Below, piece after piece: positions 1 through 64,000 of a stretch of 64,000 bases of DNA; positions within the stretch are counted from its first letter, which is position 1, and every line of letters begins with the position of its first letter. The position numbers and the translations under genes were made by a program. The notes under the pieces are model-generated. The model saw nothing but the letters and a program-made list of their open reading frames with translations, searched no databases and had not been told where the DNA came from. Source of the stretch: an uncultured bacterium (GTDB taxonomy: Bacteria; Patescibacteriota; Minisyncoccia; Phycocordibacterales; Phycocordibacteraceae). The stretch covers positions 208,682 through 272,681 of the forward strand of contig CAVXAH010000001.1 of NCBI GenBank assembly GCA_963759775.1, written 5' to 3'.

Positions 1-252
1 CGCGCTGGCTATGCGCTCTCATACCTCCACGAAACCTACCCAGATCTTCGCGTGTACTCCTTTGACTACCACTTGAAGCTCGGAGCACTTCTGACACTCA
101 CGACGCTCCTCAATATTAAAAACGAACTCCCCGCGTTCGTCATAGAGGAAAAGGTCTCGTATGGCTTCACCACACTTGAAGACTTGGAAAAGAAATTTCC
201 TAAGGGCTCACTTTCTACTACTACCACAGCGACCAGTACTGCTAAAAAATAA
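1..252 (+). CDS. C-terminal part of an unidentified protein (gene starts upstream of the window)
   Basis: Frame 1 is open from nt 1 to TAA 250-252. Track ORF 52..252 is its tail. No recognisable motif; Thr/Ser-rich end. Confidence 0.4.
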   Translation, partial: RAGYALSYLHETYPDLRVYSFDYHLKLGALLTLTTLLNIKNELPAFVIEEKVSYGFTTLEDLEKKFPKGSLSTTTTATSTAKK

Positions 253-258
253 CTGTTT

Positions 259-334
259 TGGAGCCGCCTCCCAGATTTGAACTGGGGACCTTCTCTTTAC
301 AAAAGAGTTGCTCTACCAACTGAGCTAAGGCGGC
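259..334 (-). tRNA. tRNA-Thr (anticodon UGU), CCA encoded
   Basis: Reverse complement GCCGCCT-TA-GCTC-AGTTGGTA-GAGC-A-ACTCT-TTTGTAA-AGAGA-AGGTC-CCCAG-TTCAAAT-CTGGG-AGGCGGC-TCCA folds as a 76-nt cloverleaf. Anticodon loop is TT-TGT-AA. Confidence 0.9.
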
Positions 335-345
335 ACTCGCTCACT

Positions 346-762
346 TTAACCCATCTTCGTCATCTCGGACATCTCCGGACGAGTTGCTGAAAGTTGGGTC
401 TTAAAATCTGCGAGCGTTCCAATAAAGGGGCGTTCAGTTGCTTTTGGTGCATCCTGTGCACCCTCTTTAGTGCGCAAATACTTAATAACACGAGTGAGGA
501 ATCGCTCCACCATACGGATACCCTGAAGCGTGAGGTGCACGATTCCGTGACTCGTGCGGTCAACGAGACCGCGCACTTCAGCCTGGAGCCACGCTGAAAA
601 ATCCACGCGAGAAACAACAAAAGAAATGTGTTCGATTATTTGATCGAGAACATCGCGCTGTCTCGCAAGATACCGCACGCCTTTACGGCTTTCAAAAACC
701 GTGAGCCCCACGAAGCTCGCGGATACAAGGACGACAATAAAAATTGAAATGAGGTACATCAT
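346..762 (-). CDS. hypothetical membrane-anchored protein
   Basis: 138-aa ORF with hydrophobic N-terminus MMYLISIFIVVLVSASFVGLTVF. No family recognised. Confidence 0.5.
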   Translation of the reverse strand: MMYLISIFIVVLVSASFVGLTVFESRKGVRYLARQRDVLDQIIEHISFVVSRVDFSAWLQAEVRGLVDRTSHGIVHLTLQGIRMVERFLTRVIKYLRTKEGAQDAPKATERPFIGTLADFKTQLSATRPEMSEMTKMG

Positions 763-767
763 GATAG

Positions 768-1352
768 TTAGCCGCGAAGCGAAAGGCGTGAGAAGCCGGA
801 CACAACAACTCGCTCGCCGAACTTCTGCGTCGCTTCGTTCAAGAGGTCGCGGACCGTCTTTGACTCGTCCTTGATAAAGGACTGATCGAGGAGGACTTGG
901 TCGCGAAAATATGCGGAGAGTTTGCCGTCAAGTATTTTCTGCTTCATATCTTCCGGCTTCCCTTTCACTTCCGCCTCAAAGACCGCGGTCGCGGCATCTT
1001 TCGCATCTGTCGGTACTTCTTCAACACTCTTATATTTTGGGTTCGTTGCCGCAACCTGCATCGCGACGTCGCGCGCAAGTGTCGCGAATTCTGGGTTTTT
1101 TGATACGAAATCCGTCTCGCAGGAAAGAAGAACCATCGCACCTATGGCGCCTTCGTGGACATAGCTTCCTACTGCACCGGCACCAAGCTCACGATCCGCC
1201 TTTTTGCCCGCAGCGTCTGCCGAGCGTTTGCGCAAAATCACTTCCGCCTTCGCAATGTCCCCTCCCGCCTCTTCAAGCGCCTTCTTGCATTGCATGACGG
1301 ACACACCCGTCTTCTCGCGCAATTCCTTAATAATGTCCATTGTGAGTTCCAT
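768..1352 (-). CDS. tsf: translation elongation factor Ts (short form)
   Basis: MDIIKELREKTGVSVMQCKKALEEAGGDIAKAEVILRKR matches the EF-Ts N-terminal domain. The conserved start may be the internal ATG at 1340. Confidence 0.9.
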   Translation of the reverse strand: MELTMDIIKELREKTGVSVMQCKKALEEAGGDIAKAEVILRKRSADAAGKKADRELGAGAVGSYVHEGAIGAMVLLSCETDFVSKNPEFATLARDVAMQVAATNPKYKSVEEVPTDAKDAATAVFEAEVKGKPEDMKQKILDGKLSAYFRDQVLLDQSFIKDESKTVRDLLNEATQKFGERVVVSGFSRLSLRG

Positions 1353-1410
1353 AGGTGTTGTAGCTTAATTATACCAAACCCTCGGCGAGGGAGAATTGAA
1401 GAATACTTGT

Positions 1411-2109
1411 TTATGCTGTCTTACCGTGGAGATACGCAGCTGAAAGCTCGTTCAAAAGGAGTTTTACGGCCTCACGGGAGGCGTCATTTGCAACGATGGG
1501 GTACGTCGCATCTTTAATGTCGCAGTCGGAGCTCATGATGCCGATGATTGGAATACCCGCATCTCTTCCCTCTTTCACTGCATGCTTCTCACGCTTGGTG
1601 TCAACGACGAGGAGCGCGTCCGGCTTCTTTGCGAGTCCTGTAATACCGTCAAGACGCTCGGTGAGCCGCTTCTCTTCGCGACCAAGGAACACGAGCTCGA
1701 GCTTCGTGTGGCGCTTTGCAAGTGTGCCTGCCGCCTTCTCTTCCTTAAGGGATGCGAGGCGGTCAATACGCTTTTTGATTTCTACGAAATTGGAGATGGT
1801 GCCACCAAGCCAACGGGTTGAAACGTAGGGCTGACTTGCGGCCACGGCAGCCTGCTTTACGAGTGCAGAAATCTCCGTCTTGCCTCCGACGAAAAGGACG
1901 GTTTTGCCGGCCTTTGCGAGCGTTTCCATCACGCGCTTTGCGGACGCGAGCTGGTCCTCTGTTTTAGCAAGGTCAATGATTTCCGAGCGACCCTTTGCTC
2001 CCAAGAGGAAGGGCTTCATTGAGGGATGTCTTTTTGATTTGACCTGAGCGAAATGCGCCCCTGTATCAAAGAGGCGCTTTACGTCGGCCGTGTTGGTTCC
2101 TGAGGACAT
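1411..2109 (-). CDS. rpsB: 30S ribosomal protein uS2
   Basis: uS2-type sequence: HFAQVKSKRHPSMKPFL, VLFVGGK, YVSTRWLGGTISNF. The longest ORF runs to 2196, but the conserved N-terminus starts at ATG 2107-2109. Confidence 0.9.
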   Translation of the reverse strand: MSSGTNTADVKRLFDTGAHFAQVKSKRHPSMKPFLLGAKGRSEIIDLAKTEDQLASAKRVMETLAKAGKTVLFVGGKTEISALVKQAAVAASQPYVSTRWLGGTISNFVEIKKRIDRLASLKEEKAAGTLAKRHTKLELVFLGREEKRLTERLDGITGLAKKPDALLVVDTKREKHAVKEGRDAGIPIIGIMSSDCDIKDATYPIVANDASREAVKLLLNELSAAYLHGKTA

Positions 2110-2311
2110 GTGTGGGGGCACTTTACCCGAAAAGTCTCTACTGTGCAAGCGGAGCAAGGAAGTTCCGAGGAAAGCGTAGCGAAGCTGATCGCGCACGGTG
2201 TTTTGGCATCCCTTTGCGCATCTGCGCTATGCCAAAACGCGAACGCGGAGCTTAGGAAACTGCTCGCAGGAGCAGTTTCCGCGCTTCCGCAGGAATTTCC
2301 TTGCGGAGCAC

Positions 2312-3274
2312 TTACTCCACCTCCTCCGATGGTCCCACACCGCCTGCGGCCGCGGCGGCCTGAAGAGCCAAAACAATGTCATCAATTCCCCCTTCCATTA
2401 CCCGCGGAAGGTTGTGCCAAGACTCCTTAATGCGGTGGTCAGTCACGCGGTCTTGGAGGAAGTTGTAGGTGCGTATTTTTTCGGAGCGATCACCCGTGCC
2501 GATTTGTCCCTTTCGCTCTGCCGCGTGTTTTTTTGCCTCCTCTTCTTCATGCAATTGTTCAATCTTTGCGGAGAGGATTTGCATCGCTTTCTCGCGGTTT
2601 GCCTGCTGGCTCCGTTCTGCCTGCGACCGCACCTCAAGCCCGGTCGGCTTGTGGACAAGCCGTACGGCCGTCTCAACCTTGTTTACGTTTTGCCCACCGG
2701 CGCCACCGGCGCGTGAAAACTCCATGAGAATATCGGCGGGGTTGATATCTACTTTTGATTTTGCACGGATCGGCAACACCGCGATAGACGCTGTGGAGGT
2801 GTGAATGCGTCCCGACTTCTCGGTCGCAGGAACTCTTTGCACGCGATGTACTCCCATCTCATAACGAAGCGCGTCGTACGCAGGCGTCCCTCCAATTTCT
2901 ATAGTGAGGTCGTCAATCAACCGCACTTTCCATCTCTTTGATTCTGCAAATTTCTGATACATCTCTTTCAGGTCGCGTGCAAAAATAGTTGCTTCATCTC
3001 CCCCCGCGCCAGCTCGAAACTCTAGGACAATTGCCATGGGCTTTGACTCCTCTTCTTTCTCTTTCGTGAGAATACGGTCCATTTCAGCAAGAATCTCTTT
3101 CTGACGCGCGCGGATGCGCGTCTCGTCTTCTTTCGCCATGTGCACCAAATCTGCATCAACTCCCGCGGCGAGCGTCGCGTTTTTCGCTTCCTCTTCAAGA
3201 CGTTCAAATTCCTCCGCAAGATATGCGACGGCGTAATTCTTTTTGAGTTCAGGAGAATATTCCATGGTGCTCAT
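2312..3274 (-). CDS. prfA: peptide chain release factor 1
   Basis: GGQ motif ([20 protein letters not shown]) and RF1-type PAT tripeptide ([17 protein letters not shown]). Confidence 0.9.
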
Positions 3275-3321
3275 GATAGCAAAGAGCGCGCAGGCTTGGC
3301 CTGCGCGCTCTTTGAAAACAT

Positions 3322-3576
3322 CTACGCCCTCTTCTTAGCGGCGCGTTGCTTGAAGCGCTCAACGCGTCCAGTAGTATCAAGCGTGCGATCCTCACCCGTA
3401 TAAAAAGGGTGCGATTTTGAAGAGATTTCTACGACCACTTTCGGGTACTCTTTGCCGTCTTTCCCCTTCCCTGTTTCTTTGGTGGCAATTGTGGAACCAA
3501 TAAGAAAATGCGCTCCAGAGGCAATATCCTCAAAGAGAACGGGTCGGTACACTTTTGGATGAATATCCTTTTTCAT
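3322..3576 (-). CDS. rpmE: 50S ribosomal protein bL31
   Basis: [17 protein letters not shown]...SKSHPFYTG. The track ORF extends to 3711 and overlaps the upstream gene. The conserved start is ATG 3574-3576. Confidence 0.9.
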
Positions 3577-3620
3577 TGCTTCGCACTCTACCTTAGAGCA
3601 GAAAACCTTGCAAACAGCGA

Positions 3621-4976
3621 CTAGTTGTTGGCGAGGAAGTCTATGTTCTGCTGGATGCCCGCAACTTTCGCCATAACTTGGTTTGCATAGGTCTGTCCAA
3701 GCGTTGCCCACCGGCCACCGGCATAATATTTCGCGGCGGCCGTGTGCTCGGCCGTATAGCCGCCCGCACCAGCGCCAAGGTCAGAAAGGAATACTCCCAT
3801 CGCCGCAATCGCGTCCTGCGGATTCCAAGGATTTGCGACTGCTACGCCGCGAGCGGCGGCGATGCGTCCGGCGATACTCGCCCAGGTGGAGGGGATGAAT
3901 TGTGCAGGTCCCATCGCGCCGCCGTACCCACCTGCGCTCGCTATAGGGCATGAGACGACTTGATAATGCGGATCAAACCCGAGTTTAGAAGCGAGGGCAA
4001 GGAATGGAGGCACATCGCGAGTTGGGTGCATCACTGCGGCAAATGCCGTACCGGTATTTTTGCCGATGCCCGCACCCGTCACGTCGTTCGTGAGATAACA
4101 CTGCCCTACGTTTGCCCCCAGATTTGATTCCTGCGTGAGGATCGCAAGCACGAACGCGGGGTCAACGCCCGTGGACTTCTCGGCCGCCTGCGCATATTTA
4201 AGCGCATCGCCGAACTGGATGGCGGCGGCATCGCGAAGCGGAAAGAGTGCGGCGCGTATCGCGGCAGCCTTCGCCTGGTTCGCAGCGAGGACTTTCTTGT
4301 ACTCCGTTTCCTGATTGGTCGTAATAGCGAGCAGTTGCTGTTTTACAACCTGAGCCTCAGCAACCTTCTGCTTTTTGGTTTGTATGTCGTACTTGGCATC
4401 CGTCACCTTGTTCTGTGTTTGCGTGAGGACGGCTCTTTCACTTTCTGTTTTTGCTTTCGTCGCTCGTATGTTGGAGAAGAGCACTTGCATTTCGCCCTTG
4501 ATAGATACGAAAGCGTCAACATCTGCGAAAAAAGAGGAGAAGTCGTCAGATGAAAGCGCCACTTCAACGAGAGAATAATCTTCAAGCTGGCTCTGCTGAC
4601 GAAGCATAGACGCAAGCGAGGCGTGCCCTTGAACGATACGATTCTCAAGCTGTCCGATAACCTGGGTTTTAGTGACTATCTGGGAACCAAGTTGCTTCAG
4701 TTTTATGTTCTGGGCATCTATTTGCGCTTGCGCCTGTTTTATTTGCGCGTTTAGTGCCGTGACGTCCCCCGTGAGCGTATTCTTCTTTGCGCGGGTCGCA
4801 TCAAGCACCACCTGTTGCGCCGCTATCTCTTTCTGAAGCTGGTCGTATTGCGCTTGCAAATGGGCACGCTCTTGTGGAGTGAGTTCCTCGGCGTGAGCAT
4901 AGGGTTGTGCGGTGAGCACCGTACTTGCCGCGCCAACGACAACGAGCACAATGAGCATGGAGAGGATCTGCTTCAT
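3621..4976 (-). CDS. secreted coiled-coil protein with MltB/SLT_2-like lytic transglycosylase domain
   Basis: Signal-like N-terminus, a long Gln/Ala-rich coiled coil, then ILTQESNLG and GAMGPAQFIPSTW motifs. Confidence 0.7.
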   Translation of the reverse strand: MKQILSMLIVLVVVGAASTVLTAQPYAHAEELTPQERAHLQAQYDQLQKEIAAQQVVLDATRAKKNTLTGDVTALNAQIKQAQAQIDAQNIKLKQLGSQIVTKTQVIGQLENRIVQGHASLASMLRQQSQLEDYSLVEVALSSDDFSSFFADVDAFVSIKGEMQVLFSNIRATKAKTESERAVLTQTQNKVTDAKYDIQTKKQKVAEAQVVKQQLLAITTNQETEYKKVLAANQAKAAAIRAALFPLRDAAAIQFGDALKYAQAAEKSTGVDPAFVLAILTQESNLGANVGQCYLTNDVTGAGIGKNTGTAFAAVMHPTRDVPPFLALASKLGFDPHYQVVSCPIASAGGYGGAMGPAQFIPSTWASIAGRIAAARGVAVANPWNPQDAIAAMGVFLSDLGAGAGGYTAEHTAAAKYYAGGRWATLGQTYANQVMAKVAGIQQNIDFLANN

Positions 4977-5056
4977 ATACAGGGAAATTATAACAAAAAT
5001 CGCGGGTCCCGTTTGGGCCCGCGATTTTCTTCCTTCCCGTACTATTTCTTCGCTTC

Positions 5057-5740
5057 TTACTTCTTGCCTTCCGGCTTTTTCGCATCAGCCGCTGCTGCAG
5101 GAGCTGCTCCTGCCTCACCCTCCACCTCTTCCTTGCCCTTCTTCTCAACCTCAATAGCCGAGAGGTCAACGGCAACGGGAGCTTCCACTACCTCCTCCTT
5201 CACTTCCTGAGCAAGCGCAATCACCTCTTCAAGAGCGGTGTTGAGCGTGACACCTGCAGGGAGCACAATATCCTTCGCGCGAATCTGGTCGCCAATCTTC
5301 TGAATCAAAGAAATATCCACTTTGAGCTCGTGTGGGAGCGCAGCTGCTTCTGCCTCAATCTCCACTTCGTGGAGCACTTTCACGATGTTTGCACCGTCTT
5401 TCGCCGCCGGAGACTCGCCCACGAACACAAGTGGCACTTTCACCTCAACTTTCGCGCCCTTCTCAATTGCATAAAAATCAGCGTGGCGGGGAACGCTAGT
5501 CACTGGATGATGATCAACATCGTGGATAAGAACCTGGAGCGGAGCGGCTTCAACCCCCGAAAGCTCAATGATAGAAGATTCACCTGCGACTCGTAGCATT
5601 TTCTCAAATGCCTTAAGCGGAAGCACGATAGAAACCGCCTTTTGTTTGGGACCATAGACGACAGCGGGCAAAGACCCCGCTCGGCGAAGTGCCGAGAGCG
5701 AAGAAGCAGTATCCCGCTTGGTTGCGGTGAGCGTATGCAT
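5057..5740 (-). CDS. rplY: 50S ribosomal protein bL25 / general stress protein Ctc
   Basis: MHTLTATKRD..LPAVVYGPK..HDVDHHPVTSVPRHADF with a charged tail. Start taken at ATG 5738-5740 rather than 5920. Confidence 0.85.
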   Translation of the reverse strand: MHTLTATKRDTASSLSALRRAGSLPAVVYGPKQKAVSIVLPLKAFEKMLRVAGESSIIELSGVEAAPLQVLIHDVDHHPVTSVPRHADFYAIEKGAKVEVKVPLVFVGESPAAKDGANIVKVLHEVEIEAEAAALPHELKVDISLIQKIGDQIRAKDIVLPAGVTLNTALEEVIALAQEVKEEVVEAPVAVDLSAIEVEKKGKEEVEGEAGAAPAAAADAKKPEGKK

Positions 5741-5998
5741 AGTGAAAGGAGTATGCCTGAAACACCTAAAAAATTCAAGCCCTGTCAGACACTTTGGCAT
5801 TGTCGTGTTTGTGCCACCACGAGTTTTGGTAGCAAACCCGAAATTGCTCAATTTATTATTGGTTTGGAACAGACCAGCTACACGACAAGTGGCACGATGC
5901 CAAAGTGTACGCCGGGGCAAGCGGGCTAAGTTCCCGCGAGGGCGGCAGAGACTTTCTTAAGACGAGCAAGAAATGCGGCTCTCGCGGCGGGAACGTTC

Positions 5999-6925
5999 TC
6001 ACTCTTCCCTTTCCAGACAGTAAGTGCCTCTTCCTGCAGCGCACGGGCATACGAAAATGTGAGCGGCCATGGCGCGCTTGAGGCAAGAGCGGCGCACGTA
6101 ATCGCCTGTAGGTTCTAGAGTTGCTTGGTCTGGGGTTTGTCCGCCTGAAAGAAACACAATGCCCGCCACCTCCTTTGGAACCGTCTTCATGAGTACCGCG
6201 ACCGTGTCCTCCGCCACCTCTTCCGGCGTATCTTTCTTTCCGCTTTCGCTTCCAGAAATCGCCATTGCGGTTTTGAGTATCACTCCCGGGAGGTCTACCG
6301 CCTGCTCATGCAGTACGTGAAAAAGTGCGCCGAGCGTTTCTTGCAAGACTTCCTTCGCACGAGCGCGCGAGTGCCTACCCGAAAGAAGTACTTCCGGCTC
6401 AAGGATAGGCACGAGACCTGCCTTTTGTGCCTCTTTCGCATAGCTTGCGAGACGTTTTACGTTTTCAAGAATCGCAGCAGAAGTGGGCAGCTTGTCGCCT
6501 TCAATACGAATGACTGCGCGCCATTTTGTAAACACCGCCCCCCGGTCGGCAAAGGTTTTGAGCCGCTCCGGCAAACCAAGGAGTCCTTTGGTAATAAGCT
6601 CATTCGCGCTTTCCAAAAAGGGCTCCGTACCCTCATCTACTTTTATACCTGGGGCAATACCGCGCTGTGCGAGAGATGTGGTAAAAAGCATGCCGTCCTC
6701 GCCTTCTTGTACAAATGTTTCTGCAAATAAAATGACCCCTGAAAGGTAGTCCGGAACGCCTGGCGCGTTTAAGAAAAGTTCGCGAAACTTCTTGCGCATT
6801 TCAAGCGTCGTATCAATACCATAGGAAGCAAGACGCTTGTCAGCAGAAGACACGCTCTCGTCGGCTGCGAGAATGCCTTTCCCGGGAGATACGAGGGCAC
6901 GTGCGCGCTCTCTAAGGTCCATCAT
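5999..6925 (-). CDS. fba: fructose-bisphosphate aldolase, class I (frame lost near 6115; homologous C-terminus continues to 5926)
   Basis: GKGILAADESVSSADKRL and FLSGGQ are class I aldolase motifs. After ...DQATL the conserved NLQAIT..SSAPWPLTFSYARALQEEAL continues in another frame to TAG 5926-5928. Confidence 0.85.
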   Translation of the reverse strand: MMDLRERARALVSPGKGILAADESVSSADKRLASYGIDTTLEMRKKFRELFLNAPGVPDYLSGVILFAETFVQEGEDGMLFTTSLAQRGIAPGIKVDEGTEPFLESANELITKGLLGLPERLKTFADRGAVFTKWRAVIRIEGDKLPTSAAILENVKRLASYAKEAQKAGLVPILEPEVLLSGRHSRARAKEVLQETLGALFHVLHEQAVDLPGVILKTAMAISGSESGKKDTPEEVAEDTVAVLMKTVPKEVAGIVFLSGGQTPDQATLEPTGDYVRRSCLKRAMAAHIFVCPCAAGRGTYCLEREE

Positions 6926-6958
6926 GCGTGGATTTTAGCATGCTAAAATCCACGCATG
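6923..6958. promoter_or_regulatory. 36-bp perfect palindrome, candidate divergent leaderless promoter/operator between fba and the PfkB kinase
   Basis: Sequence is CATGCGTGGATTTTAGCATGCTAAAATCCACGCATG. Each arm reads TGcTAAAAT-N6-ATG. The left CAT is the fba start codon. Confidence 0.6.
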
Positions 6959-6961
6959 GAT

Positions 6962-7078
6962 CCCGTTAGAAGCCGCGGTCGCTGTGGTAAAATCTCGGAT
7001 ATCATATGAAACTGAGCATTTTTAGTAGCTGTGCGTTAACCAAGTTGAGTCGCCTGACCGCGACCTGCTTCTAACGGG
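6962..7078 (+). mobile_element. ORF-less miniature inverted-repeat element (CCCGTTAGA family)
   Basis: Termini are CCCGTTAGAAGC / GCTTCTAACGGG, with sub-terminal complementarity. It is flanked by direct repeats ATGGA (6956-6960, 7079-7083). Confidence 0.6.
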
Positions 7079-8074
7079 ATGGAACAATCGCTTGATTTCG
7101 TCGCCATTGGCGACACCGCCGTTGACGAATTTATCCGGCTCAAGGACGCCACGGTGCATTGCGATATAAACAGTGAAAACTGCACCATTTCTATGAAGTG
7201 GGGCGATAAAATCCCTTTTGAGTATTCGGTGTTGGTAGCGGGTGTTGGAAACGCCGCAAACGCGGCGGTTGCCGCCGCGCGCCTTGGGCTCCGTGCGGGA
7301 TTCGTCTCAAACGTAGGTGATGACTCCTACGGAAAGGAGATTCTCACCGCCTTTGCGCGGGAAGGTGTAGACGCGAGCGGTGTCGCGGTGAATGCAGGTA
7401 TGGTGACGAACCATCACTACGTGCTTTGGTATGAGTCAGAACGTACGATTCTCATTAAACACGAAGACTACCCGTACGCGCTCCCGAAAAATTTTACTGC
7501 GCCCCGCTGGATTTATCTCTCGTCCGCTGGCGCACGCTCCGAAGCTTTTCATAGTGAGCTTGCGACGTGGCTTGTTGCACACCCCGAAACGAAACTCGCC
7601 TTTCAACCGGGCACCTTCCAAATGAAAATAGGAAAAGCAAAACTCGCCGGGCTTTATGCACGAACTGATCTTCTCGCGGTAAACAAAGAGGAAGCGGAGC
7701 GCATTTTGGAGCGCGACAAAGACGAGATTACAAATCTGCTCCGAGATCTCCACGCGCTTGGACCAAAAATCGTACTCATCACTGATGGCCCAAAGGGCGC
7801 GTATGCCTATGACGGAAAAGATATGTTCACGGTACCCATGTATCCCGACCCAAAACCCGCCTTTGAGCGGACCGGCGCGGGAGATGCCTGCACCTCTACC
7901 ATCGTTGCGGCACTCGCGCTCGGAAAGCCACTTGCCGAAGCGCTTCTGTGGGGACCAGTGAATTCAATGTCAGTCGTGCAAGAAATCGGCGCACAAAAAG
8001 GGCTTCTCGCTCGCCCTGCACTTGAAAAATATCTTGAAAACGCTCCAAAAACGTATACGGTGAGTCCGTTTTAG
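7079..8074 (+). CDS. PfkB-family carbohydrate kinase
   Basis: GVGNAANAAVAAARLG and C-terminal TGAGDACTSTIVAAL are PfkB signatures. Confidence 0.8.
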   Translation: MEQSLDFVAIGDTAVDEFIRLKDATVHCDINSENCTISMKWGDKIPFEYSVLVAGVGNAANAAVAAARLGLRAGFVSNVGDDSYGKEILTAFAREGVDASGVAVNAGMVTNHHYVLWYESERTILIKHEDYPYALPKNFTAPRWIYLSSAGARSEAFHSELATWLVAHPETKLAFQPGTFQMKIGKAKLAGLYARTDLLAVNKEEAERILERDKDEITNLLRDLHALGPKIVLITDGPKGAYAYDGKDMFTVPMYPDPKPAFERTGAGDACTSTIVAALALGKPLAEALLWGPVNSMSVVQEIGAQKGLLARPALEKYLENAPKTYTVSPF

Positions 8075-8223
8075 AACTCATTTCAAAACCGGGGCACGAA
8101 CGGGGCGTTGCATCCGAGGGGGTCGCGAAGTTGGGCGGTGCGAGCGTTTCAGGTATTTTTTCAGCAGAAAAAATACCGTACCAGAGGAGGCAGCGCCTCG
8201 TGAGTGGTTTTGAAACGAGTTCT
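8073..8223 (+). repeat. structured intergenic repeat, family A, copy 1
   Basis: 18-bp outer inverted repeat (AGAACTCATTTCAAAACC / GGTTTTGAAACGAGTTCT). Conserved core is GCGAGCGTTTCAG-GGTATTTTT-TCAGCAGA-AAAAATACC-GTACCAGAGGAGG. Related copies lie at 22834-22936 and 25686-25818. Confidence 0.6.
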
Positions 8224-8392
8224 AGTTCTTGAGAAGTTCGCGGTATTCGCCGTAGTGAGAATCAACCGTGTCGTGGGAGTCTGCGTACGCGACACGAATG
8301 ATGAGAAGTGCCGCTCCTCCACCGACAATCGTGATGGCCAGAACTGCCATGTATGCGTTTATTTTCCTTGCGAGTGACATTCTTGGGGGCAT
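8222..8392 (-). CDS. small membrane protein (56 aa, below the ORF-track cutoff)
   Basis: MPPRMSLARKINAYMAVLAITIVGGGAALLIIRVAYADSHDTVDSHYGEYRELLKN has one TM helix. The ORF starts 2 nt after the transketolase stop. Confidence 0.4.
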   Translation of the reverse strand: MPPRMSLARKINAYMAVLAITIVGGGAALLIIRVAYADSHDTVDSHYGEYRELLKN

Positions 8393-8394
8393 AC

Positions 8395-9384
8395 TTATTT
8401 TACAAATGAACGTGCCGCGTCCACAATCGCCGGCGCATTTAGCTTGTAGTGAGCAAGAAGTTCATCGGGGGTTCCTGACTGCCCAAACTCGTTATGAAGC
8501 CCCATAAACCGCATGGGAACAGGATAAAGCTCCGCGAGCGCTTCAGCAACCGCGCTACCAAAGCCCCCAGCAACCTGATGCTCTTCAATAGTGATGACGC
8601 GGCCCGCGCGTTTCGCCGCATGCACCACTGCATCTGTATCAAGTGGCTTCACGGTTGGCACGTGAAGCACGATTGACCCTATGCCTTCTGCGGCAAGCGC
8701 GCGGGCCGCAAGCAACACTTCGTAGGAGAGCGCGCCGGTAGAGAGCAGGGCGACGCGCGGCTTTTTGTCTTCAAAGAGAATTGTCGCTTTCCCAATTGAA
8801 AATGAGGTCTCTGGAGTGGTAAAGACAGGTGTTGCCGCGCGTCCAAACCGCAGATAGGTGGGCGTCTTGGTTTTCGCGGCCGCGAGAACTGCTTTCCTCG
8901 CTTCCTCAGCATCCCCGGGCACGATTACGGTCATGTTGGGAAGCGCGCGCATCATGGCAATGTCTTCAAGCATTTGGTGTGTCGCGCCGTCGGGACCCAC
9001 CGAAACGCCCGCGTGCATTCCGCATATTTTTACGGGCACGTCGTTTAGTGCGATTGTCGTGCGGATCTGTTCGTAATTCCTGCCCGGAGAAAACGCCGCA
9101 TAGGACGCAATAAAAGGCACCTTCCCTATCGCGGCCATACCTGCTGCTACGGTCGCCATGTTCTGCTCAGCGACGCCCATTTCAACAAAGCGTTCTGGAA
9201 ACTCTTTTTCAAAGTCCTCCGCGCGCGTAGACTCTTTAAGGTCTGCACACAACACCACAACTTGTGGGTCCGCCTTCCCCGCCTCCACCACACCCTTCCC
9301 AAACCCGTCGCGCGTCGGCTTTTTTTCAATATCGTCCGCAAAGACTTTTGCGGAAAGTTTTGCGTGTGGGTTAAGCATATTCAT
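8395..9384 (-). CDS. transketolase, C-terminal half (pyrimidine-binding + C-terminal domains)
   Basis: VAEQNMATVAAGMA and GATHQMLEDIAMMRALPNM are transketolase middle-domain motifs. Confidence 0.85.
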   Translation of the reverse strand: MNMLNPHAKLSAKVFADDIEKKPTRDGFGKGVVEAGKADPQVVVLCADLKESTRAEDFEKEFPERFVEMGVAEQNMATVAAGMAAIGKVPFIASYAAFSPGRNYEQIRTTIALNDVPVKICGMHAGVSVGPDGATHQMLEDIAMMRALPNMTVIVPGDAEEARKAVLAAAKTKTPTYLRFGRAATPVFTTPETSFSIGKATILFEDKKPRVALLSTGALSYEVLLAARALAAEGIGSIVLHVPTVKPLDTDAVVHAAKRAGRVITIEEHQVAGGFGSAVAEALAELYPVPMRFMGLHNEFGQSGTPDELLAHYKLNAPAIVDAARSFVK

Positions 9385-10228
9385 GAGGGACTTTTCCGCC
9401 CATTGAGCGGATTTCTTTCAAAAACCGTTTTGCTTCTTCTTTGGTGGGTGGCTTTCCGTGCCACTTGTAATCAAATTCTATTTCCTTTACGCCCTTGCCC
9501 GGAATCGTGTGCGCAATAATCAATGTCGGCTTTTCAAAAATCGTTTTCGCTTCTTCAACCGCAGATACAAATGCGCGCATATCGTGTCCGTTTACCTCAA
9601 GCACATGCCAGTTAAAGGCGCGGTATTTATCCGCAAGGGGCTCGAGTGGCATAACGTTTTCGGTCATACCATCTATTTGAATGTTATTTCGATCAATAAC
9701 GGCAGTGAGATTTGATAATTTGTTTTTACCTATAAACAACGCCGCCTCCCACGTATTTCCCTCCTCTTGCTCGCCATCACTCATGAGTACGTAGGTTCGG
9801 TTCGTCTTTCCATCCATGCGAAGCGCATATGCCATTCCCCCTGCCTGCGAGAGACCCGAGCCAAGCGGTCCAGAGGTTGTTTCAAGCCCCGGAAGACGCG
9901 TGCGTTCTGGGTGCCCTTGAAGTCGCGTACCAAATTTGCGAAGCGTCAGGCACTCTTTGACGGGGAAATACCCCGCGTGTGCCATAGCGGCATACCGCAC
10001 GGGCGTAATGTGCCCGTTTGAAAGCACAAGTCGATCGCGCTCGGCCCACCCCGTATGTTTTGGATCGTGTTTGAGAATATGAAAATAAAAGGCGGCGAAG
10101 ATGTCCGCCATGCCAAGTGGCCCTGCGGTGTGCCCCGAGCCGGCAGCGACCAACATTTCAATAACGGTCTCGCGGATTTTTTCCGCGTGCGATTCAAGTT
10201 TTTTGATTTCAGTGTCCGTAAGAGCCAT
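9371..10228 (-). CDS. transketolase, N-terminal half (TPP-binding)
   Basis: GSGHTAGPLGMADI and MSDGEQEEGNTWEA. It overlaps the C-terminal-half gene by 14 nt, giving a split transketolase. Confidence 0.85.
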   Translation of the reverse strand: MALTDTEIKKLESHAEKIRETVIEMLVAAGSGHTAGPLGMADIFAAFYFHILKHDPKHTGWAERDRLVLSNGHITPVRYAAMAHAGYFPVKECLTLRKFGTRLQGHPERTRLPGLETTSGPLGSGLSQAGGMAYALRMDGKTNRTYVLMSDGEQEEGNTWEAALFIGKNKLSNLTAVIDRNNIQIDGMTENVMPLEPLADKYRAFNWHVLEVNGHDMRAFVSAVEEAKTIFEKPTLIIAHTIPGKGVKEIEFDYKWHGKPPTKEEAKRFLKEIRSMGGKVPHEYA

Positions 10229-10248
10229 CAGAAAGAGTATACCGTACG

Positions 10249-10977
10249 CTATTCGTAGGTACCGTACTGTTCAACCATCTTGGAGAGTGTACGAAATTTA
10301 GCATTCATATCTTTCGCCTGCAGAAGTTCATGGCCCACCACGAGTCGGTTGGCGCCTGCGGCGAGGAGTTCTGGCGCCGTCTGCTCAGTAACTCCTCCAT
10401 CAATTTGTATCGTCATCTCTGGGTAGCGTTTTTTGAAGGAACGTATGCGCGTGAGCACTCGGCGGTCAAACGGCTCTCCTTGTCGACCAATTTGGGCAAT
10501 ACCCATAAACTGCACATACTCTATAAAAGGGAGAAAGGGTTCAATGAGCGAGAGGTCGCTCGTGAGGTTCACGGCAAGTCCAAGCGACAGGAGCCCTGGT
10601 GCAAAATCTTTGTCATGACCGTACTTCAACCGCAGGTCGGTGATGACGCGTGGAAGGTATGTGGTGCTTTCGGCATGGACGGTAATGCGGGATGCGCCTA
10701 CGGCGATCCATGCTCCCGTCACAAGCTCGGGGTCTCGCACCATAAGATCCACCTCAAAACGCAACCGCCCCGCGTGCGGCAAAAACGTGTTTGCCGCCAC
10801 CATTTGTGCAAAATCCTTTCCGCCCTCGGCGTATGGCCAGCTCTTTGGGGTCGCAAATTCCCCGTCAACCACATCTATCTGCACGGCGTCCACACCGTCT
10901 ATGCTCGCGAAACGCCGAAGCGCATCCTCAAGTTCTTTACGAGTCTTGGGGAGTACGGCCGGGACAATAGCGCTCAT
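10249..10977 (-). CDS. ribulose-phosphate 3-epimerase family protein (divergent)
   Basis: Barrel-type pattern IVPAVLP...QIDVVDGEF...VQFMGIAQIGRQGEPF. It sits in a pentose-phosphate gene context. Confidence 0.55.
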   Translation of the reverse strand: MSAIVPAVLPKTRKELEDALRRFASIDGVDAVQIDVVDGEFATPKSWPYAEGGKDFAQMVAANTFLPHAGRLRFEVDLMVRDPELVTGAWIAVGASRITVHAESTTYLPRVITDLRLKYGHDKDFAPGLLSLGLAVNLTSDLSLIEPFLPFIEYVQFMGIAQIGRQGEPFDRRVLTRIRSFKKRYPEMTIQIDGGVTEQTAPELLAAGANRLVVGHELLQAKDMNAKFRTLSKMVEQYGTYE

Positions 10978-11119
10978 ACCCTGGGGTACAACATGGCATT
11001 GCTCCGAGTGGCACCTCTCGAGGTGAAGCTGTGCTGTTTATGTTTTATCTGCGTTTGTGTAATCAACATTGTGTGAGTCGGAGCTGTGCCACGATGCCAT
11101 GTTGTCCCACGGGGCATAG

Positions 11120-11608
11120 CTAAAACTTTAAAAGGCGGCGGGTATGCCGCGGTGCTTCTGAAAACGGCGTTTCCAGGAAAATGCGTACGGCGTTGACTGC
11201 CTCTTCGCCTGCAACAAAGCGCGCGCCGATAGAGAGAATGTTTGCATTGTTGTGGCGGCGTGCAAGCCGCAAGATGTCAAAACCATCTTCCGAGTGTCCT
11301 CCCTCTATATCAAGTGACTCGGTCACGCGCATGGGACCGTAGTAGACCGCGGCGCGAGCGCCAGAAACACGGTTCGCGCACATCGCCTCTCCTTCTCCAC
11401 TTCCGCCCAAAATAATCCCGCAGCTTTCGGGATCAGCGGCGACACGCTTTGCAAGCGGCATAATGAAATCCGGATAATCATCATCCCCGTTAAGTTCATG
11501 AGCACCTAAGTCCTCAACGGAGTATCCAAGTGTCGGTAGGTGCGCAAGGAGCGCGGCTTTCATCCGAAAGCCCGCATGGTCAGATGCAAGATAGATCTTC
11601 TTAGGCAT
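11120..11608 (-). CDS. rpiB: ribose-5-phosphate isomerase B
   Basis: KIYLASDHAGFRMK and GGSGEGEAMCANR match the RpiB/LacAB family. Confidence 0.85.
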   Translation of the reverse strand: MPKKIYLASDHAGFRMKAALLAHLPTLGYSVEDLGAHELNGDDDYPDFIMPLAKRVAADPESCGIILGGSGEGEAMCANRVSGARAAVYYGPMRVTESLDIEGGHSEDGFDILRLARRHNNANILSIGARFVAGEEAVNAVRIFLETPFSEAPRHTRRLLKF

Positions 11609-12611
11609 GAGCGGCTTTAAGAACGTGCCGTACGAGCGATTCGGTGTACCCCATTTCGTTGTCGTACCACGCGAGTACTTTCACCAAGTTCCCATCCACC
11701 ACACGTGTCATACCAAGATCGGCAAGAGAAGCGTGGGGCTCTCCGATGATGTCGCTTGAAACGAGTTCCTCATCGGTGGTGGTGAAAATGCCTTCCCAGC
11801 GGCTATCTTTCGCGGCTTTGCGAAGAGCGTCATTTACCTCTTCGACAGTCGTTGCGCGCTTCGCGATGAAGGTGATGTCCGCAATAGAGCCAGCCGGCAC
11901 TGGAACACGAAGCGAGATGCCATCAAATTTTCCGGCAAGTGCCGGATATGCTTTCGCAACCGCAATTGCCGCACCAGTTGAAGTGGGCACAATATTTTGT
12001 GCGGCCGCTCTTCCCTCTTTCTTATCTTTCTTTGACGGACCGTCAACAATCGCTTGACTTGCGGTGTATGCATGCGTAGTGGAGAGCACTGCCTTTTCAA
12101 TGCCGATGGCTTCGTCGAGTATCGCGATGACCGGGCTTGCGGAGTTGGTCGTGCACGAAGCGTTTGATGTTATTTGGCATGTGCCGAGCCGATCTTCGTT
12201 GAGACCCATGAGCACGGTCGCGCCGAGTGGAGAATCCGTTTTCACTGGAGCCGTTATCACGACGCGCTTTGCGCCTGCATCAAGATGCACTTTCGCTTTT
12301 TCGTATTCCGTAAAAAAACCCGTGGACTCTATGACGACATCCACATCGAGGTCCTTCCACGGCAAGTTCGCTGGGTCTTTTTCGGAAAAGAATTTGACCG
12401 GCTTTCCGCCAATCACGAGCGCACCGTCTTTTGCTTCCACTTCAAACGGCGCGCGGCGATACACCGTGTCGTATTTCAAAAGGTATGCGAGGTTCTCCAG
12501 AGAGCCGAGATCGTTTACGGCGACGATTTCAATACCACGACCAAAACTCCTTCTCGCAAAAGCTCTTCCAATCCTCCCAAATCCGTTAATCGCAACTCGT
12601 ACTGGTTTCAT
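11601..12611 (-). CDS. gap: glyceraldehyde-3-phosphate dehydrogenase, type I
   Basis: VAINGFGRIGR and SNASCTTNS motifs. Start taken at ATG 12609-12611; GTG 12653 is the longest-ORF alternative. Confidence 0.9.
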   Translation of the reverse strand: MKPVRVAINGFGRIGRAFARRSFGRGIEIVAVNDLGSLENLAYLLKYDTVYRRAPFEVEAKDGALVIGGKPVKFFSEKDPANLPWKDLDVDVVIESTGFFTEYEKAKVHLDAGAKRVVITAPVKTDSPLGATVLMGLNEDRLGTCQITSNASCTTNSASPVIAILDEAIGIEKAVLSTTHAYTASQAIVDGPSKKDKKEGRAAAQNIVPTSTGAAIAVAKAYPALAGKFDGISLRVPVPAGSIADITFIAKRATTVEEVNDALRKAAKDSRWEGIFTTTDEELVSSDIIGEPHASLADLGMTRVVDGNLVKVLAWYDNEMGYTESLVRHVLKAAHA

Positions 12612-12679
12612 ATCTTTTATATTAGCATCCACCTCCCCATTAAATCTTTCCACTTTAAATTTTTAAATCTTTAAATAGT

Positions 12680-13183
12680 TCATGGATTTTTGCCGTATCG
12701 GCGGGCGTATTCCGGTCCCCAGATGTGGGGCATGTCCTTGGCGAGCATCGCCATGGACGCGCGCTCAAACTCCTCCACGTCCTTTTGTCGCTTGGTCTGC
12801 TCCGGTTTCCGCTGTAGTCCTTGGTGTTCGGACGACTTCACCGCCTTGATAAACGACGAGATGAGCTTTGAGCATTCTTCTGCTCTCATCTTTAAATTTT
12901 TAAACATTTCAATATTTAAATATCCTATGTCGTGTGCCGCATAGAGCTGTGCTCTCACTTCCCCCGCAGAGGCTTTAGCGATGTAGAGATAGTTCACAAA
13001 CCCTTGTCGCGTCCCACTTTCAAACCCTTCTGCAATGTTGCTCATCACCGAAATACTCGCGCGCTGAATTTGGTCGGTGAAGCCACGGTCGCGGCACGTG
13101 CGAAGGACGTCGTACACATCGCGCGTGAGCGCACGAGCGGCTTGCCAGCATTTCAAATCCTCAAATCGCTGTACCGTTGCCAT
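12680..13183 (-). CDS. four-helix-bundle protein (23S rRNA intervening-sequence protein family)
   Basis: FEDLKCWQAARAL, SNIAEGFESGT and ASAGEVRAQL motifs, with a C-terminal extension of about 55 aa. Confidence 0.75.
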   Translation of the reverse strand: MATVQRFEDLKCWQAARALTRDVYDVLRTCRDRGFTDQIQRASISVMSNIAEGFESGTRQGFVNYLYIAKASAGEVRAQLYAAHDIGYLNIEMFKNLKMRAEECSKLISSFIKAVKSSEHQGLQRKPEQTKRQKDVEEFERASMAMLAKDMPHIWGPEYARRYGKNP

Positions 13184-13215
13184 AATTAATACTTAAACAT
13201 TTAAATATTCCAAGT

Positions 13216-16200
13216 TTAATTTGGGGTTTCCTCGGGCGCAGGCTCTGGTGCGGGTTCTGGAGCAGGTGCGGGTTCGGGAGTTGGTTCTGGAGCCGGGATT
13301 GACTCAACTGGAGGAGGCTCGCTTGGTGCATCACCGCCTTCTGCCGGAGTTCCTGAAGTTACAGTTACCAAACGCGAGACGCCTCCGGTATTTCCTGCCG
13401 CATCACTTACTTGGTATGTGATGGTGTACATGCCCTCGGTTGTAGCATCAACCGTGCCAGACACTATTATATGTGTCGTGAGGTCGCCGTCGATGTCGTC
13501 CGTTGCGGTAGTGCCCGGGTCGGTGAAGGTGTCGCCTACCGAAACCTCAATCGCCGCATCTCCGATGAGTGTAAGAACTGGTGATGTGGTGTCGCCAGAG
13601 ACTGGTGTTGATGTTGCAGAGCTTGGTGGCGAAGTAACGGTTGGAGGTTCGGAACCACCGCTTGAACTTGGAGGAGGGGTTTGCGAAACAGTAGGAGTGG
13701 ATGGTACGCCAGTGTCGGAAGTCTGTACCAAGAAATAGTCAAAGGAGACATCTTCGTCTTGGTCTCTTGAAAGCACCACGCGGAAGCTTCCGACTTGTTT
13801 GTCGCTTACGTACCATGAGCCGCTCACCTGCGAGTTGAAGGTGATGAATATCTTCGTTGAGGGCCTCACAAGAGAGTTGGTGATTTCAACCACTGTGTTG
13901 CCGGAGAGTATCGTTGCGGTGCCTGCAGAGCTTGTGCCGTCTGCGTCTTTTCCTGCGACAAGTTCGCGGAAGACAAGCTGGTTGAAGCGCGCAATACCCT
14001 TTTCAATAAATATGCCGAAGTTTTCAAGAGCCGAAGCAAGTGTGGAGGTGGAGAGGATGTTTGTAGAAGTTGCCATGCCCACTTCTCCACTTTCAAGTTT
14101 CGCGAGGCGATCCTCAAGTGAGTTCATGCGCGCTTCGTGCATATTTACTTTTGCAGCAAGTGCTTGTACGCCTGCGAGCGTAAAGGTGGTGAGTTTGTAG
14201 AGATCAACGCCTCTTCTATCCGCAGAAAGTATTTCTGGCGCCGTCTGCGCGGCGTCCTCCGCGATAAGTCCGAGGCGAAGCGGACTTCCGGCGCTCTCCA
14301 CGGTGTAGTGGTAGGTTGCAATCTTCAACTGCCCAAGCTTCGCAAGGGCAGCCGCCCCCTCCTCTGCGCCAAAGTATGTGACGTCAGATTTGGCAGAGCG
14401 GGTTGAAGTATTTACAAAACCGATCGCCGCCACCTCACCATTTACTTCCAGTGCGTGGTTTGGGGTGTTGGTGCCGATACCAACGTTGCCTGTTGCTCCA
14501 TTAACCGTAAACTGCCCTGGTGCAAATGCGTATTCCGGGCTGACAAATACTTCAACCGTTCCGGACGAGGAAATGTTCGCGAGCGCAAAACCGACAATTC
14601 TTCCAGACTCCGTCGCCTTCTTTCCAACACCCGGTGTTGAAGAAAGAGTAATGGGATCGCCGATTGAGATTGGTCCGCCTTCCATATTTACTTTCGTGGG
14701 CACGCGACCGGCAAGAGCAACAGGGACATCATTTGCGCCGTGTGTTCCGATTGCGACACCATTTTGACCAAGTGTCGCACCAGAGCCTTCCGCCAAAGAG
14801 AGGCCTGGGGAGGTTGAAACAATGCCTATCATTCCTCCACTTGAGGTTGCCTTGCGCACTCCTTTGACTGTCCCGCTATCAAGCATCACCAATTCTCCAG
14901 GCTCAAGAGAACCCACTGCTGTGTAGTACTCGGCGAGGTCCGTACATTGGCTTGACGTACAACCCGAAGCAAAGACGTTGCGCCAGCGAAGAAGCGATGT
15001 GCTTTGTCCGAGGTCTTGCGCGGCGTCACCGCCAGGATAGACGTGGCCGGAGGTGGTCATTTTAACTGTTGCGGAAATTGCGCCAAGAACAACACTTCCT
15101 GCATCGGAGTAAACAAGCAAGTCCGCATCATTTCCTCCGTGACCAAAATAACCCGATCGGCTTCCATTCCTGTAGAAAGCCATGTAGGGATAGGCTGTCG
15201 TTGTATTGGTAACACGCATCACTTCCGCAAAGCTTCCGGTTCTGGATACATCAAGTAGTGCGCCTGGCGTCGTGGTCCCAATGCCGACGTTGCCGGAAGA
15301 GGTTATGGTTAAGTCCCGCGTGTTTCCGCCTCCTCTAAATTCAAGGTTCCCGGTTATTGCACGTACAATTGCTCCCGCGCTGTCCCACGTGAGTTGCCCA
15401 TATTGGTTGGTGAGAGATCCCCACCCAACCGAGTTCAGGTTGTTATCACGAACGTCTAGTTTTGTCGTCGTTGAAAGTTGTCCAATACCAATACGTCCAT
15501 CATTCCCAACCACAAAGTGTGTTGCGGTTGAGCTTCCAACGACAAATGCGGGGCCGGTAATGCCGTTTGGGTTCACTGACAACTGTCCCCACGGCGAGGT
15601 GGTCCCGATTCCCACTCTTCCGCTTGTCTGTTGGACAATGAAGTGTGAGGTGCCTACGGTAAGTCCACCCGTTGAGATAGTGGAGGTCGCGGTGGTGGAG
15701 GTGGCAACAAAGTTTTGTCCCACCACCAGTCCCGCAACCGAGAGTTTGGCGTAGGGCGAGGTGGTGCCGATACCGACGTTGCCTGAGGCGTCAACTCTCA
15801 TCCTTTCTGAACTGTTTGTTATGAAGTATATGGGTTGAGCGGCAATGGTATAAAGCTGAACAGGTCCTGTGTTTGCAACCAAATTCATAATACTACTGCC
15901 TGAAGAGCCATCGCCGATATAGCCAATTTCCGTATTATCAGATGTCCTAAATGATATGTACGGATCGGCAGTTACTGCTGAAGCGCTGTCAAGATCCTGA
16001 ATACGCAACATTTCTGATCCCGTGGAAGCGATGTGAAGTTTCGCGCCTGGACTCGTCGTCCCGATACCGACGTTGCCATTTTGAAGCACCGTGAGACCAC
16101 TTGCGCCGGCGGCTGAAAGACCGCCGGCGAATGTGGAGGTTGCGGTGGTGCTCGTTGCATGGAAATACTCTGCAACGACCGGCCCGACGACTGACAGTTT

Positions 16201-16608
16201 TGCGTATGGCGACGTCGTCCCGATCCCGACGTTGCCGGTAGAGCCGATAAAGATACTTGAGGTGGCTTGTGCTACGCCCATATCATTGCCGACGAGGAAG
16301 TTGCCTTTGGCGAGGGCGAGATTGTTGACTCCAATCGTTGAGGTGGAAACAAGCATTTTGTTCGCGTCGGTGGCGATGAGAGAGGACGCGGAAATGCCGG
16401 TGAGCCAGGTTGAGCCCGAGTTCGTGAAGCCGGTGGTGGAGGCGTTCTGGAATGAGGACGCGACGGTGGTGGAGGTTGCGTGGAAATACTCCGCAACGAC
16501 AGGTCCGACGACGGAAAGTTTGGCGTATGGCGAAGTTGTGCCGATACCGACGTTGCCTGTGCTGTTCTGAATAAGAAGTTTGGTGGTGTTGTTTGTAACC
16601 AAGTTCAA
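13216..16608 (-). CDS. C-terminal 1130 codons of a giant fibre-like surface protein
   Basis: It carries repeated GNVGIGTTSPYAKLSV modules. A tailspike-type intramolecular-chaperone (S74-like) segment lies at approx 14090-14420. An Ig-like module and a PAPEPTPEPAPAPEP tail follow. Confidence 0.75.
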   Translation of the reverse strand: MNLVTNNTTKLLIQNSTGNVGIGTTSPYAKLSVVGPVVAEYFHATSTTVASSFQNASTTGFTNSGSTWLTGISASSLIATDANKMLVSTSTIGVNNLALAKGNFLVGNDMGVAQATSSIFIGSTGNVGIGTTSPYAKLSVVGPVVAEYFHATSTTATSTFAGGLSAAGASGLTVLQNGNVGIGTTSPGAKLHIASTGSEMLRIQDLDSASAVTADPYISFRTSDNTEIGYIGDGSSGSSIMNLVANTGPVQLYTIAAQPIYFITNSSERMRVDASGNVGIGTTSPYAKLSVAGLVVGQNFVATSTTATSTISTGGLTVGTSHFIVQQTSGRVGIGTTSPWGQLSVNPNGITGPAFVVGSSTATHFVVGNDGRIGIGQLSTTTKLDVRDNNLNSVGWGSLTNQYGQLTWDSAGAIVRAITGNLEFRGGGNTRDLTITSSGNVGIGTTTPGALLDVSRTGSFAEVMRVTNTTTAYPYMAFYRNGSRSGYFGHGGNDADLLVYSDAGSVVLGAISATVKMTTSGHVYPGGDAAQDLGQSTSLLRWRNVFASGCTSSQCTDLAEYYTAVGSLEPGELVMLDSGTVKGVRKATSSGGMIGIVSTSPGLSLAEGSGATLGQNGVAIGTHGANDVPVALAGRVPTKVNMEGGPISIGDPITLSSTPGVGKKATESGRIVGFALANISSSGTVEVFVSPEYAFAPGQFTVNGATGNVGIGTNTPNHALEVNGEVAAIGFVNTSTRSAKSDVTYFGAEEGAAALAKLGQLKIATYHYTVESAGSPLRLGLIAEDAAQTAPEILSADRRGVDLYKLTTFTLAGVQALAAKVNMHEARMNSLEDRLAKLESGEVGMATSTNILSTSTLASALENFGIFIEKGIARFNQLVFRELVAGKDADGTSSAGTATILSGNTVVEITNSLVRPSTKIFITFNSQVSGSWYVSDKQVGSFRVVLSRDQDEDVSFDYFLVQTSDTGVPSTPTVSQTPPPSSSGGSEPPTVTSPPSSATSTPVSGDTTSPVLTLIGDAAIEVSVGDTFTDPGTTATDDIDGDLTTHIIVSGTVDATTEGMYTITYQVSDAAGNTGGVSRLVTVTSGTPAEGGDAPSEPPPVESIPAPEPTPEPAPAPEPAPEPAPEETPN

Positions 16609-19600
16609 ATCGTACCCCCCGAGCGTTCGAAGAACCCATTACCGTTGCCACTACTGTCGGTACGCGAAATCAGGCTGACATTAGTACCGCGCAGTAACGC
16701 AAAGTATCGGAGTCAGTGCCAGCGATATTAAACTTCGCCCCTGGAGTCACTGTTCCGATGCCAACTCGACCATCATTTCTCACAAACAGAATGCTGGTTC
16801 CGTTGCTGTCCGTTACGTTGAGCGAGGAGTTAGCAGATGTCGCATCCGTACCTTGAATACTCAATTTTGACAGCGGACTCGTCGTACCGATGCCGACGTT
16901 GTTGCCGTTAAGATTTAGAATTGTTGAACTGGTCGGATTTCCCAACGAAACAATGTTGGAAGAGTTCATGGTGAGCACACTTCTATCAACTCCGATATTA
17001 TCGACGATCTTAAAAGCTTGCGCATTATCGATAACGACGTTCCCTCCTGATACATGCAATTTCCCAAGCGGCGAAGTTGTCCCAATGCCAACGTTGCCGC
17101 CAAATTCTTGGAGTACGATAGGCGTTTTTACAGAATTGCCGACATTGAAGGATTCGATACCGAGATAGTTATTGCTTCCATTGTAATCTCTATAGATATA
17201 TCCGACAGTGCCTCCTGACACACCGAACCCGAGTAGTTGTTCGTATGTTGTTGATGTCTCAGATTGCGCACCGGTGATCTGCAATTTTGCCGAAGGCGTC
17301 GTCGTCCCAATGCCGACATTGCCCGTGCCATCAATCACCATTCTCGTCGCAGGAGTCGCTCCCGTGACAAAACAATGTCACGGCTTGCTCCACTTGGGCG
17401 CGATTGAAGAACGAGATTTCCTGCCGTAAGAAAGGGGTATACGCCACCACCATTTGATGTTGAATACAAAACAGGGTGCGTATCCGTAGTATCGAATGCG
17501 GTCGCATTGTTTCCGAAATGGAGTAGAGTCGCGACATTTATGTTACCCGTTACGTCCAAGTTAAATGCAGGGGATGTATTTCCAACCCCCACATTCCCAT
17601 TTTGAAGCACCGTGAGGCCCGTAGCGCCGGCGGCTGAAAGACCGCCGGCGAATGTGGAGGTTGCTGTTGTTGAGGTCGCATGGAAATACTCCGCCACCAC
17701 AGGCCCGACAACAGAAAGTTTGGCGTACGGCGAGGTGGTGCCGATGCCGACGTTGCCGTTGGCTTTTATTGAAAAAAGGTTCGCACCCGATGCGCTTGAA
17801 TCAACTCGAAGAGCATACGTTGCACTGTCGGAAGGTCCCACCCGGATGAGTAGTCCATTTCTATTGCTCCCGGCGAAGAACCTGTTTGCACAATGCCTGC
17901 TACATATCCTCCGCCTAGCCCCGACCAAGTAAGTCCACCCGCCAATACGCCAGTGCCATCGAGATCCGCTAAAGCAGTTGCTGTGTTTGAAAGAAGAGTG
18001 ATCGGACTCGTCGTCCCAATCCCCACATTCCCATTTTGAAGCACGGTGAGGCCCGAGAGCTGGCGGCTGAAAGACCGCCGGCGAATGTTGAGGTTGCGGT
18101 CGTGGAAGTGGCGTGGAAATACTCCGCTACAACAGGCCCCACGACCGAAAGTTTTGCGTATGGCGATGATGTCCCAATCCCGACGTTGCCGCCCTCAAGC
18201 ACGGTGAAAAGGGTTGCAGGAGGCGGTGTTGATGACGTTGAAAAGTGAGCCGGTGCCACCAGTCCCAGTGCGTGAGGCGCGAAGACGGCGAGGTGGTACC
18301 AAAGCCAGAGTTCCCGTTTGCAACCACAAATGCGGTTGGGTTTCTGGAGGTGGTGGATGCCGAGCCCGCGACGGTGAGCCCGCCGTTTATGAGTGCATCA
18401 CTCCCCACGCCAAGACCGCCGCGGATGTTGAGCCCGCTGCCAAAGACCGCGAGCGCGTCCACTTGGAGAGAGTCGGTTTGGATGTTGCCCGCATAGAGGG
18501 TGGATGCTTCAAGACCGCCAATGTCAATAACGGCGAGAGAGTCGCGGTTGAAATTAGCCACATACGCATACTTGCCGGAGACAAGAAGATGCCGCGAGCA
18601 CCTTGAAGTGAGGTGCCGGGGGTGGGGCCTTGGGTTTCGGCGATGAAGGTGGGACTTGCGGGGTTGGAGATATCAATAACGGCGAGAGAGGCGCGGGTGA
18701 TGTTGGCCACATACGCATACTTGCCGGAGACGAAGATGCCACTGGCAGCGTCAAGCGAGGTGCCGGGGGTGGGGCCTTGGGTTTCGGCGATGAAGAGGTG
18801 GGACTTGCGGGGTTTGAGATGTCAATGACGGCGAGAGAGTCGCGGTTGGAATTAACCACATACGCATACTTGCCGGAGACGAAGATGCCGATGGGACCAT
18901 CCAGCGAGGTGCCGGGGGTGGGGCCTTGGGTTTCGGCGATGAAGGTGGGACTTGCGGGGTTGCTGATGTCAATGACGGCGAGAGAGTCGCGGTTGGAATT
19001 AACCACATACGCATACTTGCCGGAGACGAAGATGTTGCGAGCGCCATCAAGTGAGGTGCCGGGGGTGGGGCCTTGGGTTTCGGCGATGAAGGTGGGAGTT
19101 GCGGGGTTGGATATGTCGATGACGGCGAGAGAGGCGCGGGTGATGTTGGCCACATACGCAGTACTTGCCGGAGACGAAGATGCCACTGGCGCCGTCAAGC
19201 GAGGTGCCGGGGGTGGGGCCTTGGGTTTCGGCGATGAAGGTGGGACTTGCGGGGTTTGATGTCAATGACGGCGAGAGAGTCGCGGTTTTGATTTGCCACA
19301 TACGCATACTTGCCGGAGACGAAGATGTTGCGAGCGCCATCAAGTGAGGTGCCGGGGGTGGGGCCTTGGGTTTCGGCGATGAAGGTGGGACTTGCGGGGT
19401 TTGAGATGTCAATAACGGCGAGAGAGTCGCGGTTGGAATTAACCACATACGCATACTTGCCGGAGACGAAGATGCCGATGGGACCATCCAGCGAGGTGCC
19501 GGGGGTGGGGCCTTGGGTTTCACTGATGAATTCCGGGTCGATGGCGCGGCCTGCGAAGTATGAGCTGCCGCGCCCGGAGATGGAGGCATAGGGGCCGCCG

Positions 19601-20432
19601 AGAAGTGCGGTCGAGCTTGCGACCGCAAAAAGAGGCGACGTGGATGCTTGTCCCGCAGAACCCGCCACCGAAAGTTTTGCGTATGGCGATGATGTCCCAA
19701 TCCCGACGTTGCCAGATTTGTCTATTCTCACTCTTTCACTGGATGCGGTGCCAAGGTCGTGCGTGTGAAAAGCCAAGTAGCCCTCGCCAGTGCCTGAAGG
19801 CCCACCAAACTCAATTCCAGAAAAACCCTCGTCAGTAGCAAGGTTATTTTCTGCTCCATATTTGGTTATACCGATGTATCGAGACGTTGTGATCAAATCA
19901 TTCCAATTACCCAAAGAAATGCCCGTTACCGTTCCAGCGGAACCATATATGCTCAGCTTGCTTCCTGGACTCGTGGTACTGATGCCCACGCGCTGATTGA
20001 GTGTATCAATGGAGAGAATGGAGTTGCTTGTGGCGTCGGTGAAATTGAACGTGTTTACCAGATTTGTCTGCGGCGTGAAGAAAAGGCCTGGGCTTGCGCC
20101 ATTTATACCGAGCGTCGTAGTGCCCGTGGAATTTACCGACGTTGTGATTTCGTTTGAGCTGTCATACTGAATACGAAACTGTGGCGCGACCGTAGAGGTG
20201 ATGGTCTGCGCACCAGAATTCACGATGCCGCCGGCAAGGAGATTTCCCGAATTATCTACGCGGAAAAGTGTCGTGCCAGCATTTGATTTGTAATTAATGA
20301 AGTCGCCCGAAGGAGCGGTGTCGGTAATGCGATACGCGCTGATGAAAGGCGTGCCGTTTGCGTTTTGAAGTATTTCAAGAGAAGCGCCGGCTGTGGTGGT
20401 GCCGATGCCAAGTCTTCCGGAAGTAAGTCACC
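16609..20432 (-). pseudogene. central part of the same giant gene, coding sense spread over at least 8 abutting frames
   Basis: Track ORFs 16670..17341, 17335..17928, 17766..18044, 17969..18259, 18127..18561, 18554..19198 and 19195..20223 carry the same repeat themes. Their frames can be spliced into continuous sense. Confidence 0.6.
18540..19560 (-). repeat. seven tandem ~147-bp units encoding LVIVD-type repeats
   Basis: The anchor CCACATACGC recurs at 18558, 18707, 18856, 19003, 19150, 19296 and 19443. Each unit encodes KYAYVVNSNRDSLAVIDISNPASPTFIAETQGPTPGTSLDG. Confidence 0.8.
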
Positions 20433-22669
20433 CGCAGGCGCTCGGCGCCTGCGGTAGAGAGGGCGAGTGTATTTGCAGCTGGCGACCACCAGCCAGTATC
20501 AACATCGTTTGAAAACGTAAACGCCGGAGCGCCTGCGGCGCCGAGTGTGGAAGCGGCGAAGTAAGTAGCCGTAGAGGTAGCGCTTGCGGTGATTCCGGCA
20601 ACTGAAAGATTGCCGGAGAGAAGCGCATCTCCCTGAACCGACAAACGAGACCCGGGAGAGGTGGTGCCGATGCCGACGTTGTTCGTAGTGAAGTCATATA
20701 CCAATCCGGAAGTCTCAATGGCGAGTCCTCCCGCAAAGGTGGATGTGGCTGCGGCGTCGGTTGCCACAAAGAACGCCGCGGTATTTGCGCCCGTCGTGGA
20801 AAGACTTCCTGAAACCGAGAGTGTGCCGAAAGTTCCCGTATCCGCCTCGACCGTCCCGGCATTTAGAACATTGCCACCATCAAGCGTCCCGTCTATCTGG
20901 ACGTAATTGCTCAAGTTATTTTCCAAGCTGTCGTACACGCCGTTGATAACTTTATCGAGATAGTCTTTGGAGACACCGGAAACAAGGGTTTGGTAGGTTG
21001 GGTTTGAGTAGTACGTGGGATACGAGATGTTGGTGACGCGAGTCGTAGTCCCAGTTCCTCCCGCAAGCGAGCCGGAAGGTACTCCGGGAAGCACGATAGT
21101 TGGTGGTGGAGCAAACAACATTGCAAGCGCATTCGTCACACCAGAGAACCATCCGCGGATAGTTTCGTAAGTGGTAAGTGCTACGCGCTCGCCCGCCTCT
21201 GCAAACCCGAGCGCCGCAGAGAGATCTACCGAAATTTCCGGTATGCCCACTGCCGCGACTGTGAGACCTTTGTTCCCTTTTAGAAGATCGCTTTTGAGCG
21301 TCTCGAGCGCAACCGCGCTTTTGCCAAGGGCTCCTAGCGTCGCGATTTCAATTTTTTTTGGAAGCTCCGACACGCCGTGCACAGCTTCGTATGCAAGCGC
21401 ACCCGAAGAAGTAATCGCTTGCTCGTATCCACCAAGAAGGCTCTCGAGTCCCCCCACAAATGCGAGTGCCGACGTGTACTCTGCATTAAAAACCGCCTCC
21501 GCGATGCGCGGCCCGCCGTCCGCAAGCGCCTTTGTAAAACCAAGATACGCACCAGCAACGTCATGTGGTGCGCTGTCCGCAAAGACTGCAAGATGCTCCC
21601 CCACGTTCGTTACAAGCGAGAAGGCTACGCGCGCGCTTTCCGGTGCCGCTTCCGCAGTGCCGTACGCAAGCGAAGTACCAGCGCGTATAGACCCGTGTGA
21701 AGCGGCGATGAGCGCATTTCCAACCGCAAGATTAAACTTCACCGCCGCGACGGGCGCGGCGCGTATCGCGTCCCGCGTCCTCTCACCAAGCGAGAGTGCC
21801 TTTCCTCCCACGGTGTTTACAAACGAAAGATATTTCTCAAACGCACCGTGGCTCAAGCTATACCCCGCCTGCCCCACACTTGTGTACACATTCCACGGAA
21901 GCGACGCCACACTCGCAACGCTTTTTTCCCACGAGATTTTTGAAACGATGTTCGCAACCTCCCCAATCGTCGGGATCGCAACCACTCGTGTTTGATTTTC
22001 GGAATTTCGCAACCTCCAACCTCCAACCTCCAACCTCGGAGTTTCTATCGGCATCGCAAAAAATGTTGAGTCCGGGTACGCCAAGTGCGGTGACGCCATT
22101 TCATTCGTCATGTCCTCAACGCGCATCTTTGTGCGCGCTTGTGTTTCCAAAATTTCTGCGTTTATCAAAGCAAGCCGATCACTTACCGCGTCTTGTTTCT
22201 CCGACGCTACGCCCGCGAACGCGACTGATGCGTCAAACACTGAAGCTCCTGCATTTTCCAAAAAGTCAGTGAACACTGCGGCACGTGCGAACGCACCTGC
22301 ACCACCTACGACAAAAAGTGCAGTGGCAATAGCGACTCCTTCGCGCGCGAGCCACGTTGTTGGAAATACTCTAGAAGCTTTCGGAAGCGGAGCACTGAGC
22401 ACGCGCGCCACTTTTTGTATCGGAGAGTGGACAGCGCGGTATTCCTTCTCGCGCACCTGTTGGAGTGTGCGAGCGCGCACCTGGTTGCGGTCGCCCTGCG
22501 CTTGCACAAAGCCCTCAAGAGAATTCCTATCAATAAACCACGTACGGCCAATCTGCTTGCCTATCAATTTCCCCGAGCGACACAGACGCGCGAGGTAGTC
22601 AGAGTTATATCCAGAAAATTTGGATGCTTCTCTATTTGAAATTAGATTTGTATTTAAGAAAGGATCCAT
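20375..22669 (-). CDS. N-terminal 764 codons of the giant surface protein (HTH + TM + extracellular region)
   Basis: Excisionase-type HTH ISNREASKFSGYNSDYLARLCRSGKLIGKQIGRTWFI, then TM helix GVAIATALFVVGGAGAFARAAVF. The frame is lost at approx 20425. Confidence 0.75.
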   Translation of the reverse strand: MDPFLNTNLISNREASKFSGYNSDYLARLCRSGKLIGKQIGRTWFIDRNSLEGFVQAQGDRNQVRARTLQQVREKEYRAVHSPIQKVARVLSAPLPKASRVFPTTWLAREGVAIATALFVVGGAGAFARAAVFTDFLENAGASVFDASVAFAGVASEKQDAVSDRLALINAEILETQARTKMRVEDMTNEMASPHLAYPDSTFFAMPIETPRLEVGGWRLRNSENQTRVVAIPTIGEVANIVSKISWEKSVASVASLPWNVYTSVGQAGYSLSHGAFEKYLSFVNTVGGKALSLGERTRDAIRAAPVAAVKFNLAVGNALIAASHGSIRAGTSLAYGTAEAAPESARVAFSLVTNVGEHLAVFADSAPHDVAGAYLGFTKALADGGPRIAEAVFNAEYTSALAFVGGLESLLGGYEQAITSSGALAYEAVHGVSELPKKIEIATLGALGKSAVALETLKSDLLKGNKGLTVAAVGIPEISVDLSAALGFAEAGERVALTTYETIRGWFSGVTNALAMLFAPPPTIVLPGVPSGSLAGGTGTTTRVTNISYPTYYSNPTYQTLVSGVSKDYLDKVINGVYDSLENNLSNYVQIDGTLDGGNVLNAGTVEADTGTFGTLSVSGSLSTTGANTAAFFVATDAAATSTFAGGLAIETSGLVYDFTTNNVGIGTTSPGSRLSVQGDALLSGNLSVAGITASATSTATYFAASTLGAAGAPAFTFSNDVDTGWWSPAANTLALSTAGAERLRVTYFRKTWHRHHHSRRFS

Positions 22670-22833
22670 AGTCGGATATCCGAATTACCTATATTCTACC
22701 TAACAAGTTGGTGATAACGTGTATATTTTGTGTGGATAAGGTGTCAATAATGAAAAAGCATGAATTTGAACAAAAACAGAGCTTAAATAATTTTCACAGG
22801 AGGGATTAGTGCTTGCTTGTATGAAAACCCTCC

Positions 22834-22936
22834 GGCGAACAGGTACTCCACCCAGTACGGCATTTTCCCTGCTGAGAAAATGCCTGAAATGCTCGCGTCG
22901 TCACGCTCTCAACCCCCTTTAAAGCACCTGTTCGCC
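22834..22936 (-). repeat. structured intergenic repeat, family A, copy 2 (inverted orientation)
   Basis: Outer stem GGCGAACAGGTAC / GCACCTGTTCGCC. Reverse complement contains GCGAGCATTTCAG-GGCATTTTC-TCAGCAGG-GAAAATGCC-GTAC. Confidence 0.6.
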
Positions 22937-23373
22937 ATTTGGCATCCGGCTTTGGATGTTTTATATATGTGAAAAATAGAAAATTCGATCTTTGATACCA
23001 AAATTTCACAAAATATTCTTGAACCTCAAAAGAACTCAGCTGAAGAAAACCATGAGTATCTTCAATAAATACCTAGCTATATCGGATGTCCGACACCAAA
23101 CAAAGCGGAAAGTACCAAGCACTAAATCTCAAGAACCAAACACACTGACCCCACATGCAGATAGCGTCGTAAAACTTTATTTCCATACGTTGTGCGACGT
23201 TAAAGCAAAAGAAGGACCAAGTACCAAAACTCAAGAACCAAACAAGTACGAGAGAATTCCTCTTTTAATGCTTATGCCTGGATTTTAGTGCTCTGATCCT
23301 CTTGTTTGGTTCTTGATGCTTCAATATTGGTAATTTCTACTAGCTGTTCTATCCGAGAAAAGATATGACTTAT

Positions 23374-24138
23374 TTACTTGTTATTTATGATAGTGATTCC
23401 CGCTGCTCTCGATATTAAAGTGTTAGACGAGATCGTTGAATCTAAGAGCCCTAAGCCTAATACACCCAGCAAAAGCGATAGAACGGCCAAAACAAGAGCC
23501 ACGAGCCGAAGGGTTCGGAAACCTACCCCAAGAGACACTTCCCCCCTTACAGCTCGCTCCGGCGACTTCTCTTCCCCCTCCACTGCAAGCTCCTCAAGCT
23601 TCACCTTCTTCATAACACCAAATTTCGGAGCTTCTTGGGTCTTATAAATAGTATGTATCGGTACCTGCACCGCTCCGGTCTCTACAACAGGTTCTACATT
23701 TCTTTGCGCATCTGCTTCAGTAGCGGATATTTGTGGCCGTGAGAACCAATCTTTCCATGCGCCGTGCATGACTTCGAGAGTGTTTTGCGTCTGACTCTCA
23801 TCTATCTGCGGATCCTTCTTCTCGGTTTTTGGCTGTTCCGAAAGCTTGTTGAGCGATGGAAAATACTCATTGCTTTCGCTCTTGTATCGTGGAGCTTCCC
23901 ATGTCGGGTGGAGAGGTTCTTTTGATACTTCTGGAGCAACTTCCATCTTTGGTTCTTCCGCTCCAAATCGGTGATCCTGAAGTGCTGACTCTAGTACATA
24001 CCAAGTCCTGCCGATGAGCCTGGCAGGGACCCTTCCTTCTCTGCAGAGCTGGCCGATGTAGTCTTTTGCGTAGCCGGTTATCTCCGCCGCTTGCTTAGAC
24101 GAGATATATTTCTTGTGATCAATAATGACCTCTTGCAT
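23374..24138 (-). CDS. HTH (excisionase-type) protein with C-terminal TM helix
   Basis: ISSKQAAEITGYAKDYIGQLCREGRVPARLIGRTWYV at the N-terminus and LVALVLAVLSLLLGVLGLGLL near the C-terminus. Confidence 0.6.
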   Translation of the reverse strand: MQEVIIDHKKYISSKQAAEITGYAKDYIGQLCREGRVPARLIGRTWYVLESALQDHRFGAEEPKMEVAPEVSKEPLHPTWEAPRYKSESNEYFPSLNKLSEQPKTEKKDPQIDESQTQNTLEVMHGAWKDWFSRPQISATEADAQRNVEPVVETGAVQVPIHTIYKTQEAPKFGVMKKVKLEELAVEGEEKSPERAVRGEVSLGVGFRTLRLVALVLAVLSLLLGVLGLGLLDSTISSNTLISRAAGITIINNK

Positions 24139-24227
24139 GACCTGCAGTATAGCGCTATCTCGTCTCGGATAGAAAGTCCCCTTCCCTGTTCATAACCTGT
24201 GGAGAAAACCGACCCTGCCTGCTCGTC

Positions 24228-25610
24228 CTATGACAATTTCTTAACGATGATTTCTTTGAGGAGTGCTGGGTTGCCGGATCCCTTGCTTGCTTTCATGCTT
24301 TTTCCAATGAGGTACTGGAGCGAGGCGATCTTCCCTGCTCGGTATTCGGCAACCGCTTTTGTCTCATCACGAAGCACGGTATCAACGACGGCTTCCAATG
24401 TGCCCGTGTCATGTACCTGGAGCAGTCCTTTTTCTTTTGCGATCGCTTCCGGCTCACCACCAGTCTCTACCATAATCGCAAAAATATCTTTCGCGCCTCT
24501 TGAAGAAAGCTCTTGATTACTTGTCATGGAAATAACTTTTGCGAAAGCATCGGGAGTTACGTTTCTCTGTTCCCCCGCAAAATCAGAAACAAAGTAGTTC
24601 ATAGCGAGACCGTACTGGTCCGGACTTAGTTTTGAAAGAACTGCATCCAGAAATAGCACGCGTTCATTTTTGCCTACGACAAACTCAACGTCTGCTTCTT
24701 TAAAATTAAATGCTTTGTATTTTGCACGATGCCCACCCGGGAGTACGGGTAAGCTCGCTCGTATGGATTCTTCTGTAAATTCGGGAACTTCGGAAAGCAT
24801 AAGCTTTGGGAGATCTGGCTCCGGGAAGTAGCGGTAGTCGGCACTCCCCTCTTTGAAGCGCTGGTGGAACGTCTCTTGTTTTGCTTCGTTCCAGCCTCGC
24901 GTTTCTTGCCGTAGCGTCTCGCCCTTTTCAAGGGCGCGTATCTGGCGGTCTACCTCGTAGACAATCGCACGCTCCACCGAGCGAAACGAATTCAGATTTT
25001 TCACCTCGACTTTTGTCCCAAACGTCCCTTCCTCGGCAGAGACAGAGATGTTTGCTTCAATACGCATCTCGCCTTTCTCAAGGTTTGCCTCTCCCGCTCC
25101 AAGTGTACGAAGGAGCAGCTGCAATTCACGCGCAAACTTGCCTGCGGTCTCCGCATCATGAATGACTGGTTCCGTAACGAGCTCCATGAGTGGCACGCCC
25201 GCGCGGTTGAAATCAACGAGCGACTTTCCTTTTGTGTGTGTAGAACGCGCCGTGTCTTCTTCAAGATGGATGCGCGTAACCGCGACACCTCCAAGTGTCC
25301 CGCCTTTCACGAGTGGATGTTCGTACTGGCTGATTTGGTATCCCTTCGGAATATCTGGATAGAAATAACTCTTCCGGTCAAACTCACTGAAGTCTGCGAG
25401 CGTACCGTCTATCGCCGCACCCATACGAAGAACATGCCTAACCGCTTCGCGGTTTATAACCGGCAGTGTGCCCGGGTGCGCAAGACAGATGGGGCATACA
25501 TTACTGTTCGGACGGACCTCGTCCGGATCGTTCTTGCACGAACAAAACATCTTGGTTTTAGTCCGGAGTTCGGCATGCACTTCAAGACCAATGGTGGGGC
25601 GGTAGGACAT
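24228..25610 (-). CDS. gatB: Asp-tRNA(Asn)/Glu-tRNA(Gln) amidotransferase subunit B
   Basis: MSYRPTIGLEVHAELRTKTKMFCSC and the overall GatB layout. Start is ATG 25608-25610. Confidence 0.9.
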   Translation of the reverse strand: MSYRPTIGLEVHAELRTKTKMFCSCKNDPDEVRPNSNVCPICLAHPGTLPVINREAVRHVLRMGAAIDGTLADFSEFDRKSYFYPDIPKGYQISQYEHPLVKGGTLGGVAVTRIHLEEDTARSTHTKGKSLVDFNRAGVPLMELVTEPVIHDAETAGKFARELQLLLRTLGAGEANLEKGEMRIEANISVSAEEGTFGTKVEVKNLNSFRSVERAIVYEVDRQIRALEKGETLRQETRGWNEAKQETFHQRFKEGSADYRYFPEPDLPKLMLSEVPEFTEESIRASLPVLPGGHRAKYKAFNFKEADVEFVVGKNERVLFLDAVLSKLSPDQYGLAMNYFVSDFAGEQRNVTPDAFAKVISMTSNQELSSRGAKDIFAIMVETGGEPEAIAKEKGLLQVHDTGTLEAVVDTVLRDETKAVAEYRAGKIASLQYLIGKSMKASKGSGNPALLKEIIVKKLS

Positions 25611-25685
25611 TATGTAACAAGAGTACGGCGCAAAGTGCGAACGAGCAACTCGCATATTCCTAGAAAATGTTCAAAAACCTATGAC

Positions 25686-25818
25686 CCCTAGGCGGGGCAG
25701 GTGCTTCAGAGGGGGTTGCGAGCGCGACGGCGCGAGCATTTCAGCCATTTTTTCAGCAGGAAAAATGGCGTACCCGAGGAGGTACCTGCCCCGCCTTCGG
25801 GTTTGCCGACAGACCCTA
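25686..25818 (+). repeat. structured intergenic repeat, family A, copy 3
   Basis: 12-bp outer stem GGCGGGGCAGGT / ACCTGCCCCGCC (25691-25702, 25784-25795). Core is GCGAGCATTTCAG-GCCATTTTT-TCAGCAGG-AAAAATGGC-GTACCCGAGGAGG. Confidence 0.6.
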
Positions 25819-26787
25819 GAGCGGGAGCAGCTTGGCGAGCTTATCGGAGAACTCTTTAAGGGCGTCTTTGTCCTCAACACTCACTTCAAGCACTTCCCTG
25901 CCTGTATCCCTACGCAGGAGCTCCGCTTTGGTTTCCCGTTCCGCAAGCGAAACAAGGTCTATTTTTGACAGGATGATAACCTCCTTCTTTTCACCAAGCG
26001 CATGCCCGAATGCCTCAAGCTCCTTGCGTACCTCCCGGTATGCCGCAATAGGGTCGTCTTGGGTAGCCGAGACGAGATGAAAGATAACTCCAGTTCTTTC
26101 TATGTGTTTTAAAAACTTCGTACCAAGACCTCGTCCAGTCGAGGCTCCTTCAATAAGACCTGGAATGTCTGCGAGAATCCTGCCGTGGAAACTCCCGAGA
26201 GCCGGCTCAAGGGTGGTAAAGGCGTAGGCGCCCACCTTGGACTTCGCGCGGGTCAAAGCATTCAAAAGAGACGATTTCCCCGCATTTGGGAGCCCTACAA
26301 AACCCGCATCCGCGATGAGCTTAAGGGTAAGCAGTACATCTCCGCCTGCCGCCGGCTTCCCTGGGGTACATTGGAAGGGGTTCTGGTTCGTAGCACCTTT
26401 ATAGTGTGCGTTTCCCCATCCACCACCACCGCCCTTAAAAAGTACCGTGTGTTCTCCCTCTTTCGTAATTTCAAATTCCTCTCCTGTCTCTATAATGCGC
26501 GCCACGGTTCCTATTGGTACTTTGAGAAAGACCGGGTCGCCGTTTCCTCCATGACAGAGCTCGTTTCCTCCTGCTTCGCCGGGTTTTCCACGAAACTTCT
26601 TTTCGTATCGATATTTTGAGAGATACGCGAGGTCGTGGACTCCTTCCAAAATAACGTCTCCACCGCGACCGCCATCGCCGCCTCCCGGTCCTGCTCGCTC
26701 GGTGCCTTTAATATGCAGCCAGCGCACAACACCATCCCCGCCTTTCCCGGCGGTCGCATGAATCCTCACCTCATCAACAAATGCCAT
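25816..26787 (-). CDS. obg: GTPase Obg
   Basis: FVDEVRIHATAGKGGDGVVRW (Obg fold) and the G1 motif GLPNAGKSSLL. Confidence 0.9.
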   Translation of the reverse strand: MAFVDEVRIHATAGKGGDGVVRWLHIKGTERAGPGGGDGGRGGDVILEGVHDLAYLSKYRYEKKFRGKPGEAGGNELCHGGNGDPVFLKVPIGTVARIIETGEEFEITKEGEHTVLFKGGGGGWGNAHYKGATNQNPFQCTPGKPAAGGDVLLTLKLIADAGFVGLPNAGKSSLLNALTRAKSKVGAYAFTTLEPALGSFHGRILADIPGLIEGASTGRGLGTKFLKHIERTGVIFHLVSATQDDPIAAYREVRKELEAFGHALGEKKEVIILSKIDLVSLAERETKAELLRRDTGREVLEVSVEDKDALKEFSDKLAKLLPL

Positions 26788-26812
26788 CTCTGCACCATAG
26801 CAAACTTATCCG

Positions 26813-26848
26813 GAAAACAATACTACCATATATGGTAGTATTGTTTTC
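26813..26848. promoter_or_regulatory. 36-bp perfect palindrome abutting the yerC-like start codon (candidate operator / bidirectional extended -10 promoter)
   Basis: Sequence is GAAAACAATACTACCATATATGGTAGTATTGTTTTC. It reads TGgTAGTAT-N7-ATG(26849). The core AATACTACCATATATGGTAGTATT recurs at 27304-27345 and 50972-50995. Confidence 0.6.
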
Positions 26849-27280
26849 ATGAAAAAGAAAATAAATGACTTATCGGAAGCCGAACGCATCAAAACACTGG
26901 ACGCGCTCTACACCGCCGCAAGCAGTGTGCATACTCGTGCTGACATGAAAGCCTTCTTACGAGATCTGCTCACGGTGAGTGAGCGTGTGATGCTTGGGCG
27001 ACGTATTCTTATCGCACGCCTTTTGCTCCAAGGAGAGACGCGAGATGCTATACGCACGCGAACTGGTGCAGGGTACGCCACCATAGAGAGAGTGGGACAG
27101 TGGCTTGAAGACCAAATGCCTGGGTATGAGCAGGCTATTACGGGCATGGAGCGCGAATTTAAGACGCGGAGATTTTATATGCACTACAGCGCGCGCGAGG
27201 TATTGCGACGCCTTAAGAAACGCTACCCTCTCCACTTTCTGCTCTTCCCCGAACCATCTTCAAAAAAGAACCGCTCTTAA
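26849..27280 (+). CDS. TrpR-like YerC/YecD family DNA-binding protein
   Basis: LRDLLTVSERVMLGRRILIARLLLQGETRDAIRTRTGAGYATIERV matches the YerC/YecD Trp-repressor-like family. Confidence 0.75.
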   Translation: MKKKINDLSEAERIKTLDALYTAASSVHTRADMKAFLRDLLTVSERVMLGRRILIARLLLQGETRDAIRTRTGAGYATIERVGQWLEDQMPGYEQAITGMEREFKTRRFYMHYSAREVLRRLKKRYPLHFLLFPEPSSKKNRS

Positions 27281-27303
27281 TACGTCTACTCTACTCACTC
27301 CTA

Positions 27304-27345
27304 CAAAAGTAGAATACTACCATATATGGTAGTATTCTACTTTTG
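27304..27345. promoter_or_regulatory. 42-bp perfect palindrome between convergent yerC-like and secA genes (operator copy and/or terminator)
   Basis: Sequence is CAAAAGTAGAATACTACCATATATGGTAGTATTCTACTTTTG, with the same 24-bp core as at 26813-26848. Confidence 0.55.
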
Positions 27346-27388
27346 ATTTCTGACGCATTGGGCGTTGGGGACGCTCCGGGTTTACCCC

Positions 27389-29921
27389 TTAGGCTTGAGG
27401 ATTTCCGATCACTATCCATCCATCCTCTTCCACGAGCCGTTCTGCTTTTTTATATTTGAGAGTCTGTGTTTCCTCACCCTTCTTGATGATAACGACATCG
27501 TTCCTGCCGTAGGCCGAGGTTTTCACGAGCGGAGCTTGTGCACTTCCTTCTTCACTCCCCTGCGCTACAAGCCGTGCGCGAGTCTTTTCTTCTTCAGTGC
27601 GAATGCGGGCGTAGTCGGCGGGAGCAATATTTGGCACCGTGCGACACACCGCTTCTTTGATTGCGGTTTCAAGCGCGCGGTAGCGCGAAAGTCCTTCGCG
27701 TCGGTACTCGATCAGAGGATCTCTTTGTCCGTACGCACGAAGTGACACTGAGCGCCGAAGGTAATCCATAGTATCCAAATGCTCCAACCAGAAAGTGTCG
27801 GTTGCCTGGAGCAGAAGCCGGCGCAAGAGCGCAATAAGTGATTCTGCACCGTATTCTTTTTTCTTCGCTTCAAGTGCTGTCTCGCCGCGTCATCTCCCTC
27901 GACGAGGTCACGAATGATGCTTCTCGACTTCTTGCGCAGAGCCCATGAGGGCGGCGCGACGGCGTGCGTATATAGCAAGACGCTGGGTGTTCATCACATC
28001 GTCGTAGGCAAGCACTTGTTTGCGTGAGTCAAAGTTGAACCCTTCTATGCGCGTTTGCGCCGTCTCAAGGGACTTCGTAATCATGGAGCTCTCTATGGCT
28101 TCGTCTTCGGGAATGCCAAACGTTACCCATCACTTTCTTCAAGGTCTCCGACGCAAAAACGCGCATGAGTTTGTCTTCAAGCGACACATAGAACCTCGTT
28201 TCGCCCGGGTCGCCCTGACGGCCGGAACGACCGCGCAGCTGGTTATCAATACGACGCGCGTCGTGACGCTCGGTACCAATAATCGCAAGACCACCCGCGG
28301 CGAGAACCTCATCGCGCTCTGCTGGGTCGGTCGGCATGCCACCGAGCTTAATGTCAACACCTCGACCTGCGAGGTTTGTTGCTACCGTCACACGACCTTT
28401 GTGTCCCGCCTGCGCGATGATTTCTCCTTCGCGCTCGTGGTTTTTTGCGTTCAAGACTTCGTGCGGCACGCCGGCATCCCGCAGATACGAGCTCACCACC
28501 TCGTTGTCTTCAATAGAAACGGTACCCACCAAGACCGGCTGACCTTTCTCGTGCCGCGCCTTCACGTCGCGCGCAACTGCTTTGTATTTGCCGGCGGCTG
28601 TTTGGAAAATAAGGTCGTCAAAGTCCTTACGTGCGATTGGCTTGTGGGTTGGCACGACTACCACCTCAAGTCCGTACACCGTATAAAACTCTTCCTCCGA
28701 GCTAAGCGCGGTGCCTGTCATGCCCGCAAGTTTTGTGTACATGCGGAAATAATTTTGGAAGGTAACGGTTGCGTAGGTACGCGTCTCTGCTTTCACCGCG
28801 ACTCCCTCTCTCGCTTCAATAGCCTGATGCAGGCCGTCTGACCATCTTCGCCCTGGCTGCATGCGTCCGGTGAATTCATCCACAATCACAATCTCGCCGT
28901 CCCGCACGACGTACTCTTTGTCTTTACGGAAAAGTGCTTTCGCGCGCACCGCTGTCTCTAGGTGATGCGCGTACTTCATGCCGCCCTCGGTATAGATATT
29001 CTCCATGCCGAGCGCCTCTTCTGCCTTTTTGATGCCTGCATCCGTGAGTTGTATCGCCTTTTGCTTCTCATCCACACTGTAGTCTTCCCCTTCCTTGAAG
29101 CTCTCGGTAATCAATGCGAAACGTTCGTAGAATTTTTCGGAATCGCCCGCGGGGCCAGAAATGATGAGCGGGGTCCGCGCTTCGTCTATTAAAATGGAGT
29201 CGATTTCGTCGACTATGGCAAACGCATGCTCGCGCTGGTTTATCTGCGATGCGTCGTACGCGGTGTTGTCTCGCAAGTAGTCAAAACCGAGTTCGTTGTT
29301 GGTTGCGTAGGTAATGTCTGCTCCATAAGCTTCTTTTTTTGTCGCCGGTCGCAGATAGTCGTAAAATACGCGGAACGAGCCCTGCTCGTCACGCTCTGCA
29401 TCCTCGGCTTTCCGCACGTGTGATGCGTCGTATACATAGGAACCCGAAGAGGTGATGACGCCAACAGAAAGTCCGAGTGCCGCGTACACCTGTCCCATCC
29501 ACGCGCCGTCGCGGCGCGCGAGGTAGTCGTTTACCGTCACAATATGAACGCCCTTCCCCACAACCGCGGCGGCTGTTGCTGGAAGTGTAGCAACGAGCGT
29601 CTTTCCCTCTCCGGTTCGCATCTCGGCTATTTTGCCGCGAAGCAGAGCGAGCCCTCCCATGAGCTGTACGTCGTAGTGGCGTTCATTTAAAGTGCGGCGG
29701 GCGGCTTCACGCACGAGCGCAAAGACAAGTGGTACATCAGCGTCATGAACACCCTTCGAGGAACGCGTTCGCAGATCAGCTATTTTTTCCTTAAGCTCGT
29801 CATCGGTGAGTGCTTCCGCGAACCCCGCGAGAGCGTTTACGGAAGACACGACCTCGGCCGCGGACTTCAAAAAAGCCGCGGATTGGTTCTTAGAAAACAG
29901 CTTAGAGAGGAAACTCGCCAT
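27389..29921 (-). CDS. secA: preprotein translocase ATPase SecA (reading frame broken at least three times between approx 27880 and 28135)
   Basis: [14 protein letters not shown] and [14 protein letters not shown] motifs in ORF 28065..29921. Homologous sequence ([24 protein letters not shown].., [10 protein letters not shown]..) continues in other frames. It ends in ORF 27389..27826 ([13 protein letters not shown]). Confidence 0.85.
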
Positions 29922-29949
29922 CGCTTGGGCACTATAGCATTTTCAGGAT

Positions 29950-30245
29950 TTTGAGGCATCGTGAGATGCCCTGCTCGACACGTGCCTCCTCGGGTACGCG
30001 TCGCCGCCCCAGCCGGTCGGCGCGCTCACAGCGGCGAAGTGAGGTAATTTGTTCAACACCAGGTGTTGAACAAATTCGCCGAACGAGCACGGTGTATGCC
30101 TACATACGCTCGTACACGTAACCGACTCGAAGACTCGTCGGACCAGTGCTTGCGTGTCGCTCGGACGCGACACGTTTCGGTTGAGACAACCGAAACGCTC
30201 CCTGTGCGAGTCCTTGCGGGACACGTGTGCTCGCAATGCTACAAA
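29950..30245 (-). repeat. structured intergenic repeat, family B, copy 1 (upstream of secA)
   Basis: It shares these modules with 47863-48006: GGTACRCGTCGCCGCCCC, CGCTCGTACRCGYAACCGACTCRAAGACTCGTCGGACC, and TTTCGGTT-loop-AACCGAAA followed by CGCTCCCTGTGCGAG. It has extra hairpins, including GTGTATGCCTACATAC. Confidence 0.55.
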
Positions 30246-30277
30246 AAACACCTCCCACTTTCGCGGGAGGTGTTTTG
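30243..30277 (-). terminator. intrinsic terminator (bidirectional hairpin)
   Basis: ACACCTCCC-N8-GGGAGGTGT flanked by an A-run and a T-run. On the minus strand it is followed by TTTTTTG, directly after the 28-codon ORF. Confidence 0.65.
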
Positions 30278-30288
30278 TGAAAACTGAA

Positions 30289-30375
30289 CTAACGACGCTT
30301 TTTTCCTTTCTTCGTCTTCTTTGCTTTCTTCGTGGTCTTCTTTGCCTTCTTCATCTTTTTCATTTTCTTTGCCAT
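30289..30375 (-). CDS. 28-aa lysine-rich basic peptide (not in the ORF track)
   Basis: ATG 30373-30375 to TAG 30289-30291 encodes MAKKMKKMKKAKKTTKKAKKTKKGKKRR. CATAAT lies 13 nt upstream and a terminator immediately downstream. Confidence 0.35.
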   Translation of the reverse strand: MAKKMKKMKKAKKTTKKAKKTKKGKKRR

Positions 30376-30541
30376 GATAGTAGGTTGATTATGGCTGATA
30401 AGTAGAGCTGATAGATCCGCTCGCGCAAAAATGTTGCGTAAACGTTTCTATAAATAAGTATGAACCCATTATGGAAAATGTGTGTGCGCCAAACACAAAA
30501 TGTGTGGATAACTTTCTTGTCGTGTGAATTTTAAAAAATCT

Positions 30542-31570
30542 CTAAAGATTTTTTCTTGCACCAAATGTTTCCACTTCTCGTTCAATAACGATGTTGGTTG
30601 CGTCGAATACTCGTTTCGCAACTTCTTTTGCGAGCTCATCTACGTCTGCTGACGTTGCGCCTCTTTCTGCGACAATAACCAGCGGCTGGCGTTCAAACAG
30701 CCGTACGGGTCCCTTTGTAAAACCACGAAGGTGAAGTGCGTGGTCAAGAACCCACGCGAGAGCAATCTTCACACGGCCGTCTTGTTGTGGAAATTGTCGA
30801 AGATCAGGAAACTGATTTGTGAGTCGGAGTGCCTGCTCTTTCGTGATGAGGGGGTTTTTGAAAAATGAACCTGCCGTACCGGTCATAGAAATATCTGGAA
30901 ACTTCCTCGCCCGAATGGCACGAACGGTCTGGGCGATATCATACGGAGTCTCAAGCGCTTCGTCGCGTTCTTTCGCCAAAACAAGGTCGGGGTACGAAAG
31001 CTTTGGTGTTGCCGTACGTGACAGTATGAGCCCCACACGCGTGATAATAAGTTCGGGATGTTTTTTAAAAATGCTATCCCGATACCCAAACGCACATTCT
31101 TCCTTTGCAATGCGTCGCTCCTCGCCCGTCTTTGCATTGATGGTATCGGCAAAAACAAATATCTCGCTGAGCTCTGTACCGTACGCACCAATGTTTTGCA
31201 CGGTAGCTCCCCCCATGGTCCCCGGTATACCCGCGAGATTTTCAATTCCCCACAACCCTCGACCTGCTGCCTCTTTAACCACAAGGTCCCACGGTTGGCC
31301 ACTTCCCACCAAAAGTTCAACGTGAGTCTCCCTTTCTTTCCATACCACACCCCCTATTTCAATTTTAAGTACAAGCCCGTGAACCCCCTTGTCCGGTACT
31401 AAAATGTTTGCCCCGCCACCAAGTGGTAGAAGCGGAATGGTGTGGCTCTGTACAAAAGAAATTGCATGGTGAATATCTTCTTCCGTCTTTGCTTCTTTAA
31501 AGAATTGCGCAGGACCTCCAATCCGAAAGGTCGTGTACGGCGCAAGGAGAACGTCTTCCGGTGAGGTCAT
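30542..31570 (-). CDS. murB: UDP-N-acetylenolpyruvoylglucosamine reductase
   Basis: LAPYTTFRIGGPAQFF and GGGANILV, the MurB FAD-binding pattern. Confidence 0.85.
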   Translation of the reverse strand: MTSPEDVLLAPYTTFRIGGPAQFFKEAKTEEDIHHAISFVQSHTIPLLPLGGGANILVPDKGVHGLVLKIEIGGVVWKERETHVELLVGSGQPWDLVVKEAAGRGLWGIENLAGIPGTMGGATVQNIGAYGTELSEIFVFADTINAKTGEERRIAKEECAFGYRDSIFKKHPELIITRVGLILSRTATPKLSYPDLVLAKERDEALETPYDIAQTVRAIRARKFPDISMTGTAGSFFKNPLITKEQALRLTNQFPDLRQFPQQDGRVKIALAWVLDHALHLRGFTKGPVRLFERQPLVIVAERGATSADVDELAKEVAKRVFDATNIVIEREVETFGARKNL

Positions 31571-33753
31571 TGTGGCAAAGGAGCCTTTGAGAGAGTTGAG
31601 ATTGCCGCTCGACCTTCTTCTGCTGATTCAGGAAAAACTAATATTGCCTCTTCTACCGTTGCAATCGCCTTTGCTCGATTGCCCGCAAAGAAATATGAGC
31701 GCGCTAACTCAAACCAGGTGGCGAGCGTCGCGTCGGGCTTATTTACTCTAAGTCGCCAAAGCGCAGTGAGCTCGTTGTATGCCTTCGTCTCGTGGTACGC
31801 AAACGCAAGGATGTCGCTGTCAACTGTCGTCGTGCCGAAAGCGCCGAGAAGAATGTTTGTGGCGCGTGCACGGTCGCCCGCCACCATATTTCCTGCCGCC
31901 GCATAAAGGGCGAGATCAGGAAATTGCGGTGCGAGCGCATAGGCCTTCTCAAAATCTTCTTTTGCGCCTTGGGTATCGCCAAGAGCAAGCTTTACGCTTG
32001 CGGATTGTATGAGAATCTGTGGCTTTCTCGGAGATGCCGCTTTGGCACCCTCAACCGCCTGAAGCATACCTGCAATGTCTCCGTTCAAGCGGTATGCCGC
32101 GGAAAGCTGAAGGAGCGTGCGTGCGTCTCCCGGGTGTTCGGCGTTTTGTTTCTGCATCTCGGAGAGTGCCAAGGCCGCGAATTGTTTTTTCAAGCCTTCC
32201 TCGCTTTCTTGGTCTGCTACCACACCACTCGCATAAGAAATTAATTGCTCCCGAACCTCCTGGAGAGTAACCGGTCGTCTTGTGGTGAGGTCAAGAAACG
32301 CGGTAAAATTTCCTTCCCTTCCCCCTGCGGAGGGCGATATGGCGACGATGAGATCTTTCGCAGCTCTCATTCCCGGCACGTTTATGGTGTACACCAAGAC
32401 ACAGGCTACCGCGACCGCAATAGCAAATGAGACTGACGTATTTTGCGTTTCTATTGTTCGCATACGTTCAAGAGTGGGTATTGGTCGCCCTACCTGGCTA
32501 TCAATAAACGCGAGGATGGCGAAGAAGTATATAGATGAGTAGATATTGTCAAAGACAAAGAAGTTGTGGGTGGCATATCCTGCAAGAGCGGCGGTCAGCG
32601 CAATACGCTCAGCACGGGAAAGTGTTGAGTTTCTCCATAGAGAAACTATGGCGAGTCCAAAGAAAGAAAGATAGAGAAGGAATGCGGGTAGTCCTCCCGC
32701 CATAAGCCAGTCTATAAAAGCGTTGTGCGCGCGATCAAACCACGGCTCCTGTGCATAGAGCGATGGCTCGTAGTGTTTGTTGAAAACATAATTGAAGCCT
32801 TCCTGTCCCCAGCCAAGCACCGGACGCTCTTTAAACCCTTCCCATGCCATGCTCCAAATAGTGAAGCGTACCTCTCCATCGGCAAGAGAAATGGAAGTCA
32901 TTCTTTGCAGAGTGCTGTTTCCCTCTACAAAGGAAGAGTTGCGCGCAAGGTACAAGCTTCCCGTAAGGAGCAGGAGGACAGCGAGCGCCCATAAGGCGAT
33001 ACGACGCGCGTGGCCGCTTCCCGTCAGCGCCGTAAGAAGTGCGGCGAGCGAGAGCGCTCCGACAAGCCCGAGAATCGTTCCGCGTGTCTCCGTGAAAAAA
33101 ATGAGGACTGCTTGCGTGGAAGCAAGGACAAGCAAGATGTACTTGAGCCACACACGTCTCTCCGTGAGCGCAAGCCAACCAGCAATAAAAGTATTGAGGA
33201 GAAGGTATACGGCGAAATATGCGGAGTTCCCGAGAGAAGAGTCAATGCGTGTTGAGCCTTGGTGTATAGCGGCAAGCCCCACAAGTTGTAAAAGCGCATG
33301 GAAAACAAGGAGCATCGAGACGCCAAGCGTCATGAGGAACCATGCGCGCCATTTCTCTTCAACCCGAAGCACGGCTGATGCGGCTACAAAAAACCCAAAA
33401 AGATGCGCCAGAAAAACAAAGCCCTCCATACGCTCAAAGTTGCTCCAAAATGCTTTGAGCGCGTTCGGTGCAAAGGAGTCAGCGATGAACATCCACAAAG
33501 TGAGCGCAAGCACTGCAGCACCGAGCCATGAAAAACGCGGGCGGTATTCTTTGTCCATCACCGCAAGCACCACCCACGCACACACTGCAATCTCAACGAG
33601 AATGCGGAAAAAAAATGCCTTGCCGGTTATAAACGGAAAAAAGTACGAATTTGCAACGATGAGCGGAGTGAGCGGTATGAGAAAAAGCGCCCCAAGCGCT
33701 ACCCATCTGGCGATTTGCTTTGCTGCTTCCCCGGAGTGCATGTTGGAGGACAT
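31567..33753 (-). CDS. O-antigen ligase/polymerase-like membrane protein with C-terminal TPR repeats
   Basis: About 12 hydrophobic segments with a Wzy_C-like region, then TPR-like repeats (YRLNGDIAGMLQAVEGA.., ALGDTQGAKEDFEKAYALAP). Confidence 0.65.
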   Translation of the reverse strand: MSSNMHSGEAAKQIARWVALGALFLIPLTPLIVANSYFFPFITGKAFFFRILVEIAVCAWVVLAVMDKEYRPRFSWLGAAVLALTLWMFIADSFAPNALKAFWSNFERMEGFVFLAHLFGFFVAASAVLRVEEKWRAWFLMTLGVSMLLVFHALLQLVGLAAIHQGSTRIDSSLGNSAYFAVYLLLNTFIAGWLALTERRVWLKYILLVLASTQAVLIFFTETRGTILGLVGALSLAALLTALTGSGHARRIALWALAVLLLLTGSLYLARNSSFVEGNSTLQRMTSISLADGEVRFTIWSMAWEGFKERPVLGWGQEGFNYVFNKHYEPSLYAQEPWFDRAHNAFIDWLMAGGLPAFLLYLSFFGLAIVSLWRNSTLSRAERIALTAALAGYATHNFFVFDNIYSSIYFFAILAFIDSQVGRPIPTLERMRTIETQNTSVSFAIAVAVACVLVYTINVPGMRAAKDLIVAISPSAGGREGNFTAFLDLTTRRPVTLQEVREQLISYASGVVADQESEEGLKKQFAALALSEMQKQNAEHPGDARTLLQLSAAYRLNGDIAGMLQAVEGAKAASPRKPQILIQSASVKLALGDTQGAKEDFEKAYALAPQFPDLALYAAAGNMVAGDRARATNILLGAFGTTTVDSDILAFAYHETKAYNELTALWRLRVNKPDATLATWFELARSYFFAGNRAKAIATVEEAILVFPESAEEGRAAISTLSKAPLPQ

Positions 33754-33824
33754 TGTAGCATTGAGGTATACGAAACTTGGGCGCTGGCTCGCGCCGTTCT
33801 AAGTGATACGATAGATTTACCTTC

Positions 33825-34571
33825 ATGAAACTGACCCTCTCCATAAAAGAAGCTCTGAAAAAGAGGTTGCACAAAGAGGGCGCATTATATGCTCTCTTGG
33901 CAAAGTTGAGGCGGCGACCGCTTCCAGAGTTCTTCCATTCAGGTTTCCATGGAGACCACTATCTCATTGCGATTGCTGACGCACTTCTTAATCGTGTTGA
34001 TCAATTTATCGAGACCGGGTCAAGCACTGGCTCTACCATCGTGTTTGTCGCAGAGAAATTTCCTTCCCTTCCATTGTGGGGTTGCGAGCCGGACAAAAAT
34101 GCATTCTCATTTGCTCGAACGAAGACAGGAAAATATCCAAATATTCATTTAATTAAAAAGGTTTCCCCAGACTTCTTATATGACATCGCGAAAGAGAACC
34201 GTGGCCTGACCGCACAAGATACTCTTTTCTGGTTGGATGCGCATGCGAATGGCTTTTCGTGGCCATTGAAGAAAGAGATAGCGTTTATTACCTCTCATTT
34301 TGAGAAAGCCTATATTCTGATTGACGATTTTCTCGTTCCTGGAAGGCCGTGGTTTGGTTATGACGCTTATGACGGACAGGTGTGCTCCATGGATTTCATA
34401 CGTGACTCGCTCGACAAAAAGCAATCCTACACCGTGTATTATCCAACGTATCGTGATCAGACTTCTGCATTTTGCAAATTGCGTGGGTGGGTACTCATAG
34501 AATTCGGCCATGGGGAGCCTCTTCCTGCATTGCTTTTAGATAAAGTTGAAAAATCCCCTCATGTCAATTAG
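33825..34571 (+). CDS. hypothetical protein, possible SAM-dependent methyltransferase fold
   Basis: The FIETGSSTGSTIVFVAEKF glycine-rich loop resembles class I methyltransferases. Weak call. Confidence 0.35.
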   Translation: MKLTLSIKEALKKRLHKEGALYALLAKLRRRPLPEFFHSGFHGDHYLIAIADALLNRVDQFIETGSSTGSTIVFVAEKFPSLPLWGCEPDKNAFSFARTKTGKYPNIHLIKKVSPDFLYDIAKENRGLTAQDTLFWLDAHANGFSWPLKKEIAFITSHFEKAYILIDDFLVPGRPWFGYDAYDGQVCSMDFIRDSLDKKQSYTVYYPTYRDQTSAFCKLRGWVLIEFGHGEPLPALLLDKVEKSPHVN

Positions 34572-35874
34572 AGAACACATTTATTCTTTGCTTCGGAAAT
34601 CAGAGCAGTACCTGAAAACCGACATGGTGTACCTGACTCACGGAGGTTTTTGGCTTACTCTTTGGCAGACAAGCACCGCGCTTTCTTCTCTGGCTATTGC
34701 TGTTGCATTTGCCTATCTGCTTCCCAAAGAGGTTTTTGGAAATTATAAATATATTCTTTCCCTAGCGGCTATAGCTGGATCACTCTCTCTCACGGGTCTC
34801 GGTGGAGCCGTGACACAGGCCGTTGCTCAGGGGTTTGAACAAACGCTCAGTGCCGCTTTCCGCGCCAATTTTCGTTGGGGTATGTTCGTCACTGCTACTT
34901 CATGGGTAATGGCAGCGTATTATTTTATTAATGAGAACAATACAATTGCTACTGCCCTCTTTTTTATAGGAATCATTCTCCCTTTTCTTAATAATTTCCT
35001 TTTATACGGAGCCTTTCTTAGTGGAAAAAAATACTTTAAAGAAAATGCTCTCAAAGGAATTGTTCTTGGTATTGTCCCGGCAGTAGCCGTTATTAGTACT
35101 TTCTTTATCACGAACAACGCGGCCTTCCTCGCTATTATATTTCTCTTTTCAAGTGCGGTGGTTGCAGGTTTATTTTATTTTCTTACCGTACGTACTCATC
35201 GGCCTGTGGGTGGAGTAAGCCTAAAAGCGCTTTCCTATGGAAAACATGCAAGTGTTATGGGAGTAGTGGGAGTTGTTGCTGTTCAAATAGAAAGCGTACT
35301 TATTTTTCATTATCTTGGAGCTGCGGAACTCGCTGCGTACGCTCTTGCCCTCGCTTTTCCACAACATATCTGGAATTTGTTTCGAAATGTTTCAACTCTG
35401 GCTCTTCCAAAATTCTCTGAGAAAAGCTTCGTGGGTGTGAAGTTTCCTCTTACACGTAAAATATTTACCCTCTCACTCGCCGCCGGGATAATTACGGCCT
35501 TATATGTCTTTCTAGCGCCGCTTCTTTTTGAGATTCTTTTCCCCCAATATACGGAGTCAGTTCTCCTTTCACAAGTCCTTTCGATATCCCTCCTTGGCAT
35601 AGCAAGCGTCATACCTCTTACCGCACTACAGGCATCGCTCAAGAAAAAAAGAATGTATGCGTATACATTCGTGAGTAACGTATTCCATATTGTCGTTGCT
35701 TTGATATCAATTCCTATTTGGGGATTGTGGGGTGCAGTCGCAGCATATATTGCAGCGCGCTTGTTTTCTCTCGCACTCTCAATCTTTCTTACCAGGACTA
35801 TCGAAACGGGAGACAAATTTGACGATTCTTCTAAAAATACGGAAGATGAGATACCGAAACCAATGATGGGATGA
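34546..35874 (+). CDS. polysaccharide flippase (Wzx/MOP-like, multi-TM)
   Basis: 442 aa with about 12 TM segments, in a polysaccharide cluster context. Confidence 0.6.
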   Translation: MKNPLMSIREHIYSLLRKSEQYLKTDMVYLTHGGFWLTLWQTSTALSSLAIAVAFAYLLPKEVFGNYKYILSLAAIAGSLSLTGLGGAVTQAVAQGFEQTLSAAFRANFRWGMFVTATSWVMAAYYFINENNTIATALFFIGIILPFLNNFLLYGAFLSGKKYFKENALKGIVLGIVPAVAVISTFFITNNAAFLAIIFLFSSAVVAGLFYFLTVRTHRPVGGVSLKALSYGKHASVMGVVGVVAVQIESVLIFHYLGAAELAAYALALAFPQHIWNLFRNVSTLALPKFSEKSFVGVKFPLTRKIFTLSLAAGIITALYVFLAPLLFEILFPQYTESVLLSQVLSISLLGIASVIPLTALQASLKKKRMYAYTFVSNVFHIVVALISIPIWGLWGAVAAYIAARLFSLALSIFLTRTIETGDKFDDSSKNTEDEIPKPMMG

Positions 35875-36681
35875 GTATGGGAAAATCCTAAGAAATTTAG
35901 GAAGTGGTTGTATAGCGTGTCTTAACGGAATATCGTGCCACAGAAGACGATCACATCCGTCTATGACGAGAGTTCCGTCATACAGTTGAAATACTCGTGT
36001 TTGATATTTCTTCCCGTCAAAGAGCGAGTGGATTTGGTTATCTTTCAAGCCAAAAACCGAAAAAAATTCTTCCCTTACAAAAAATCCATTGAGTCGTGTC
36101 GCGGCGATAAGCTCATATCCCTTTCTCTTGCCAAGTTCCGTCAACGCGCGGAGAGATGATCCTTGGCTGATTTTCATATCTTTTTCTTGAATAAATATAA
36201 TATCGTCAGGAATGGAGGGGTTAAACTCAATCACCACGACGTGTGGTTTATAGGTGCTTATTGAATTCCAAATATGGTAATCATTCCCATCGACATCTAC
36301 CGACAAGAGATCAAAATCTTTAGGAATACGGGTTTTCGCTAATATTTCGTCCAGTGTATTTTCTCCCTCGAAAGAAACCATCGCATGCACGCTTGTAACC
36401 TTTGGATTATTCGTATATGTCTTTTGTAAAGACGCGTGTCTATTTTTGTCGCCTTCGATGAGAACACTGGACCATCCTTTGTTAAGAATGAGATTCCTTG
36501 TATTGCTAAAATGTATACCGTCCCAGGCACCAATTTCCACACACCATTTCTCTTCTTTGGTAGGTAACATTTGAAAGATTTTATCAATGATTCCATCTTC
36601 CCCTGTTTGAGAAAACGTGTTTTCTCCAAATGTTTGCAGCTGGAAATGTGTGGTATCAGTCTCTGTTTTTCCGTTAGTCAT
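35779..36681 (-). CDS. methyltransferase-like protein (FkbM-like)
   Basis: CVEIGAWDGIHFSNTRNL..VLIEGD motif. Start taken at ATG 36679-36681, which forms an ATGA overlap with the upstream stop. Confidence 0.45.
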   Translation of the reverse strand: MTNGKTETDTTHFQLQTFGENTFSQTGEDGIIDKIFQMLPTKEEKWCVEIGAWDGIHFSNTRNLILNKGWSSVLIEGDKNRHASLQKTYTNNPKVTSVHAMVSFEGENTLDEILAKTRIPKDFDLLSVDVDGNDYHIWNSISTYKPHVVVIEFNPSIPDDIIFIQEKDMKISQGSSLRALTELGKRKGYELIAATRLNGFFVREEFFSVFGLKDNQIHSLFDGKKYQTRVFQLYDGTLVIDGCDRLLWHDIPLRHAIQPLPKFLRIFPYSSHHWFRYLIFRIFRRIVKFVSRFDSPGKKD

Positions 36682-37721
36682 AGCGATGTAAAATATGAAG
36701 ATAATTTTTCCGCAAACTGATCCGCGGAGCACTGTTCGACCGCAAATGCCCGAGCATTCTCTCCGAGTTTACGCCTTTCGTCTTTATTTCGCAAAAGTCT
36801 TTCTATAGTCGCATGCAGAGCTCTCTCATTATTCCGCTCAACGAGAGCCGCACTTCTCCCGTCTTCTACATATGACTCCATTGTGTTGGTTCTTGTAACC
36901 ACAATGGCCTTCCCCATCGCCATCGCTTCAACGAGTGTCGAACAGCCCATCGCGTTGTTTCTTTCATGGTCCGGTATATTGAGGGGCAACACAACAAGCT
37001 TAGCGCGCGCATACTGCTCCACAAGCTCCTGAGGAGTGAAGTTGTGAACGGTCACATTCTTCGGGAGTGGTTCCAGATGCTTTAACTGATTTGGCAATGC
37101 CGTAATTTTCACTTCGATATCCAAATCTTTCACCGCTTCAAACAGCGTCTTGAAGTCCCGCCCAGGATCTCTTCCTATGCTTAAAATGAAATTCTCTTCT
37201 GGAACCTTCTGCGGTTTGAAAAATTCAATATCAGTACCTAAGTGTAAAAATAATGTTTTTTTATGGGGGAAAAGCGCCCTCAGCGCATTTTCCTCACTCT
37301 CGGAAATCGTAACAACCCCGTCGGTGCGTGAGGCTAAATAATACAGAAGTTTTTGTTTAAATGTCTTTCGTTCTCCTATTAACCCGGTTACATTGAAGTC
37401 TAGTAGTACCCATTTTGGTTTCTTTATATGGAGAACCGCCTTTATAAAGAGCGAGCCGAACGCGGTTGAAGTAAATACGGCGTCATGTTTCAGAAATAAA
37501 GGGAATAGGGGTAGATGAACAGCGTGTATGTTGAGAATGTGTCGTCTTAAGAAAACTGCAAATGAGCGGGGTATATACTGCTCAAGCTCAAGATAGCGCG
37601 CGTCAATTCCATATTTTCGCATGCGAAACATACCAAAAAAGTGACCGTCATGGCCCTCCCTGGCTTTGATGGCACTGAGTTCATCACGTTTAATTCGATT
37701 GAATAGAAAGAGGACTTTCAT
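36678..37721 (-). CDS. glycosyltransferase, GT4/group 1
   Basis: C-terminal GT1 pattern (NAMGCSTLVEAMAMGKAIVVT). Start taken at MKVLFLF (ATG 37719-37721). Confidence 0.75.
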   Translation of the reverse strand: MKVLFLFNRIKRDELSAIKAREGHDGHFFGMFRMRKYGIDARYLELEQYIPRSFAVFLRRHILNIHAVHLPLFPLFLKHDAVFTSTAFGSLFIKAVLHIKKPKWVLLDFNVTGLIGERKTFKQKLLYYLASRTDGVVTISESEENALRALFPHKKTLFLHLGTDIEFFKPQKVPEENFILSIGRDPGRDFKTLFEAVKDLDIEVKITALPNQLKHLEPLPKNVTVHNFTPQELVEQYARAKLVVLPLNIPDHERNNAMGCSTLVEAMAMGKAIVVTRTNTMESYVEDGRSAALVERNNERALHATIERLLRNKDERRKLGENARAFAVEQCSADQFAEKLSSYFTSL

Positions 37722-37728
37722 TGATATA

Positions 37729-38907
37729 TCATTTCTCGTTGAGGAGGTCATTTATGGTAGTTGATTTCGTGCTCATTTTCTTTTCCACATACGTATGAGC
37801 GCGCACCACCATACTTTTCACCGCTTCTGATTTATCGACGCAGGCCTTCACTTTACTCCTCAATTTCTCTATGCCGTCAGTCTCCTCCCAGAAAAACCCC
37901 CGATCACCGTCTTCTCCAATTGTCTCAACAATACCTCCGACCCTGCTCCCAAGGACTGGAACATTCATGTACATTGCCTCCCAAAACACGAGTCCCAGGC
38001 CTTCAGAGTCTGATAGCAATATGAAAGCATCTGCGTCGCGATAAAAATCCCATATGTTTTGTCGGTCAATGTTGCCGGCGAAAAAAACACTTTTCTCTAA
38101 AGATAGATCCGCAACTAATTTCTTTAGTCGGTCCTCCAAACTCCCTTGCCCAACAATCATGAGGATAAGATCTCCATCATTTATTTTTTTTAGTGCGCCT
38201 ATCAACCCGTCAAAGTTTTTTTCAGGTTCCAGTCTACCCACAGACAATATGATCTTTTTGTCTTTGGGAATGTGGTACATCTCTCTTATCGTGTTTTTTC
38301 GTGAGGTTTCTATATGCTTTTGGTCACGTGTAATTGTGTTCGGGTTAAATATTTTAATTTGACTTGGCTTAAAGCCGATTTCCTTCGCATATTGCGCCGT
38401 TGTTTCGTTTATAGCAAAAACCTGGTGGATAATGTGCTTTCCTAGGAATTCCATGAGTCGTTGGTATACCAGAGGCCAAAGACGATACTTTCGCGTGGAG
38501 ATAAGTTTCGTGGGAAGATTTGTTAAAATAATTACCACCTTACATCCCAAAAATAACCGCGGATACAGACTGCCAAAAATTGAAGGAAAGTCATATAGGA
38601 GAACGATATTGGGCTTAAATGCATATTTCTCGAGCAATAACGGCGTCATAAAGATATTTGCAATGTCGTATAACACACGCAATTTCCCCACTCGTGCCTT
38701 AAGGTGGGTGGTTTGTAGGTTTTCGGAAATCTCTTTATGGTACGATTTAATGCTCCAATTTAAGGAAAAAATCTTGTTGTGTTCTGGGTTTACGCCATCT
38801 CGCTCAAATTTTTCAATGATTTCTTTAGTATTGACTTCATACAAATTCCTCCAGTCAAAAGAAAAAAGTAGTATATGTATAGATTTGTTATCTAATAGCC
38901 TGTTCAT
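37729..38907 (-). CDS. glycosyltransferase, GT4/group 1
   Basis: EGLGLVFWEAMYMNVPVLGSRVGGIVETI. Confidence 0.75.
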   Translation of the reverse strand: MNRLLDNKSIHILLFSFDWRNLYEVNTKEIIEKFERDGVNPEHNKIFSLNWSIKSYHKEISENLQTTHLKARVGKLRVLYDIANIFMTPLLLEKYAFKPNIVLLYDFPSIFGSLYPRLFLGCKVVIILTNLPTKLISTRKYRLWPLVYQRLMEFLGKHIIHQVFAINETTAQYAKEIGFKPSQIKIFNPNTITRDQKHIETSRKNTIREMYHIPKDKKIILSVGRLEPEKNFDGLIGALKKINDGDLILMIVGQGSLEDRLKKLVADLSLEKSVFFAGNIDRQNIWDFYRDADAFILLSDSEGLGLVFWEAMYMNVPVLGSRVGGIVETIGEDGDRGFFWEETDGIEKLRSKVKACVDKSEAVKSMVVRAHTYVEKKMSTKSTTINDLLNEK

Positions 38908-39527
38908 ATTCTTTCCTCATTTTTCTTTATCACCATAAGATATGATCCTCGCAAAAATGGCGTCACTTGAGCAATGAGGGAAGAGAGAAAAAATAGTATT
39001 TTATTTCTTGACCATATTCCGTAATAAAATATGCTCTCGATGCGAAGACCCTGAATAGAATCAAAAGATTCCAGACTCACCTTACGAAAAAGCTTTCTAA
39101 TCGCCATGGGCGGATAGGGTTTTATGTGGCCGAATGTGTGCCAGATCGTCTTGGGCATCGGAGTAATAAGAACGATATTTCCACCCGGCTTCAAGACCCG
39201 CTTCATTTCACGAAACATCTTTTGAGCATCATCAGGAAACAGGTGCTCAATGATATTGCTACAATGAACGACGTCGAAAAAAGAGTCCTCGTAGGGAATG
39301 GCTGTCGCGCTTCCCTCTTTCACCTTTAACCCCCTTTTTTGGAGCTCCCGCACCATAGTAACGTTCGTGTCAATGCCGTATGCGCTGCTTGTATTATTCT
39401 CTAAGATTTTTCCTTCACCACAGCCGATGTCAAGAACGGTCTTCTCTTTTAGAAAAATCTCCTGAATTGGATTTTTCTTTCGCATCCAATATGAGAGTAG
39501 CTTAAACAAAAAATAAATGTTGTTCAT
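38904..39527 (-). CDS. class I SAM-dependent methyltransferase
   Basis: VLDIGCGEGK motif I and the Methyltransf_11-like layout. Confidence 0.75.
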   Translation of the reverse strand: MNNIYFLFKLLSYWMRKKNPIQEIFLKEKTVLDIGCGEGKILENNTSSAYGIDTNVTMVRELQKRGLKVKEGSATAIPYEDSFFDVVHCSNIIEHLFPDDAQKMFREMKRVLKPGGNIVLITPMPKTIWHTFGHIKPYPPMAIRKLFRKVSLESFDSIQGLRIESIFYYGIWSRNKILFFLSSLIAQVTPFLRGSYLMVIKKNEERI

Positions 39528-39624
39528 GTTATAGCAGAAAGAATGTCCTGCATCTTGGTAATTAAACCACTTAGTGAATGATTTTTAGCAATTTCTTCTC
39601 TTAAGAGTCTGTGTGTATGAATTC

Positions 39625-39861
39625 TCATATCAGGTGATGTGTTGAGCGTCTTTTGCATAGGTTTTGAATGTGCGCGAACGTGCAAGTGCCGCAGGCAATT
39701 ACCGCATCAACTGGATTGTCCCTTTCCTCGAACGCCATGATGCCTATCATACTCCCTTCAAAATCGCTTGAATACGCTCGGCTGTTGAGAGAATTTGCAC
39801 CCGGTTCGCATACCGTGCGGGATAGCAAATTGCGCTTGCATAGAGTAATTTCATGGCGCAA
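39625..39861 (-). CDS. hypothetical small protein (weak)
   Basis: 78-aa ORF filling a gap between operon genes. No motif recognised. Confidence 0.25.
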   Translation of the reverse strand: MRHEITLCKRNLLSRTVCEPGANSLNSRAYSSDFEGSMIGIMAFEERDNPVDAVIACGTCTFAHIQNLCKRRSTHHLI

Positions 39862-39869
39862 CTGTCTCT

Positions 39870-41006
39870 CTAAAAAGTTTTGTGTAAATCATCCGCGATG
39901 CGGGACGGAATATTTCCTTGTTCAGCGAGGTGCGCCCGGGCTTTCGGTTCGGCGTGCATAGGAAGAGATAAACGAACCTCAGTATCTTCAATAAGTCCGA
40001 CAATGTGGTACGAGAGCGCGGTTGGGTCTGCAACGGGCGCAGAAAGCACGTCCTCGTATCCCTGGAATACCTCGCCCACAATACCGACATCTGTGGTTAT
40101 GATGGGAATTTTCGCGAGTGCGGCTTCAAGAAGAGTCCGTCCGTATCCTTCGTATGCGCTTGCCTGGATGTACGCCTGGGCGCTTTGCATCATTCCCCAC
40201 GCCGTTTCCGCGGGAAGCCAACCCTTCACGAATATCACGCGGTCGGAGAGTCCAAGACGCCGCGCCATGCGCTCGAGCCGTCCTCGCTCCCGCCCTTCCC
40301 CAACAACGACGAGACCGATCATTGGGTAATGCCCTGCAACAAGCTTGAGCGCCGCAAGTATGTCCTCAATGCGTTTCTCGGGCTCCAGCCTGCCTACGGT
40401 GATGAGCGTAAACGTAAAGGGGCGAGTAGGAAGTGGAGCCTTCGGAGGAAGTGTGTAGCCAACTGCAACGGGAATAATCGACGGGTCCGGGATATTTTTT
40501 CCATAGCGCGCAATAAGAGAATCTTTGACGCGTTTTGAAACGACGCGGATACCATTTGCTTTGGGAAGCACCCGATCGGCGATTTTTCGGCGGAAGCGAT
40601 TTAAAAGCGGCATATGCACGCGAGGGGAGCGCCAATTCCCGCTTCGCACGAACCAGGGTGACAGAAAATCCGTATGCACTTGAATGTGAAGTTTTGCATT
40701 CGTCCCCTCAACAGCCTTAAGCGCCGCGAGCCCGTGTTCAAATGGGTCCTGCGCGGACACTATTTCTATATGTTCGGTGTCTATAAGGACGCGCGCGAGC
40801 TTTGCGAGCGCGCGAACTCGAAAGAACTTTGATGCAAACACCGGGTGCAAGTGAAGGGTTCCTTCATCAATACGTAGTGTCCGAGGAGGTGCTGAGGAAA
40901 GAATATGGAGCTCCCCTATTGCCGCGGCGTACGTGCGCATACGCGCGCGCGCAGAGCTTGCGGCATCAAAAATTGAGGGGTCGTTTGAGATAAAGAGGAC
41001 CTTCAT
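39870..41006 (-). CDS. glycosyltransferase, GT4/group 1
   Basis: EGYGRTLLEAALAKIPIITTDVGIVGEV. The true start is MKVLFISND at ATG 41004-41006. The track extension to 41084 reads through the adjacent element. Confidence 0.8.
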   Translation of the reverse strand: MKVLFISNDPSIFDAASSARARMRTYAAAIGELHILSSAPPRTLRIDEGTLHLHPVFASKFFRVRALAKLARVLIDTEHIEIVSAQDPFEHGLAALKAVEGTNAKLHIQVHTDFLSPWFVRSGNWRSPRVHMPLLNRFRRKIADRVLPKANGIRVVSKRVKDSLIARYGKNIPDPSIIPVAVGYTLPPKAPLPTRPFTFTLITVGRLEPEKRIEDILAALKLVAGHYPMIGLVVVGEGRERGRLERMARRLGLSDRVIFVKGWLPAETAWGMMQSAQAYIQASAYEGYGRTLLEAALAKIPIITTDVGIVGEVFQGYEDVLSAPVADPTALSYHIVGLIEDTEVRLSLPMHAEPKARAHLAEQGNIPSRIADDLHKTF

Positions 41007-41117
41007 CCCGTTAGAAATAGCAGACGCCTGCATCCCCTCAGTATGTAGCATGTTAGGTTTTTGTGACATGATTTTGTCGTACAAGCACTAGAGCGTCTGC
41101 GTCTTATTTCTAACGGG
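41007..41117 (-). mobile_element. ORF-less miniature inverted-repeat element (CCCGTTAGA family)
   Basis: The left arm reads CCCGTTAGAAATAGCAGACGC. The right end is GCGTCTGCGTCTTATTTCTAACGGG on the plus strand (reverse complement CCCGTTAGAAATAAGACGCAGACGC). Flanking direct repeat is TTCAT (41002-41006, 41119-41123), i.e. ATGAA on the coding strand. Confidence 0.65.
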
Positions 41118-41119
41118 AT

Positions 41120-42205
41120 TCATGGTGCTTGGAGCGTCTCTACCGTTGCGGTAAGCATGTTTTCAACAGAATACCGTTTGGCAGACTCCTCTGCACGTGC
41201 CGAGAGGTCCCTACGTATTTGGTCGTCTCCAAGCACTTTTCTAAGGGCGTTTTGCAGTGCGACGGAGTCTTCATGCGGGAAAAGGATTCCCATCTTTTCG
41301 TCACTGATGACTTCCGGGTTTCCGCCAACATTTGTCGCGACGACTGGTACGCCGAGCGAAACTGCTTCAATAAGGAGATGCGAGAGTCCTTCATATGCAG
41401 AATTGAGAACGAATACGTCCGCGCCCTTCATGACTGCAAGCGTATCTCCATGACTCAATACTCCAGTGAAGACGGCGCGACCCGGAAGCGCGTGCTTCGC
41501 TTTTGTCTCAAGCGAAGCACGGTCCGGACCATCACCCACGATCGCGAGGGACGCGCCCGGAATGCTCGAGACCGCGTGAACGACACCCTCTATACCTTTC
41601 CAGGGCACCAGTCGACCAGCTGTGACCACGAGCGGTCGCGGCAAAGCCGCGACCGCCTCCGGCACGTTTCCAACTTCTTCCGTCCTGACCGCATTGTAGA
41701 TAACCGTAATCTTGTCGCTTGGTACTCCCCACGCTTCCACCACACCCTTTAGGTATTTGCTTGGCACGATGACCTTGTGTGCCGCTTCTGCAGTGCGGTT
41801 TTGTATTTTTTGAAGTAGACGCACTTGAAACGACGGCTGTTTTGACTTCACGAATTCGTCGAGAGGCATTGAAACACCAAAACGCTGTCTCCCCTGCTCC
41901 CACGCATAGTCGCCCACAATCTTTACCACAAACGGTTTCCCCGCCCGCTTCGCCGCGTGCATTCCCGGGAGACCAACTGAAACGGGGTCAAGCGCCATAA
42001 CAAGGTCAGCGGTGCGTGCGGCACGGAGCACTCGCCGAAAATATACATAATGACGAAACAGTTTTGGGAAATGACGTACGTCGGAAAATTTCACGAGTTC
42101 AACATGAACGCCGCGCTTTGGCAATTCCTCCGCGAGAATCTTCGCGTAGGTTGCCGGGCCGCCAATTTCAGGCGGATACAAGGGTGTCGCGATGACGAGC
42201 TTCAT
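41120..42205 (-). CDS. glycosyltransferase, GT4/group 1
   Basis: EGLSHLLIEAVSLGVPVVATNVGGNPEVI. The true start is MKLVIATPLYPPEIGGPATY at ATG 42203-42205. The track extension to 42355 is antisense GIY-YIG sequence. Confidence 0.8.
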   Translation of the reverse strand: MKLVIATPLYPPEIGGPATYAKILAEELPKRGVHVELVKFSDVRHFPKLFRHYVYFRRVLRAARTADLVMALDPVSVGLPGMHAAKRAGKPFVVKIVGDYAWEQGRQRFGVSMPLDEFVKSKQPSFQVRLLQKIQNRTAEAAHKVIVPSKYLKGVVEAWGVPSDKITVIYNAVRTEEVGNVPEAVAALPRPLVVTAGRLVPWKGIEGVVHAVSSIPGASLAIVGDGPDRASLETKAKHALPGRAVFTGVLSHGDTLAVMKGADVFVLNSAYEGLSHLLIEAVSLGVPVVATNVGGNPEVISDEKMGILFPHEDSVALQNALRKVLGDDQIRRDLSARAEESAKRYSVENMLTATVETLQAP

Positions 42206-42486
42206 CCCGTTAGAGATAGGAAACGCTTTAGCCGGTTTTTGAGATACCGTTTGCCCGTCCCGGTTTTCAGGTACTTCTCTCGAGCTTCCGCGTCCTCCAG
42301 GTTGTGACATGCTTCGTAATATATCAGTTCGTACGGACGGTGCTTTTTTGTCCAACCGCGAGACCCTTTTTGATGCTGGCTGAAGCGTTTCCGTAAATCA
42401 TTTGTGACCCCCGTGTACCAATAATCGCTCGTGAGGCTTTTGATGACGTACACATAACACATTTTGTTATCTCTAACGGGATTCAT
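42202..42486 (-). CDS. GIY-YIG nuclease family protein (UPF0213/COG2827 type)
   Basis: MCYVYVIKSLTSDYWYTGVTNDLRKRFSQHQKG...YYEAC...AREKYLK matches the GIY-YIG pattern. The conserved start is ATG 42460-42462. The upstream in-frame ATG 42484-42486 lies in the duplicated target. Confidence 0.85.
   Translation of the reverse strand: MNPVRDNKMCYVYVIKSLTSDYWYTGVTNDLRKRFSQHQKGSRGWTKKHRPYELIYYEACHNLEDAEAREKYLKTGTGKRYLKNRLKRFLSLTG
42206..42480 (-). mobile_element. 275-bp inverted-repeat-bounded GIY-YIG cassette, copy 1
   Basis: Termini are CCCGTTAGAGATA / TATCTCTAACGGG. Flanking direct repeat is TTCAT (42201-42205, 42482-42486). It is identical to 43630-43904 except at 2 positions. Confidence 0.7.
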
Positions 42487-42495
42487 AACCCTATT

Positions 42496-43629
42496 CTAAC
42501 GGCTTACAAACAGCTGGTCGAATATCCTACGCATCGTAGAACTGATCAGGTTCCAATCATATTTTTCTGTAACCATCTTGAGTGCATTTGCCGTAACCTC
42601 GTTTGCTTTCTCCGGCCGCGCCAAAATATCTTTCACCGCTTCAGCAATCTGCTCCGGTGAGTTTTTATCAACCGCCCAACCAGTCGTCGCCTTATCGGGA
42701 TTGCGTTTTTCGTCATATAGAAAATCTGCGATGCCTCCCTCTTGAGTTGTTATCACCGGAAGTCCGGCGGCCATTGCTTCCATAAACGAAACCCCGAAGC
42801 CTTCGGTCCTTGAGGGGCGAATAAAGATGTCGGCCGCATGCAAATACTGAGGAATACCAGCTCGGTCGACATGACCGAGAAACTCCACACGATTTTCTAT
42901 CTTGAGTTTTTTCACTAACGCCTTGAGTGAACCCTCTTCCGGCCCACTGCCGAGTATTTGAAATTGCACCGAATCAGGCAACAGACGGAGAGCCTTTATA
43001 ACATCGTCAATCGCATTTTTATGCACAAGTCTTGAGGTCGTAATAAGTACGGTCTCCCTGTGTGAAATTGGTGCCCCTGCAAACTTCGTTACATCGACTC
43101 CGTTCGGCACGAGGTGAATTGCTCCTTTGAAATGCCGTGCGCGTGCCCACTTGGCGAGATAATTTGAAAGCGGCAGTACCACCTTCGCCTTAGTAAACGC
43201 TTGCGCAAAAAGTGGCCAGAGCGGCAACATCGTACGCTCAATATGCGCTATAGGGTCCCCTTCTTGGAGACTGAGCGCATACGGTACCTCCGGATGAAAG
43301 GTGTGAAAATGTGCGGCAGGAATGCCTGATGAGTGCGCCATCATAGCCCACGCCGCATCAAAATGATGTTCTTTATGGAGTGCTGCTGCCTTGCGAGCCG
43401 CTGTGTATTGAAAAAAAAGTTTGCTCAACCTTCCGTTGCTACTTCCGATACGGTGTACAAACACATTGCCGATTTTTTCTTCACGTTTCTCCAAGACGGA
43501 GAAACGCATGGTCACCATGTGAAATTCAATTTCCTTCGGATCAATCCGGTCCGTAACTTCTTTGATCGCCACTTCAGCCCCGCCCACGTGTGGATAGTAT
43601 GCGAGAGAGAAAATAAGCACGCGCTTCAT
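42496..43629 (-). CDS. glycosyltransferase, GT4/group 1
   Basis: EGFGVSFMEAMAAGLPVITTQEGGIADFL. The true start is MKRVLIFSLAYYPHVGGAEV at ATG 43627-43629. Confidence 0.8.
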   Translation of the reverse strand: MKRVLIFSLAYYPHVGGAEVAIKEVTDRIDPKEIEFHMVTMRFSVLEKREEKIGNVFVHRIGSSNGRLSKLFFQYTAARKAAALHKEHHFDAAWAMMAHSSGIPAAHFHTFHPEVPYALSLQEGDPIAHIERTMLPLWPLFAQAFTKAKVVLPLSNYLAKWARARHFKGAIHLVPNGVDVTKFAGAPISHRETVLITTSRLVHKNAIDDVIKALRLLPDSVQFQILGSGPEEGSLKALVKKLKIENRVEFLGHVDRAGIPQYLHAADIFIRPSRTEGFGVSFMEAMAAGLPVITTQEGGIADFLYDEKRNPDKATTGWAVDKNSPEQIAEAVKDILARPEKANEVTANALKMVTEKYDWNLISSTMRRIFDQLFVSR

Positions 43630-43910
43630 CCCGTTAGAGATAGGAAACGCTTCAGGCGGTTTTTGAGATACCGTTTGCCCGTCCCGGTTTTCAGGTACTT
43701 CTCTCGAGCTTCCGCGTCCTCCAGGTTGTGACATGCTTCGTAATATATCAGTTCGTACGGACGGTGCTTTTTTGTCCAACCGCGAGACCCTTTTTGATGC
43801 TGGCTGAAGCGTTTCCGTAAATCATTTGTGACCCCCGTGTACCAATAATCGCTCGTGAGGCTTTTGATGACGTACACATAACACATTTTGTTATCTCTAA
43901 CGGGACTCAT
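43626..43910 (-). CDS. GIY-YIG nuclease family protein (second copy)
   Basis: Same protein as 42202..42486 from codon 9 onward. It differs only at residue 2 (S for N), which lies outside the inverted repeat. Confidence 0.85.
   Translation of the reverse strand: MSPVRDNKMCYVYVIKSLTSDYWYTGVTNDLRKRFSQHQKGSRGWTKKHRPYELIYYEACHNLEDAEAREKYLKTGTGKRYLKNRLKRFLSLTG
43630..43904 (-). mobile_element. 275-bp inverted-repeat-bounded GIY-YIG cassette, copy 2
   Basis: Same termini as copy 1. Flanks are CTTCAT / ACTCAT (ATGA on the coding strand). The upstream gene's stop TGA and the downstream gene's ATG both lie in the flanks. Confidence 0.7.
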
Positions 43911-44752
43911 GATCGAATATACTCAAGCAGTTTCCTTTTCGGCATCCAGCCGATTCCTCGAGATTTCGTTGTATCAATACGTGCCTCCATTCGGTTCCCT
44001 TTCACTTCTGGCTTCATTTCAATAGGAGCGTTAAAAGATTTCGCTACCTCGATTACTGAGAAAGATTCATCTGCACCAAGTCCAAACTCGTCTCCTTCTC
44101 CTTTTTCGGCAACTACAGAAAGACCCTCCACAATGTCGTCTACGTGTGTGAATATGCGCCGCTGGGTACCCGGAGCATTCACGGTTAACGGGCCGCCTTT
44201 CGTTGCCTGTTGTCGAAATATTTCGATTACGGTCCCGTATTTACCCACCCGCTCACCTGGTCCATAGACGTTATAAAAATAGGTAATCGCGTACGGAAGC
44301 GCATACCACTCTCCGTAATTGCGCACCAGCTCCGTGTTTGTGGCCTTAGTCCACGCATACGGGCTTTGATCTCGTCCTAGCCCGCCGTCAGCAAACTTTG
44401 TTGAGGAACCGGCGTATATGAGCTTTCCTCCTCGTTTTCGCCAAAATTCAAGAACGCCAAAGGTGCCTGCGGCATTAAGATCCCAAACGAGAGCGGGTTC
44501 AGTAAGACTTACCTCAACACGAGAGTATTCCCCAAGATGAAAAATGAGGTCGGGAGTATCGGGAATATGTTTCTCAATATCTTTCGTGTGGCCTTCGCGA
44601 TACTCAACTCCGGCAACATGATTTTCTTTTGAGCCGGTAAAATAATTGTCCAGAGAAATGACGCTGTGTCCGTCTTTGACGAGGCGTGCACACAGATGCG
44701 AGCCAATGAAACCCGCTCCACCGGTGACAACAATAAGTTTCTTGGGGGTCAT
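43907..44752 (-). CDS. NAD-dependent epimerase/dehydratase (UDP-glucuronate decarboxylase-like)
   Basis: KLIVVTGGAGFIGSHLCARL..SLDNYFTGSKENH. Start taken at ATG 44750-44752. Confidence 0.75.
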   Translation of the reverse strand: MTPKKLIVVTGGAGFIGSHLCARLVKDGHSVISLDNYFTGSKENHVAGVEYREGHTKDIEKHIPDTPDLIFHLGEYSRVEVSLTEPALVWDLNAAGTFGVLEFWRKRGGKLIYAGSSTKFADGGLGRDQSPYAWTKATNTELVRNYGEWYALPYAITYFYNVYGPGERVGKYGTVIEIFRQQATKGGPLTVNAPGTQRRIFTHVDDIVEGLSVVAEKGEGDEFGLGADESFSVIEVAKSFNAPIEMKPEVKGNRMEARIDTTKSRGIGWMPKRKLLEYIRS

Positions 44753-44754
44753 TT

Positions 44755-45870
44755 TTAGAAAAAGATAAACGTGCTGGCGGCGAGGGCGGCAAGTCCGCCG
44801 AGGCTCCATGTCCAGAGTGAAGACTTGGGCGCCGCCTCGGAAGCGGGCAATACCGCCCCCGCAGCGGCAAGGTTTACTTGCGCCGCGGGGGCTTTCACTC
44901 CTTCAGTTGCATGGTTCGTAGCGGTTAGCGCTGGCTTCGTCTCGACCGACTGCACTTTTGATAACACGTGAGTGGTAGGGGCAGGTTTCGCGGCAACGGA
45001 TGGCGCGACAGGCGATTGCCATGCGGCGGCGACTTTTCCATTTGGGAATAAAAACTCTGTAGTCTCTAGAGAAGGAAGTCCGGTCGTCTCCGGAACAAAC
45101 GTTATTGTTTTGCCGCCCAAAATACGAGTGTTCGCTGGAACTCTGAACGCCGTATCTCCTGCGGTAAGTACCCATCCAGAAAGGTCAACCGTATAAGTAT
45201 CGTCGTTCGTGAGTGCAATACCAGATTCAAGCGCCGCGACGCGAACGCGAGAGGGCGTCACCGTAACCACAAAAGAATCGCACATATCGTCTTCGCCTTT
45301 AATGGTTACGCACGCCACAACTAGATACTCGCCCGGGACTCTATACGCATGGAGAACACGTTGTCCCCGCTTTGTCGTACCGTCGCCAAACGACCACACG
45401 GCCCTCACATGCGGGCGTACTCTGCCGTCTGATTCATACACCCGCGCCGTATATGTCGCTTCCACATTCACGATCGCTCTACGATCGTCTCCAATCGAGA
45501 TTTGGGCATTAGAGAGCGGCGGACGCTTTTTCCCGTGACTCGTCGTTACGACCGGCACAGCGTCCTCTACCAATCCGTCCTTAATCTCATTCTCAAAACG
45601 AGGCGGTACGCTTTCACCCCCCACCGTAATGAGCGCCTGGATATTTGCGAATGTTGTCGGACCAATCCCGCTCACGCTTTGAATATCGCCAATCGCAGTA
45701 AATAGCCCGTTCTGGTTCCGGTAATCAATAATCGCTACTGCCTTAGACGGACCGATGCCGGGGAGAGTTTCAAGCGTCGCTTGATCTGCGGTGTTGATAT
45801 TTATGAGCGCCGCATACGCACATATTGGCGTGAAAAGAATTGCGAGCGCGATGAAACTCAGTTTTCGCAT
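44755..45870 (-). CDS. ComEA-like helix-hairpin-helix DNA-binding protein with PKD-like domain and C-terminal TM anchor
   Basis: LININTADQATLETLPGIGPSKAVAIIDYRNQNGLF..SVSGIGPTTFANI (HhH x2), WSFGDGTTKRGQRVLHAYRVPGEY (PKD-like) and a hydrophobic tail. Confidence 0.7.
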   Translation of the reverse strand: MRKLSFIALAILFTPICAYAALININTADQATLETLPGIGPSKAVAIIDYRNQNGLFTAIGDIQSVSGIGPTTFANIQALITVGGESVPPRFENEIKDGLVEDAVPVVTTSHGKKRPPLSNAQISIGDDRRAIVNVEATYTARVYESDGRVRPHVRAVWSFGDGTTKRGQRVLHAYRVPGEYLVVACVTIKGEDDMCDSFVVTVTPSRVRVAALESGIALTNDDTYTVDLSGWVLTAGDTAFRVPANTRILGGKTITFVPETTGLPSLETTEFLFPNGKVAAAWQSPVAPSVAAKPAPTTHVLSKVQSVETKPALTATNHATEGVKAPAAQVNLAAAGAVLPASEAAPKSSLWTWSLGGLAALAASTFIFF

Positions 45871-45892
45871 GGGAGTAAAGAATTTGATGGTT

Positions 45893-47785
45893 CTATGACT
45901 CCCCTTTCAAGATCTTGCGTAGCTGTTCTTCTGCGACCTCAAAGGGCTGATTTTGGTGTGGTGGCAGTGTGTGATCCGGGCGCGGCGGTGTTGGTACTTG
46001 TGGAGGTGGTGGAAGCGGTTTTGGCGGAGAAACAGGTTGTTGCCCGATTGGTTTCGGCGCAGGAGTACTCTTTGAGAGTACATCAGCGAGCGCACTCTTC
46101 AGGGAGTGTTGTTGTGCCTCTTCTTTTTTTTGCTTAGTCTCGCCCACTTTTGCTGTCACATTTCTCAAAATGGATTTGAGGTCCTCTGCTGTTTTTTGTG
46201 GCACTTGGTGTTGCACAAAATCGCGAGGTCGCGGGGACACCTGCCGCCGTAGTTCGTATAATGGAGTGGGTGGAGGAAGTGGCGAAGGCATGCGCTGTAT
46301 GGGTTCACGACCTGTCTGAGCGGGGCTCGCTGTCGGGGGTATTGGTCTGTCCTCTTGTCTGCTTTGGGGAGCGGGCGGGCCTTGCTCTCTTCGAGGCTCT
46401 TCGCGCATAGGGCGGCTTGGGGCGACAGGCCGAGATGTCTGCGGACTACCACGCGCGGATGATAGGCGCGATGCTTCTTCCTTCATTTCCGCAATTGACG
46501 CCGCGAGTTCGGTCATGATGGCACTCTCTACCTCAGCACGTTTGTTCCCATAGGTTATACGGGAATTTTCAACAACTTCTTTTCGGAACGAGCGAGCGGG
46601 CTTATCAATGGGCGGGATAGTCACTGCCGAAAACGGACGTGAGCCAATGCCGTCTATCATGAGCGTGAGATAAACCTGCGCAAACCCGAGGTTGACCAAG
46701 TCTTCTTTCGTAAATTCTGGGAAGAAAATAGTCTCCAGTACTTCCGCATCAAAGGGGCCAACTCGAAACGTTACGGTCGTACCGACGTTGCCGAAAACGG
46801 CCGCGCGCACCTGCTCTTCCATTTGCTCAACATACTGGTGCGCAATAATCAGATTCAAATTGTACTTACGCGCTTCTGAGAGAATTTCTGCGAATGTGTC
46901 GTTTGCAAAGTTCTGAAATTCGTCGACATAAAAGTAGAACTTTGCGGAACGCTTGAGCTCTTTTTCGGCAAGCTCAGCGCGGCTCATGGCGGCAAGGAAG
47001 ATGCGCGTCGTAATCATGGAGCCCAAAAGCTTCATGTTCGTGTCGCCCACGAGGCCCTTTGAGAGGTTGATGAGGATGATTTTTCGCTCGTCCATCATCG
47101 TTCGAATATCAAAGGAGGACTTCGGCTGGCCGATGATATTTCTGATAAGCGGATTTGAGGTGAACTGGCCGATTTTGTTTTGAATAGCCGGAGTTGCTTC
47201 TTGCGTATAGCGGTCAGTGTAGGTTGCAAATTCTTTCGTCCAAAAGTCTTTCACGAGTGGGTCTTTTACGTTCTCAACTACTTTCTTGCGGTATACCTTG
47301 TCGGTGTACATGCGGTTGACGCCAAGGAGGGTCGCGCCGGGATACTCCAGAAGGGCGAGAAGTGTGTTGGTGAGGATGTATTCCATACGCGCAGACCACG
47401 CGTCTACCCATATTTTCTTAAAGGTCGCCATGAGTCCGGAAACCACGAGGTGGCGCTTGTCGTATCCCACATCTTCCATGACGTTGAAGGCAATTGGCTG
47501 ATCCAAGTCAAATGGTGCAAAATACACCACATCTTTAAGGCGGTCTCCGGGGATGTAGTCCAGTAGGCGGTCAACGGCGCTTCCGTGTGGGTCAATGAAG
47601 GCCATTCCTTCCCCGTTTCGGATGTCTTGAATCGCCATGTTCTCAAGCAGAGTCGACTTCCCCATGCCCGTCTTCCCGATGACGTACATATGGCGCTCGC
47701 GGTCTTTTGCCTTAATACCAAAAGGCGTTCGCTTCCCACGCGAATCCGATGCAGCAAAGTACGTTACCCGATCAGGGTTATCCAT
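45893..47785 (-). CDS. VirD4/TraD-like (type IV coupling protein family) P-loop ATPase with Pro-rich tail
   Basis: Walker A VIGKTGMGKSTLLENM and Walker B-like FYFYVDEFQNF, then IIAHQY. No TM segments. The C-terminus of about 190 aa is proline-rich. Confidence 0.6.
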   Translation of the reverse strand: MDNPDRVTYFAASDSRGKRTPFGIKAKDRERHMYVIGKTGMGKSTLLENMAIQDIRNGEGMAFIDPHGSAVDRLLDYIPGDRLKDVVYFAPFDLDQPIAFNVMEDVGYDKRHLVVSGLMATFKKIWVDAWSARMEYILTNTLLALLEYPGATLLGVNRMYTDKVYRKKVVENVKDPLVKDFWTKEFATYTDRYTQEATPAIQNKIGQFTSNPLIRNIIGQPKSSFDIRTMMDERKIILINLSKGLVGDTNMKLLGSMITTRIFLAAMSRAELAEKELKRSAKFYFYVDEFQNFANDTFAEILSEARKYNLNLIIAHQYVEQMEEQVRAAVFGNVGTTVTFRVGPFDAEVLETIFFPEFTKEDLVNLGFAQVYLTLMIDGIGSRPFSAVTIPPIDKPARSFRKEVVENSRITYGNKRAEVESAIMTELAASIAEMKEEASRLSSARGSPQTSRPVAPSRPMREEPRREQGPPAPQSRQEDRPIPPTASPAQTGREPIQRMPSPLPPPTPLYELRRQVSPRPRDFVQHQVPQKTAEDLKSILRNVTAKVGETKQKKEEAQQHSLKSALADVLSKSTPAPKPIGQQPVSPPKPLPPPPQVPTPPRPDHTLPPHQNQPFEVAEEQLRKILKGES

Positions 47786-47862
47786 ACGGAGAGTATAACA
47801 AAGCCAAACCTGAAAATGTGCTACGAACCCATTTCAAAACTCTCGCTCGGCATTTGCAAAAA

Positions 47863-48006
47863 ACGGTACACGTCGCCGCCCCGGCCAGGCGGCGCGTTCC
47901 CGCTCGTACGCGCAACCGACTCAAAGACTCGTCGGACCGGTGCTCGCCTGCCGCCCCAGGCGGCAGATTTCGGTTCAGAAACCGAACCGCTCCCTGTGCG
48001 AGCGCG
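47863..48006 (-). repeat. structured intergenic repeat, family B, copy 2 (upstream of the ATPase gene)
   Basis: Same modules as 29950-30245. The variable hairpin here is CTGCCGCC-TG-GGGCGGCAG, versus GTGTCGC-GTCCGA-GCGACAC in copy 1. Confidence 0.55.
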
Positions 48007-48045
48007 TTTTTTTACAAACACCTCACTCAAATTATGGAAATGTAG

Positions 48046-49344
48046 CTAAGGTTGCGGTGCGGGTACGGAGAGAGCTTTGCGAAGCGAGGTGTATTTGTTT
48101 CCTGCATCCCAGAAAATGTAGGAGGTGAGACCGGCGTCGTAGGTGGCCTTAATTTGTGCTTCAACCATGGCCGCCGTGTATGGAACGGGGTAATCAAATG
48201 ACTGGAGCCACGGAGCTATTTTTGAAGCTGGGTACGATTGCTTTGCGTACATGCCGGTCGGTTTTGTTTCGGTCGTGGTCGCAAGCCCGTCATGAGCCGG
48301 AATTACCACCACTTCTGTAAGGGGTGTATGAGTCAGTGCGGCAACTTTCGTTGTCGTTGCGAGTGTGCGCTTCACCCCCTCAATAAGCGAGACATACACT
48401 ACTTTGTATGGGTCGGCGTTGACATCTTTGAGTCCCGCAAAATTCTTATTGTAGTGGCTTGGGTACACCATCGGGTAGATGTAATCAAAATACGGCATCG
48501 CTCTCTCAAGCACCTGCCCAATTCCAAGATCATCCGTGAGGATGGTAGTGTAGCCGAAAAGATCGGCGGAAATCTTCGCCCCGGTCGGTTTTACGTTTTT
48601 GGAAAGGTGCTGCCAGAAACGTTCAATAGCTTCCGCTTTTGATACGGCAGGATAGACCACGTCACTCATAACACCATCGGAGGGCCAACGAATGTAGTCG
48701 TAGTTGAGCTCATCAAAACCAATCACGTCGTGAGCGTATTTTGAAAGTTCAACAACGTAATTCCAATACGGCTCTGCTGAAGGATCAATAAATGAGAGGC
48801 CTTTGCGGTCTTTCCACGGTTCACCCGGACGCGACTTACTTTGCACCGACTGTTCGGGGTGGAGTTTGGTGTAGTACGGATCCTGGAAAACCGTGATGCG
48901 TCCAACAACGTAAATATTTTTGTCGTGAAGTGTCTTTATAAATTCCTTCATATCGGGCGCCCCGCACTCAGTTGAGACTGAATCTTTAAGGATAGGATTA
49001 TCGGTCGGAAAAGCGATTCGGCCAGTGAAGTCTTTAATATCAATGACGAGTGTATTGAGCTCGGTATCGTCTACAAATTTCACGAGCGATTCCCGAAATG
49101 ACGGAGTACCAACGACGCACTGAGACATATAAATGCCTTTCATCGCGTCCGGGGTAGAGACATGGGCGACGCGTGGGGTGGGTGGTGTTTGTTGAGATGA
49201 GGCGGTGGAAGTGGCTTCCACGAAAGTGGGGCTAGTGTAGTTTGTTGAAAAGACGTACGGCGCGATGGCGAAAAACCCAACGCTAAAGGCAATGGTACCG
49301 AATGCAAACAGGGGCCCGTGAGAGCTAAATTGGGGAGACGCCAT
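48046..49344 (-). CDS. putative glycoside hydrolase (TIM-barrel, DUF4015-like), N-terminal TM anchor
   Basis: LVIDIKDFTGRIAF..VGRITVFQD..GFDELNYDYIRWPSDG pattern. Confidence 0.5.
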   Translation of the reverse strand: MASPQFSSHGPLFAFGTIAFSVGFFAIAPYVFSTNYTSPTFVEATSTASSQQTPPTPRVAHVSTPDAMKGIYMSQCVVGTPSFRESLVKFVDDTELNTLVIDIKDFTGRIAFPTDNPILKDSVSTECGAPDMKEFIKTLHDKNIYVVGRITVFQDPYYTKLHPEQSVQSKSRPGEPWKDRKGLSFIDPSAEPYWNYVVELSKYAHDVIGFDELNYDYIRWPSDGVMSDVVYPAVSKAEAIERFWQHLSKNVKPTGAKISADLFGYTTILTDDLGIGQVLERAMPYFDYIYPMVYPSHYNKNFAGLKDVNADPYKVVYVSLIEGVKRTLATTTKVAALTHTPLTEVVVIPAHDGLATTTETKPTGMYAKQSYPASKIAPWLQSFDYPVPYTAAMVEAQIKATYDAGLTSYIFWDAGNKYTSLRKALSVPAPQP

Positions 49345-49594
49345 GAGCAGGTGCGGAGACGGGTGACGCTTCCTGCGTGGGAGTCGGCGCAGACGTGCCT
49401 GTCTGAGCGGAGCTTGCAGTCAGGCCGTTTGCTTTTGCCGCGCGCACTTTTTCAAGTCGTACTGAGAAACCTACGATAGCGACCGTGAACCCAAAGATTG
49501 GCAGGAGAACCGAGAGCCAGGAGAATGGAATGCCAGAAAAGGGCGCAAGCGCGGTGAGGATACCAAGAAGAATAAGAAAGCTTGAGCGGGACAT
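49325..49594 (-). CDS. small membrane protein
   Basis: Two TM helices (FLILLGILTALAPFSGI, LLPIFGFTVAIVGFSV). The track ORF starts at 49633; ATG 49592-49594 avoids overlap with rsmI. Confidence 0.5.
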   Translation of the reverse strand: MSRSSFLILLGILTALAPFSGIPFSWLSVLLPIFGFTVAIVGFSVRLEKVRAAKANGLTASSAQTGTSAPTPTQEASPVSAPAHGVSPI

Positions 49595-49619
49595 AAGAAG
49601 CAGTTTATAGCCTCGTTCC

Positions 49620-50303
49620 TCAAGGCGCAACAATGACTACGAATTCACCCCGCACTGTTTCGGGATTATTTTTGAAATGTGCTTGGAGCTCGTTTGCGGT
49701 TCCCGCACGTACTTCCTCGTGTATTTTGGTGAGCTCACGGCAAATGGTTACCGTGCGGGATACGGGTAGTACGAGGGCAAGAGATGCGAGCGCTTTCTCT
49801 ATGCGATGGGGGGATTCGTAAAAGACGACGGTGCGTTTTTCGGCGGCAATAGTTTTGAAAAGTGTTTGGCGACCTTTTTTATGTGGTAAAAATCCAAGAA
49901 ATATAAATTCGGCTGATGGAGCTCCTGCTATTGAAAGTGCGGCGGCGAGCGCAGAGGGTCCTGGAATTGTTTCAATGCGCGCGCCTATTTCCCTCGCGCG
50001 CGCGACAAGTTCAACGCCAGGGTCTGAAATGCCTGGTGTTCCGGCGTCGGTCACGAGCGCAACGTGTTTCCCTTCAGCGAGGAGAGAGAGGACACGCGCG
50101 CCTCCGGCGCGCGCCGCTTGTGCACTATATATAATGAGCGGCTTTGAAATGTCATACCGCTGAAGAAGCTTTGAGGTGACACGGGTGTCCTCACAGGCTA
50201 TTGCCTCCGCTTTCTTTAGCGTCTCAATCGCCCGAAGCGTGATGTCTCCCAGGTTCCCTATTGGTGTTGCGACTACCGAAAGTGTTCCTTGCATGAAGGG
50301 CAC
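49620..50303 (-). CDS. rsmI: 16S rRNA (cytidine1402-2'-O)-methyltransferase
   Basis: LSVVATPIGNLGDITLRAIETLKKAEAIACEDTRVTSKLL. Confidence 0.85.
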   Translation of the reverse strand: MPFMQGTLSVVATPIGNLGDITLRAIETLKKAEAIACEDTRVTSKLLQRYDISKPLIIYSAQAARAGGARVLSLLAEGKHVALVTDAGTPGISDPGVELVARAREIGARIETIPGPSALAAALSIAGAPSAEFIFLGFLPHKKGRQTLFKTIAAEKRTVVFYESPHRIEKALASLALVLPVSRTVTICRELTKIHEEVRAGTANELQAHFKNNPETVRGEFVVIVAP

Positions 50304-50518
50304 TCTAGCAAAAAGAGTGCTTACTCGCTATGCGACGAGCTGGTCGGCCACTTTATAAAGAACCCGCCGAGAGGCGGGACCAGGGTTCTTTGCTGGAAAA
50401 GGAAGCGGCCTCCGCCGCCCACAGTTAGATGTTGCGTCCATTCAAACCCTTCGCAAAGCCTTCGGGTCGTCTGGACGCCTCCAGTAGATATCGCCACTTA
50501 TTCTCTGCCGTTGGTTTT

Positions 50519-51811
50519 CTATTGTTTTAGTACTAAATTATCTGCAATCTTGTATATATCTCCAGCGCCCATGGTCATGACAGCATCACCCTCTTTTGGT
50601 TCATTCCCAAATAAACGTTCAATTTCTTCAAAGGTGGACGCTGATGCATTTTGACCGTTGCCGCGAATACGCTCTGCAAGCAGTGCGCTTGAAATAGATT
50701 TGTCTGGCTTTTCGCGCGCAGCATAAATGGGGGCGATCACAACTTCATCAGTGTCAACAAATGCAGCCGCAAAGTCCTCAAACAAATCACGCGTGCGACT
50801 GTAGAGGTGAGGGTGAAATGCGACGAACACTTTTCCTTTCGTCTGCGCACGGAGCGCTTTGAGTGTTTCTTTTATTGCCGTCGGGTGGTGTGCGTAGTCG
50901 TCATACACCTCTGCCCCGTTCTTCGTCTTCCCTTTGTATTCAAAACGTCGCCATGTGCCTTGAAAGTCAGCAATACTACCATATATGGTAGTATTCTCGA
51001 CCTTGGGGAGAATAAAACGTGCGGCGGCAAGTGCGGCGCGCGCGTTCATGCGGTTAAATTCGCCCGGGAGTTTGAGTGGAGGCACTTCCTCTTTGGTGTA
51101 GTCGATGATGTGGGCCCGCGCCTCGCGGAGCACTTCTTTGATGTTTGGATTATTTGGATCGGTAACGATCGCACCGTCTGCGGGTACGCGGGCAACGGCT
51201 TTTCGGAAGGTGTCTTGGAGGGCGACGAGCGAGGGAAACCAGTCCGTGTGGTCCCACTCAAGATTCGTAATAACGAGAATGTGCGGCGAGAGCTCAAGAA
51301 GATGGTCTCTGTATTCGCATGCCTCAACCACAAAGAGGTCGTTTGCTCCATCTGCAAGATAGTTACTCCCGAAATCTTTCACGATTGAACCTATGATGGC
51401 AGTTGGGTGCGCCCCCGCGTCTTTCAAAATTTTGGCGAGCATGCCGGTTGTAGTCGTCTTCCCATGCGTCCCCGAGATGGCGATGGTACGCTTCCCTGCC
51501 GAGACTTTTCCAAGCATCCCGAAATATGAAAGCTGTGGAATGCCGAGCTCTTTTGCGCGAGCGCGCTCGGGGTTGCTTTCCGGTACTGCGTCGCTGTACA
51601 CCACTGCCTCGACACCTGACGGAACATTTTCCTTTTTCTGTCCTATCTTGACCTTGATACCCTTGGATTCAAGAAGAACCGTTGTAGCAGACGCTTCGCG
51701 ATCAGAACCGGAAACAGTCGCACCTTCGTGTGCGAACAGCTGCGCAAGTGCCGACATACCGATACCACCGATGCCGACAAAATGAATTCGCTTTGGGTGT
51801 TTATACGCCAT
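50519..51811 (-). CDS. murC: UDP-N-acetylmuramate--L-alanine ligase
   Basis: IHFVGIGGIGMSALAQLF and ISGTHGKTTTTGM. Confidence 0.9.
   Translation of the reverse strand: MAYKHPKRIHFVGIGGIGMSALAQLFAHEGATVSGSDREASATTVLLESKGIKVKIGQKKENVPSGVEAVVYSDAVPESNPERARAKELGIPQLSYFGMLGKVSAGKRTIAISGTHGKTTTTGMLAKILKDAGAHPTAIIGSIVKDFGSNYLADGANDLFVVEACEYRDHLLELSPHILVITNLEWDHTDWFPSLVALQDTFRKAVARVPADGAIVTDPNNPNIKEVLREARAHIIDYTKEEVPPLKLPGEFNRMNARAALAAARFILPKVENTTIYGSIADFQGTWRRFEYKGKTKNGAEVYDDYAHHPTAIKETLKALRAQTKGKVFVAFHPHLYSRTRDLFEDFAAAFVDTDEVVIAPIYAAREKPDKSISSALLAERIRGNGQNASASTFEEIERLFGNEPKEGDAVMTMGAGDIYKIADNLVLKQ
50972..50995. promoter_or_regulatory. 24-bp perfect palindrome inside murC, identical to the yerC-flanking core
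   Basis: AATACTACCATATATGGTAGTATT encodes NTTIYGSI of MurC. Confidence 0.55.
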
Positions 51812-53121
51812 ACGATTTCACAATAGTATTGAACTCGTCGCCCCGATCATACTCGTTTTTAAACATTCCGAACGACGCGAAAGCGGGAGAAAAAAGAATG
51901 GCGTCGCCTGGGTTTGCATGCAACCACGCATCAGCAACCGCTTTCTTGAGCGAGTCGTAAACAGGAGCGTCAGGTAGCAAGCTCTTGATACGGTCCGTAC
52001 CGGTACCGGCAAGCAAAATCACTCGCTTCGTAACTGTGGGCAGTGCAAAAAGAAGTGCATCCATCTCAAGTCCTTTGTCCGCTCCGCCCATGATGAGTAC
52101 CGATTGGTTTTGGGATGAGAGCTTTTAGGGCGGCGACTGTCGCTTCGGGAGTTGTCGCGGTGGTGTCGTTGTATATTTGGATTTTACCGCGCTCAAAACA
52201 GAGCTCGAGACGACCAGAAACTCCTTTAAATGCCTCTAGCACTTTGCGACTCACGTCATCCGAGATTCCGTACGTGCGAGCGGTGGCGAGTGCGAGCGCG
52301 GCATTATAGCGATTGTGCTCCCCGGGAATCTTGAGCTTCCAGGTGTCCGGCAATTTCGCCGCATCAACCACAGCAATTTTTGACAAGATACGGTCGCCGT
52401 ATTTCTCAATGATGGTTGGCGCGCACTGGCTACCTAGCACCAGCGTATCTCCTTCTTTTTGATTTAAGAAAATGTTCGCCTTATCTCCCAGATACGTATC
52501 CAAATTATTCTTATAGTAGTTTAGGTGGTCGGGGAAAAAGGTCGTAAAAACACCAATGTGCGGGCTTATTTTAGCCTCTCCAAAACCTTGACACTGCCAC
52601 GAATCAAGTTCAAGAACCGCCGTATGTTCTGGTGTCGCTTCCGGCAGAAGTCCTAGTGTTGAGACACCGCGTACGTTGCCGCCCAAAAGCACTGACTTCC
52701 CTGCCTCCTTGAGAATTGCGGCAACCATATGCGTGACGGTTGTTTTGCCGCGCGTGCCGGTAATGCCGATAAGAGGGACTTTTGAAAGTTCCGCAAAAAG
52801 ATCCGCGCTCATGCGGACGGGAATACCGTTCTTTCTTGCTTCGGCTATATAGGGAGAATCGAGCGGTACGCCAGCACCTTTCACAATAAGATCGCGCTCG
52901 CGGAAATCTTCGAGGCGATGTTCGCCAAGCACAAATTCTATATTGGAAAATCCTGCAAGTTCAGCAACCGACGAATCAAGTTGTTCGTGCGTCTTTAGGT
53001 CAGTGACGGTGAGTTTTGCACCACAGGAAGCAAGGTATTTAGCATCTCCCACACCTCGACCAAGCAAGCCGAGGCCCATCACGGTGATTCGTTTGTCGCG
53101 GAAAAATGCTGACGCATCCAT
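51801..53121 (-). CDS. murD: UDP-N-acetylmuramoylalanine--D-glutamate ligase (frame lost near 52123-52126)
   Basis: ORF 52066..53121 (ITGTRGKTTVTHM) and ORF 51801..52091 (MGGADKGLEMD...SPAFASFGMFKNEYDRGDEF) are the two parts of MurD. They are joined across an A4/T4 run. Confidence 0.85.
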
Positions 53122-53166
53122 TAAACGCTATGGTAGCGCACACTCTGTCCTCTCGCACGGAGAGGT

Positions 53167-53652
53167 TTACAAGCAGTTTACGGTGCTTATCAAGTCTTCG
53201 TGCGTAAGGGGAAGCTCGCTGCGAGGAATCTCGACGATTTGGTAGGGCGCTGTTTGTACTTCGGCGAGTGCACAATTTTCCCCGGGCTTCTTAAGCACTA
53301 CATTTACCATACGAGCCGACCCTACGTCGGCGACTTGTGCCACCTGAATTTCGTAACCTGCGGTTGGCAATGTTCCGGCAAAGACGGCTGCAACGACACT
53401 TTTTGAGAAATCAATGGACGGACGAGATTTTTCAGTATGAATGAGCTTCCAGAGATGATCGAACTGCTCCTCGGAAGAAATAAGGTAGTTCACGCGCTTC
53501 GCGACTGCGGATTGTGTTCCTGAGGTGATTTCCGTAAATGGTACCGGAGCTTTGGCTCCGGATGAGGGGACCGAGGGACCAAAGACGAAAAGAGTTCCTC
53601 CAACCACCACCGCAACGGCGGCAAGTCCAACAATAATGAGTGTTTCCTTCAT
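53167..53652 (-). CDS. secreted/anchored hypothetical protein (PrcB C-terminal-like)
   Basis: N-terminal TM/signal segment and TLPTAGYEIQVAQV..APYQIVEIP, which resembles the PrcB_C domain. Weak call. Confidence 0.4.
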   Translation of the reverse strand: MKETLIIVGLAAVAVVVGGTLFVFGPSVPSSGAKAPVPFTEITSGTQSAVAKRVNYLISSEEQFDHLWKLIHTEKSRPSIDFSKSVVAAVFAGTLPTAGYEIQVAQVADVGSARMVNVVLKKPGENCALAEVQTAPYQIVEIPRSELPLTHEDLISTVNCL

Positions 53653-53730
53653 TTGGCTTCAGTATACCCGCCCCTCCGTGGGTGTAGAGGGCTTGGTGGG
53701 TATATCTTCAGAACCTCTAGAATGCCTACG

Positions 53731-53800
53731 TGGTGCAAGCGGAAGGAGTCGAACCTTCGACCGCTCGAGTATCAGTCGAGTGCTCTACTGCCCAGTGAGC
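53731..53800 (-). pseudogene. truncated tRNA-Ile(GAU)-like copy (D-arm to CCA, no 5' acceptor strand found)
   Basis: GCTCACTGGGCAGTAGAGC-A-CTCGACTGATACTCGAG-CGGTC-GAAGGTTCGACTCCTTC-CGCTTGC-ACCA. The 30-nt anticodon-arm region is identical to the intact gene. The T-arm and acceptor differ but still pair. Confidence 0.5.
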
Positions 53801-53897
53801 CGAATCAAAAGTGAATGTCTCCATTCATTTTTGTGAGGCGAGCGCAGGGAGAAAGCCGTTCCTACGGCTTACTGGCTGAGCTACTATGTGCTGTGCT

Positions 53898-53973
53898 TGG
53901 TGCAAGTGCCAGGGATCGAACCTGGGACCGCTCGAGTATCAGTCGAGTGCTCTACCAGCTGAGCTACACTTGC
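53898..53973 (-). tRNA. tRNA-Ile (anticodon GAU), CCA encoded
   Basis: GCAAGTG-TA-GCTC-AGCTGGTA-GAGC-A-CTCGA-CTGATAC-TCGAG-CGGTC-CCAGG-TTCGATC-CCTGG-CACTTGC-ACCA. Confidence 0.9.
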
Positions 53974-54135
53974 GAGCGAGGAAATATGAAAATACGTGTC
54001 TGCACGTGTTTTCATATTCTCCGAGCGAGCTAAGTGTATGCCTACATACACTTGCAAGTTCGGATTTTGCGATAGTACCAGAAATCCCCAGACGCTTCCA
54101 GCGGACCTAATTTAGGCCTTATACTTAGTTTACAA

Positions 54136-54336
54136 ATGGTCCACCGTGGAAACACGCGGGAACCGAAATTCCTCTCTACGAGGAAGGTCTCTAGCTCTCT
54201 CGATAAGTGGCGCAGGCATAGAAATAAAGAGAGGATTTGGCGTCGTGCAGTGAAAAAACTTTCTCAGGTGCTCGTTAAAGAAAGTACGCCGCTTGAAATC
54301 AGTTCAACGCCGATTCCGATTTTGGTGGAGCAATAA
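54136..54336 (+). CDS. hypothetical small basic protein (weak)
   Basis: 66-aa ORF with TATACT 10 nt upstream and a strong hairpin right after the stop. It lies in the rRNA-tRNA spacer, so it may be non-coding. Confidence 0.3.
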   Translation: MVHRGNTREPKFLSTRKVSSSLDKWRRHRNKERIWRRAVKKLSQVLVKESTPLEISSTPIPILVEQ

Positions 54337-54347
54337 AAAATAAAGCC

Positions 54348-54385
54348 AACGTAAAAGCCGCGCGTAATCGCGCGGCTTTTACGTT
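54348..54385 (-). terminator. intrinsic terminator ending the 16S transcription unit (17-bp stem)
   Basis: AACGTAAAAGCCGCGCG-TAAT-CGCGCGGCTTTTACGTT. On the minus strand it is followed by TTTATTTTTTATT. Confidence 0.7.
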
Positions 54386-54560
54386 GTTGTGTGAAAAGAA
54401 AGAAGGTGCGGTCACACATAATTCGTTCGCCGTCGCTCACGAATTTGCGCGACCCCGGCTCGCGGTTCGGCGTGCTCGCCGAACATCGCTGCGCCCCGCA
54501 CACACGCAAAACAGCCCTTCCGGGCTGTTTCTTGTACCTAAATGTTGTGCGTGTGTGCGC

Positions 54561-54579
54561 TCTTTTGTTCCGCCTATTC
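54561..54579 (-). other. 3' strand of a 19-bp pre-16S processing stem
   Basis: TCTTTTGTTCCGCCTATTC is the exact reverse complement of 56218-56236. Confidence 0.6.
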
Positions 54580-54726
54580 ATCCCGATTGAAAGCTCAATT
54601 GAGGCTTTCAAACGAGATCCCGGGATACGTTATCCGGTGTCCGAGTACAGTTTAGAGACTAGTACTATCTCTCGTGATCTTACGATCGCATCGACAATGT
54701 CTTGGCTTTCGACCAAGACGACTCCA

Positions 54727-56217
<1,491 letters not shown>

Positions 56218-56219
<2 letters not shown>

Positions 56220-56236
56220 ATAGGCGGAACAAAAGA
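56218..56236 (-). other. 5' strand of the 19-bp pre-16S processing stem
   Basis: GAATAGGCGGAACAAAAGA on the plus strand, directly abutting the 16S 5' end. Confidence 0.6.
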
Positions 56237-56427
56237 ATTCACACCTTGCCCGACACACTCGCAGTGTGTCGGGACTTTTTTCAATCACAACATCTAACGT
56301 ATAAAGATTGGAATAATTAAACTCTGTTTCCAGAGCCTCAGTGTCCTCCAACCCAGTTTTCAAAGGTCTCGCTCGTATCTATTTTCGAGCAAAGAAACGC
56401 CCGCTCCCTTTCGGGAGCAGTCCGCCC

Positions 56428-56456
56428 ATACTATATGCGGGGCACTATAGCGTCAA
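56428..56456 (-). promoter_or_regulatory. candidate sigma70-type promoter of the 16S gene
   Basis: Minus strand reads TTGACG (56456-56451), N17, TAGTAT (56433-56428), about 200 nt upstream of the 16S 5' end. Confidence 0.5.
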
Positions 56457-56487
56457 GACCCTGAAAAACTCCTGAAAATAAAGCTTG

Positions 56488-57402
56488 TTACAAAGATTTT
56501 GCCGAAAAGAAAAGACCTTGCTGACCAATTACCCTATCCGTACCATATTGAATACCTTCATAGCCAACAGACTGAGATGTTCTTCCTCCATGTATGGGCC
56601 TAGCCTTGTTTGAGCGAGATATCACAAGTCGTCCGTCTTGCCCAAGAGATTTAGTAAAACTTGAGCGGAACGGGAAATTTTCCTTTTTTGTTTTAGCCTC
56701 AACAATCATTCTATAAATGCTTTCAGGGAGTGACTCCTGAAACATTTCAGCAAGCTTGAGGTTTGTTAATGTTGACGCGACTTCCCTATCAAGGGCTGGA
56801 TTGTTTTCAGAATCTTTAACTTTTTGTTGGAAAGATTGATCTGTCCATAGTGACTTAAATTCTTCTAGTGCTTCACGGGTAGCCGGCGGCACAGCCTCTT
56901 CTGAATCATACAGAGAAGTTACGTAGGTGCTGAGTTCGTTGAGGTCAGCAAAATAAGTAGTTTGCATGCCATGTATAGGCTCTTTTGAAAGTAGGCGCCA
57001 ACCTGTAGCGGGTGTTTCTTTTGCAAAAACAGGATCTTCGTCCTCTTTATAGTTCCAATTAACAAAGGGGATTGTTCTCTTTCCAGAGAACAATCGGCTA
57101 GGCAGATTTTGGTCATGACTGTAGTCACCGAGTGTATTATCGAGATACTCTATAAGTGATTTTGCGGTTAAGGGAGATCCATTAGGTAGTGCGTCACTAA
57201 AAAACATCAGGGTCATGCCTCTGTCTTTTGCTTTTTCCAACTGATCAAGGGTAAAAGGGATTTTAGGAGAATTTTTGAACTTCAATCCGGCTTCTTTTAG
57301 TTCTTGTAACCCATAAAAATCTTCGCCAAGAACTTCTCGTGCTTTTTCTTCATTTAGTCCAGATTCGACTGTATTTCTGGCCCGCACAGGGAATTTTTCC
57401 AT
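56488..57402 (-). CDS. hypothetical protein (AT-richer orphan)
   Basis: Long ORF with no motif recognised. Start taken at MEKFPV (ATG 57400-57402), preceded by TATAAT-N7. Confidence 0.55.
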   Translation of the reverse strand: MEKFPVRARNTVESGLNEEKAREVLGEDFYGLQELKEAGLKFKNSPKIPFTLDQLEKAKDRGMTLMFFSDALPNGSPLTAKSLIEYLDNTLGDYSHDQNLPSRLFSGKRTIPFVNWNYKEDEDPVFAKETPATGWRLLSKEPIHGMQTTYFADLNELSTYVTSLYDSEEAVPPATREALEEFKSLWTDQSFQQKVKDSENNPALDREVASTLTNLKLAEMFQESLPESIYRMIVEAKTKKENFPFRSSFTKSLGQDGRLVISRSNKARPIHGGRTSQSVGYEGIQYGTDRVIGQQGLFFSAKSL

Positions 57403-57491
57403 GTTTTTAATTATACCTCCCGCAGAGAGTGTTGTCCCCATTGCGCGTAAAACGAAGAGGAGTATGCTCTACAGAGCCGTCAACCTTTGCT

Positions 57492-58187
57492 GTGATAAGC
57501 GCACTCAAACGCCAGTCTGTGGTTGTGTCCGTGGGAGGTTCTCTCATCGTTCCCGACCAAATTGACACTGGTTTTCTCTCCACCTTTAAGTCTCTTGTTC
57601 TAGAGAAAGTACAAAAAGGATTTTCTTTTTCAATAATTGCGGGCGGCGGCAAAACCGCGCGCCGCTATCAGAGCGCCGCAAGTGCTGTCACTCCCCTTTC
57701 ACGTGAAGACTTGGATTGGATTGGCATACACTCCACGCGCTTGAATGCACAGCTCCTTCGAAACATTTTTGTAGGGTACGCGCATCCGCAAGTGGTGACG
57801 AATCCGATGATAGAGCTTGATGCAGACGAGCCCATTATCATTGCGGCAGGATGGCAGCCCGGCCATTCAACGGACTACGTCGCCGTACTCATGGCAAAAA
57901 TGCTTGGCGCAACACGTTTGGTGAACCTTTCAAATATTGATTACGTATACGACAAGGACCCACGTGCGCATACGAGCGCAAAAAAAATAGAAAAGATTTC
58001 ATGGGCCGACTTTAGAAAACTCATCCCTGCCGAGTGGGACCCCGGCCTCTCTAGTCCGTTTGACCCCATCGCCGCAAAAGAAGCAGAGCGCTTGGGGCTT
58101 GAAGTTGCGATTATCAACGGCACGAAACTGACCGAGTTTTCAAACTATCTGGACGACAAACCTTTCGTTGGTACGGTTATTTCTTAA
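57492..58187 (+). CDS. pyrH: uridylate kinase, archaeal type (amino-acid-kinase fold)
   Basis: VVSVGGSLIVP..IIAGGGKTARRY..IGIHSTRLNAQLL..GHSTDYVA. The start is uncertain: GTG 57492, or GTG 57429 from the track. Confidence 0.8.
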   Translation: MISALKRQSVVVSVGGSLIVPDQIDTGFLSTFKSLVLEKVQKGFSFSIIAGGGKTARRYQSAASAVTPLSREDLDWIGIHSTRLNAQLLRNIFVGYAHPQVVTNPMIELDADEPIIIAAGWQPGHSTDYVAVLMAKMLGATRLVNLSNIDYVYDKDPRAHTSAKKIEKISWADFRKLIPAEWDPGLSSPFDPIAAKEAERLGLEVAIINGTKLTEFSNYLDDKPFVGTVIS

Positions 58188-58728
58188 TCTGCGTTAGCAT
58201 TTCTCCAACTTGAGAGTGTAGGTCATTGATTGAGTCGTCATTTTGGATTTTGTAGTCCGCTTTTTCCATAACGCCGAGAATATTCATATCCCACGGATCT
58301 TTTGCAGAGAGCTCGCGGTCTTCTTGGGCGACCCACGTATCAAAATCAACTTTGTCTGTTGAGGAGCCGCGAAGCACAATGCGGTCGTAGCGGAGTTTTC
58401 GGTCAGCATCCACTGCGAGAATGAGTACTCCTTGTTTTCTCAGATATTCAGCTTCTGCAAGCGCACGCACTGACTCAATAATCGCATTACCGCCGTACTC
58501 TTTCGCGCGTGCGTAGAGCGACTCAATGATGTAGGACGGGTTCTTGGTCTTGCGCATTTCGTTTGCAACAAGCCGCATGGTGTCGCGCGTCGCGGGAAGA
58601 CGGCGCCTCGTAATCTCTTCCACCAAAAGGTCACGAACAGAAAAATGTTTAAACCCTTTTTGTCTAACCAAATACTCAACCACTTCACCCTTCCCCGCCC
58701 CTATCGTGCCAGTAATGCCTAAAATCAT
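58177..58728 (-). CDS. P-loop nucleoside/nucleotide kinase family protein
   Basis: MILGITGTIGAGKGEVVEYL P-loop with an NMP-kinase-like layout. Specificity unknown. Confidence 0.5.
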   Translation of the reverse strand: MILGITGTIGAGKGEVVEYLVRQKGFKHFSVRDLLVEEITRRRLPATRDTMRLVANEMRKTKNPSYIIESLYARAKEYGGNAIIESVRALAEAEYLRKQGVLILAVDADRKLRYDRIVLRGSSTDKVDFDTWVAQEDRELSAKDPWDMNILGVMEKADYKIQNDDSINDLHSQVGEMLTQIKK

Positions 58729-59624
58729 TTCTTTGAGAAATAGCGCGCGAGCGGAATAAGGAGCGGAGCGGAGCGGCAGATAGAGGAGAAGGCGCCGGCG
58801 ATGACACCCACAAGCATCACGAGGGCAAAGTTTCGCGTCGCTTCGGCGCCGAGGTAAATGAGTGCGAGAAGCGCGAGGACGACCGTGACCGCGGTGTTAA
58901 TAGAGCGGGTCATCGTTTCGTCAATTGATTTACCGATTGTTATTTCAAAATCTTCTTTTGTATTCGTCTTCTCGTTTTTCGCAAGATGTTCGCGAATGCG
59001 GTCAAAGATGACAATGACGTCGTTCACCACATATCCAAGAAGAGCGAGCATGGCGACCACAAAGAGGGAGTCTACTTCAGCGCCGGTCGTGTAGCACCAC
59101 ACGGCGTAGAAGCCTGCCGGAACAATGAGGTCAATCGCGAGCATGGCGACAACCGTGAGGCCGTAACCCCAACTTGGCACGGGGCGCGAGACTTTGCGGA
59201 ATGCAAATGCAATGTAGAGGACGATGACGAGTACCACCGCAAAGATTGCCCACATCGCCTTGTTGGTGAATTCGGAACCAAGTGACGGACCAACGGAGGT
59301 AAAGGAAAGTTCAGTCGTGGCAGCGTTTCTGGAGAGGGTTTCAAGAATTGCTTGGTGCTCATCGGGCGTGAGGGCACGGGTGCGAATGGCAATCGCATTT
59401 TCGCCAAAAGTGCGCACGTGCACTTCTCCAAGCGGAATAGTTGCTACTTGTTCTTGAATACTTGAAAGAGCGGGACGACCGTTTGGATACGCGACCTGTA
59501 TTGAGGAGCCGCCCGTGAAATCAATTCCGAGTGGGAGGCCGAGGAAAATGATCGCGGCGATGGCACCCGCAAGCAAAAGACCGGTGAGCCAGAAGAAAAA
59601 GGTACGGTGACGGATGATGTACAT
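58725..59624 (-). CDS. secF: protein translocase subunit SecF
   Basis: Six-TM SecF layout (LGIDFTGGSSIQV, VNDVIVIFDRIRE). Confidence 0.85.
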   Translation of the reverse strand: MYIIRHRTFFFWLTGLLLAGAIAAIIFLGLPLGIDFTGGSSIQVAYPNGRPALSSIQEQVATIPLGEVHVRTFGENAIAIRTRALTPDEHQAILETLSRNAATTELSFTSVGPSLGSEFTNKAMWAIFAVVLVIVLYIAFAFRKVSRPVPSWGYGLTVVAMLAIDLIVPAGFYAVWCYTTGAEVDSLFVVAMLALLGYVVNDVIVIFDRIREHLAKNEKTNTKEDFEITIGKSIDETMTRSINTAVTVVLALLALIYLGAEATRNFALVMLVGVIAGAFSSICRSAPLLIPLARYFSKK

Positions 59625-59627
59625 AAA

Positions 59628-60965
59628 TTAGAGGTTGGGGGTTGAAGGTTGGGGGTTGGAGCGAAATCCGGAACTCAAAGCGAAACGCCAGCCACTGCCC
59701 TTTTCTTCAGGTACAAGCGCGAGCAAGAAGACGCGAGAAAGCGAGACGGCGGAGATGAGCGACGCGAGGACACCGAGCACAAAGACAAGTGCGAAGCCTT
59801 GAACGACTCCGGTGCCGAGCCAGAAAAGAATCACACCGGAAATAAGCATGGTGAGGTGGCCATCTCTGATCGCGGTCCATGCGCGCGCGAAACCAAGGTT
59901 CACTGCCTCGCGCGGGTTCTTCCCGTCTTTCAATTCTTCTTTCATGCGCTCAAAAATAAGGACGTTTGCGTCAACAGCGATGCCGAGCGAAATAATAAGA
60001 CCCGCAATACCAGAGGCAGTGAGCGTAACTGGTACGACTTTGATAATGGCGAGCATAACTGCAAGATATTCACCGAGCGCGATTACTGAAATGAGACCCG
60101 GGAGACGATACCAAAGCACCATAAAGAATGCGATGAGCGCGAAACCAACTGCGCCAGCAATAACTCCCGCGGCGATTGCCGCCGCGCCAAGTGTAGGGCC
60201 AACTGTAGACGAGCTCTGAAGTTCAATTTGCACGGGAAGCGCGCCGAAGTTTAAGTTACGCACCTGGTCGCGCGCCTGCGCGGCAGTAAAGCGGCCACTG
60301 ATGACTGCCGTGCCGTTTGGAATTGGCTCTTGGATGACAGGCTCTTGTATAAGCACGCCATCAAGGAAGATGGCGAGGATTTCTCCTGTGTGCTCCGTGG
60401 TGATTTTCTTGAAAAGTTCTGCACCTTCGCTATTGAAATTGAGAAGTATTTGGGGCGCAGCGAGACCGGCGGTTGCGCCGCTTCCAAACTGAAGCGCCGC
60501 TTTATCAAGGTAGCGACCGGTGAGACCTGTTGAGACGTATGCCGCCTGTGTGGTGGTTCCGACTTTGGTGGTTGTGGCGAGTTTAAACTCGAGCGTGGGC
60601 GTTTCTCCGAGCGCTTTCACAGCCGCTTGAATGTCGGTGATGCCTGGAAGAGCGACGATGAGACGGTCTTCAGTCCTACCTGACGCGGCGCTTGCTTCTT
60701 CGGTCTGCACCAAAGGCTCCGCGACACCGAAAAGGTTTACTCTGCGTTCAATAACGCCTTGAAGCGCGGAGAGCGCGTCTTTGCGCTCAGCGGCAGGCGT
60801 CTCCGACATGTCGGCCTTATAGACAAGCTCCGTACCGCCCGCAAGATCAAGACCAAGCTTAAAGCGGTAGGAGCTTTCCGGGTTGGCCTCGGTGCCGAGT
60901 ACAAAATACGTAAGCAAGCCCCCGACGACGAGGGCGATGGTAGCGAGAACCCGATACCGAGTCAT
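59628..60965 (-). CDS. secD: protein translocase subunit SecD
   Basis: LGLDLAGGTELVY and AVDANVLIFERMKEE. Start taken at MTRYRVLATIALVV (ATG 60963-60965). Confidence 0.85.
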   Translation of the reverse strand: MTRYRVLATIALVVGGLLTYFVLGTEANPESSYRFKLGLDLAGGTELVYKADMSETPAAERKDALSALQGVIERRVNLFGVAEPLVQTEEASAASGRTEDRLIVALPGITDIQAAVKALGETPTLEFKLATTTKVGTTTQAAYVSTGLTGRYLDKAALQFGSGATAGLAAPQILLNFNSEGAELFKKITTEHTGEILAIFLDGVLIQEPVIQEPIPNGTAVISGRFTAAQARDQVRNLNFGALPVQIELQSSSTVGPTLGAAAIAAGVIAGAVGFALIAFFMVLWYRLPGLISVIALGEYLAVMLAIIKVVPVTLTASGIAGLIISLGIAVDANVLIFERMKEELKDGKNPREAVNLGFARAWTAIRDGHLTMLISGVILFWLGTGVVQGFALVFVLGVLASLISAVSLSRVFLLALVPEEKGSGWRFALSSGFRSNPQPSTPNL

Positions 60966-61008
60966 GGGAGGAGTATAAGGGAAATTAGTAGAAAATAAAG
61001 AGGCGTGT

Positions 61009-62043
61009 TTAAGCCATCTCGCGCACGAGAGCATCGGCGAGGACCTCAAGACGATGCGGTGCGACAGCTCCAGCACTGAGGCGAGCGACTTTTTCCTTCC
61101 GTTTCTCTTGCGAAAGCGAAAGTGTTTTCTTTAAAAGATGAGCGAGGTCGGTGGCGTCGCCATCCGTATAAGAAAACTCGCGACCAACAATTTCGGCCAT
61201 GTCCGTGCTTGCGGAGAGCGGCACCGCTCCAGACGCAATCGCCTCAAAAATGGTTTTATCAAGCATGCCACTTTTGCTTGCGTTTACATACACTTCGTGT
61301 GAGCGGAAATAACGATATTTCTCGGTATCCCTAACCGCGCCGATGAAAGTTACCCGCTCTGCAATGCCGAGTTCGTTTGCTCGCGTAGCAACTTCCTGAG
61401 GATACGTTGAAACGGGATTGCTTGGTCCTCCAGCAAACGTAGCGGTGAATGGTATTCCCTCTTTTTTGAGTAGTCCAAGCGCCTCAACAAGAAGATCCGG
61501 ACGCTTTGAGCGATCAAACCGGCCAAAGAAAAGTACCGAGTGGGGTTTCTTTGTAATCGGCTCATCTGGGTGGAGTGAGCTCGTATCAACGCCAACGGGC
61601 ATGAGGCGAGCTCTCTTGTATTTCGCGGTGTAGGAAGACTTTGAGGTGTGGAAAATCTTGTCGCAAAAGACACTTGCAACGTCAGTGATGAAATTCCCAG
61701 CGTAGTGGTTTCGCCACAGGTACACTCGCTTCCCCATGAGTTTCCAAAGCCACCCAGCGACCAAGAGATATTCTTGGTTCATGTGTACAAAGACGGCGTC
61801 GTATTCATGCCGATGTTTCCAGGCAAGCGTAAGGACACGAACTGCAGTTCCAAGCTGAGCATCGTGCGCGCTCGCGCGCAAAGACTCCACTTTCACATTT
61901 TTCGGAAGCACATAGATGCCTCTGCGAAGCGCAAAAACGAGTATGTGGTCTACGCGACCAGAAAGCTCTTCAACCCAGCGATGGAAAAATCCAAGAGTTG
62001 AGTCTGTTTTATCAATGGTTTGCGTGAGAATGAGGAGACGCAT
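61009..62043 (-). CDS. glycosyltransferase, GT4/group 1-like
   Basis: MRLLILTQTIDKTDSTLGFFHRWVEEL with a C-terminal GT1-like half. Start is ATG 62041-62043. Confidence 0.65.
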   Translation of the reverse strand: MRLLILTQTIDKTDSTLGFFHRWVEELSGRVDHILVFALRRGIYVLPKNVKVESLRASAHDAQLGTAVRVLTLAWKHRHEYDAVFVHMNQEYLLVAGWLWKLMGKRVYLWRNHYAGNFITDVASVFCDKIFHTSKSSYTAKYKRARLMPVGVDTSSLHPDEPITKKPHSVLFFGRFDRSKRPDLLVEALGLLKKEGIPFTATFAGGPSNPVSTYPQEVATRANELGIAERVTFIGAVRDTEKYRYFRSHEVYVNASKSGMLDKTIFEAIASGAVPLSASTDMAEIVGREFSYTDGDATDLAHLLKKTLSLSQEKRKEKVARLSAGAVAPHRLEVLADALVREMA

Positions 62044-62044
62044 G

Positions 62045-62851
62045 TTAGGAATTTTGGCGCGTGGCAAGTTTCACCGCATTTTCAAAAAGGCACGCAACAG
62101 CGATGGGACCGACCCCGCCCGGAACGGGCGTAAAGAGTGAGCACTTTGGGGCACAAGCGGGGTCGGCATCGCCAACCATCTGGCCACCTGATTCGCTCGT
62201 TCCGGCGTCAATGAGGACGACGCCGTCTTTGATCATTTCTGGTCTGATGAGATGTGGATGGCCTGCGCCACAGACAATGATGTCCGCTTTGCTTAGCACC
62301 GCCTCGAAGTCTTCTGATTTTTTTGTGACAACCGTGACCTCGGTTCCCTGCTGACCAAGCCAGGTCGCGACTGGTTTTCCGACCAACCACCCCTCTCCAA
62401 TAACGACCCCCTTTTTGCCTTTCAAATTCACTTTTCCCCGCACGAGAATTTCTCGAACCGCCGCCACGACGGGTGGAAGAAGCGCATCCGCATCTCCCGA
62501 CTCAAACTTTTTACGCGCCGCACTCCCTAGCACGTCAACGTCTTTTGTACGTGGAATGGCATCACACACCTCGCTTGGGTCGATGTGTGACGGAAGTGGG
62601 AGCTGGACGATGAGTGCATTCGCATCTGTTTTCTTGACTGCATGTTGCAACTCGTCTGACGTTACGGTCTCGGGAAATCTTTGTATTTCAAATTCGCAAC
62701 CAGCCGCCGCCGCGTATTTCGCTTTGATAGCAAGGTACGAGCGCGTCGCTCCTGTCTCATTTGCCACAAGGGCGACTACTTTCGGCGAATACGAGAGCGC
62801 TTTGGTGCGTGCGAGTATCTCCCCTGCTAATTTCTTTCCATCGATATTCAT
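62045..62851 (-). CDS. folD: bifunctional methylenetetrahydrofolate dehydrogenase/cyclohydrolase
   Basis: LVANETGATRSYLAIKAKYA, VVIGEGWLVGKPVA and PVPGGVGPIAVA. Confidence 0.85.
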   Translation of the reverse strand: MNIDGKKLAGEILARTKALSYSPKVVALVANETGATRSYLAIKAKYAAAAGCEFEIQRFPETVTSDELQHAVKKTDANALIVQLPLPSHIDPSEVCDAIPRTKDVDVLGSAARKKFESGDADALLPPVVAAVREILVRGKVNLKGKKGVVIGEGWLVGKPVATWLGQQGTEVTVVTKKSEDFEAVLSKADIIVCGAGHPHLIRPEMIKDGVVLIDAGTSESGGQMVGDADPACAPKCSLFTPVPGGVGPIAVACLFENAVKLATRQNS

Positions 62852-63909
62852 TTGTGTCGGCGCGAAGTATCAGGCACGTACTGCTCGTACTTCCCGTTGG
62901 TGTAATAAAAGGCATCGTACGGAGCGTATTGATATTGATATCCAAGAACACGCGTTACTTTTGTACCATCCACCGCAATAGGGTACGAATATCCTTTCCA
63001 CGCCCCGGGCCCCGTCGGGACTTTTCCCCGAGTAAGATGCCAAAAGACAAAAAACGCGAGTCGTGCCATCCATGGAGAAACAGGAAGTTGCCGCTTCCCC
63101 ACTGCGCGAGCCATATCCTTTCCGCGGACCACCTCTCCCGGTGGACATATATTGAACACCTCATACCCCTTCACCGGTTCACCAAAGGAAAGGCGTTCAA
63201 CGATAGCAACCACATCATCTTCATGAATGAACTGGCGTACCCATTTGGGCGTTACGGGAACAAACGCAACGAGACTTGAAATCAATCGATACACAAAGGA
63301 GTCTTTTAATTGACCCGAGAGGGCCGATTGGAGACCGAACCGAATGCGCATAAAGCGGCCGCGCGGACCGGTAATAGCGGCCGGACGAATAACTGCTACG
63401 GAAACTCGTTTGCCGCTTTTTTCATATTTTGCTTTGAGATGCTCTTCAACGACACGCTTTTCCTCTGCGTAGAGATACTCAGATTTCCGAAATGACTCAT
63501 TTTCTGTAAAGCGGTGCTCAATAGTGTTGTCGGGAAATGCGCCATAAGAAGCGACCGTAGAAAAATGGATAAGGCGAGCAACCGACGTGTCGGAAAATGC
63601 AAAATCAAACAATCGATCTGAGCCTCCAACGTTCCACTTCCACTCCAGGTCCTGCTGTCCGTACATTTCGCGAATTTGCCACGCCGTATGGATCACGATA
63701 TCGGGCGCATACGCTCGCACCTGTTCCTCCCATGCGTCCGCCGTATTGGTTTCTAGATATATCAGCTTCGACTCTTTCCGGATAAGGTCGGGAACGGCTT
63801 CTTTGTCTATCCCAATGATTTTTTCTACGTCATCGCGCTTCGCAAAATGCTCGACAAGCATAGCGCCTACGTACCCCGCGGCACCAGTGATTAAGATTTT
63901 GTGTTTCAT
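62848..63909 (-). CDS. NAD-dependent epimerase/dehydratase family protein
   Basis: MKHKILITGAAGYVGAMLVEHF Rossmann motif. Confidence 0.7.
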   Translation of the reverse strand: MKHKILITGAAGYVGAMLVEHFAKRDDVEKIIGIDKEAVPDLIRKESKLIYLETNTADAWEEQVRAYAPDIVIHTAWQIREMYGQQDLEWKWNVGGSDRLFDFAFSDTSVARLIHFSTVASYGAFPDNTIEHRFTENESFRKSEYLYAEEKRVVEEHLKAKYEKSGKRVSVAVIRPAAITGPRGRFMRIRFGLQSALSGQLKDSFVYRLISSLVAFVPVTPKWVRQFIHEDDVVAIVERLSFGEPVKGYEVFNICPPGEVVRGKDMARAVGKRQLPVSPWMARLAFFVFWHLTRGKVPTGPGAWKGYSYPIAVDGTKVTRVLGYQYQYAPYDAFYYTNGKYEQYVPDTSRRHK

Positions 63910-64000
63910 AGAGCGCTGACGCGGAAAAACATCCGTTTTATGGTTTTCAGCGCAATCACGATATCCAAGCCAAGTGAGCGGTGTTTGAGATAAAAGAAAT
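63906..64000 (-). CDS. 3' end of a polyprenyl glycosylphosphotransferase (bacterial sugar transferase)
   Basis: The partial frame reads ..FFYLKHRSLGLDIVIALKTIKRMFFRVSAL, typical of the Bac_transf C-terminus. Its stop TGA overlaps the next ATG (ATGA at 63906-63909). Confidence 0.55.
   Translation of the reverse strand, partial: FFYLKHRSLGLDIVIALKTIKRMFFRVSAL

Follow-up and report, generated by a model that had tools for sequence, protein, structure and literature searches.

Does a perfect palindrome that ends on both sides in the start codon of a gene act as one symmetric regulatory site, or does it combine two promoters that have come to look alike? This question is raised by a 36-mer at positions 6923..6958 of the DNA analysed here (64 kb in total, referred to as the window), from which a class I fructose-bisphosphate aldolase gene (fba) and a PfkB-family sugar kinase gene (pfkB) diverge. 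An earlier note on this DNA had proposed two back-to-back leaderless promoters and, as a second possibility, a binding site for a dimeric regulator that couples the expression of aldolase and sugar kinase.

The palindrome and its flanking genes

The 36-mer (complete sequence CATGCGTGGATTTTAGCATGCTAAAATCCACGCATG, half-site GCGTGGATTTTAGCA) consists of CATGCGTGGATTTTAGCA and TGCTAAAATCCACGCATG, joined directly, and is indeed a perfect palindrome with 18-nt arms and zero spacer. Its size exceeds what shuffled sequence yields: when the window was shuffled 30 times with its dinucleotides preserved, no palindrome without a spacer had arms above 13 nt. When the 18-mer arm was searched with up to three mismatches, both arms of the palindrome were the sole sites in the 64-kb window (expected 0.05).

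Both strands present the same arm layout, i.e., an extended -10 box (TGCTAAAAT) followed by 6 nt (CCACGC) and an ATG, which is also the anatomy that had been described from the letters alone. On the minus strand, the fba side comprises the extended -10 box at 6932..6940, the 6-nt spacer (discriminator) CCACGC at 6926..6931 and the start codon at 6923..6925, which reads CAT on the plus strand and is the predicted start of a leaderless fba mRNA. On the plus strand, the extended -10 box of the ancestral pfkB promoter (6941..6949) is followed by the spacer CCACGC (6950..6955) and an ATG (6956-6958), so that the whole bidirectional unit, with a start codon, a spacer and a box on each side, fills exactly 6923..6958. 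The extended boxes abut, and the hexamers at 6932-6937 and 6944-6949 do not overlap; 30 bp separate the start codons, with a distance of 31 bp from one predicted transcription start site (6925) to the other (6956). The hexamer TAAAAT matches TATAAT at 5 of 6 positions, including the A at position 2 and the T at position 6.

Both flanking genes could be assigned. The fba ORF (5999..6925, minus strand; Pfam PF00274, E=1.4e-85) begins with the left CAT of the palindrome, which is its first ATG and aligns with residue 1 of the orthologues, and the assignment of this codon as the fba start is thus upheld. The pfkB ORF (PF00294) extends today from 7079 to 8074 on the plus strand, with an ATG at 7079 that was remade by the end of a 119-bp inserted element together with its target duplication. 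The ATG at 6956 now opens just 17 codons (6956..7009, plus strand), encoding MDPVRSRGRCGKISDII before the stop, which enter the inserted element and end at 7009. In-silico excision of the element and one TGGA copy produces CCACGC-ATGGAACAATCGCTTGATTTC, which matches the pfkB start ATGGAACAACCCCTCGATTTC of the relative L191, and this restored start bears out the earlier reading of the right-hand ATG as the start of pfkB before the insertion. Aldolase and kinase are closest to proteins from Paceibacteria/Kaiserbacteria-type CPR metagenome-assembled genomes (about 70% identity for fba, up to 85% for PfkB), and the genome is that of a Paceibacteria-type CPR bacterium. The sequencing run ERR12037361 contains a PfkB identical to that of the window, and in a contig from SRR14005100 the intergenic region measures 40 bp.

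The present state of the locus differs from this reconstructed arrangement on both sides. The predicted rightward promoter now reads into the inserted element, the RNA of which is strongly folded according to folding calculations (-53 kcal/mol) and pairs with the pfkB AUG. On the other side, fba carries a +1 frameshift near 6115-6119, and the last approximately 61 residues of the aldolase, among them PWPLTFSYARALQ, are read from a different frame (5932..6114). This frameshift may be an assembly error, or the fba/pfkB pair may be impaired in this genome. With a frameshift in fba and with pfkB moved away from its promoter, the promoter unit may no longer be under selection here.

Predicted leaderless gene starts in the genome and its relatives

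How this bacterium starts its genes can be read in part from its ribosome. The 16S rRNA gene lies within the window at 54727..56218 on the minus strand, and its 3' tail is GGAATAATTCCAAA (ending in GCTGCTCGTGGAATAATTCCAAA), compared to GGATCACCTCCTTA in E. coli; the CCTCC anti-Shine-Dalgarno motif is absent. Upstream of the gene starts, GGAG, GAGG or AGGA was present in only 1 of 39 cases, and TAnnnT was found 5-9 nt before the ATG in 15 of the 39. Sites of the type TGnTAnnnT-N5-8-ATG in the window open ORFs of at least 80 codons in 10 of 13 cases, and in 19 such promoters aligned on their hexamer the TG positions are occupied by T (12/19) and G (15/19). No -35 signal was seen in these 19 aligned promoters, and a scan for canonical -35/-10 pairs detected no promoter near the palindrome, where the 17-bp spacing holds ATCATG, which is not -35-like. 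An extended -10 box, placed for transcription to start on the start codon itself, thus appears to be the normal promoter of this genome, and each 18-nt arm of the palindrome is, as far as its sequence can tell, a complete instance of such a leaderless promoter. A literature search retrieved no description of leaderless mRNAs in CPR/Patescibacteria.

The same design recurs in related bacteria. We examined 80 genome loci with an aldolase gene and tabulated 30 in which both boxes could be placed; about 33 Paceibacteria genomes carry fba and pfkB as divergent neighbours, separated by 10-136 bp. A box precedes both ATGs in all 30 tabulated loci. On the fba side, the distance from TGnTAnnnT to the ATG is 6 nt in 19 and 7 nt in 7 loci (26/30 at 6-7 nt), and on the pfkB side it is 6 nt in 11, 7 nt in 4 and 9 nt in 10 loci (6-9 nt in 26/30). 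The sigma factor consensus and its distance to the ATG are kept, whereas the "n" positions and the spacers vary freely among lineages. Box-to-box distances range from -8 to 113 bp over the tabulated loci, and boxes that abut exactly (distance 0) are found in five lineages, i.e., in the window, L013, L024, L040 and L085/L174. The back-to-back leaderless arrangement is therefore most likely routine in this bacterial group, to judge by these comparisons, and perfect symmetry alone is unusual.

The missing anti-Shine-Dalgarno motif, the scarcity of Shine-Dalgarno motifs, the TGnTAnnnT sites at gene starts, the TG enrichment and the spacing that is kept in about 30 relatives together lend strong support to the proposal of two back-to-back leaderless extended -10 promoters. 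We consider it rather probable that the 36-mer represents a minimal bidirectional promoter, composed of two complete, abutting, outward-facing leaderless promoters whose arms became identical by copying. RNA polymerase holoenzyme with the housekeeping sigma factor would bind either arm through contacts to the TG and the -10 hexamer, with no need for a -35 element, and would melt the DNA and start at the A of the ATG, the predicted start site; the resulting 5'-AUG mRNAs would then be translated without a Shine-Dalgarno interaction. Since the boxes touch and the predicted starts are only 31 bp apart, simultaneous double occupancy seems sterically implausible, and the unit would accommodate a single polymerase at any time. 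Identical arms would provide equal intrinsic strength in both directions. Roles of the palindrome at the RNA level are unlikely, because only its ATGs are predicted to be transcribed.

Comparison with known promoter classes places most of these traits in familiar territory. In E. coli and Gram-positive bacteria, extended -10 (TGn) promoters likewise carry the TG one base upstream of a near-consensus hexamer, and the -35 element is dispensable in such promoters. They form a minority class there, whereas here they apparently make up the standard promoter of the genome. Leaderless promoters known from Actinobacteria and Deinococcus-Thermus resemble those of the window in the -10 hexamer about 6-7 nt before the start codon, in the lack of a 5' UTR and a Shine-Dalgarno motif, and in the signature TAnnnT just before the ATG at the first genes of operons; an example is the leaderless transcriptome of Mycobacterium tuberculosis, reportedly described by Cortes et al. 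in 2013. The promoters of the window differ from these by occurring in another phylum (Paceibacteria/CPR), by their TG extension, by a -35 element that is not detectable in the aligned window promoters and by the complete absence of the anti-Shine-Dalgarno motif from the 16S rRNA.

Bidirectional promoters that arise from the symmetry of the -10 element were described by Warman et al. (10.1101/2020.01.31.928960), with overlapping hexamers on opposite strands and start sites 7-25 bp apart (mode 18). The palindrome shares with this class the compact, pseudo-symmetric divergent structure, in which binding of one polymerase would exclude the other. Its boxes, in contrast, are separate and abutting and its predicted starts are 31 bp apart, which places it outside the class as defined, and it further differs in that both mRNAs are predicted to be leaderless and in that the symmetry is perfect over 36 bp. 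Among the relatives, L023 has overlapping boxes of the Warman type (distance -8).

In terms of mechanism, the palindrome adds no new category. It would provide a compact natural example of a complete two-gene control region that manages with neither a -35 element nor a 5' UTR nor a ribosome-binding site. In combination with the absent anti-Shine-Dalgarno motif, it points to a CPR lineage that may rely for the most part on leaderless mRNAs transcribed from extended -10 promoters, which could be of use for the annotation of start codons in CPR genomes and for promoter design in the few genetically tractable Patescibacteria.

Origin of the arm identity

If both arms are promoters, much of their identity is not accounted for by promoter function, which fixes 8 of the 18 arm positions (TG, TA, T and ATG) and leaves the other 10 free. 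The two arms of the palindrome match at all 10 free positions, a level reached neither by 189 other promoter-arm pairs of the window (at most 7/10) nor by 870 pairs that combine arms of different loci (at most 8/10). Across the 30 loci, arms within a locus match on average at 4.0 free positions, versus 2.98 between loci (permutation p ~1e-4), a similarity that is partly inflated by base composition (T-rich spacers in L017 and L015), and 3 of the 30 loci have at least 8 matching free positions (p ~0.002). These loci include L017, CATAAAAAAATTGTATCACG-CT-CGTGATACAATTTTTTTATG, a 20+20 palindrome of unrelated sequence that also has both start codons as its ends and matches at 10/10 free positions, and L015, in which 16 of 18 arm positions are identical (8/10 free). 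L017 and L015 are independent cases of arm identity.

The perfect symmetry is not conserved in the relatives. Outside the consensus, the arms of L191, L085, L024, L013 and L040 are asymmetric, as illustrated by L024 (CAT-GAGAAT-ATCCTAGCA/TGCTAAAAT-GGTGAA-ATG; the slash marks the junction of the boxes), L085 (CAT-AGCGCGC-ATTTTAGCA/TGCTAAAAT-AGGTCT-ATG) and L191 (CAT-GCGCGA-ATTCTAGCA-(36-bp hairpin insert)-TGCTATTCT-CATCCT-ATGGAACAA). The 18-mer core ATTTTAGCATGCTAAAAT returned 110 metagenome matches, almost all in unrelated contexts; only L085/L174 is orthologous to the fba/pfkB site, and none of the 110 core matches contains the exact 36-mer. The earlier note had named the loss of the palindrome in relatives that keep the gene pair as grounds for refutation, and on this point its proposal divides: the functional, symmetric 36-mer fails, and the promoters stand.

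Recurrent symmetry with differing sequences, combined with a lack of conservation of the orthologous bases, argues against a conserved dimeric regulator and for a homogenisation of the arms, and points to copying templated by the palindrome, or to selection for matched promoters, as the cause of their likeness. In E. coli, quasi-palindrome template switching perfects imperfect inverted repeats during replication. Similar back-to-back promoters would be perfected by such an event in a single step, which fits an arm identity that is lineage-specific and recurrent, and a strand-switch origin is plausible by this analogy; template switching is a mutational mechanism rather than a functional class. 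One arm may accordingly have been copied onto the other by a strand switch, or by hairpin-templated repair, at a quasi-palindrome, and the copy may have been retained since matched promoters were tolerated or favoured. As single-stranded DNA, the 36-mer is calculated to fold into a 16-bp hairpin (-17.5 kcal/mol, z = -7), which bears on the proposed copying mechanism and not on gene expression. A weak hint at the direction of copying, from fba onto the pfkB side, comes from a comparison, counted by eye, in which both window arms are more similar to the fba arm of L191 (12/15 positions) than to its pfkB arm (8/15). L191 is the closest relative compared at the DNA level (PfkB 83% identical); L192 offers just 15 nt of upstream sequence.

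A wider reading of these data, which we put forward only tentatively, is a concerted evolution of divergent leaderless promoter arms, in which one arm, consisting of promoter plus start codon, overwrote the other in independent Paceibacteria lineages (in the window, in L017 and, nearly, in L015). If true, adjacent genes would have a recurrent route by which promoter and start codon are created or repaired in a single step, and overwritten arms might persist through selection for matched, mutually exclusive expression of fba and pfkB.

The symmetry could also be a neutral and recent accident. In this view, function resides in the -10 boxes alone, the palindrome goes back to one hairpin-templated or inverted-duplication event of no selective value, and the right arm is a decaying relic since the insertion cut it off from pfkB. 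This view largely overlaps with the copying explanation, from which it differs solely with regard to selection. It would agree with the lineage-specific nature of the symmetry, with a frameshifted fba and with a rightward promoter that drives just a 17-codon ORF and a folded element RNA pairing with the pfkB AUG. Both arms are nevertheless still perfect, with no decay since the copying or the insertion, and arm identity recurs in independent lineages above permutation expectation, which suggests a recurrent bias or selection and makes a purely neutral origin improbable.

Similarly improbable, in our estimate, is an operator for a dimeric transcription factor that would lie over both promoters and co-regulate aldolase and sugar kinase. 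The dyad symmetry does cover 10 positions that RNA polymerase does not need, and a site over the -10 box and the start corresponds to the classic position of repressors, the operators of which cover these two elements. In addition, other long perfect palindromes in the window (26813..26848, 27304..27345 and 50972..50995) adjoin a Trp-repressor-like gene, and this palindrome family makes long palindromic operators plausible in this organism. The trp operator of TrpR and the lac operator of LacI are likewise centred with their dyad symmetry over a core promoter. For the 36-mer, however, no cognate regulator and no further sites were found in the window, and a symmetric core is explained by two binding sites for the sigma factor. 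The symmetric spacer and hexamer bases are unconserved in every relative that keeps the gene pair, including those with abutting boxes and L191, and the symmetric lineages differ in sequence (TGATACAATTTTTTT in L017 versus TGCTAAAATCCACGC in the window), which does not fit a conserved regulator. No regulator gene was found adjoining the fba/pfkB pair, a second copy is absent from the 64-kb window and the exact 36-mer is missing among the metagenome matches, although a small regulon may exist, given that the search for copies covered 64 kb of a genome of approximately 595 kb. The suggestion that the 36-mer couples both genes as a dimeric-regulator site consequently found no support, and the search for the same palindrome at other loci or in other genomes, which the note had recommended as a check, gave none in the window or among the metagenome core matches.

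It is, finally, very improbable that the palindrome is a feature of DNA structure or mobile DNA and not a promoter, such as a cruciform, a recombination site, a pair of DnaA boxes, the end of a transposon, the recognition site of the adjoining GIY-YIG-type element or a terminator, or that it arose in assembly. The 16-bp single-stranded DNA hairpin, the insertion of the element 2 nt from the palindrome end and the DnaA-box-core-like GTGGAT/ATCCAC in the arms could be cited in favour of such a feature, but the palindrome is single-copy in the window and has no flanking target duplication of its own, the other three element copies and those in other genomes occupy non-palindromic sites that share only ATGRR, and the flanks are distinct genes in conserved synteny, which contradicts a fold-back assembly artefact.

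Several specific identities were also considered and rejected. The DnaA box (TTATCCACA) is matched at 6/9 positions only, and the palindrome is not among its matches at up to one mismatch. An intrinsic terminator is incompatible with genes that diverge from the palindrome and with the lack of a following T-run, and a terminator scan detected none of relevance here. For a mobile-element end or MITE, multiple copies and a target duplication would be expected, whereas the palindrome is a single copy in the window with no duplication, unlike the real element beside it. The CIRCE element, TTAGCACTC-N9-GAGTGCTAA, differs from the 36-mer in both spacing and half-site. An Rfam search of 5500..8500 at E <=1 returned only a chance match to a fluoride riboswitch inside pfkB.

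The inserted element at the pfkB start codon

Later in the history of this locus, a 119-bp mobile element that targeted the start codon split the predicted rightward promoter from pfkB. This MITE-like insertion (6961..7079, plus strand) is bounded by 13-bp terminal inverted repeats at 6961-6973 and 7067-7079 (TCCCGTTAGAAGC / GCTTCTAACGGGA), contains TGGTAAAAT at 6985-6993 and is flanked by a 4-bp direct target duplication, TGGA, at 6957-6960 and 7080-7083. We assign it to a GIY-YIG family as a non-autonomous member. The inverted-repeat sequence was not found in the first 192 loci examined, and our literature search returned no description of a GIY-YIG element at start codons. Judging from sequence matches, the element family is CPR-wide and inserts at start codons, and the inserted element, rather than the palindrome, may be the more novel object of this locus. 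Leaderless starts with an extended -10 box could explain how a mobile element that targets start codons thrives in these genomes.

Four copies of the family are present in the window (6961..7079, 41006..41118, 42205..42481 and 43629..43905), all of which sit exactly at a start codon, and both long copies encode an 86-aa GIY-YIG protein. The host ATG and two target bases run in frame via the left inverted repeat (MNPVRD...) into the GIY-YIG ORF, and the right inverted repeat encodes ...SLTG-stop and restores the host ATG within GGG-ATG-A, where stop and start overlap. The GIY-YIG protein has more than 3600 homologues at E <=1e-5, with Patescibacteria/CPR as source names of the best matches and lengths of either 86 or 94-95 aa. 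Family members share a conserved M[N/S/I/G]PVRD extension and a conserved C-terminal RFLSLTG. In other CPR genomes, the element likewise lies between these inverted repeats, with a 4-bp duplication of TGAA or TGAG around it, and its sites there are leaderless ATGs or ATGA stop/start junctions.

GIY-YIG elements at start codons

We found a family of mobile elements in which the insertion position is the start codon in every copy, both in the window (6961..7079, 41006..41118, 42205..42481 and 43629..43905) and in loci of other CPR genomes (L193 1501-1785, L194 1501-1788 and L200 1501-1785). The elements have the terminal inverted repeats TCCCGTTAGAGA...TCTCTAACGGGA and are flanked by a 4-bp target duplication, TGRR. 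Their small GIY-YIG open reading frame (MNPVRD...) takes over the host ATG in frame, while the element's end restores a host ATG that overlaps the stop codon of this reading frame (GGGATGA). Of the four window copies, the two short ones resemble MITEs. At an E-value of 1e-5 or below, the GIY-YIG protein has more than 3600 homologues, the best-scoring of which carry CPR/Patescibacteria source names, and the N- and C-termini encoded by the element's repeats are kept in these homologues. A literature search found no description of this start-codon element family.

The same kind of element is also found within stop/start junctions. Two glycosyltransferase genes in the window shared an ATGA overlap (41002..41005 and 41119..41122) before element 41006..41118 arrived, and this junction is its exact insertion point. 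In L194, the ATGA junction between scpB and a peptidase S11 gene is occupied likewise.

In the window, only one gene start out of 39 has a Shine-Dalgarno-like motif. The 16S rRNA gene (54727..56218, minus strand; 3' end at 54727..54770) has the 3' tail ...CGTGGAATAATTCCAAA, from which the canonical anti-Shine-Dalgarno CCTCC is absent.

The fba/pfkB promoter region and the aldolase gene

Several relatives carry hairpin-forming inserts of 36-113 bp exactly between the back-to-back -10 boxes of the aldolase gene fba and the divergent sugar kinase gene pfkB (2950-2985 in L191, the closest relative with readable DNA; about 3870-3990 in L007, L014 and L022). These inserts have inverted repeats of their own, for example TCCCCAGC...GCTGGGGA and CCGGACATTTTGGAGC...GCTCCAAAATGTCCGG. 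Insertions seem to recur at the centre of this bidirectional promoter. One clade of relatives holds the DnaA-box 9-mer TGTGGATAA between the two promoters, with perfect copies in L026 and L030 (both 3960-3968) and near matches in L031 and L025; the 9-mer is absent from the window's 36-bp palindrome.

The window's class I aldolase gene itself (5999..6925, minus strand) contains a +1 frameshift at about 6115..6119, where CTAG stands against GAC in L191. The final ~61 aldolase residues, PWPLTFSYARALQ among them, are encoded in a different frame (C-terminal fragment 5932..6114), which points to either a pseudogene or an assembly error.

A second palindrome family and unrelated repeats

A second family of perfect palindromes without spacer is present in the window at 26813..26848 (36 bp), 27304..27345 (42 bp) and 50972..50995 (24 bp). 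All three share the core AATACTACCATATATGGTAGTATT, and TGGTAGTAT is present in every arm as well. Two of them lie on either side of a Trp-repressor-like gene (26849..27280, PF01371), the upstream one ending at the ATG of this gene, and the third lies within a MurC-like open reading frame. These palindromes look like an operator set for the Trp-repressor-like regulator.

A further, unrelated palindrome that recurs, GTGCTAAT-ATTTTAGCATGCTAAAAT-ATTAGCAC, occurs in GC-rich metagenome contigs (L083, L087, L143, L154, L172, L173 and L189; 53-66% GC), and arrays of the repeat ATTTTAGCACG are found in L081, L093, L110, L116 and others. Contig L169 consists entirely of a single palindrome with arms of ~7.2 kb, which is probably a fold-back assembly artefact.

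Follow-up and report, generated by a model that had tools for sequence, protein, structure and literature searches.

An ORF-less hairpin element at the start codon of a sugar-kinase gene and its family of GIY-YIG-encoding relatives in Patescibacteria

Introduction

E1, a 119-bp segment in front of a sugar-kinase gene, is a real insertion and belongs to a family of elements with hairpin-forming ends, the full-length members of which encode a GIY-YIG nuclease. Sequence comparison indicates that E1 entered the kinase start codon (at TGGA) after the split from relatives with 75-85% identical kinases. The family is widespread in Patescibacteria and apparently undescribed: the searchable literature (GIY-YIG or MITE in CPR/Patescibacteria, and the repeat sequence) holds no description of it, the nearest account being a survey of rRNA insertions (PMC11270868). 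The explanation preferred here, considered likely with the mechanistic steps given below included, places E1 in this start-codon-inserting GIY-YIG family as a MITE-like hairpin that is not autonomous. The window is the whole stretch of DNA analysed (64,000 nucleotides), and all coordinates refer to it.

The insertion and the kinase locus

The features of the locus are the following.

5999..6925, minus strand: class-I fructose-bisphosphate aldolase CDS (Pfam PF00274, E 1.4e-85), the divergent neighbour; the palindrome begins on the left with its ATG, 6925-6923
6923..6958, no strand: perfect 36-bp palindrome bounded by the aldolase ATG and the original ATG of the kinase; contains two back-to-back extended -10 boxes
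6932..6940, minus strand: mirror copy of the extended -10 box, TGCTAAAAT, separated by 6 nt from the aldolase ATG downstream of it
6941..6949, plus strand: extended -10 box TGCTAAAAT, separated by 6 nt from ATG 6956 downstream of it; a kinase transcript without a leader is predicted from it
6956..7009, plus strand: 17-codon upstream ORF encoding MDPVRSRGRCGKISDII, from the original ATG to the TGA at 7007-7009, through the 5' arm of the stem
6957..6960, plus strand: TGGA, the target-site duplication in its left copy; together with A6956 it makes up the start codon that the kinase had originally
6961..7079, plus strand: E1, ORF-less MITE-like hairpin element of the T-CCCGTTAGA family, 119 bp (from repeats, fold and copy comparison)
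6961..6973, plus strand: left terminal inverted repeat TCCCGTTAGAAGC (from the sequence)
6974..6980, plus strand: 5' arm of the second stem, CGCGGTC (from the fold and compensatory changes over 80 copies)
7056..7062, plus strand: 3' arm of the second stem, GACCGCG (from the fold and copy comparison)
7063..7066, plus strand: conserved 4-nt bulge ACCT on the arm adjoining the host ATG, parting the terminal stem from the 7-bp second stem
7067..7079, plus strand: right terminal inverted repeat GCTTCTAACGGGA; its final base supplies the A of the kinase ATG now in place
7079..8074, plus strand: PfkB-family carbohydrate kinase CDS, intact (Pfam PF00294, E 2.2e-34)
7080..7083, plus strand: right copy of the target-site duplication, TGGA (from the sequence and family statistics)

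E1 shows four of the features by which MITEs are recognized. It is small and non-coding, the 17-codon ORF being the only one from the flanking ATG. Its terminal inverted repeats, TCCCGTTAGAAGC and GCTTCTAACGGGA, pair perfectly at 13/13 bp. TGGA stands on both sides of it, and the empty site in the orthologous locus L081 holds a single ATGGAA. Finally, elements of its kind are multi-copy and polymorphic for presence and absence, with 4 in the window, copies on at least 120 metagenome contigs, and orthologous sites found both with and without an insert. The interior of E1 matches no other copy, and what it has in common with them is limited to the ends and the 4 nt adjoining the right repeat.

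An earlier note, made from the sequence alone, gave the termini as CCCGTTAGAAGC at 6962-6973 and GCTTCTAACGGG at 7067-7078, where both are found. The sub-terminal complementarity that it described exists as the second stem CGCGGTC/GACCGCG, but the right-hand string quoted for it, GCGACCGCGAC, is absent from the sequence. The ATGGA repeats reported at 6956-6960 and 7079-7083 are likewise present; the family statistics, however, favour a 4-bp TGGA duplication and an extra repeat pair, T6961...A7079, and consequently the A of the kinase ATG belongs to the element. The perfect palindrome and the 17-codon ORF from ATG 6956 to TGA 7007-7009 are in the sequence as the note had them.

The kinase N-terminus agrees with its orthologues in alignment, and 331-aa orthologues cover it at 100%. 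An exact look-up of the kinase sequence matched only a contig record that comes without DNA. The segment is missing in front of the orthologues L081 (83% identity), L082 and L083 (both 75%), which were compared by DNA, and in front of an 85% orthologue on the P0122 contig, which was compared by gene coordinates and has an fba-kinase gap of just 40 bp. In the orthologues with DNA, a -10 box and a 6-nt spacer lead directly into the kinase ATG, as in L081 and L082. The palindrome (16-bp arms, -23.8 kcal/mol, z -8.7) is kept in interrupted form in L082 and L083, where it ends at the kinase ATG. The position that the earlier note expected for this ATG in the absence of the insert, at the very end of the palindrome, is thus seen in L082.

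These empty sites bear on the reading of the segment as a conserved cis-regulatory leader of the kinase (an attenuator, a thermometer or a riboswitch-like hairpin) instead of an insertion. The segment folds very stably directly upstream of the start codon (-50.2 kcal/mol, z -4.6; both the folding and the fba-kinase comparison had been suggested in the earlier note), as such a leader would. On the other hand, its absence from L081, L082, L083 and the P0122 contig already refutes a conserved leader, elements of the same type precede unrelated genes on hundreds of contigs, and the interior is unconserved and has no Rfam match. The earlier note would have given up the insertion had all relatives carried the segment; those compared do not, and its interpretation is supported. 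The probability left to the leader reading is practically nil.

At the gathering score, no Rfam match was obtained anywhere in the whole window, and a search of 6900-7150 with E up to 10 returned only two chance matches, both on the palindrome. E1 as a group I or group II intron or another curated RNA family was rejected, there being no match to a covariance model of Rfam. A consensus scan found neither a promoter nor a terminator inside E1, and no -10-like hexamer can be read in its right end before the regenerated kinase ATG. A transcript start at 6956 is plausible, since TGCTAAAAT lies 6 nt upstream, the orthologues have the same box and spacing and, over the family as a whole, -10 hexamers are most frequent at 6-7 nt before the left ATG, at the insertion site. 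The lack of a Shine-Dalgarno sequence at the kinase ATG, pointed out in the earlier note, agrees with the sequence; it carries little weight because the 16S rRNA of the host organism is without the CCUCC anti-Shine-Dalgarno motif.

Other elements in the window

The window contains 8 occurrences of the repeat core, CCCGTTAGA, where 0.31 would be expected, and this count was reached in 0/100 shuffles. The occurrences form four inverted pairs, which bears out the proposal that E1 is the fourth member of its family. The other three are listed below.

41006..41118, minus strand: E2, ORF-less, 113 bp, at the start codon of a GT4 glycosyltransferase gene; target-site duplication TGAA on both sides
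42205..42481, minus strand: E3, full-length, 277 bp; GIY-YIG ORF 42202-42486 from a host-derived ATG, its TGA overlapping the regenerated GT4 ATG
43629..43905, minus strand: E4, full-length, 277 bp; GIY-YIG ORF 43626-43910; located at the ATGA junction of an epimerase gene and a GT4 gene

Each of E3 and E4 is filled end to end by the ORF of a 94-aa single-domain GIY-YIG nuclease. The two elements differ at 3/287 positions (99% identity), and their flanks are unrelated (28-31% identity). Neither this nuclease of the 277-bp members nor the Patescibacteria-wide spread of the family was mentioned in the earlier note. The ORFs of 404, 411 and 427 aa that extend over E2-E4 are artefacts, with false N-terminal extensions.

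The family across genomes and metagenomes

The same architecture was found in 243 elements from Patescibacteria genomes and metagenomes. In the metagenome set the terminal 12 nt were fixed by the search pattern, and invariance at these positions is by construction. The ends, T-CCCGTTAGA...TCTAACGGG-A, co-vary as base pairs. In 199 of the 243 elements T..A forms the outermost pair, and in 39 C..G does; repeat position 12 pairs as T-A in 38 elements and as C-G in 35, a change that is synonymous in both codons; and in the second stem of 80 short copies A-T alternates with G-C (36 / 36) and T-A with A-T (70 / 7). The bulge of the short copies is ACCT in 38, ATCT in 32 and TCCT in 6 of the same 80, and full-length elements have TCCT at this position. 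Nearly all of the 76 full-length elements read ATGAAT followed by CCCGTTAGAG..CTCTAACGGG and then ATGAA, and in 76/76 copies the nuclease ORF spans the element exactly, from repeat to repeat.

The 4-bp duplication is exact in 162/243 elements and is mostly TGAA or TGGA. A 5-bp duplication was rejected: it is exact in 138/243 elements, against 162/243 for 4 bp and the extra repeat pair, and it cannot accommodate the C..G subfamily. Co-variation is seen in the flanking repeats (ATGGA/ATGGA 12 times, ATGAG 6, ATGTA 5). Of the 72 elements with a right flank other than ATGAA, 25 have a left flank identical to the right one and 5 have ATGAA on the left. The length of the repeat is not uniform, with 16/201 elements fitting one base shorter and 7/201 one base longer. 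This is untidy for a fixed staggered cut and counts against the preferred explanation.

Target specificity for start codons, which the earlier note had seen supported by E1, is a property of the family: 198/243 related elements adjoin an NTG on one side only. The right-hand ATG opens an ORF of at least 100 codons in 168/198, while two control frames give 2 and 5. E1-type copies occur on at least 120 metagenome contigs, ahead of unrelated genes, and lie in the orientation of the host gene at 80:2. Filled and empty orthologous sites were found reciprocally (L001, L002, L004, L007, L008). The duplication contains TGA in 96% of long and 68% of short elements (p = 6.6e-7).

The family members might be ordinary MITEs that are mobilized in trans by a conventional transposase encoded elsewhere, with the GIY-YIG protein as a passenger or as an addiction-like stabilizing cargo. 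The combination of inverted repeats with a short duplication is the hallmark of transposition of the DDE type; GIY-YIG nucleases, moreover, hydrolyse and are not known to have any strand-joining chemistry. Other observations point away from such a transposase. In 1.36 Mb of element-rich loci the elements fall into two size classes, about 110-119 and 270-279 bp, and nothing larger was found there between the same ends. The nuclease ORF that fills all 76 long copies is under strong purifying selection (median dN/dS 0.11), and base-paired co-variation of the ends at synonymous sites would be needless for a protein-binding site. A conventional transposase in trans is hence judged unlikely.

The GIY-YIG nuclease of the full-length copies

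The protein of E3 and E4 matches the Pfam family PF01541 (GIY-YIG, E 1.9e-17) and is not carried by E1. Scoring covered 3291 homologous cluster representatives at E <= 1e-5, and those named by organism are mostly from Patescibacteria. In a 30-sequence sample the repeat-encoded ends of the protein, MNPVRD and RFLSLTG, are conserved; the motif residues Tyr13, Tyr24, Gly26, Arg32, His38 and Glu58 are invariant and Asn84 is nearly so. An internal Met near the N-terminus is missing in 20/49 intact nuclease ORFs.

The closest sequence relatives of solved structure are 1zg2 (E 1.4e-8), 1ywl (4.8e-4) and Slx1 7wme (1.2e-3). Foldseek, run with a model of mean pLDDT 77, ranked 1zg2, 1ywl and Slx1 7cq2/4xm5 at the top, with probability 0.97-1.0 and TM about 0.5-0.57. 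Sequence and predicted structure thus place the nuclease in the UPF0213/Slx1 branch of GIY-YIG. An exact-sequence look-up of the 94-aa and 86-aa nucleases gave no match, and NCBIfam and PADLOC left the nuclease unmatched. The PHROGs matches were weak, restricted to the catalytic domain and to phage homing-endonuclease families (E about 1e-4).

These phage matches and the GIY-YIG domain itself would suit long copies that are free-standing homing-endonuclease genes, spreading by double-strand-break repair between alleles, with E1 as a remnant decayed after loss of the endonuclease. Long and short copies at the same host gene in different genomes (L010/L128, L025/L186, L036/L192, L063/L158) would suit them as well. 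However, the 94-aa protein is a single domain without a DNA-binding domain, and the many unrelated host genes have just 4-5 bp in common. Inverted repeats and duplications are present and are not products of homing, and E3 and E4 are 99% identical between flanks of 28-31% identity. The family is also nearly absent from viral contigs, with 0 long copies (in 2.9 million contigs searched for these) and 2 short matches. Homing is accordingly regarded as very improbable.

Proposed mechanism

The elements enter start codons at A/TGRA (the slash marks the point of entry), pointing the same way as the host gene, and duplicate 4 bp. In full-length copies the host ATG, formed by the A and the left TG, starts the nuclease ORF of the element, and the right-hand duplicated TGA stops it. 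The terminal A of the element and the right-hand TG rebuild the host ATG, which overlaps the stop (ATGA). Under the preferred explanation, E1 is a non-autonomous member of this family that would have kept only the ends, namely the 13-bp inverted repeat, the 7-bp second stem and the bulge. Full-length copies agree with E1 in their ends, duplication, target and orientation; the GIY-YIG nuclease is their sole protein and the putative transposase. E1 may have been moved in trans by the proteins of such copies, which probably recognize the hairpin or cruciform formed by the paired ends, and host repair would seal the joints. Descent of E1 from a full-length element by deletion is at most a candidate origin, as what they have in common is limited to the ends and the 4 nt adjoining the right repeat.

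In expression, the kinase mRNA would be leaderless from TGCTAAAAT and would now start with the 17-codon ORF. The translation of this ORF would unzip the terminal stem and expose the regenerated kinase AUG. Coupling by termination and reinitiation was rejected as a general mechanism for short copies, and cannot be general, because the ORF of E1 stops 70 nt before the kinase ATG and only in 24/80 does the ORF reach the conserved TAA/TGA by the host ATG. The possibility that the element is read through in frame as part of the host protein, the way of Rickettsia palindromic elements, was also rejected, the host frame being open across 0% of long and 6% of short copies. Hopping of ribosomes between the two AUGGA copies is a further conceivable route, which no observation supports.

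A further possibility concerns the RNA and would add to the DNA-level origin. E1 RNA could be an intervening sequence in which RNase III cuts the terminal stem, leaving a kinase mRNA with a very short leader and an insertion that is near neutral. A stem of 13+7 bp directly adjoins the kinase AUG, and Correia elements are processed by RNase III. This enzyme is retained among the RNases of Patescibacteria (PMC12641178), and CPR rRNA genes tolerate insertions that encode GIY-YIG proteins and are not introns (PMC11270868). Against this, both strands fold equally (sense = antisense, p = 0.58), there is no G-U excess on the sense strand, and cutting would part the full-length ORF from its borrowed start codon. 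The equal folding of both strands means that nothing in it is specific to an RNA-level role of the stem, and processing by RNase III is given a low probability.

A broader proposal is made tentatively, with somewhat less than an even chance of being right. The family may constitute an undescribed class of prokaryotic DNA transposon, with a single-domain GIY-YIG (Slx1/UPF0213-like) protein of about 94 aa as its only protein, which would recognize the paired ends of the element as a hairpin or cruciform and integrate at A/TGRA, and with hairpin derivatives such as E1 that are its MITEs. Possessing neither a start nor a stop codon itself, the element would borrow both from the duplicated target and return a rebuilt start codon to the host gene. 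It would be a parasite of translation-initiation sites suited to the leaderless or overlap-coupled genes of Patescibacteria. If the GIY-YIG protein does move the elements, this nuclease class would join the short list of prokaryotic DNA-transposition enzymes and, at 94 aa, its protein would be the smallest on that list. Start-codon targeting with borrowed start and stop would allow a selfish gene to persist in very compact genomes with the host gene unsilenced. The elements account for thousands of Patescibacteria annotations as 'GIY-YIG nuclease family protein' or 'excinuclease ABC subunit C'. They also create false N-terminal extensions, and they mark true start codons and probable leaderless promoters. 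Finally, E1-type copies before intact genes draw attention to how a start codon is used when it is buried beneath a hairpin of -50 kcal/mol and Shine-Dalgarno pairing is lacking.

Comparison with known systems

Correia elements and other bacterial MITEs resemble E1 in size (about 100-150 bp), in the lack of an ORF and in their perfect terminal inverted repeats and short duplication. They are likewise present in many copies and polymorphic for presence and absence, and they form a stable hairpin in a transcript that they share with the adjacent gene. The family of E1 differs in that its full-length partner encodes a 94-aa GIY-YIG nuclease and not a DDE transposase, and in that its target is a start codon (A/TGRA), whereas theirs is TA. 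The 80:2 orientation bias and the last base that rebuilds the host start codon are further differences.

The IS200/IS605 and REP/RAYT systems have hairpin-forming ends, orientation-specific insertion by a short motif and abundant non-coding hairpin derivatives in common with the family. In contrast to them, the family has no HUH/Y1 transposase, its only ORF being GIY-YIG, and has terminal inverted repeats and a 4-bp duplication. The attC sites of integrons are also imperfect hairpins with extrahelical bases on one arm and strictly oriented insertion; the elements described here differ from them in size and sequence, have no integrase and move themselves.

The T4 Seg proteins and I-TevI have the GIY-YIG catalytic domain and represent selfish genes located between host genes that are not destroyed. 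Of the features of homing endonucleases, the catalytic domain is found in E3 and E4, and a DNA-binding domain and homology-based spread are not. The family differs from these systems in its inverted repeats and duplication, in its many unrelated targets and in its chromosomal location in Patescibacteria instead of phage. In the same phylum, CPR rRNA genes contain GIY-YIG ORFs in insertions that are not introns, which the authors judged to be outside a homing context (PMC11270868). Those insertions sit in rRNA genes, unlike the present ones, and the GIY-YIG passages of the survey are silent on inverted repeats, duplications and start-codon targeting.

The closest systems by sequence and fold are the UPF0213 proteins (BH0048, EF2693) and Slx1, which are minimal single-domain nucleases too. 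They have no known mobility and are without the repeat-encoded MNPVRD and RFLSLTG termini. Slx1, on the other hand, cuts branched and hairpin DNA, an activity that fits an element with pairing ends.

Insertion of E1 at the kinase start codon

E1 is a 119-bp ORF-less hairpin element at the start codon of a PfkB-family kinase gene (7079-8074, plus strand) and belongs to a mobile family; comparison with orthologous sites shows that it was inserted there. Strong conservation of the kinase allowed its locus to be compared with those of the nearest relatives in other genomes and metagenome contigs (L numbers). The aldolase-kinase intergenic distance is 40 bp in an 85%-identical relative. The gap is 66 bp in L081 (83% kinase identity), where ATGGAACAA is present once only, and 40 bp in L082 and L083 (75% identity). 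An earlier note on this DNA had taken relatives with the same segment as the sign against an insertion; the 119 bp are absent from all three loci. In L082 the intergenic sequence is CATGCGAGGATTTTAGCATGC-AGGGGC-ATGCTAAAATCCTCGC-ATGAAGGAA, with the promoter palindrome stopping exactly at the kinase ATG, the junction predicted in that note for a deletion of E1. E1 and its flanks, as read from the window, 5' to 3', are:

...TGCTAAAATCCACGC ATGGA / TCCCGTTAGAAGC CGCGGTC ... GACCGCG ACCT GCTTCTAACGGGA / TGGAACAATCG...

The coordinates reported earlier for the termini, the two ATGGA copies (6956-6960 and 7079-7083), the perfect 36-bp palindrome (6923-6958) and a 17-codon ORF ending at TGA 7007-7009 agree with the window. 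The sub-terminal string quoted with them, GCGACCGCGAC, is absent from the sequence; the actual second stem is CGCGGTC/GACCGCG, with a 4-nt bulge (ACCT) between second and terminal stems. The description of E1 as the fourth member of a repeat family is borne out by the 9-mer CCCGTTAGA, of which the window has eight copies forming four inverted pairs (expected 0.31; 0 of 100 shuffles reach 8). Folding of the segment, proposed earlier as a check, gives -50.2 kcal/mol (z -4.6), and E1 is a MITE by structural definition. No terminator-like site was found in E1 and the kinase ORF downstream is intact.

In a metagenome scan, the termini of E1 were matched on at least 120 contigs. These short copies agree over about 25 nt at either end, second stem and bulge included, and have unrelated interiors. 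Among 80 short copies, the bulge is ACCT in 38, ATCT in 32 and TCCT in 6; full-length copies have TCCT at this position, and therefore long and short copies share polarity.

Full-length members encode a GIY-YIG nuclease

The other members in the window are E2 (113 bp), E3 and E4 (277 bp each), on the minus strand at glycosyltransferase start codons. E3 and E4 are not ORF-less: each contains an ORF of 94 codons that encodes a GIY-YIG domain (PF01541, E 1.9e-17), spans repeat to repeat and reads, on the host-gene strand, ATG AAT CCC GTT AGA GAT ... CTA ACG GGA TGA. They differ at 3 of 287 positions and their flanks are 28-31% identical, so they have been copied recently to different genes. Searching with the protein gave 3291 cluster representatives at E <= 1e-5, and those named by organism are mostly Patescibacteria. 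A scan with each species represented by one genome found 536 relatives, and the best 80 of these 536 loci yielded 74 full-length elements, nearly all of the form ATGAAT/CCCGTTAGAG...CTCTAACGGG/ATGAA. In 30 sampled sequences, conservation outside the catalytic core is highest at the N-terminus MNPVRD and the C-terminus RFLSLTG, which the inverted repeats encode. The nuclease is under purifying selection, with a median dN/dS of 0.11 when the repeat-encoded codons are left out. The protein consists of the catalytic domain only and most resembles, in sequence and predicted fold, the UPF0213 proteins, followed by the structure-specific nuclease Slx1.

The start codon of full-length copies is the host A plus the left TG, and the stop is the TGA of the right duplication. 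TGA is found in the duplication of 96% of long versus 68% of short elements (Fisher p = 6.6e-7), and 20 of 49 intact long-copy ORFs lack a further Met close to the N-terminus. Mechanical ORF calling runs the glycosyltransferase genes upstream into E2-E4 (404, 411 and 427 aa):

39870-41084, minus strand, extended glycosyltransferase ORF
41120-42355, minus strand, extended glycosyltransferase ORF
42496-43779, minus strand, extended glycosyltransferase ORF

Inside E3 and E4, a TGATATATT box, 7 nt and an ATG (42310, 43734) open a frame running into the host gene; such a continuous frame was not found family-wide.

Target site and duplication

Members of the family insert at start codons, in a single orientation, and duplicate 4 bp. 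In a pooled set of 243 elements, an NTG adjoins one side only in 198; 168 of these NTGs open an ORF of at least 100 codons (other frames, 2 and 5), in line with the target named in the earlier note. The bulged arm adjoins the host ATG in 80 E1-type copies, with 2 in the opposite orientation, and 76 of 76 long copies run in the direction of the host gene. Left and right flanks change together (ATGAA/ATGAA 99, ATGGA/ATGGA 12, the class of E1, ATGAG 6, ATGTA 5). In the 72 cases with a right flank other than ATGAA, the left flank is identical to it in 25 and is ATGAA in only 5, which shows a real duplication and not sequence carried along.

Immediately outside CCCG...CGGG stands a T..A pair in 199 elements and a C..G pair in 39, the latter regenerating GTG at start codons, and the repeat is exact in 162 of 243 at 4 bp versus 138 at 5 bp. 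From these counts, the best parse is a 4-bp duplication (TGAA, TGGA, ...) with the outermost pair inside the element. E1 thereby spans 6961-7079 with the duplication TGGA; the ATGGA repeat described earlier is present on both sides, but the A of its right-hand copy, that of the kinase ATG, comes from the element.

A second subfamily (39 of 243; L102, L112, L131, L142, L183, L200, L201, L203 and others) has a C...G outermost pair and repeats as in the main family. Its 4-bp duplications have the form TNNA (TAAA, TTGA, TCAA, TTTA) and lie mostly away from start codons, so the target preference seems to change with the terminal base pair. The duplication copies of E4 are unequal, TGAG upstream (43906-43909) and TGAA downstream (43625-43628). 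The upstream ATGA doubles as a stop/start overlap with an epimerase gene, which places E4 at a translationally coupled junction, not a leaderless start.

Promoter context and initiation

The box TGCTAAAAT lies 6 nt upstream of ATG 6956, with a mirror copy 6 nt upstream of the aldolase ATG, and orthologues keep box and spacing. Over 139 insertion sites, TAnnnT hexamers are most frequent 6-7 nt before the left ATG (23 and 18 versus a background of ~4), and only 20 of the sites have SD-like motifs. The 16S rRNA 3' tail (54727-54770, minus strand) reads ...GGAAUAAUUCC... in place of the usual bacterial GGAUCACCUCCUUA; the CCUCC anti-Shine-Dalgarno is thus missing, which suggests SD-independent initiation in this organism. 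Given the box spacing, the few SD-like motifs and this tail, the kinase gene was very probably leaderless originally. The missing SD at ATG 7079, mentioned in the earlier note, says little with such a 16S rRNA.

The palindrome ATACTACCATATATGGTAGTAT occurs in three copies (26806-26855, 27304-27345, 50963-51004), each consisting of a back-to-back pair of TGGTAGTAT extended -10 boxes; at 26849, one such box is followed by 7 nt and the ATG of a 143-codon ORF. The arrangement TGnTAnnnT, 5-8 nt, ATG precedes eight window ORFs of at least 80 codons and two artefactual frames inside E3/E4. Downstream of the kinase, transketolase is split in two ORFs (8395-10228, minus strand; N-terminal 285 aa, C-terminal 329 aa), a gene order kept in relatives' contigs.

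Mobility and paired ends

Orthologous sites often differ in occupancy. At one gene, L001, L002 and L004 carry an element that L007 and L008 lack; at the next gene the pattern is reversed. The size distribution of the elements is bimodal, 1.36 Mb yielded no larger one with these repeats, and the family is almost absent from viral contigs. In L048 (2763-3161), a short element of 119 bp has entered the regenerated ATGA immediately after a full-length one (...CTAACGGGATGATCCCGTTAGAG...); a rebuilt start codon is thus a target in its turn, and tandem arrays result. Orthologous host genes (55-62% identical) carry a long copy in one genome and a short one in the other (L010/L128, L025/L186, L036+L045/L192, L063/L158), through either in-situ long-to-short decay or repeated hits at the same start codon. 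Just upstream of E3, GCCGTTAGAATAGGG (42487-42505, minus strand) overlaps the stop codon of the upstream glycosyltransferase gene; with one mismatch to CCCGTTAGAA, the element's left repeat, it may be a relic end or chance.

Repeat position 12 in long elements is T-A in 38 and C-G in 35, both synonymous (Asp GAT/GAC, Leu CTA/CTG), and position 11 is A-T in 70, C-G in 4 and G-C in 1. The second stem of short copies varies likewise (A-T 36, G-C 36; T-A 70, A-T 7). These compensatory changes at silent sites argue for ends that base-pair, in RNA or DNA, or for one end copied from the other, over protein-coding constraint. Sense and antisense strands are predicted to fold with equal stability, as a DNA-level structure would.

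Proposed mechanism and comparison with known systems

The GIY-YIG nuclease of the full-length members is the somewhat favoured candidate for mobilising long and short copies, probably by recognising a branched or hairpin structure formed by the paired ends, as Slx1 would. GIY-YIG enzymes are known only to hydrolyse, so the joints would be filled and sealed by host functions. A more tentative proposal concerns expression: ribosomes initiating at the 5'-terminal AUG 6956 might open the stem as they translate its 5' arm (MDPVRSRGR...) and so make the rebuilt kinase AUG accessible; on full-length copies they would terminate at AUGA and restart. RNase III cleavage in the stem would be another route, alternative or additional.

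As partner of E1, the full-length element is not a DDE, HUH, serine or tyrosine transposon. No description of the family was found in Rfam or by full-text literature searches, and it may represent a new class. The closest report found describes GIY-YIG ORFs within insertions, other than introns, in CPR rRNA genes (PMC11270868). A classical homing-endonuclease cassette was also rejected: unlike it, the full-length element has no DNA-binding domain, has repeats and a duplication, and occupies many loci.

Follow-up and report, generated by a model that had tools for sequence, protein, structure and literature searches.

A probable single gene for a giant membrane-anchored surface fibre, interrupted by apparent assembly indels, in a Paceibacterota/Parcubacteria-type bacterium

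RESULTS

A giant gene read across its breaks

Positions 13216-22669 on the minus strand of the window (the 64-kb stretch of DNA that was analysed) probably form one gene on the chromosome of a Paceibacterota/Parcubacteria-type (CPR) bacterium, a gene which encodes a giant surface fibre of ~3,100 residues and whose breaks are technical. We read the locus as one gene because relatives hold the same N- and C-terminal modules in single intact ORFs, ranging from 1,716 to >4,200 residues. Both modules are present in two complete proteins, P0020 (1,716 aa) and P0028 (1,839 aa), to which the N-terminal module (HTH, TM, and Ala-rich region) is 31-34% identical. Genome loci of relatives also contain unbroken ORFs of 2,175 aa, 2,791 aa, and >4,061 to >4,235 aa with the same N-terminus, and the 2,791-aa ORF (L012) runs from HTH_17 through S74 to two Ig-like domains, an order identical to that of the window's protein.

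The preliminary description had held that the minus-strand ORFs abut or overlap, that neighbouring frames can be spliced into continuous sense, and that one protein of ~3,100 residues results. All of this was borne out. Stop-free segments at 20378-22684, 19198-20427, a series of short ones, 16673-17377, and 13219-16638 adjoin or overlap, and the two quoted splices are real: AERLRVT / SGRLGIGTTTAG at 20426/20421, and FFERSGG / YDLNLVTNNTTKL at 16614, within a G6 run. The frame-corrected reading begins at ATG 22669, ends at the stop that follows 13219, and gives 3,145 residues with no in-frame stop. Several independent adjacent genes, forming a small fibre protein family with a start each, are suggested by the gene caller, whose separate products include ones of 764, 342, and 223 aa, and by the start codons that the ORF listing shows in each piece. 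That arrangement is highly unlikely and already contradicted: sense runs over every junction, even midway inside repeat units, and relatives have one ORF. The pieces moreover overlap or abut out of frame, only the first carries an anchor or signal, and a promoter/terminator scan stayed at chance level.

At least 8 frame changes are required by stop-avoidance alone, and 12 when sense and undamaged paralogous repeat units serve as the guide; no alternative genetic code does away with them. All 12 lie within 3.8 kb of the 9.45-kb gene, its repeat-rich core (uniform-placement chance, ~2e-5). Several show up as departures of 1-2 nt from intact sister repeats or fall within T4 or G6 runs, and several are indels of 2-4 nt that lie away from homopolymers, unlike the classic error signature. 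Frameshifts also disrupt two essential genes of the window, secA (3) and murD (1), which makes indels from assembly or polishing the most likely source of the breaks, ahead of any biological one; ~25 other genes in the window appear intact. Were this instead a genuine pseudogene, a giant fibre gene decaying in the lineage through 12 real mutations, the number of changes and the indels outside homopolymers would be accounted for, and giant repeat-rich adhesin genes are slippage-prone. Nor is any other version of the pieces on record: the fragments are confined to one 594,792-bp contig, two metagenome scans for alternative alleles gave no match, and the Logan contig of the same organism ends short of the first break. 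We nonetheless consider decay improbable, as the damage to secA and murD argues for a technical cause, none of the 1,265 core codons is a nonsense codon (2.5% of core point changes would make one), the remaining 5.6 kb of the gene contains no indels, and clean coding sense is kept in the repeat units.

Table 1. Features of the giant gene and its upstream partner
Feature	Position	Strand	Residues (aa)	Details and basis
Upstream partner gene, tail-anchored HTH_17 protein	23374..24138	-	254	TM aa 212-232
Whole giant gene	13216..22669	-	3,145	ATG 22669, stop 13216-13218; frame-corrected product; single-ORF orthologues
HTH_17 (excisionase/MerR-type) helix-turn-helix	22496..22639	-	11-58	Predicted cytoplasmic; Pfam (20.6-25.9 bits), orthologues, profile
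Single TM helix, GVAIATALFVVGGAGAFARAAVF	22274..22342	-	~110-132	N-in; hydropathy, flank charges
Ala-rich extracytoplasmic region, conserved	20990..22273	-	133-560	Aligned with P0002, P0020, P0028
Fibre segment 1, GNVGIGTT-type repeats	19519..20989	-	561-1049	Frameshift J1 at 20421-20426
Seven LVIVD units of 49 aa, putative beta-propeller	18508..19518	-	1050-1385	Frameshifts J2-J5
Fibre segment 2, many GNVGIGTTSP(YAKLSVVG...) modules	14965..18507	-	1386-2563	Frameshifts J6-J12
Zone with all 12 frame changes	16614..20426	-		Comparison with sense reading and sister repeats
Frame changes, first four, approximate position (net offset)	20424 (+4), 19259 (-2), 19160 (+1), 18796 (+2)
Frame changes, next four	18584 (+2), 18268 (+4 or +1), 18218 (+1), 18059 (+5 or -1)
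Frame changes, last four	17868 (-1), 17371 (-1, T4 run), 16698 (+2), 16614 (-1, G6 run)
phi29 gp12 / Peptidase_G2-type autochaperone-like module	14509..14940	-	2572-2715	Profile vs PDB
Short stalk repeat and S74/ICA-type intramolecular chaperone, coiled-coil helix	14068..14490	-	2722-2862
Candidate catalytic residues	14404-14406, 14389-14391	-	Ser2750, Lys2755
Post-chaperone beta-sandwich	13720..14046	-	~2870-2978	AF2, Pfam, BFVD
Pro/Ser/Thr linker	13588-13719	-		Precedes Ig-like domain
Bacterial surface Ig-like domain PF16403 (formerly DUF5011)	13360..13575	-	3027-3098	Pfam E=1.4e-21
Pro-rich tail	13219-13359	-		After Ig-like domain

Domain architecture

The protein begins with HTH_17, a TM helix, and an Ala-rich region. 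Two stretches of fibre follow, the first made of GNVGIGTT repeats, and 7 LVIVD units separate them. Next come a G2-type module, a short stalk, and S74/ICA with its long helix, and the C-terminal end consists of a beta-sandwich, PST linker, Ig-like domain, and Pro-rich tail. The elements proposed earlier from the letters alone were all recovered: an N-terminal excisionase-type HTH, one TM helix, long fibre-like repeats (here in two segments), a 7-unit LVIVD propeller, an internal S74-like segment (approx 14090-14420, inside the module as we delimit it), and an Ig-like module and tail past the chaperone. The G2-type module, ~180 residues upstream of the S74 module, is an addition to that list.

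Pfam HTH_17 scores 18-26 bits on the window's protein, below the cut-off of 27; the N-termini of 20/20 orthologues match it (best E=4e-9), and the family profile matches PDB AM32 at 3.5e-6. The TM segment is the protein's top Kyte-Doolittle window (1.72), flanked by +4 charge on the N side and -3 on the C side, and its hydrophobic stretch is kept in the homologue alignment. The Ala-rich region had no match in Pfam and belongs to no known family.

Pfam LVIVD matches 7 stretches (E=1.6e-65), a count that falls in the most error-ridden stretch of the gene and may be inexact, and a Lactonase 7-bladed propeller matches the same region at 3e-8. Tandem Repeats Finder places a tandem array at 18521-19521, with a 147-bp unit in 6.8 copies, whose indels are visible by comparison with intact sister units. 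Modules of 171 nt and 104 nt are also repeated, in 4-5 copies. Fibre segment 2 is homologous to "tail fiber domain-containing" proteins, including Bdellovibrio P0196.

Some 290 residues lie beyond the S74/ICA autochaperone. The beta-sandwich was modelled with an AF2 pLDDT >90 and has a weak Pfam K1-lyase_C match (E=0.006); its BFVD fold matches are phage proteins annotated with a K1-lyase C-terminal domain and phage tail fibres. The Ig-like domain has PDB sequence and fold matches to 2kpn, BT2262, and chitinase 60 Ig-like domains.

Genomic neighbourhood

The 9.45-kb stretch comes from a small-genome Patescibacteria bacterium. Modules of the S74, G2-like, and K1-lyase_C-like kinds are typical of phage fibres, and "tail fiber domain-containing protein" is the NCBI name for relatives; both would fit a tail-fibre gene of prophage or phage origin. 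We regard such an origin as very improbable for this locus, as the flanking genes are housekeeping (gatB, obg, secA, GAPDH, and transketolase), no phage genes surround the giant gene, and the protein has an N-terminal HTH and TM anchor. The order GatB, small HTH protein, giant gene is kept across many Paceibacterota genomes (L001 and many other loci). Phage records match the G2-like and Ig-like pieces only, and none pairs an S74-like module with a post-S74 module. The small HTH protein of the window, whose HTH_17 score of 28.4 bits is above the Pfam cut-off, is paralogous to the N-terminus of the giant protein.

Autochaperone-like modules

The G2-type module has an invariant D2572-x-A-E2575 motif, with C2565 and C2570 just before it, and D2572 aligns with the residue at which the cleaved gp12 fragment begins. 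Against PDB, its profile (A4) matched the Dpo31 chaperone domain at 1.1e-4 and the phi29 preneck appendage at 4e-4 and 8e-4, an assignment that spans ~55 aligned residues; Pfam PF11962 gave 12.8 bits only. By tblastn, the module matched jumbo-phage virion proteins at 35% identity.

Pfam Peptidase_S74 scored 22.7 bits on the 1,140-residue fragment and 21.2 on the corrected protein (cut-off, 22). In PDB, the profile of this module (A3) matched T5 pb1 at 1.1e-5 and the MyRF ICA at 7.6e-5, and the candidate Ser and Lys align with MyRF positions 587 and 592. The best Foldseek match of its AF2 model (pLDDT 76) was again the MyRF ICA (E=5.6e-4, TM-score 0.57-0.62), followed by the T5 pb1 and endoNF chaperones. 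In MyRF, S587 and K592 are essential for cleavage (PMC8326128).

The Ser/Lys dyad, and the D-x-A-E motif with it, predict self-cleavage, which would release a trimeric fragment comprising the C-terminal 396 (or 574) residues. A tenable, if less probable, reading is that the modules no longer cleave and act only as trimerisation registers, with the beta-sandwich and Ig-like end as a permanent distal tip. The internal position is family-wide, at 282-543 residues from Ser to C-terminus in the 34 motif-bearing homologues with the C-terminus present; the beta-sandwich resembles C-terminal domains of phage tail-fibre and K1-lyase proteins; the motif's second residue is Thr, the usual Asp being absent (STRSAK vs SDxxxK); and a G2-like region is also internal in the 5,898-aa Aureispira grappling-hook protein. 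Yet the Ser-x4-Lys dyad (S2750/K2755) is invariant in 18/18 homologues and aligns to the very MyRF residues whose mutation abolishes cleavage, and T5 pb1 likewise has no Asp (SGIEYK). A conserved tip-like domain past the cleavage site is awkward for a fragment that is simply discarded.

DISCUSSION

The architecture suggests how the fibre may work. The N-terminus would stay in the cytoplasm, with the TM helix as a signal-anchor, and the other ~3,000 residues would be exported. The autochaperone modules would then trimerise three neighbouring chains from the C-terminal end, in the manner of phage tail fibres and Bdellovibrio MAT fibres, yielding a long beta-helical fibre that would bear a beta-propeller and Ig-like or beta-sandwich binding modules and would bind another cell or surface. 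Such a giant membrane-anchored fibre is probably a means of gripping other cells and may serve in host attachment.

This giant fibre family is widespread in Paceibacterota and so far unstudied. The Paceibacterota/Parcubacteria giants, named "tail fiber domain-containing" or "DUF5011 domain-containing" (the L012 ORF, P0020, P0028), resemble the window's protein at both ends: HTH_17, TM, and the Ala-rich region form the N-terminal module, and an S74-like "STRxxK" ICA, a beta-sandwich, a PST linker, and an Ig-like domain form the C-terminal one. Synteny with a small HTH paralogue is also common to them. The window's protein differs in its extra 7-unit LVIVD array, otherwise found in few relatives (P0007, P0064), and in a first chaperone module that is G2-type where theirs is canonical S74; its gene is frameshifted in the present assembly.

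The grappling-hook protein GhpA of Aureispira captures other cells and has a role in predation. It too is a giant bacterial fibre (PDB 9FLP, 5,898 aa), with a weak internal G2-like match (E=0.0036) of only ~45 residues and no end modules in common. The MYRF ICA (PDB 7DC3) is the best fold match (TM-score ~0.6) and a full-length profile match including the GxVGIxT stalk, and both proteins pair an internal ICA with a DNA-binding domain and a TM helix. In MYRF, however, the DNA-binding domain and ICA are on one side of the membrane, and cleavage frees a transcription factor; in the window's protein the TM helix lies between HTH and ICA, and ICA cleavage therefore cannot free the HTH.

Among characterised systems, phage tail fibres and Bdellovibrio MAT fibres come closest. 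Phage fibres and tailspikes (endoNF CIMCD 3GW6 and T5 pb1 4UW8/8HQZ; phi29 gp12 3GQH for the G2 type) resemble both chaperone types in profile and fold, with the catalytic Ser/Lys and D-x-x-E motif aligned. Phages have one chaperone per protein, as the last domain, discarded once cleaved, whereas the window's protein has two types in tandem, internal, with conserved domains after them. The mosaic adhesive trimer (MAT) fibres of B. bacteriovorus are surface-displayed trimeric adhesins with self-cleaving S74 domains bearing an SDxxxK motif, of the S74 subfamily of, for example, Bd3182 (Caulton et al. 2024, PMC10769870). Like the window's putative fibre, they are tail-fibre-like surface proteins of bacteria that attach to other cells, with a GNVGIGTT-type repeat (PDB 8ol4, 8ojn, and 8ond match the profile) and an S74 domain with a Ser-x4-Lys motif, and the fibre core of the window's protein has detectable homology to P0196, a "tail fiber domain" protein of Bdellovibrio. 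MAT fibres are ~1,000 aa long, with a signal peptide, a conserved beta-rich N-terminal domain, and a terminal S74; the window's protein, in contrast, has an HTH and TM anchor, is three times longer, and carries an internal propeller, two chaperone-like modules, and ~290 residues past S74.

Evidence for a single giant gene

No single open reading frame (ORF) spans the minus strand from 22669 to 13216; successive stop-free segments there alternate between frames (see table). In a three-frame print-out, the amino-acid sense carried on unbroken where one frame gave way to another, in many cases partway through a repeat unit, and both splice junctions quoted in the preliminary description of this DNA proved correct in the three-frame translation. 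If only stops are avoided, at least eight frame changes are needed; when sense and intact sister repeats were used as guides, we placed 12, giving a product of 3,145 residues that runs from an ATG at 22669 to the stop codon at 13216–13218 with no in-frame stops. An alternative genetic code was rejected, as reading TGA, TAG, or TAA as sense still leaves five to seven frame changes. Within the locus, a tandem array of 147 bp in 6.8 copies occupies 18521–19521, and modules of 171 nt and 104 nt occur in four to five copies at 64–84% identity. A scan for sigma-70 promoters and terminators performed at chance level. Directly downstream of the giant gene lies a gene for a 23S rRNA-intervening-sequence protein (PF05635; 12680–13183, minus strand).

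Stop-free segments along the giant gene, in the order of its reading
Feature	Coordinates	Strand	Length (codons)
Stop-free segment	20378–22684	-	769
Stop-free segment	19198–20427	-	410
Shorter stop-free pieces (eight)		-	
Stop-free segment	16673–17377	-	235
Stop-free segment	13219–16638	-	1,140

In the protein collection, the 764-residue N-terminal piece had a sole relative, homolog P0002 (31% identity), which is truncated at 758 aa where its contig ends and sits behind the same gatB and small helix-turn-helix (HTH) genes, and the 1,140-residue C-terminal piece had thousands of relatives in Patescibacteria. Two complete homologs, P0020 (1,716 aa) and P0028 (1,839 aa), contain both the N-terminal and the C-terminal modules of the window. 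As no protein of ≥2,000 aa was among the database matches listed, full-length giants were read from DNA loci. Scanning species-representative genomes with the N-terminal alignment yielded 71 loci, mostly in metagenome-assembled genomes (MAGs) of Paceibacterota, Kaiserbacteria, and Minisyncoccia; the window's own genome is absent from the GTDB representatives scanned. From the matched start, uninterrupted complete ORFs extended for 2,791 aa at locus L012 and 2,175 aa at locus L053, and at other loci ORFs ran to the limit of the retrieved DNA without a stop (L013, >4,061 aa; L038, >4,103; L048, >4,201; L051, >4,235). The L012 product carries HTH_17 at 10–58, Peptidase_S74 at 2292–2349 (33.5 bits), and two C-terminal Ig-like domains. 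A homolog search with the corrected core was dominated by repeat words, failed to recover the fragments of the window itself, and was therefore uninformative on junction-spanning proteins. On sequence comparison, a single gene of ~9.45 kb is the sole reading consistent with the relatives, because these hold the same modules in uninterrupted ORFs; P0020, P0028, and the intact ORFs at L012, L053, and other loci bear out the one-gene claim made initially.

Frame breaks across the window

The 12 breaks are confined to a 3.8-kb zone of the 9.45-kb giant gene (chance if uniform, ~2e-5), the stretch of highest internal repetition. Four of the breaks are differences of 1–2 nt relative to intact sister LVIVD units, and two more fall in homopolymer runs, T4 and G6. 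The essential gene secA (27407–29909, minus strand) is also broken: tblastn with proteins of the related locus L001 placed an uncompensated frameshift at ~28122 (KKVMG / FGIPEDE) and a compensating pair at ~27880–27915, with WzyC, MurB, Obg, and GatB intact in the window. In murD (51804–53121, minus strand), which is split at ~52100–52124, the N-terminal and middle domains share one frame, and the next frame encodes the C-terminal domain (IMGGADKG...SPAFASFGMF). A codon-usage Viterbi pass with Pfam checks gave no further breaks in ~25 other window genes.

The broken secA suggests that the assembly contains indel errors. Were the locus a true pseudogene, its breaks would be real; nonsense codons are absent from the 1,265 core codons, where 2.5% of point changes would make one, though this argument is weak, resting as it does on an assumed substitution/indel ratio. 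Given the broken secA and murD, the clustering of the breaks, the differences from sister repeats, and the lack of nonsense codons, the internal evidence makes a technical origin of the breaks highly probable, and we consider a true pseudogene unlikely.

Fragments of the giant gene were found in one NCBI/ENA contig only, of 594,792 bp. Run ERR12037361 yielded a 4.9-kb Logan contig with protein P0124, in which the neighboring gene is identical; the giant gene is cut off there after 617 residues, before the first break. Exact-protein look-ups of P0001 and P0123 returned no record, and two exact-pattern scans of JGI metagenomes, for the junction at ~16614 (J12) and the secA site, found nothing. 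We regard the finding of the gene as sound and its dramatic fragmentation as most likely artefactual. In long single-contig MAGs, indel errors can shred repeat-rich giant genes, which are then annotated as small ORFs or pseudogenes.

Other features of the window

A low-GC island at 34000–40000 (GC 0.41–0.43 versus ~0.52 elsewhere), adjoined by three GT4 glycosyltransferase genes (39870–43779), may be an acquired surface-polysaccharide cluster. Between glycosyltransferase and epimerase genes, a 98-codon stop-free stretch (43629–43922, minus strand) is GIY-YIG-like (VYVIKSLTSDYWYTGVTNDLRKRFSQHQ). At 44755–47785 on the minus strand, a ComEA-like protein with HHH and PKD domains adjoins a TrwB/VirD4-type coupling ATPase, and the two are candidate DNA-uptake or transfer genes. 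The PCRF match of the release-factor gene (2312–3274, minus strand) begins at profile position 28, which could reflect a prfB-type upstream frame or a mis-called start. Beside tRNA-Ile and 16S rRNA, positions 53742–53801 (minus strand) gave a weak partial Rfam tRNA match (36.5 bits, model positions 9–63), and ARAGORN called no tRNA there.

Putative anchor, fiber, and propeller regions

Residues 11–58 of the corrected protein are a putative HTH_17-type (excisionase/MerR-like) helix-turn-helix. Here, the preliminary description holds at the level of the family: all 20 orthologue N-termini match HTH_17 (PF12728) at E ≤ 0.01 (best, 4e-9) and the family profile matches the HTH protein AM32 in the PDB at 3.5e-6, while the window's own score of 18.2–25.9 bits is below the gathering cutoff of 27. 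The only strongly hydrophobic stretch is a transmembrane (TM) helix at ~110–132, with a positive N flank and an acidic C flank, which predicts an N-terminus inside the cell. An Ala-rich region at 133–560 follows, conserved and outside known Pfam families, and GNVGIGTTSP-type motifs recur in the fiber sequence in 16 strict copies. The fiber is interrupted at residues 1050–1385 by seven 49-residue LVIVD units (PF08309; 216.6 bits, E = 1.6e-65), and this region also matches a Lactonase seven-bladed propeller at 3e-8. A multi-unit LVIVD propeller, as described at the outset, is thus well matched, with the exact count of seven provisional because four indels lie inside the array.

Directly upstream of the giant gene, here and in relatives, is a gene for a 254-residue tail-anchored HTH_17 protein, a paralogue of the N-terminus of the giant protein. 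In the window (23374–24138, minus strand), its N-terminal HTH_17 match is above the Pfam cutoff and is followed by an acidic linker and a C-terminal TM segment (aa 212–232).

Autochaperone-like modules and the C-terminal end

Residues ~2722–2862 comprise the last stalk repeat and then an S74-type intramolecular autochaperone (ICA) domain. Searched against the PDB, the family profile of this module matched T5 pb1 at 1.1e-5 and the MyRF ICA at 7.6e-5. Two residues, S2750 and K2755 in FVNTSTRSAK, are invariant in 18 of 18 aligned homologs and align with S587/K592 of MyRF and with the T5 pb1 motif SGIEYK. In the Ser-Lys catalytic dyads of endoNF (S911/K916) and MyRF (S587/K592), the Lys likewise lies five residues downstream of the Ser, and both MyRF residues are indispensable for cleavage (PMC8326128). 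An ICA fold is a small beta "donut" and then a long trimerizing helix, with a beta-helical stalk in front. A 147-residue AlphaFold2 (AF2) monomer model (pLDDT 76) predicted a helix at model residues 97–133, and its top Foldseek matches were all ICA/IMC entries (7dc3, 4uw8, 3gud, and 3gw6), among them the MyRF ICA, T5 pb1, and endoNF chaperones. The profile, the predicted fold, and the dyad together uphold the S74-like segment read from the sequence initially, whose own Peptidase_S74 score (PF13884) straddles the cutoff of 22, at 22.7 bits for the uncorrected 1,140-aa fragment and 21.2 bits for the corrected protein.

The ICA is not at the C-terminal end. Some 290 conserved residues lie beyond it, the distance from the Ser to the end is 282–543 residues in 34 homologs, and the internal position that had been claimed for the chaperone is true here and in all 34 homologs in which the C-terminus is present. 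For the final 700 residues, the AF2 monomer was of low quality (pLDDT 57), and use was made only of its beta-sandwich and Ig-like parts. The beta-sandwich (~2870–2978) was modeled confidently, with a weak K1-lyase_C match and fold matches to tail fibers and to phage proteins annotated with the K1-lyase C-terminal domain. Beyond a Pro/Ser/Thr linker, the Ig-like module of the preliminary description was recovered as PF16403 (formerly DUF5011) at 3027–3098, with 76.7 bits against a cutoff of 27, pLDDT >90, and an Ig-like fold (Foldseek matches 2kpn, 5fq3, and 4hmc). A Pro-rich tail ends the protein.

Upstream of the ICA, residues 2572–2715 form a phi29 gp12/Peptidase_G2-type (G2-type) module that starts with an invariant D-x-A-E motif (alignment positions D13, A15, and E16 invariant in 15 of 15 sequences). 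PF11962 (Peptidase_G2) scored 12.8 bits here, below its cutoff of 25, and 24.2 bits in homolog P0027. The family profile matched the chaperone domain of tailspike Dpo31 at 1.1e-4 and the phi29 preneck appendage at 4e-4 to 8e-4. D2572 aligns with "SDYAEYF" of the Dpo31 domain and with the residue at which the cleaved gp12 fragment (3gqh) starts; gp12 has D692 and E695 there (D-x-x-E at the cleavage site), residues with a catalytic role in gp12.

Across the 35 homologs retrieved (P0003–P0113), the "STRxxK" ICA was never the last domain in the 34 with a C-terminus present. A canonical S74 motif (SDxRxK) lies 129–139 residues upstream of it in 11 of the 35, a G2-type D-x-A-E motif lies 167–282 residues upstream in 11 others, and none has both. 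This suggests that the first autochaperone slot is interchangeable between S74 and G2-type modules. As judged by these motifs upstream of the ICA, the family has a tandem pair of autochaperone-like modules, and conserved tip-like domains come after them.

Proposed assembly and cleavage

In the mechanism that we propose, the HTH would be kept in the cytoplasm, with the TM helix acting as a signal-anchor, and the ~3,000 other residues would be exported. The C-terminal autochaperone modules would come out last, align three chains, and nucleate a trimeric beta-helical fiber that zips back to the membrane. A role of autochaperones in chain registration and trimer nucleation is documented for phage fibers and Bdellovibrio MAT adhesins, and Bd3182 cleaves itself within its S74 domain, at the Ser of an SDxxxK motif (PMC10769870). 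The propeller, Ig-like, and beta-sandwich modules are plausible parts for ligand binding.

Cleavage would detach residues 2750–3145. The invariance of the Ser/Lys pair favors continued cleavage, and the conservation of tip-like domains beyond the cleavage site argues that the fragment, detached or retained, is functional. On these sequence grounds the ICA probably cleaves, a purely structural role being the less probable alternative. Release of the HTH by the ICA would be impossible, as the membrane separates the two. A joint reading of all the parts, improbable in its entirety, would be a cell-contact organelle specific to CPR bacteria: a single precursor of 2,000 to >4,000 residues would be processed by two successive self-cleaving chaperones (G2-type or canonical S74, then the "STRxxK" ICA) into a membrane-anchored trimeric fiber and a separate trimeric fragment of ~400–570 residues tipped with Ig-like and beta-sandwich domains, and the HTHs of the fiber and the paralogue would couple fiber state to DNA or gene expression.

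Comparison with phage fibers, MAT adhesins, and MyRF

Members of this Paceibacterota giant family bear the automatic names "tail fiber domain-containing" or "DUF5011 domain-containing"; our literature search found no description of the family, and we know of no experimental study of it. To our knowledge, most Paceibacterota/Parcubacteria have never been cultured, and the partner organism of most is unknown. A conserved, syntenic giant fiber is a concrete candidate for a partner-contact structure, built from parts that phages and Bdellovibrio use for cell recognition, and its variable modules (LVIVD propeller and Ig-like tips) could indicate ligand specificity.

MyRF also combines DNA-binding and ICA domains; there, both are on the same membrane side, N-terminal to the TM, whereas here the TM helix (110–132) stands between the HTH (11–58) and the ICA (~2722–2862). 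Since the membrane separates the two domains, the likeness is one of common parts and not of mechanism. MAT fibers of Bdellovibrio are defined by a signal peptide and a conserved beta-rich N-terminal domain (PMC10769870). Both the signal peptide and that ~130-aa domain are absent from the giant protein, which begins with HTH_17, a TM helix, and an Ala-rich region without Pfam match. MAT fibers are intertwined trimeric beta-prisms or beta-helices with recurring capping motifs; against their structures 8ol4, 8ojn, and 8ond, the family profile gave only short matches at the GNVGIGTT motif (E = 0.009 to 1.2), and the giant core is homologous to a Bdellovibrio tail-fiber-domain protein. Phage fibers carry their chaperone at the C-terminus, in contrast to the internal one here, and phage records match the G2-like and Ig-like pieces only, never S74-like and post-S74 modules together; a prophage origin was rejected on gene context. 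We know of no phage or MAT fiber described with tandem internal autochaperone modules or with an HTH-TM anchor. By analogy, the giant protein would work like a phage tail fiber or a MAT adhesin, without the defining features of either.

Follow-up and report, generated by a model that had tools for sequence, protein, structure and literature searches.

What does a TrpR/YerC-like regulator gene gain from being enclosed between two perfect palindromes with the same core? This arrangement is found in the 64-kb stretch of DNA analysed here (hereafter the window). The initial annotation described it and suggested that the core might be the autoregulatory operator of an uncharacterised regulator family, a portable bidirectional promoter of the extended −10 type, or both, and that the downstream copy might also be a terminator. 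The question matters beyond one locus, since the Patescibacteria (CPR) form a large share of bacterial diversity and are almost all uncultivated, with very few regulators on record. In the literature that we searched we found no CPR regulator with a defined operator, and neither a CPR TrpR-like regulator, a CPR leaderless promoter nor an account of this element.

Results

Two palindromes with a common 24-bp core bracket the yerC-like gene

The 36-bp palindrome ending at the ATG, the 42-bp palindrome 3' of the gene and the 24-mer common to them, AATACTACCATATATGGTAGTATT, were all read directly from the sequence (Table 1), in agreement with the earlier description. The base directly 3' of the upstream palindrome (O1), 26849, is the A of the ATG by our reading of the sequence, and the downstream palindrome (O2) starts 24 nt past the last base of the stop codon (27280), i.e. 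with 23 nt between them. The divergent spacer between obg and yerC is indeed 61 bp long, as the obg start at 26787 and the ATG at 26849 show, and the extended −10-like motif was confirmed on both strands of the core in each copy.

Table 1 Features of the yerC-like locus and of the murC copy in the 64-kb window.
Feature	Position	Strand	Remark
obg, divergent neighbour	25816–26787	−	starts at 26787
obg own TGCTATGGT box	26794–26802	−	6 nt before the obg ATG
Upstream palindrome, proposed operator O1	26813–26848	.	perfect, 36 bp, GAAAACAATACTACCATATATGGTAGTATTGTTTTC
Core 24-mer of O1	26819–26842		centre between 26830 and 26831
Extended −10-like box TGGTAGTAT	26833–26841	+	hexamer TAGTAT at 26836–26841, 7 nt before the ATG
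yerC-like gene, 143-aa TrpR-family regulator	26849–27280	+	conserved C-terminal tail KKRYPLHFLLFPEP
Downstream palindrome, proposed operator O2	27304–27345	.	perfect, 42 bp, CAAAAGTAGAATACTACCATATATGGTAGTATTCTACTTTTG
Core 24-mer of O2	27313–27336		
secA, convergent neighbour	27389–29921	−	three ORFs in different frames here
murC, host of the third copy	50519–51811	−	
Third exact 24-mer copy	50972–50995	.	within murC, encodes NTTIYGSI

When up to 3 mismatches were allowed, exactly three copies of the 24-mer were found in the window, all identical at 24/24 positions, and a search across the window for degenerate copies within the same limit gave none. Three identical copies without degenerate ones make a sharper pattern than the usual regulon. 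No occurrence, again with up to 3 mismatches allowed, was seen in 100 dinucleotide-preserving shuffles, and three of the four perfect palindromes with a half-length of at least 9 in the window are this element. The copy number, the shuffles and the palindrome count thus rule out that the 24-mer arose by chance or is a generic repeat. The third copy, within murC, had been overlooked before, as had the wider set of intragenic sites described below.

The palindromy continues past the shared core with arms specific to each copy, reaching 36 and 42 bp here and as much as 56 bp elsewhere, which is more than a dimeric regulator needs. Template switching in replication is known to perfect palindromes, and this mutational process, or selection for a cruciform or hairpin, could contribute to the extended palindromy.

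The encoded protein belongs to the TrpR family and resembles HisR

The 143-aa protein clearly matches PF01371 Trp_repressor of Pfam (56.7 bits against a cut-off of 27, residues 16–98), whereas TIGR02531 YerC/YecD of NCBIfam is passed only at the border (43.0 bits against 42.2); the earlier naming as a TrpR/YerC-like regulator is therefore firm as to the TrpR family and marginal as to the YerC/YecD model. The closest PDB sequences are of the YerC/HisR type (3FRW, 3KOR and 3G1C, E 1e-7 to 1e-5), with TrpR next at E about 4e-3. An AlphaFold model (pLDDT 72.5) gave its best fold matches to 3FRW and 3KOR and then to TrpR; these matches had weak E-values, since a single chain was modelled of what is an intertwined dimer. 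Judging by the alignment, the protein appears to have both of the arginines between which TrpR sandwiches its corepressor. The Patescibacteria proteins carry about 40 residues more than HisR and end in an invariant KKRYPLHFLLFP motif, and this C-terminal tail has no Pfam match.

The element accompanies yerC-like genes across Patescibacteria

We scanned one genome per species with the core pattern ATACTACCATNNATGGTAGTAT and obtained nine loci, eight of which came from Patescibacteria (Kaiserbacteria, Falkowbacteria, Parcubacteria, Saccharibacteria and unclassified members). These eight have an identical core with outer arms that differ yet stay complementary. The ninth locus, L008 of a Binatia MAG, seems unrelated and has TT at its centre. 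The exact 22-mer stands directly 5' of a yerC homologue in L001 and L006; the site lies at the homologous murC position in L004, within a mutY-like gene in L002 and L005, and at gene boundaries in the remaining loci. The exact 22-mer occurs only once in a complete chromosome of 993 kb.

A metagenome scan with the protein itself yielded 58 yerC-like loci of 34–74% identity. Most of them have a lineage-specific palindrome centred on ATATAT 5' of the gene, which ends 0–10 nt before the yerC-like ATG in many related loci. In more distant groups an inverted repeat with a conserved 6-nt centre takes the place of the palindrome; both copies share this non-palindromic centre, in inverted orientation in some cases and in direct orientation in others. 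A second copy lies just past the stop codon in about 35 of the 58 loci, so that the gene is flanked on both sides. The bracketing that had been reported for the window alone is therefore a conserved feature kept in many genomes. As far as genome sequences can tell, a low-copy, lineage-specific set of sites accompanies the TrpR/HisR-like regulator throughout Patescibacteria. The comparison of the 58 loci and the low copy number also settle a doubt raised earlier, namely that the palindrome might be a high-copy generic repeat with no tie to the regulator gene.

The neighbourhood is conserved in part as well. In the closest loci the divergent obg is the usual neighbour of yerC, and secA is convergent to yerC in L006, L011, L013, L014, L016 and L026; the gene order of L006 (secA-yerC-site-obg-gatB) is the same as that of the window, where the C-terminal secA ORF ends at 27389, past O2. 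In L014, a related palindrome lies upstream of an obg that does not adjoin yerC.

A mobile or copied palindromic repeat (REP, MITE or RPE-like), or a sequence of the DNA-uptake type, that inserts in frame into genes would explain why the 24-mer occurs identically three times in the window and again in distant lineages, and why the mutY site described below comes with an insertion of 4–12 aa. In Neisseria, uptake sequences likewise form inverted repeats at terminators, and repair genes are enriched in them. We regard such an origin as highly improbable, since the copies are few (3 in 64 kb, and a single exact 22-mer in the 993-kb chromosome) and occupy orthologous positions in murC, in mutY and around yerC, where compensatory substitutions alter them in situ. 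In murC the site takes the place of other residues and leaves the length unchanged, target-site duplications and a transposase are lacking, and the element is not carried by phages. As to the last point, a viral scan with an 18-mer core gave two matches, both in low-GC phage contigs and not beside a yerC-like gene, which we judged to be due to chance.

The arms match within a genome and differ between genomes

The inner arms fall into types by lineage (ACC/GGT, ACG/CGT, ATC/GAT, TCC/GGA, CCTCC/GGAGG, GTCCC/GGGAC, TTATC/GATAA and others). Among 21 non-redundant genomes with 14 arm types, the upstream and downstream arms match at 11.5/12 positions within a genome versus 7.0/12 between genomes (permutation p ≤ 5e-5 for the within-genome matching). 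Extra copies fit the genome's own arm type in L020, L029, L038 and L071, while L004, L014, L028 and L030 each have two related types in one genome. The ATA/TAT centre and the T at position 7 from the centre are near-invariant. Arms that are alike within and unlike between genomes imply a sequence-specific reader that changes along with its site. L029 holds nine copies in arrays about 50 bp apart.

The yerC-like protein is the evident candidate for this reader, as its gene is the one constant partner of the element across all lineages and arm types and is usually flanked on both sides. Among close relatives, the recognition helix reads GASHRTIRSV with ACC arms, GASPGT[VI]RNV with ACG arms and GAGHGTIRSV with ACT or ATT arms. 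This covariation of helix and arm is support and not proof, the sample being small and confounded by phylogeny. Association and covariation together implicate the YerC-like protein as the probable binder of the palindromes.

Instead, some other factor that recognises a specific sequence might be the reader, for instance another regulator or a protein of nucleoid organisation or segregation, with yerC as just one of its conserved targets. Sites at many unrelated genes (murC, murD, mutY, uvrB, downstream of topA and upstream of obg) and the arrays of L029 would suit a factor of this kind, and binding by YerC is a prediction. We nevertheless consider it very unlikely, because such a factor gives no account of why the yerC-like gene is the sole partner that stays constant, why the layout of the sites is the one known for YerC's own protein family, and why changes of the recognition helix track those of the arms.

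The upstream copy probably contains a leaderless promoter

In the window, TANNNT is found 5–9 nt before the ATG in 17 of 50 genes (mode 7 nt), compared with a background of 4–5.5% at random positions or before all ATG triplets, and an SD-like motif in only 5 of 50. The enrichment of the former and the scarcity of the latter suggest that leaderless transcription is common in this genome. O1 shows the pattern predicted for such a promoter, i.e. TAGTAT, 7 nt and ATG without an SD motif, and we propose its right arm as the putative leaderless promoter of yerC. The upstream right arm retains a TGnTAGTAT box whose hexamer ends 6–9 nt before the ATG, and in about 20 related loci the centre of the palindrome is 18–21 nt from the ATG. 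In L011, L013 and L024, TTCC/GGAA is now found in the left arm and in the downstream copy, but the upstream right arm still reads GGTAGTAT; likewise, downstream copies often have TAGTGT where upstream copies retain TAGTAT. Only the upstream right arm thus resists the arm changes; this implies a second constraint on it, consistent with a −10 box. Other lineages have the operator 32, 60 or 71 nt upstream of the start, together with a distinct −10 box 6 nt ahead of the start codon.

The earlier idea of an extended −10 element thus finds good support for the upstream copy, where TAGTAT is retained at a leaderless distance, and an operator combined with such an element is the best-supported reading of that copy. 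It does not extend to a portable bidirectional promoter. Elsewhere the arms are altered at positions critical for a −10 box (TCGTAGT, GGAAGT, GGGACA), and since these positions vary across copies and genomes, we rejected a pure bidirectional promoter as a general explanation. No ATG stands at a leaderless distance from the non-upstream copies in the window. As to the palindrome as a promoter shared with obg, the latter has a box of its own 6 nt before its ATG (Table 1). The outer arm of the palindrome on the minus strand, TTGTTT at 26815–26820, may be placed near the −35 position of obg, with a spacer of 15 nt.

The downstream copy may combine an operator with a terminator

RNA from either strand of O2 folds into a stem of 19 bp (−33.3 and −42.1 kcal/mol, with z-scores of −8.4 and −7.7, for the tested stretches). 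The long hairpin is stable but rich in A+U; after it come UUUUGAUUU (plus strand) and UUUUG (minus strand). In the closest loci, the downstream copy separates yerC from a convergent gene for SecA or CTP synthase; in further lineages the gene that comes after it, for example rarA/mgsA, runs in the same direction. Downstream copies are longer-armed than upstream copies. A consensus terminator scan did not call O2, and a search of Rfam 15 returned no family for the element, only sub-threshold miRNA-like and CsrC matches. Therefore, of the terminator suggested for this copy, the stable hairpin, the U4 tail and the convergent genes make the role plausible, but it stays unproven because the scan gave no call; a combined operator and bidirectional terminator is a plausible reading of O2. 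The same element is also found where a terminator makes no sense, that is, between divergent promoters and inside coding sequences.

A purely structural role would dispense with binding by YerC altogether: the palindromes would act as RNA hairpins (bidirectional terminators, or processing or stability elements) or as DNA cruciforms, and their position around yerC would merely mirror where promoters and terminators sit. The folds are very stable (−22 to −42 kcal/mol, z −4 to −8), and downstream copies, with half-lengths of 17–30, often lie between convergent genes with A-tract/T-tract flanks. The outer arms vary but keep their complementarity, the L020 copy has remained at the 3' end of secA despite a gene inserted beside yerC, and an AT-rich centre would favour cruciform extrusion. 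On the other hand, structure leaves unexplained why the same arm sequence is used within a genome and a different one in another, and why ATA/TAT is invariant, the T at position 7 nearly so, and the non-palindromic 6-nt centres of distant groups conserved. Moreover, a leaderless start would leave the upstream copy, between divergent genes, untranscribed; selection would not favour a strong terminator within murC or mutY; and neither Rfam nor the terminator scan recognised the element. We therefore think it quite unlikely that structure alone accounts for these palindromes.

A phased DNA loop between the two copies was also considered. The centre-to-centre spacings of 441–548 bp showed no obvious 10.5-bp phasing when inspected by eye, so that a phased repression loop is not supported, and we rejected it.

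Intragenic sites are maintained by coupled codon changes

Next we analyzed the copies that lie inside coding sequences. The octapeptide NTTIYGSI encoded by the murC copy aligns without a gap with NEAILEAL of H. influenzae MurC, and an in-frame insertion into murC was rejected on this ground. The 120 closest MurC proteins usually read ISDATIAESLA here, and 26 of them have ..IY.. at the site. In 21 of these 26, the residues flanking IY can be encoded by reverse-complement codon pairs, of five types (T-G, S-G, T-R, I-D and V-D). MutY behaves similarly: the ..IY.. site is present in 31 of 120 homologues, 30 of which are compatible with such codon pairs, in nine pair types (M-H, A-G and P-G being among the additional ones). 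By chance, 52 of the 400 amino-acid pairs would be compatible. A check at the DNA level revealed perfect palindromes of other arm types in murC of L070, L071 and L072, a copy in murD of L071 with the same arm type as its murC site, and a 48-bp perfect palindrome inside mutY of L002. The mutY site is accompanied by an insertion of 4–12 residues in a lysine-rich loop, compared with homologues that lack the site.

Fixed positions together with coupled codon changes indicate that the intragenic sites are old and selected for palindromy at the DNA or RNA level. The mutY site is not a promoter for a downstream gene in L002 and L005, where the genes that follow run towards mutY. Altogether, sites were found at yerC, obg, murC, murD, mutY, uvrB and the gene for a class Ib (Trp/Tyr-type) tRNA synthetase, as well as 3' of topA and at gene boundaries. 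No genes of his or trp biosynthesis and no histidine transporters adjoined the examined sites, within loci that were short. A LexA/SOS-box or CIRCE-like site was considered because mutY, uvrB and rarA are among the neighbours, and rejected, as its half-sites do not fall in register with either consensus.

Discussion

A proposed operator system

Taking the observations together, we consider it likely that the 24-mer is the operator of the encoded homodimeric TrpR/HisR-like protein, with O1 fused to a leaderless promoter, O2 as a second site and the intragenic copies as a regulon. In orthologous regulator genes, a conserved palindrome occupies the promoter region and varies together with the regulator, and on this comparative evidence the autoregulatory operator proposed at the outset appears to be the best explanation of the element. 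From here on we infer how the parts might work. O1 overlaps the extended −10 promoter, and the leaderless yerC mRNA would start at or next to the ATG. Because of this overlap, protein bound at O1 would block RNA polymerase, and the regulator would thereby repress its own gene, presumably in response to a ligand. Since O1 also lies just upstream of the separate leaderless obg promoter, it probably couples obg to the regulator. O2, at the 3' end of the gene and of like specificity, probably adds to the repression, or blocks or terminates the convergent transcription of yerC and secA; as RNA it would form a strong hairpin followed by U4. The murC copy would belong to a small conserved set of sites (murC, murD, mutY, uvrB, the Trp/Tyr-type tRNA synthetase gene and gene boundaries) that forms a putative regulon, and these sites might act as roadblocks or in some other way.

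The system could also be of a larger scope. A ligand-sensing TrpR-like protein might act throughout the radiation on long, perfect, cruciform-prone palindromes at gene boundaries and in essential genes (murC, murD, mutY, uvrB), where the sites would serve as roadblocks, terminators or topological boundaries and would tie growth, cell-wall synthesis and DNA repair to a host-derived metabolite, with the KKRYPLHFLLFP tail mediating higher-order assembly, at which the arrays of L029 hint, and the DNA constraining protein sequences. We think this extended scheme unlikely as a whole. If only the ordinary reading holds, the HisR/TrpR paradigm would be extended to a new radiation.

The protein and its palindromes offer a concrete candidate protein-DNA pair, one of the first testable regulator-operator pairs for CPR. 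The 14 arm types with their recognition-helix variants would constitute a natural specificity series in which recognition by the TrpR family can be dissected. What deserves attention in the system is the conserved bracketing, the putative leaderless promoter embedded in the operator and the intragenic sites that shape MurC and MutY; the last provide a clear case in which a DNA site in essential genes dictates coupled amino-acid substitutions. The −10 boxes located 6–8 nt before start codons in SD-poor genomes matter for gene calling and expression.

Comparison with known systems

Some features have counterparts in other bacteria. As in the gal OE/OI, lac O1/O2 and deo systems, a promoter and a gene lie between two sites that have a common specificity and are separated by a few hundred bp; unlike there, no helical phasing is apparent here, and the second site lies at the end of a convergent gene and may be a terminator. 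Regulator sites conserved within coding sequences are known from the intragenic roadblocks of CcpA (cre) and CodY, but the putative sites here are near-perfect palindromes long kept by coupled codon changes. E. coli TrpR, with its operators trpO, aroH and trpR, has the same fold of a small all-helical repressor that forms an intertwined dimer, and a palindromic operator overlapping the promoter of its own gene. Like HisR, TrpR binds palindromes of 20 bp. The similarity to TrpR is weak (E about 4e-3), however, and the TrpR half-site GTACTAGT and its spacing differ; TrpR also has neither a second site 3' of its gene nor conserved intragenic sites, and its promoters have leaders.

The closest system is that of HisR. 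The family had been called uncharacterised, which needs correction: YerC of B. subtilis is HisR, a histidine-responsive repressor of the TrpR family present in Firmicutes and some other phyla, whose operators are 20-bp palindromes, cacTTTAnnnnnnTAAAgtg (PMC9413887). HisR of R. gnavus binds its own site in vitro in a histidine-dependent manner, and such an own site precedes HisR in 183 genomes (PMC9413887). The protein of the window belongs to the Pfam family of HisR, and its nearest solved structures are of the HisR type (3FRW, 3KOR); autoregulatory sites are common for HisR. The core in the window, cACTACC-ATATAT-GGTAGTg, agrees with the HisR operator in its 7+6+7 layout and in its outer CACT...AGTG. 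The differences are nevertheless substantial. The HisR regulon consists of his biosynthesis and histidine transporters, as against yerC, obg, murC, murD, mutY and uvrB here; the gene here is bracketed by two sites, and many sites lie within coding sequences. The Patescibacteria protein is longer by about 40 aa, with an invariant KKRYPLHFLLFP tail absent from HisR. Compared with the HisR operator consensus cacTTTA-N6-TAAAgtg, the inner arm is ACC/GGT and not TTA, and the centre is fixed as ATATAT; one L014 site, set beside the same consensus, reads CACTTTCATATATGAAAGTG.

Sites around and beyond yerC homologues

At locus L029, which lies outside the window, we found nine copies of CATTTCATATATGAAATG between 933 and 1927, in arrays with a spacing of about 50 bp that flank the yerC homologue on both sides. 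These arrays recall iterons or centromere-like arrays, and their layout hints at cooperative or higher-order binding. In distant yerC groups (L043, L045, L046, L050, L057 and L058) the inverted repeat has a non-palindromic 6-nt centre (AATGAT, GATGGT, TATGAT). Upstream and downstream copies have this centre in common; the downstream one is inverted in L043, L045, L050 and L057 and in direct orientation in L046 and L058.

Further sites were observed inside coding sequences (see table). In the mutY-like gene the palindrome, which in L002 is perfect over 48 bp, lies within a lysine-rich loop and is accompanied by an insertion of 4-12 residues, as seen in L002, L005 and among the MutY homologues compared (P0241-P0360). 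One further match, ATACTACCATTTATGGTAGTAT with the centre TT at 1634-1655 of a Binatia MAG contig (L008), apparently lies within or overlaps a short minus-strand ORF (1432-1743) and is adjoined by no yerC-like gene. It is probably an unrelated palindrome.

Coordinates of intragenic sites and of split genes
Feature	Locus	Coordinates
Palindrome in mutY-like gene	L002	1808-1855
Palindrome in mutY-like gene	L005	4131-4160
Site in uvrB	L038	5445-5476
Site in class Ib (Trp/Tyr) tRNA synthetase gene	L028	839-860
Site in murD, one genome	L004	3653-3678
Site in murD, another genome	L071	4514-4531
secA, three ORFs in different frames (span 27389-29921)	window	28065-29921; 27908-28084; 27389-27826
murD, two ORFs (span 51801-53121)	window	52066-53121; 51801-52091

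C-terminal tail of YerC-like proteins

The Patescibacteria YerC-like proteins carry an invariant C-terminal motif, LKKRYPLHFLLFPEPK, present in all homologues and located at residues ~120-135 of the product of 26849-27280, whereas TrpR and HisR proteins (~100 aa) are devoid of it. Pfam gave no match for this tail motif, and the AlphaFold model is of low confidence in the tail region.

Gene starts and gene integrity in the window

Shine-Dalgarno motifs are scarce among the 50 long ORFs of the whole window (5/50), while a TANNNT box stands 5-9 nt before the ATG in 17 of them, with a mode of 7 nt, against a background of about 5%. Because of this combination, the sequence suggests that leaderless mRNAs are widespread in this genome. 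A second perfect palindrome of 36 bp, CATGCGTGGATTTTAGCATGCTAAAATCCACGCATG (6923-6958), is unrelated to the yerC-flanking element; its first three bases, CAT, are the start codon (ATG) of gene 5999-6925 on the minus strand, its last three are ATG, and each of the two ATGs is preceded by a TAAAAT box 6 nt ahead. It looks like leaderless promoters placed back to back, or like another factor's operator.

The splits of secA and murD into several ORFs are apparent frameshifts, that is, assembly errors or pseudogenes; secA is intact in related loci. The adjoining genes 41120-42310 and 42496-43734 look like a tandem duplication, since they share their first 12 residues (MSQPGGRGSSRE) and their upstream 25 nt are identical.
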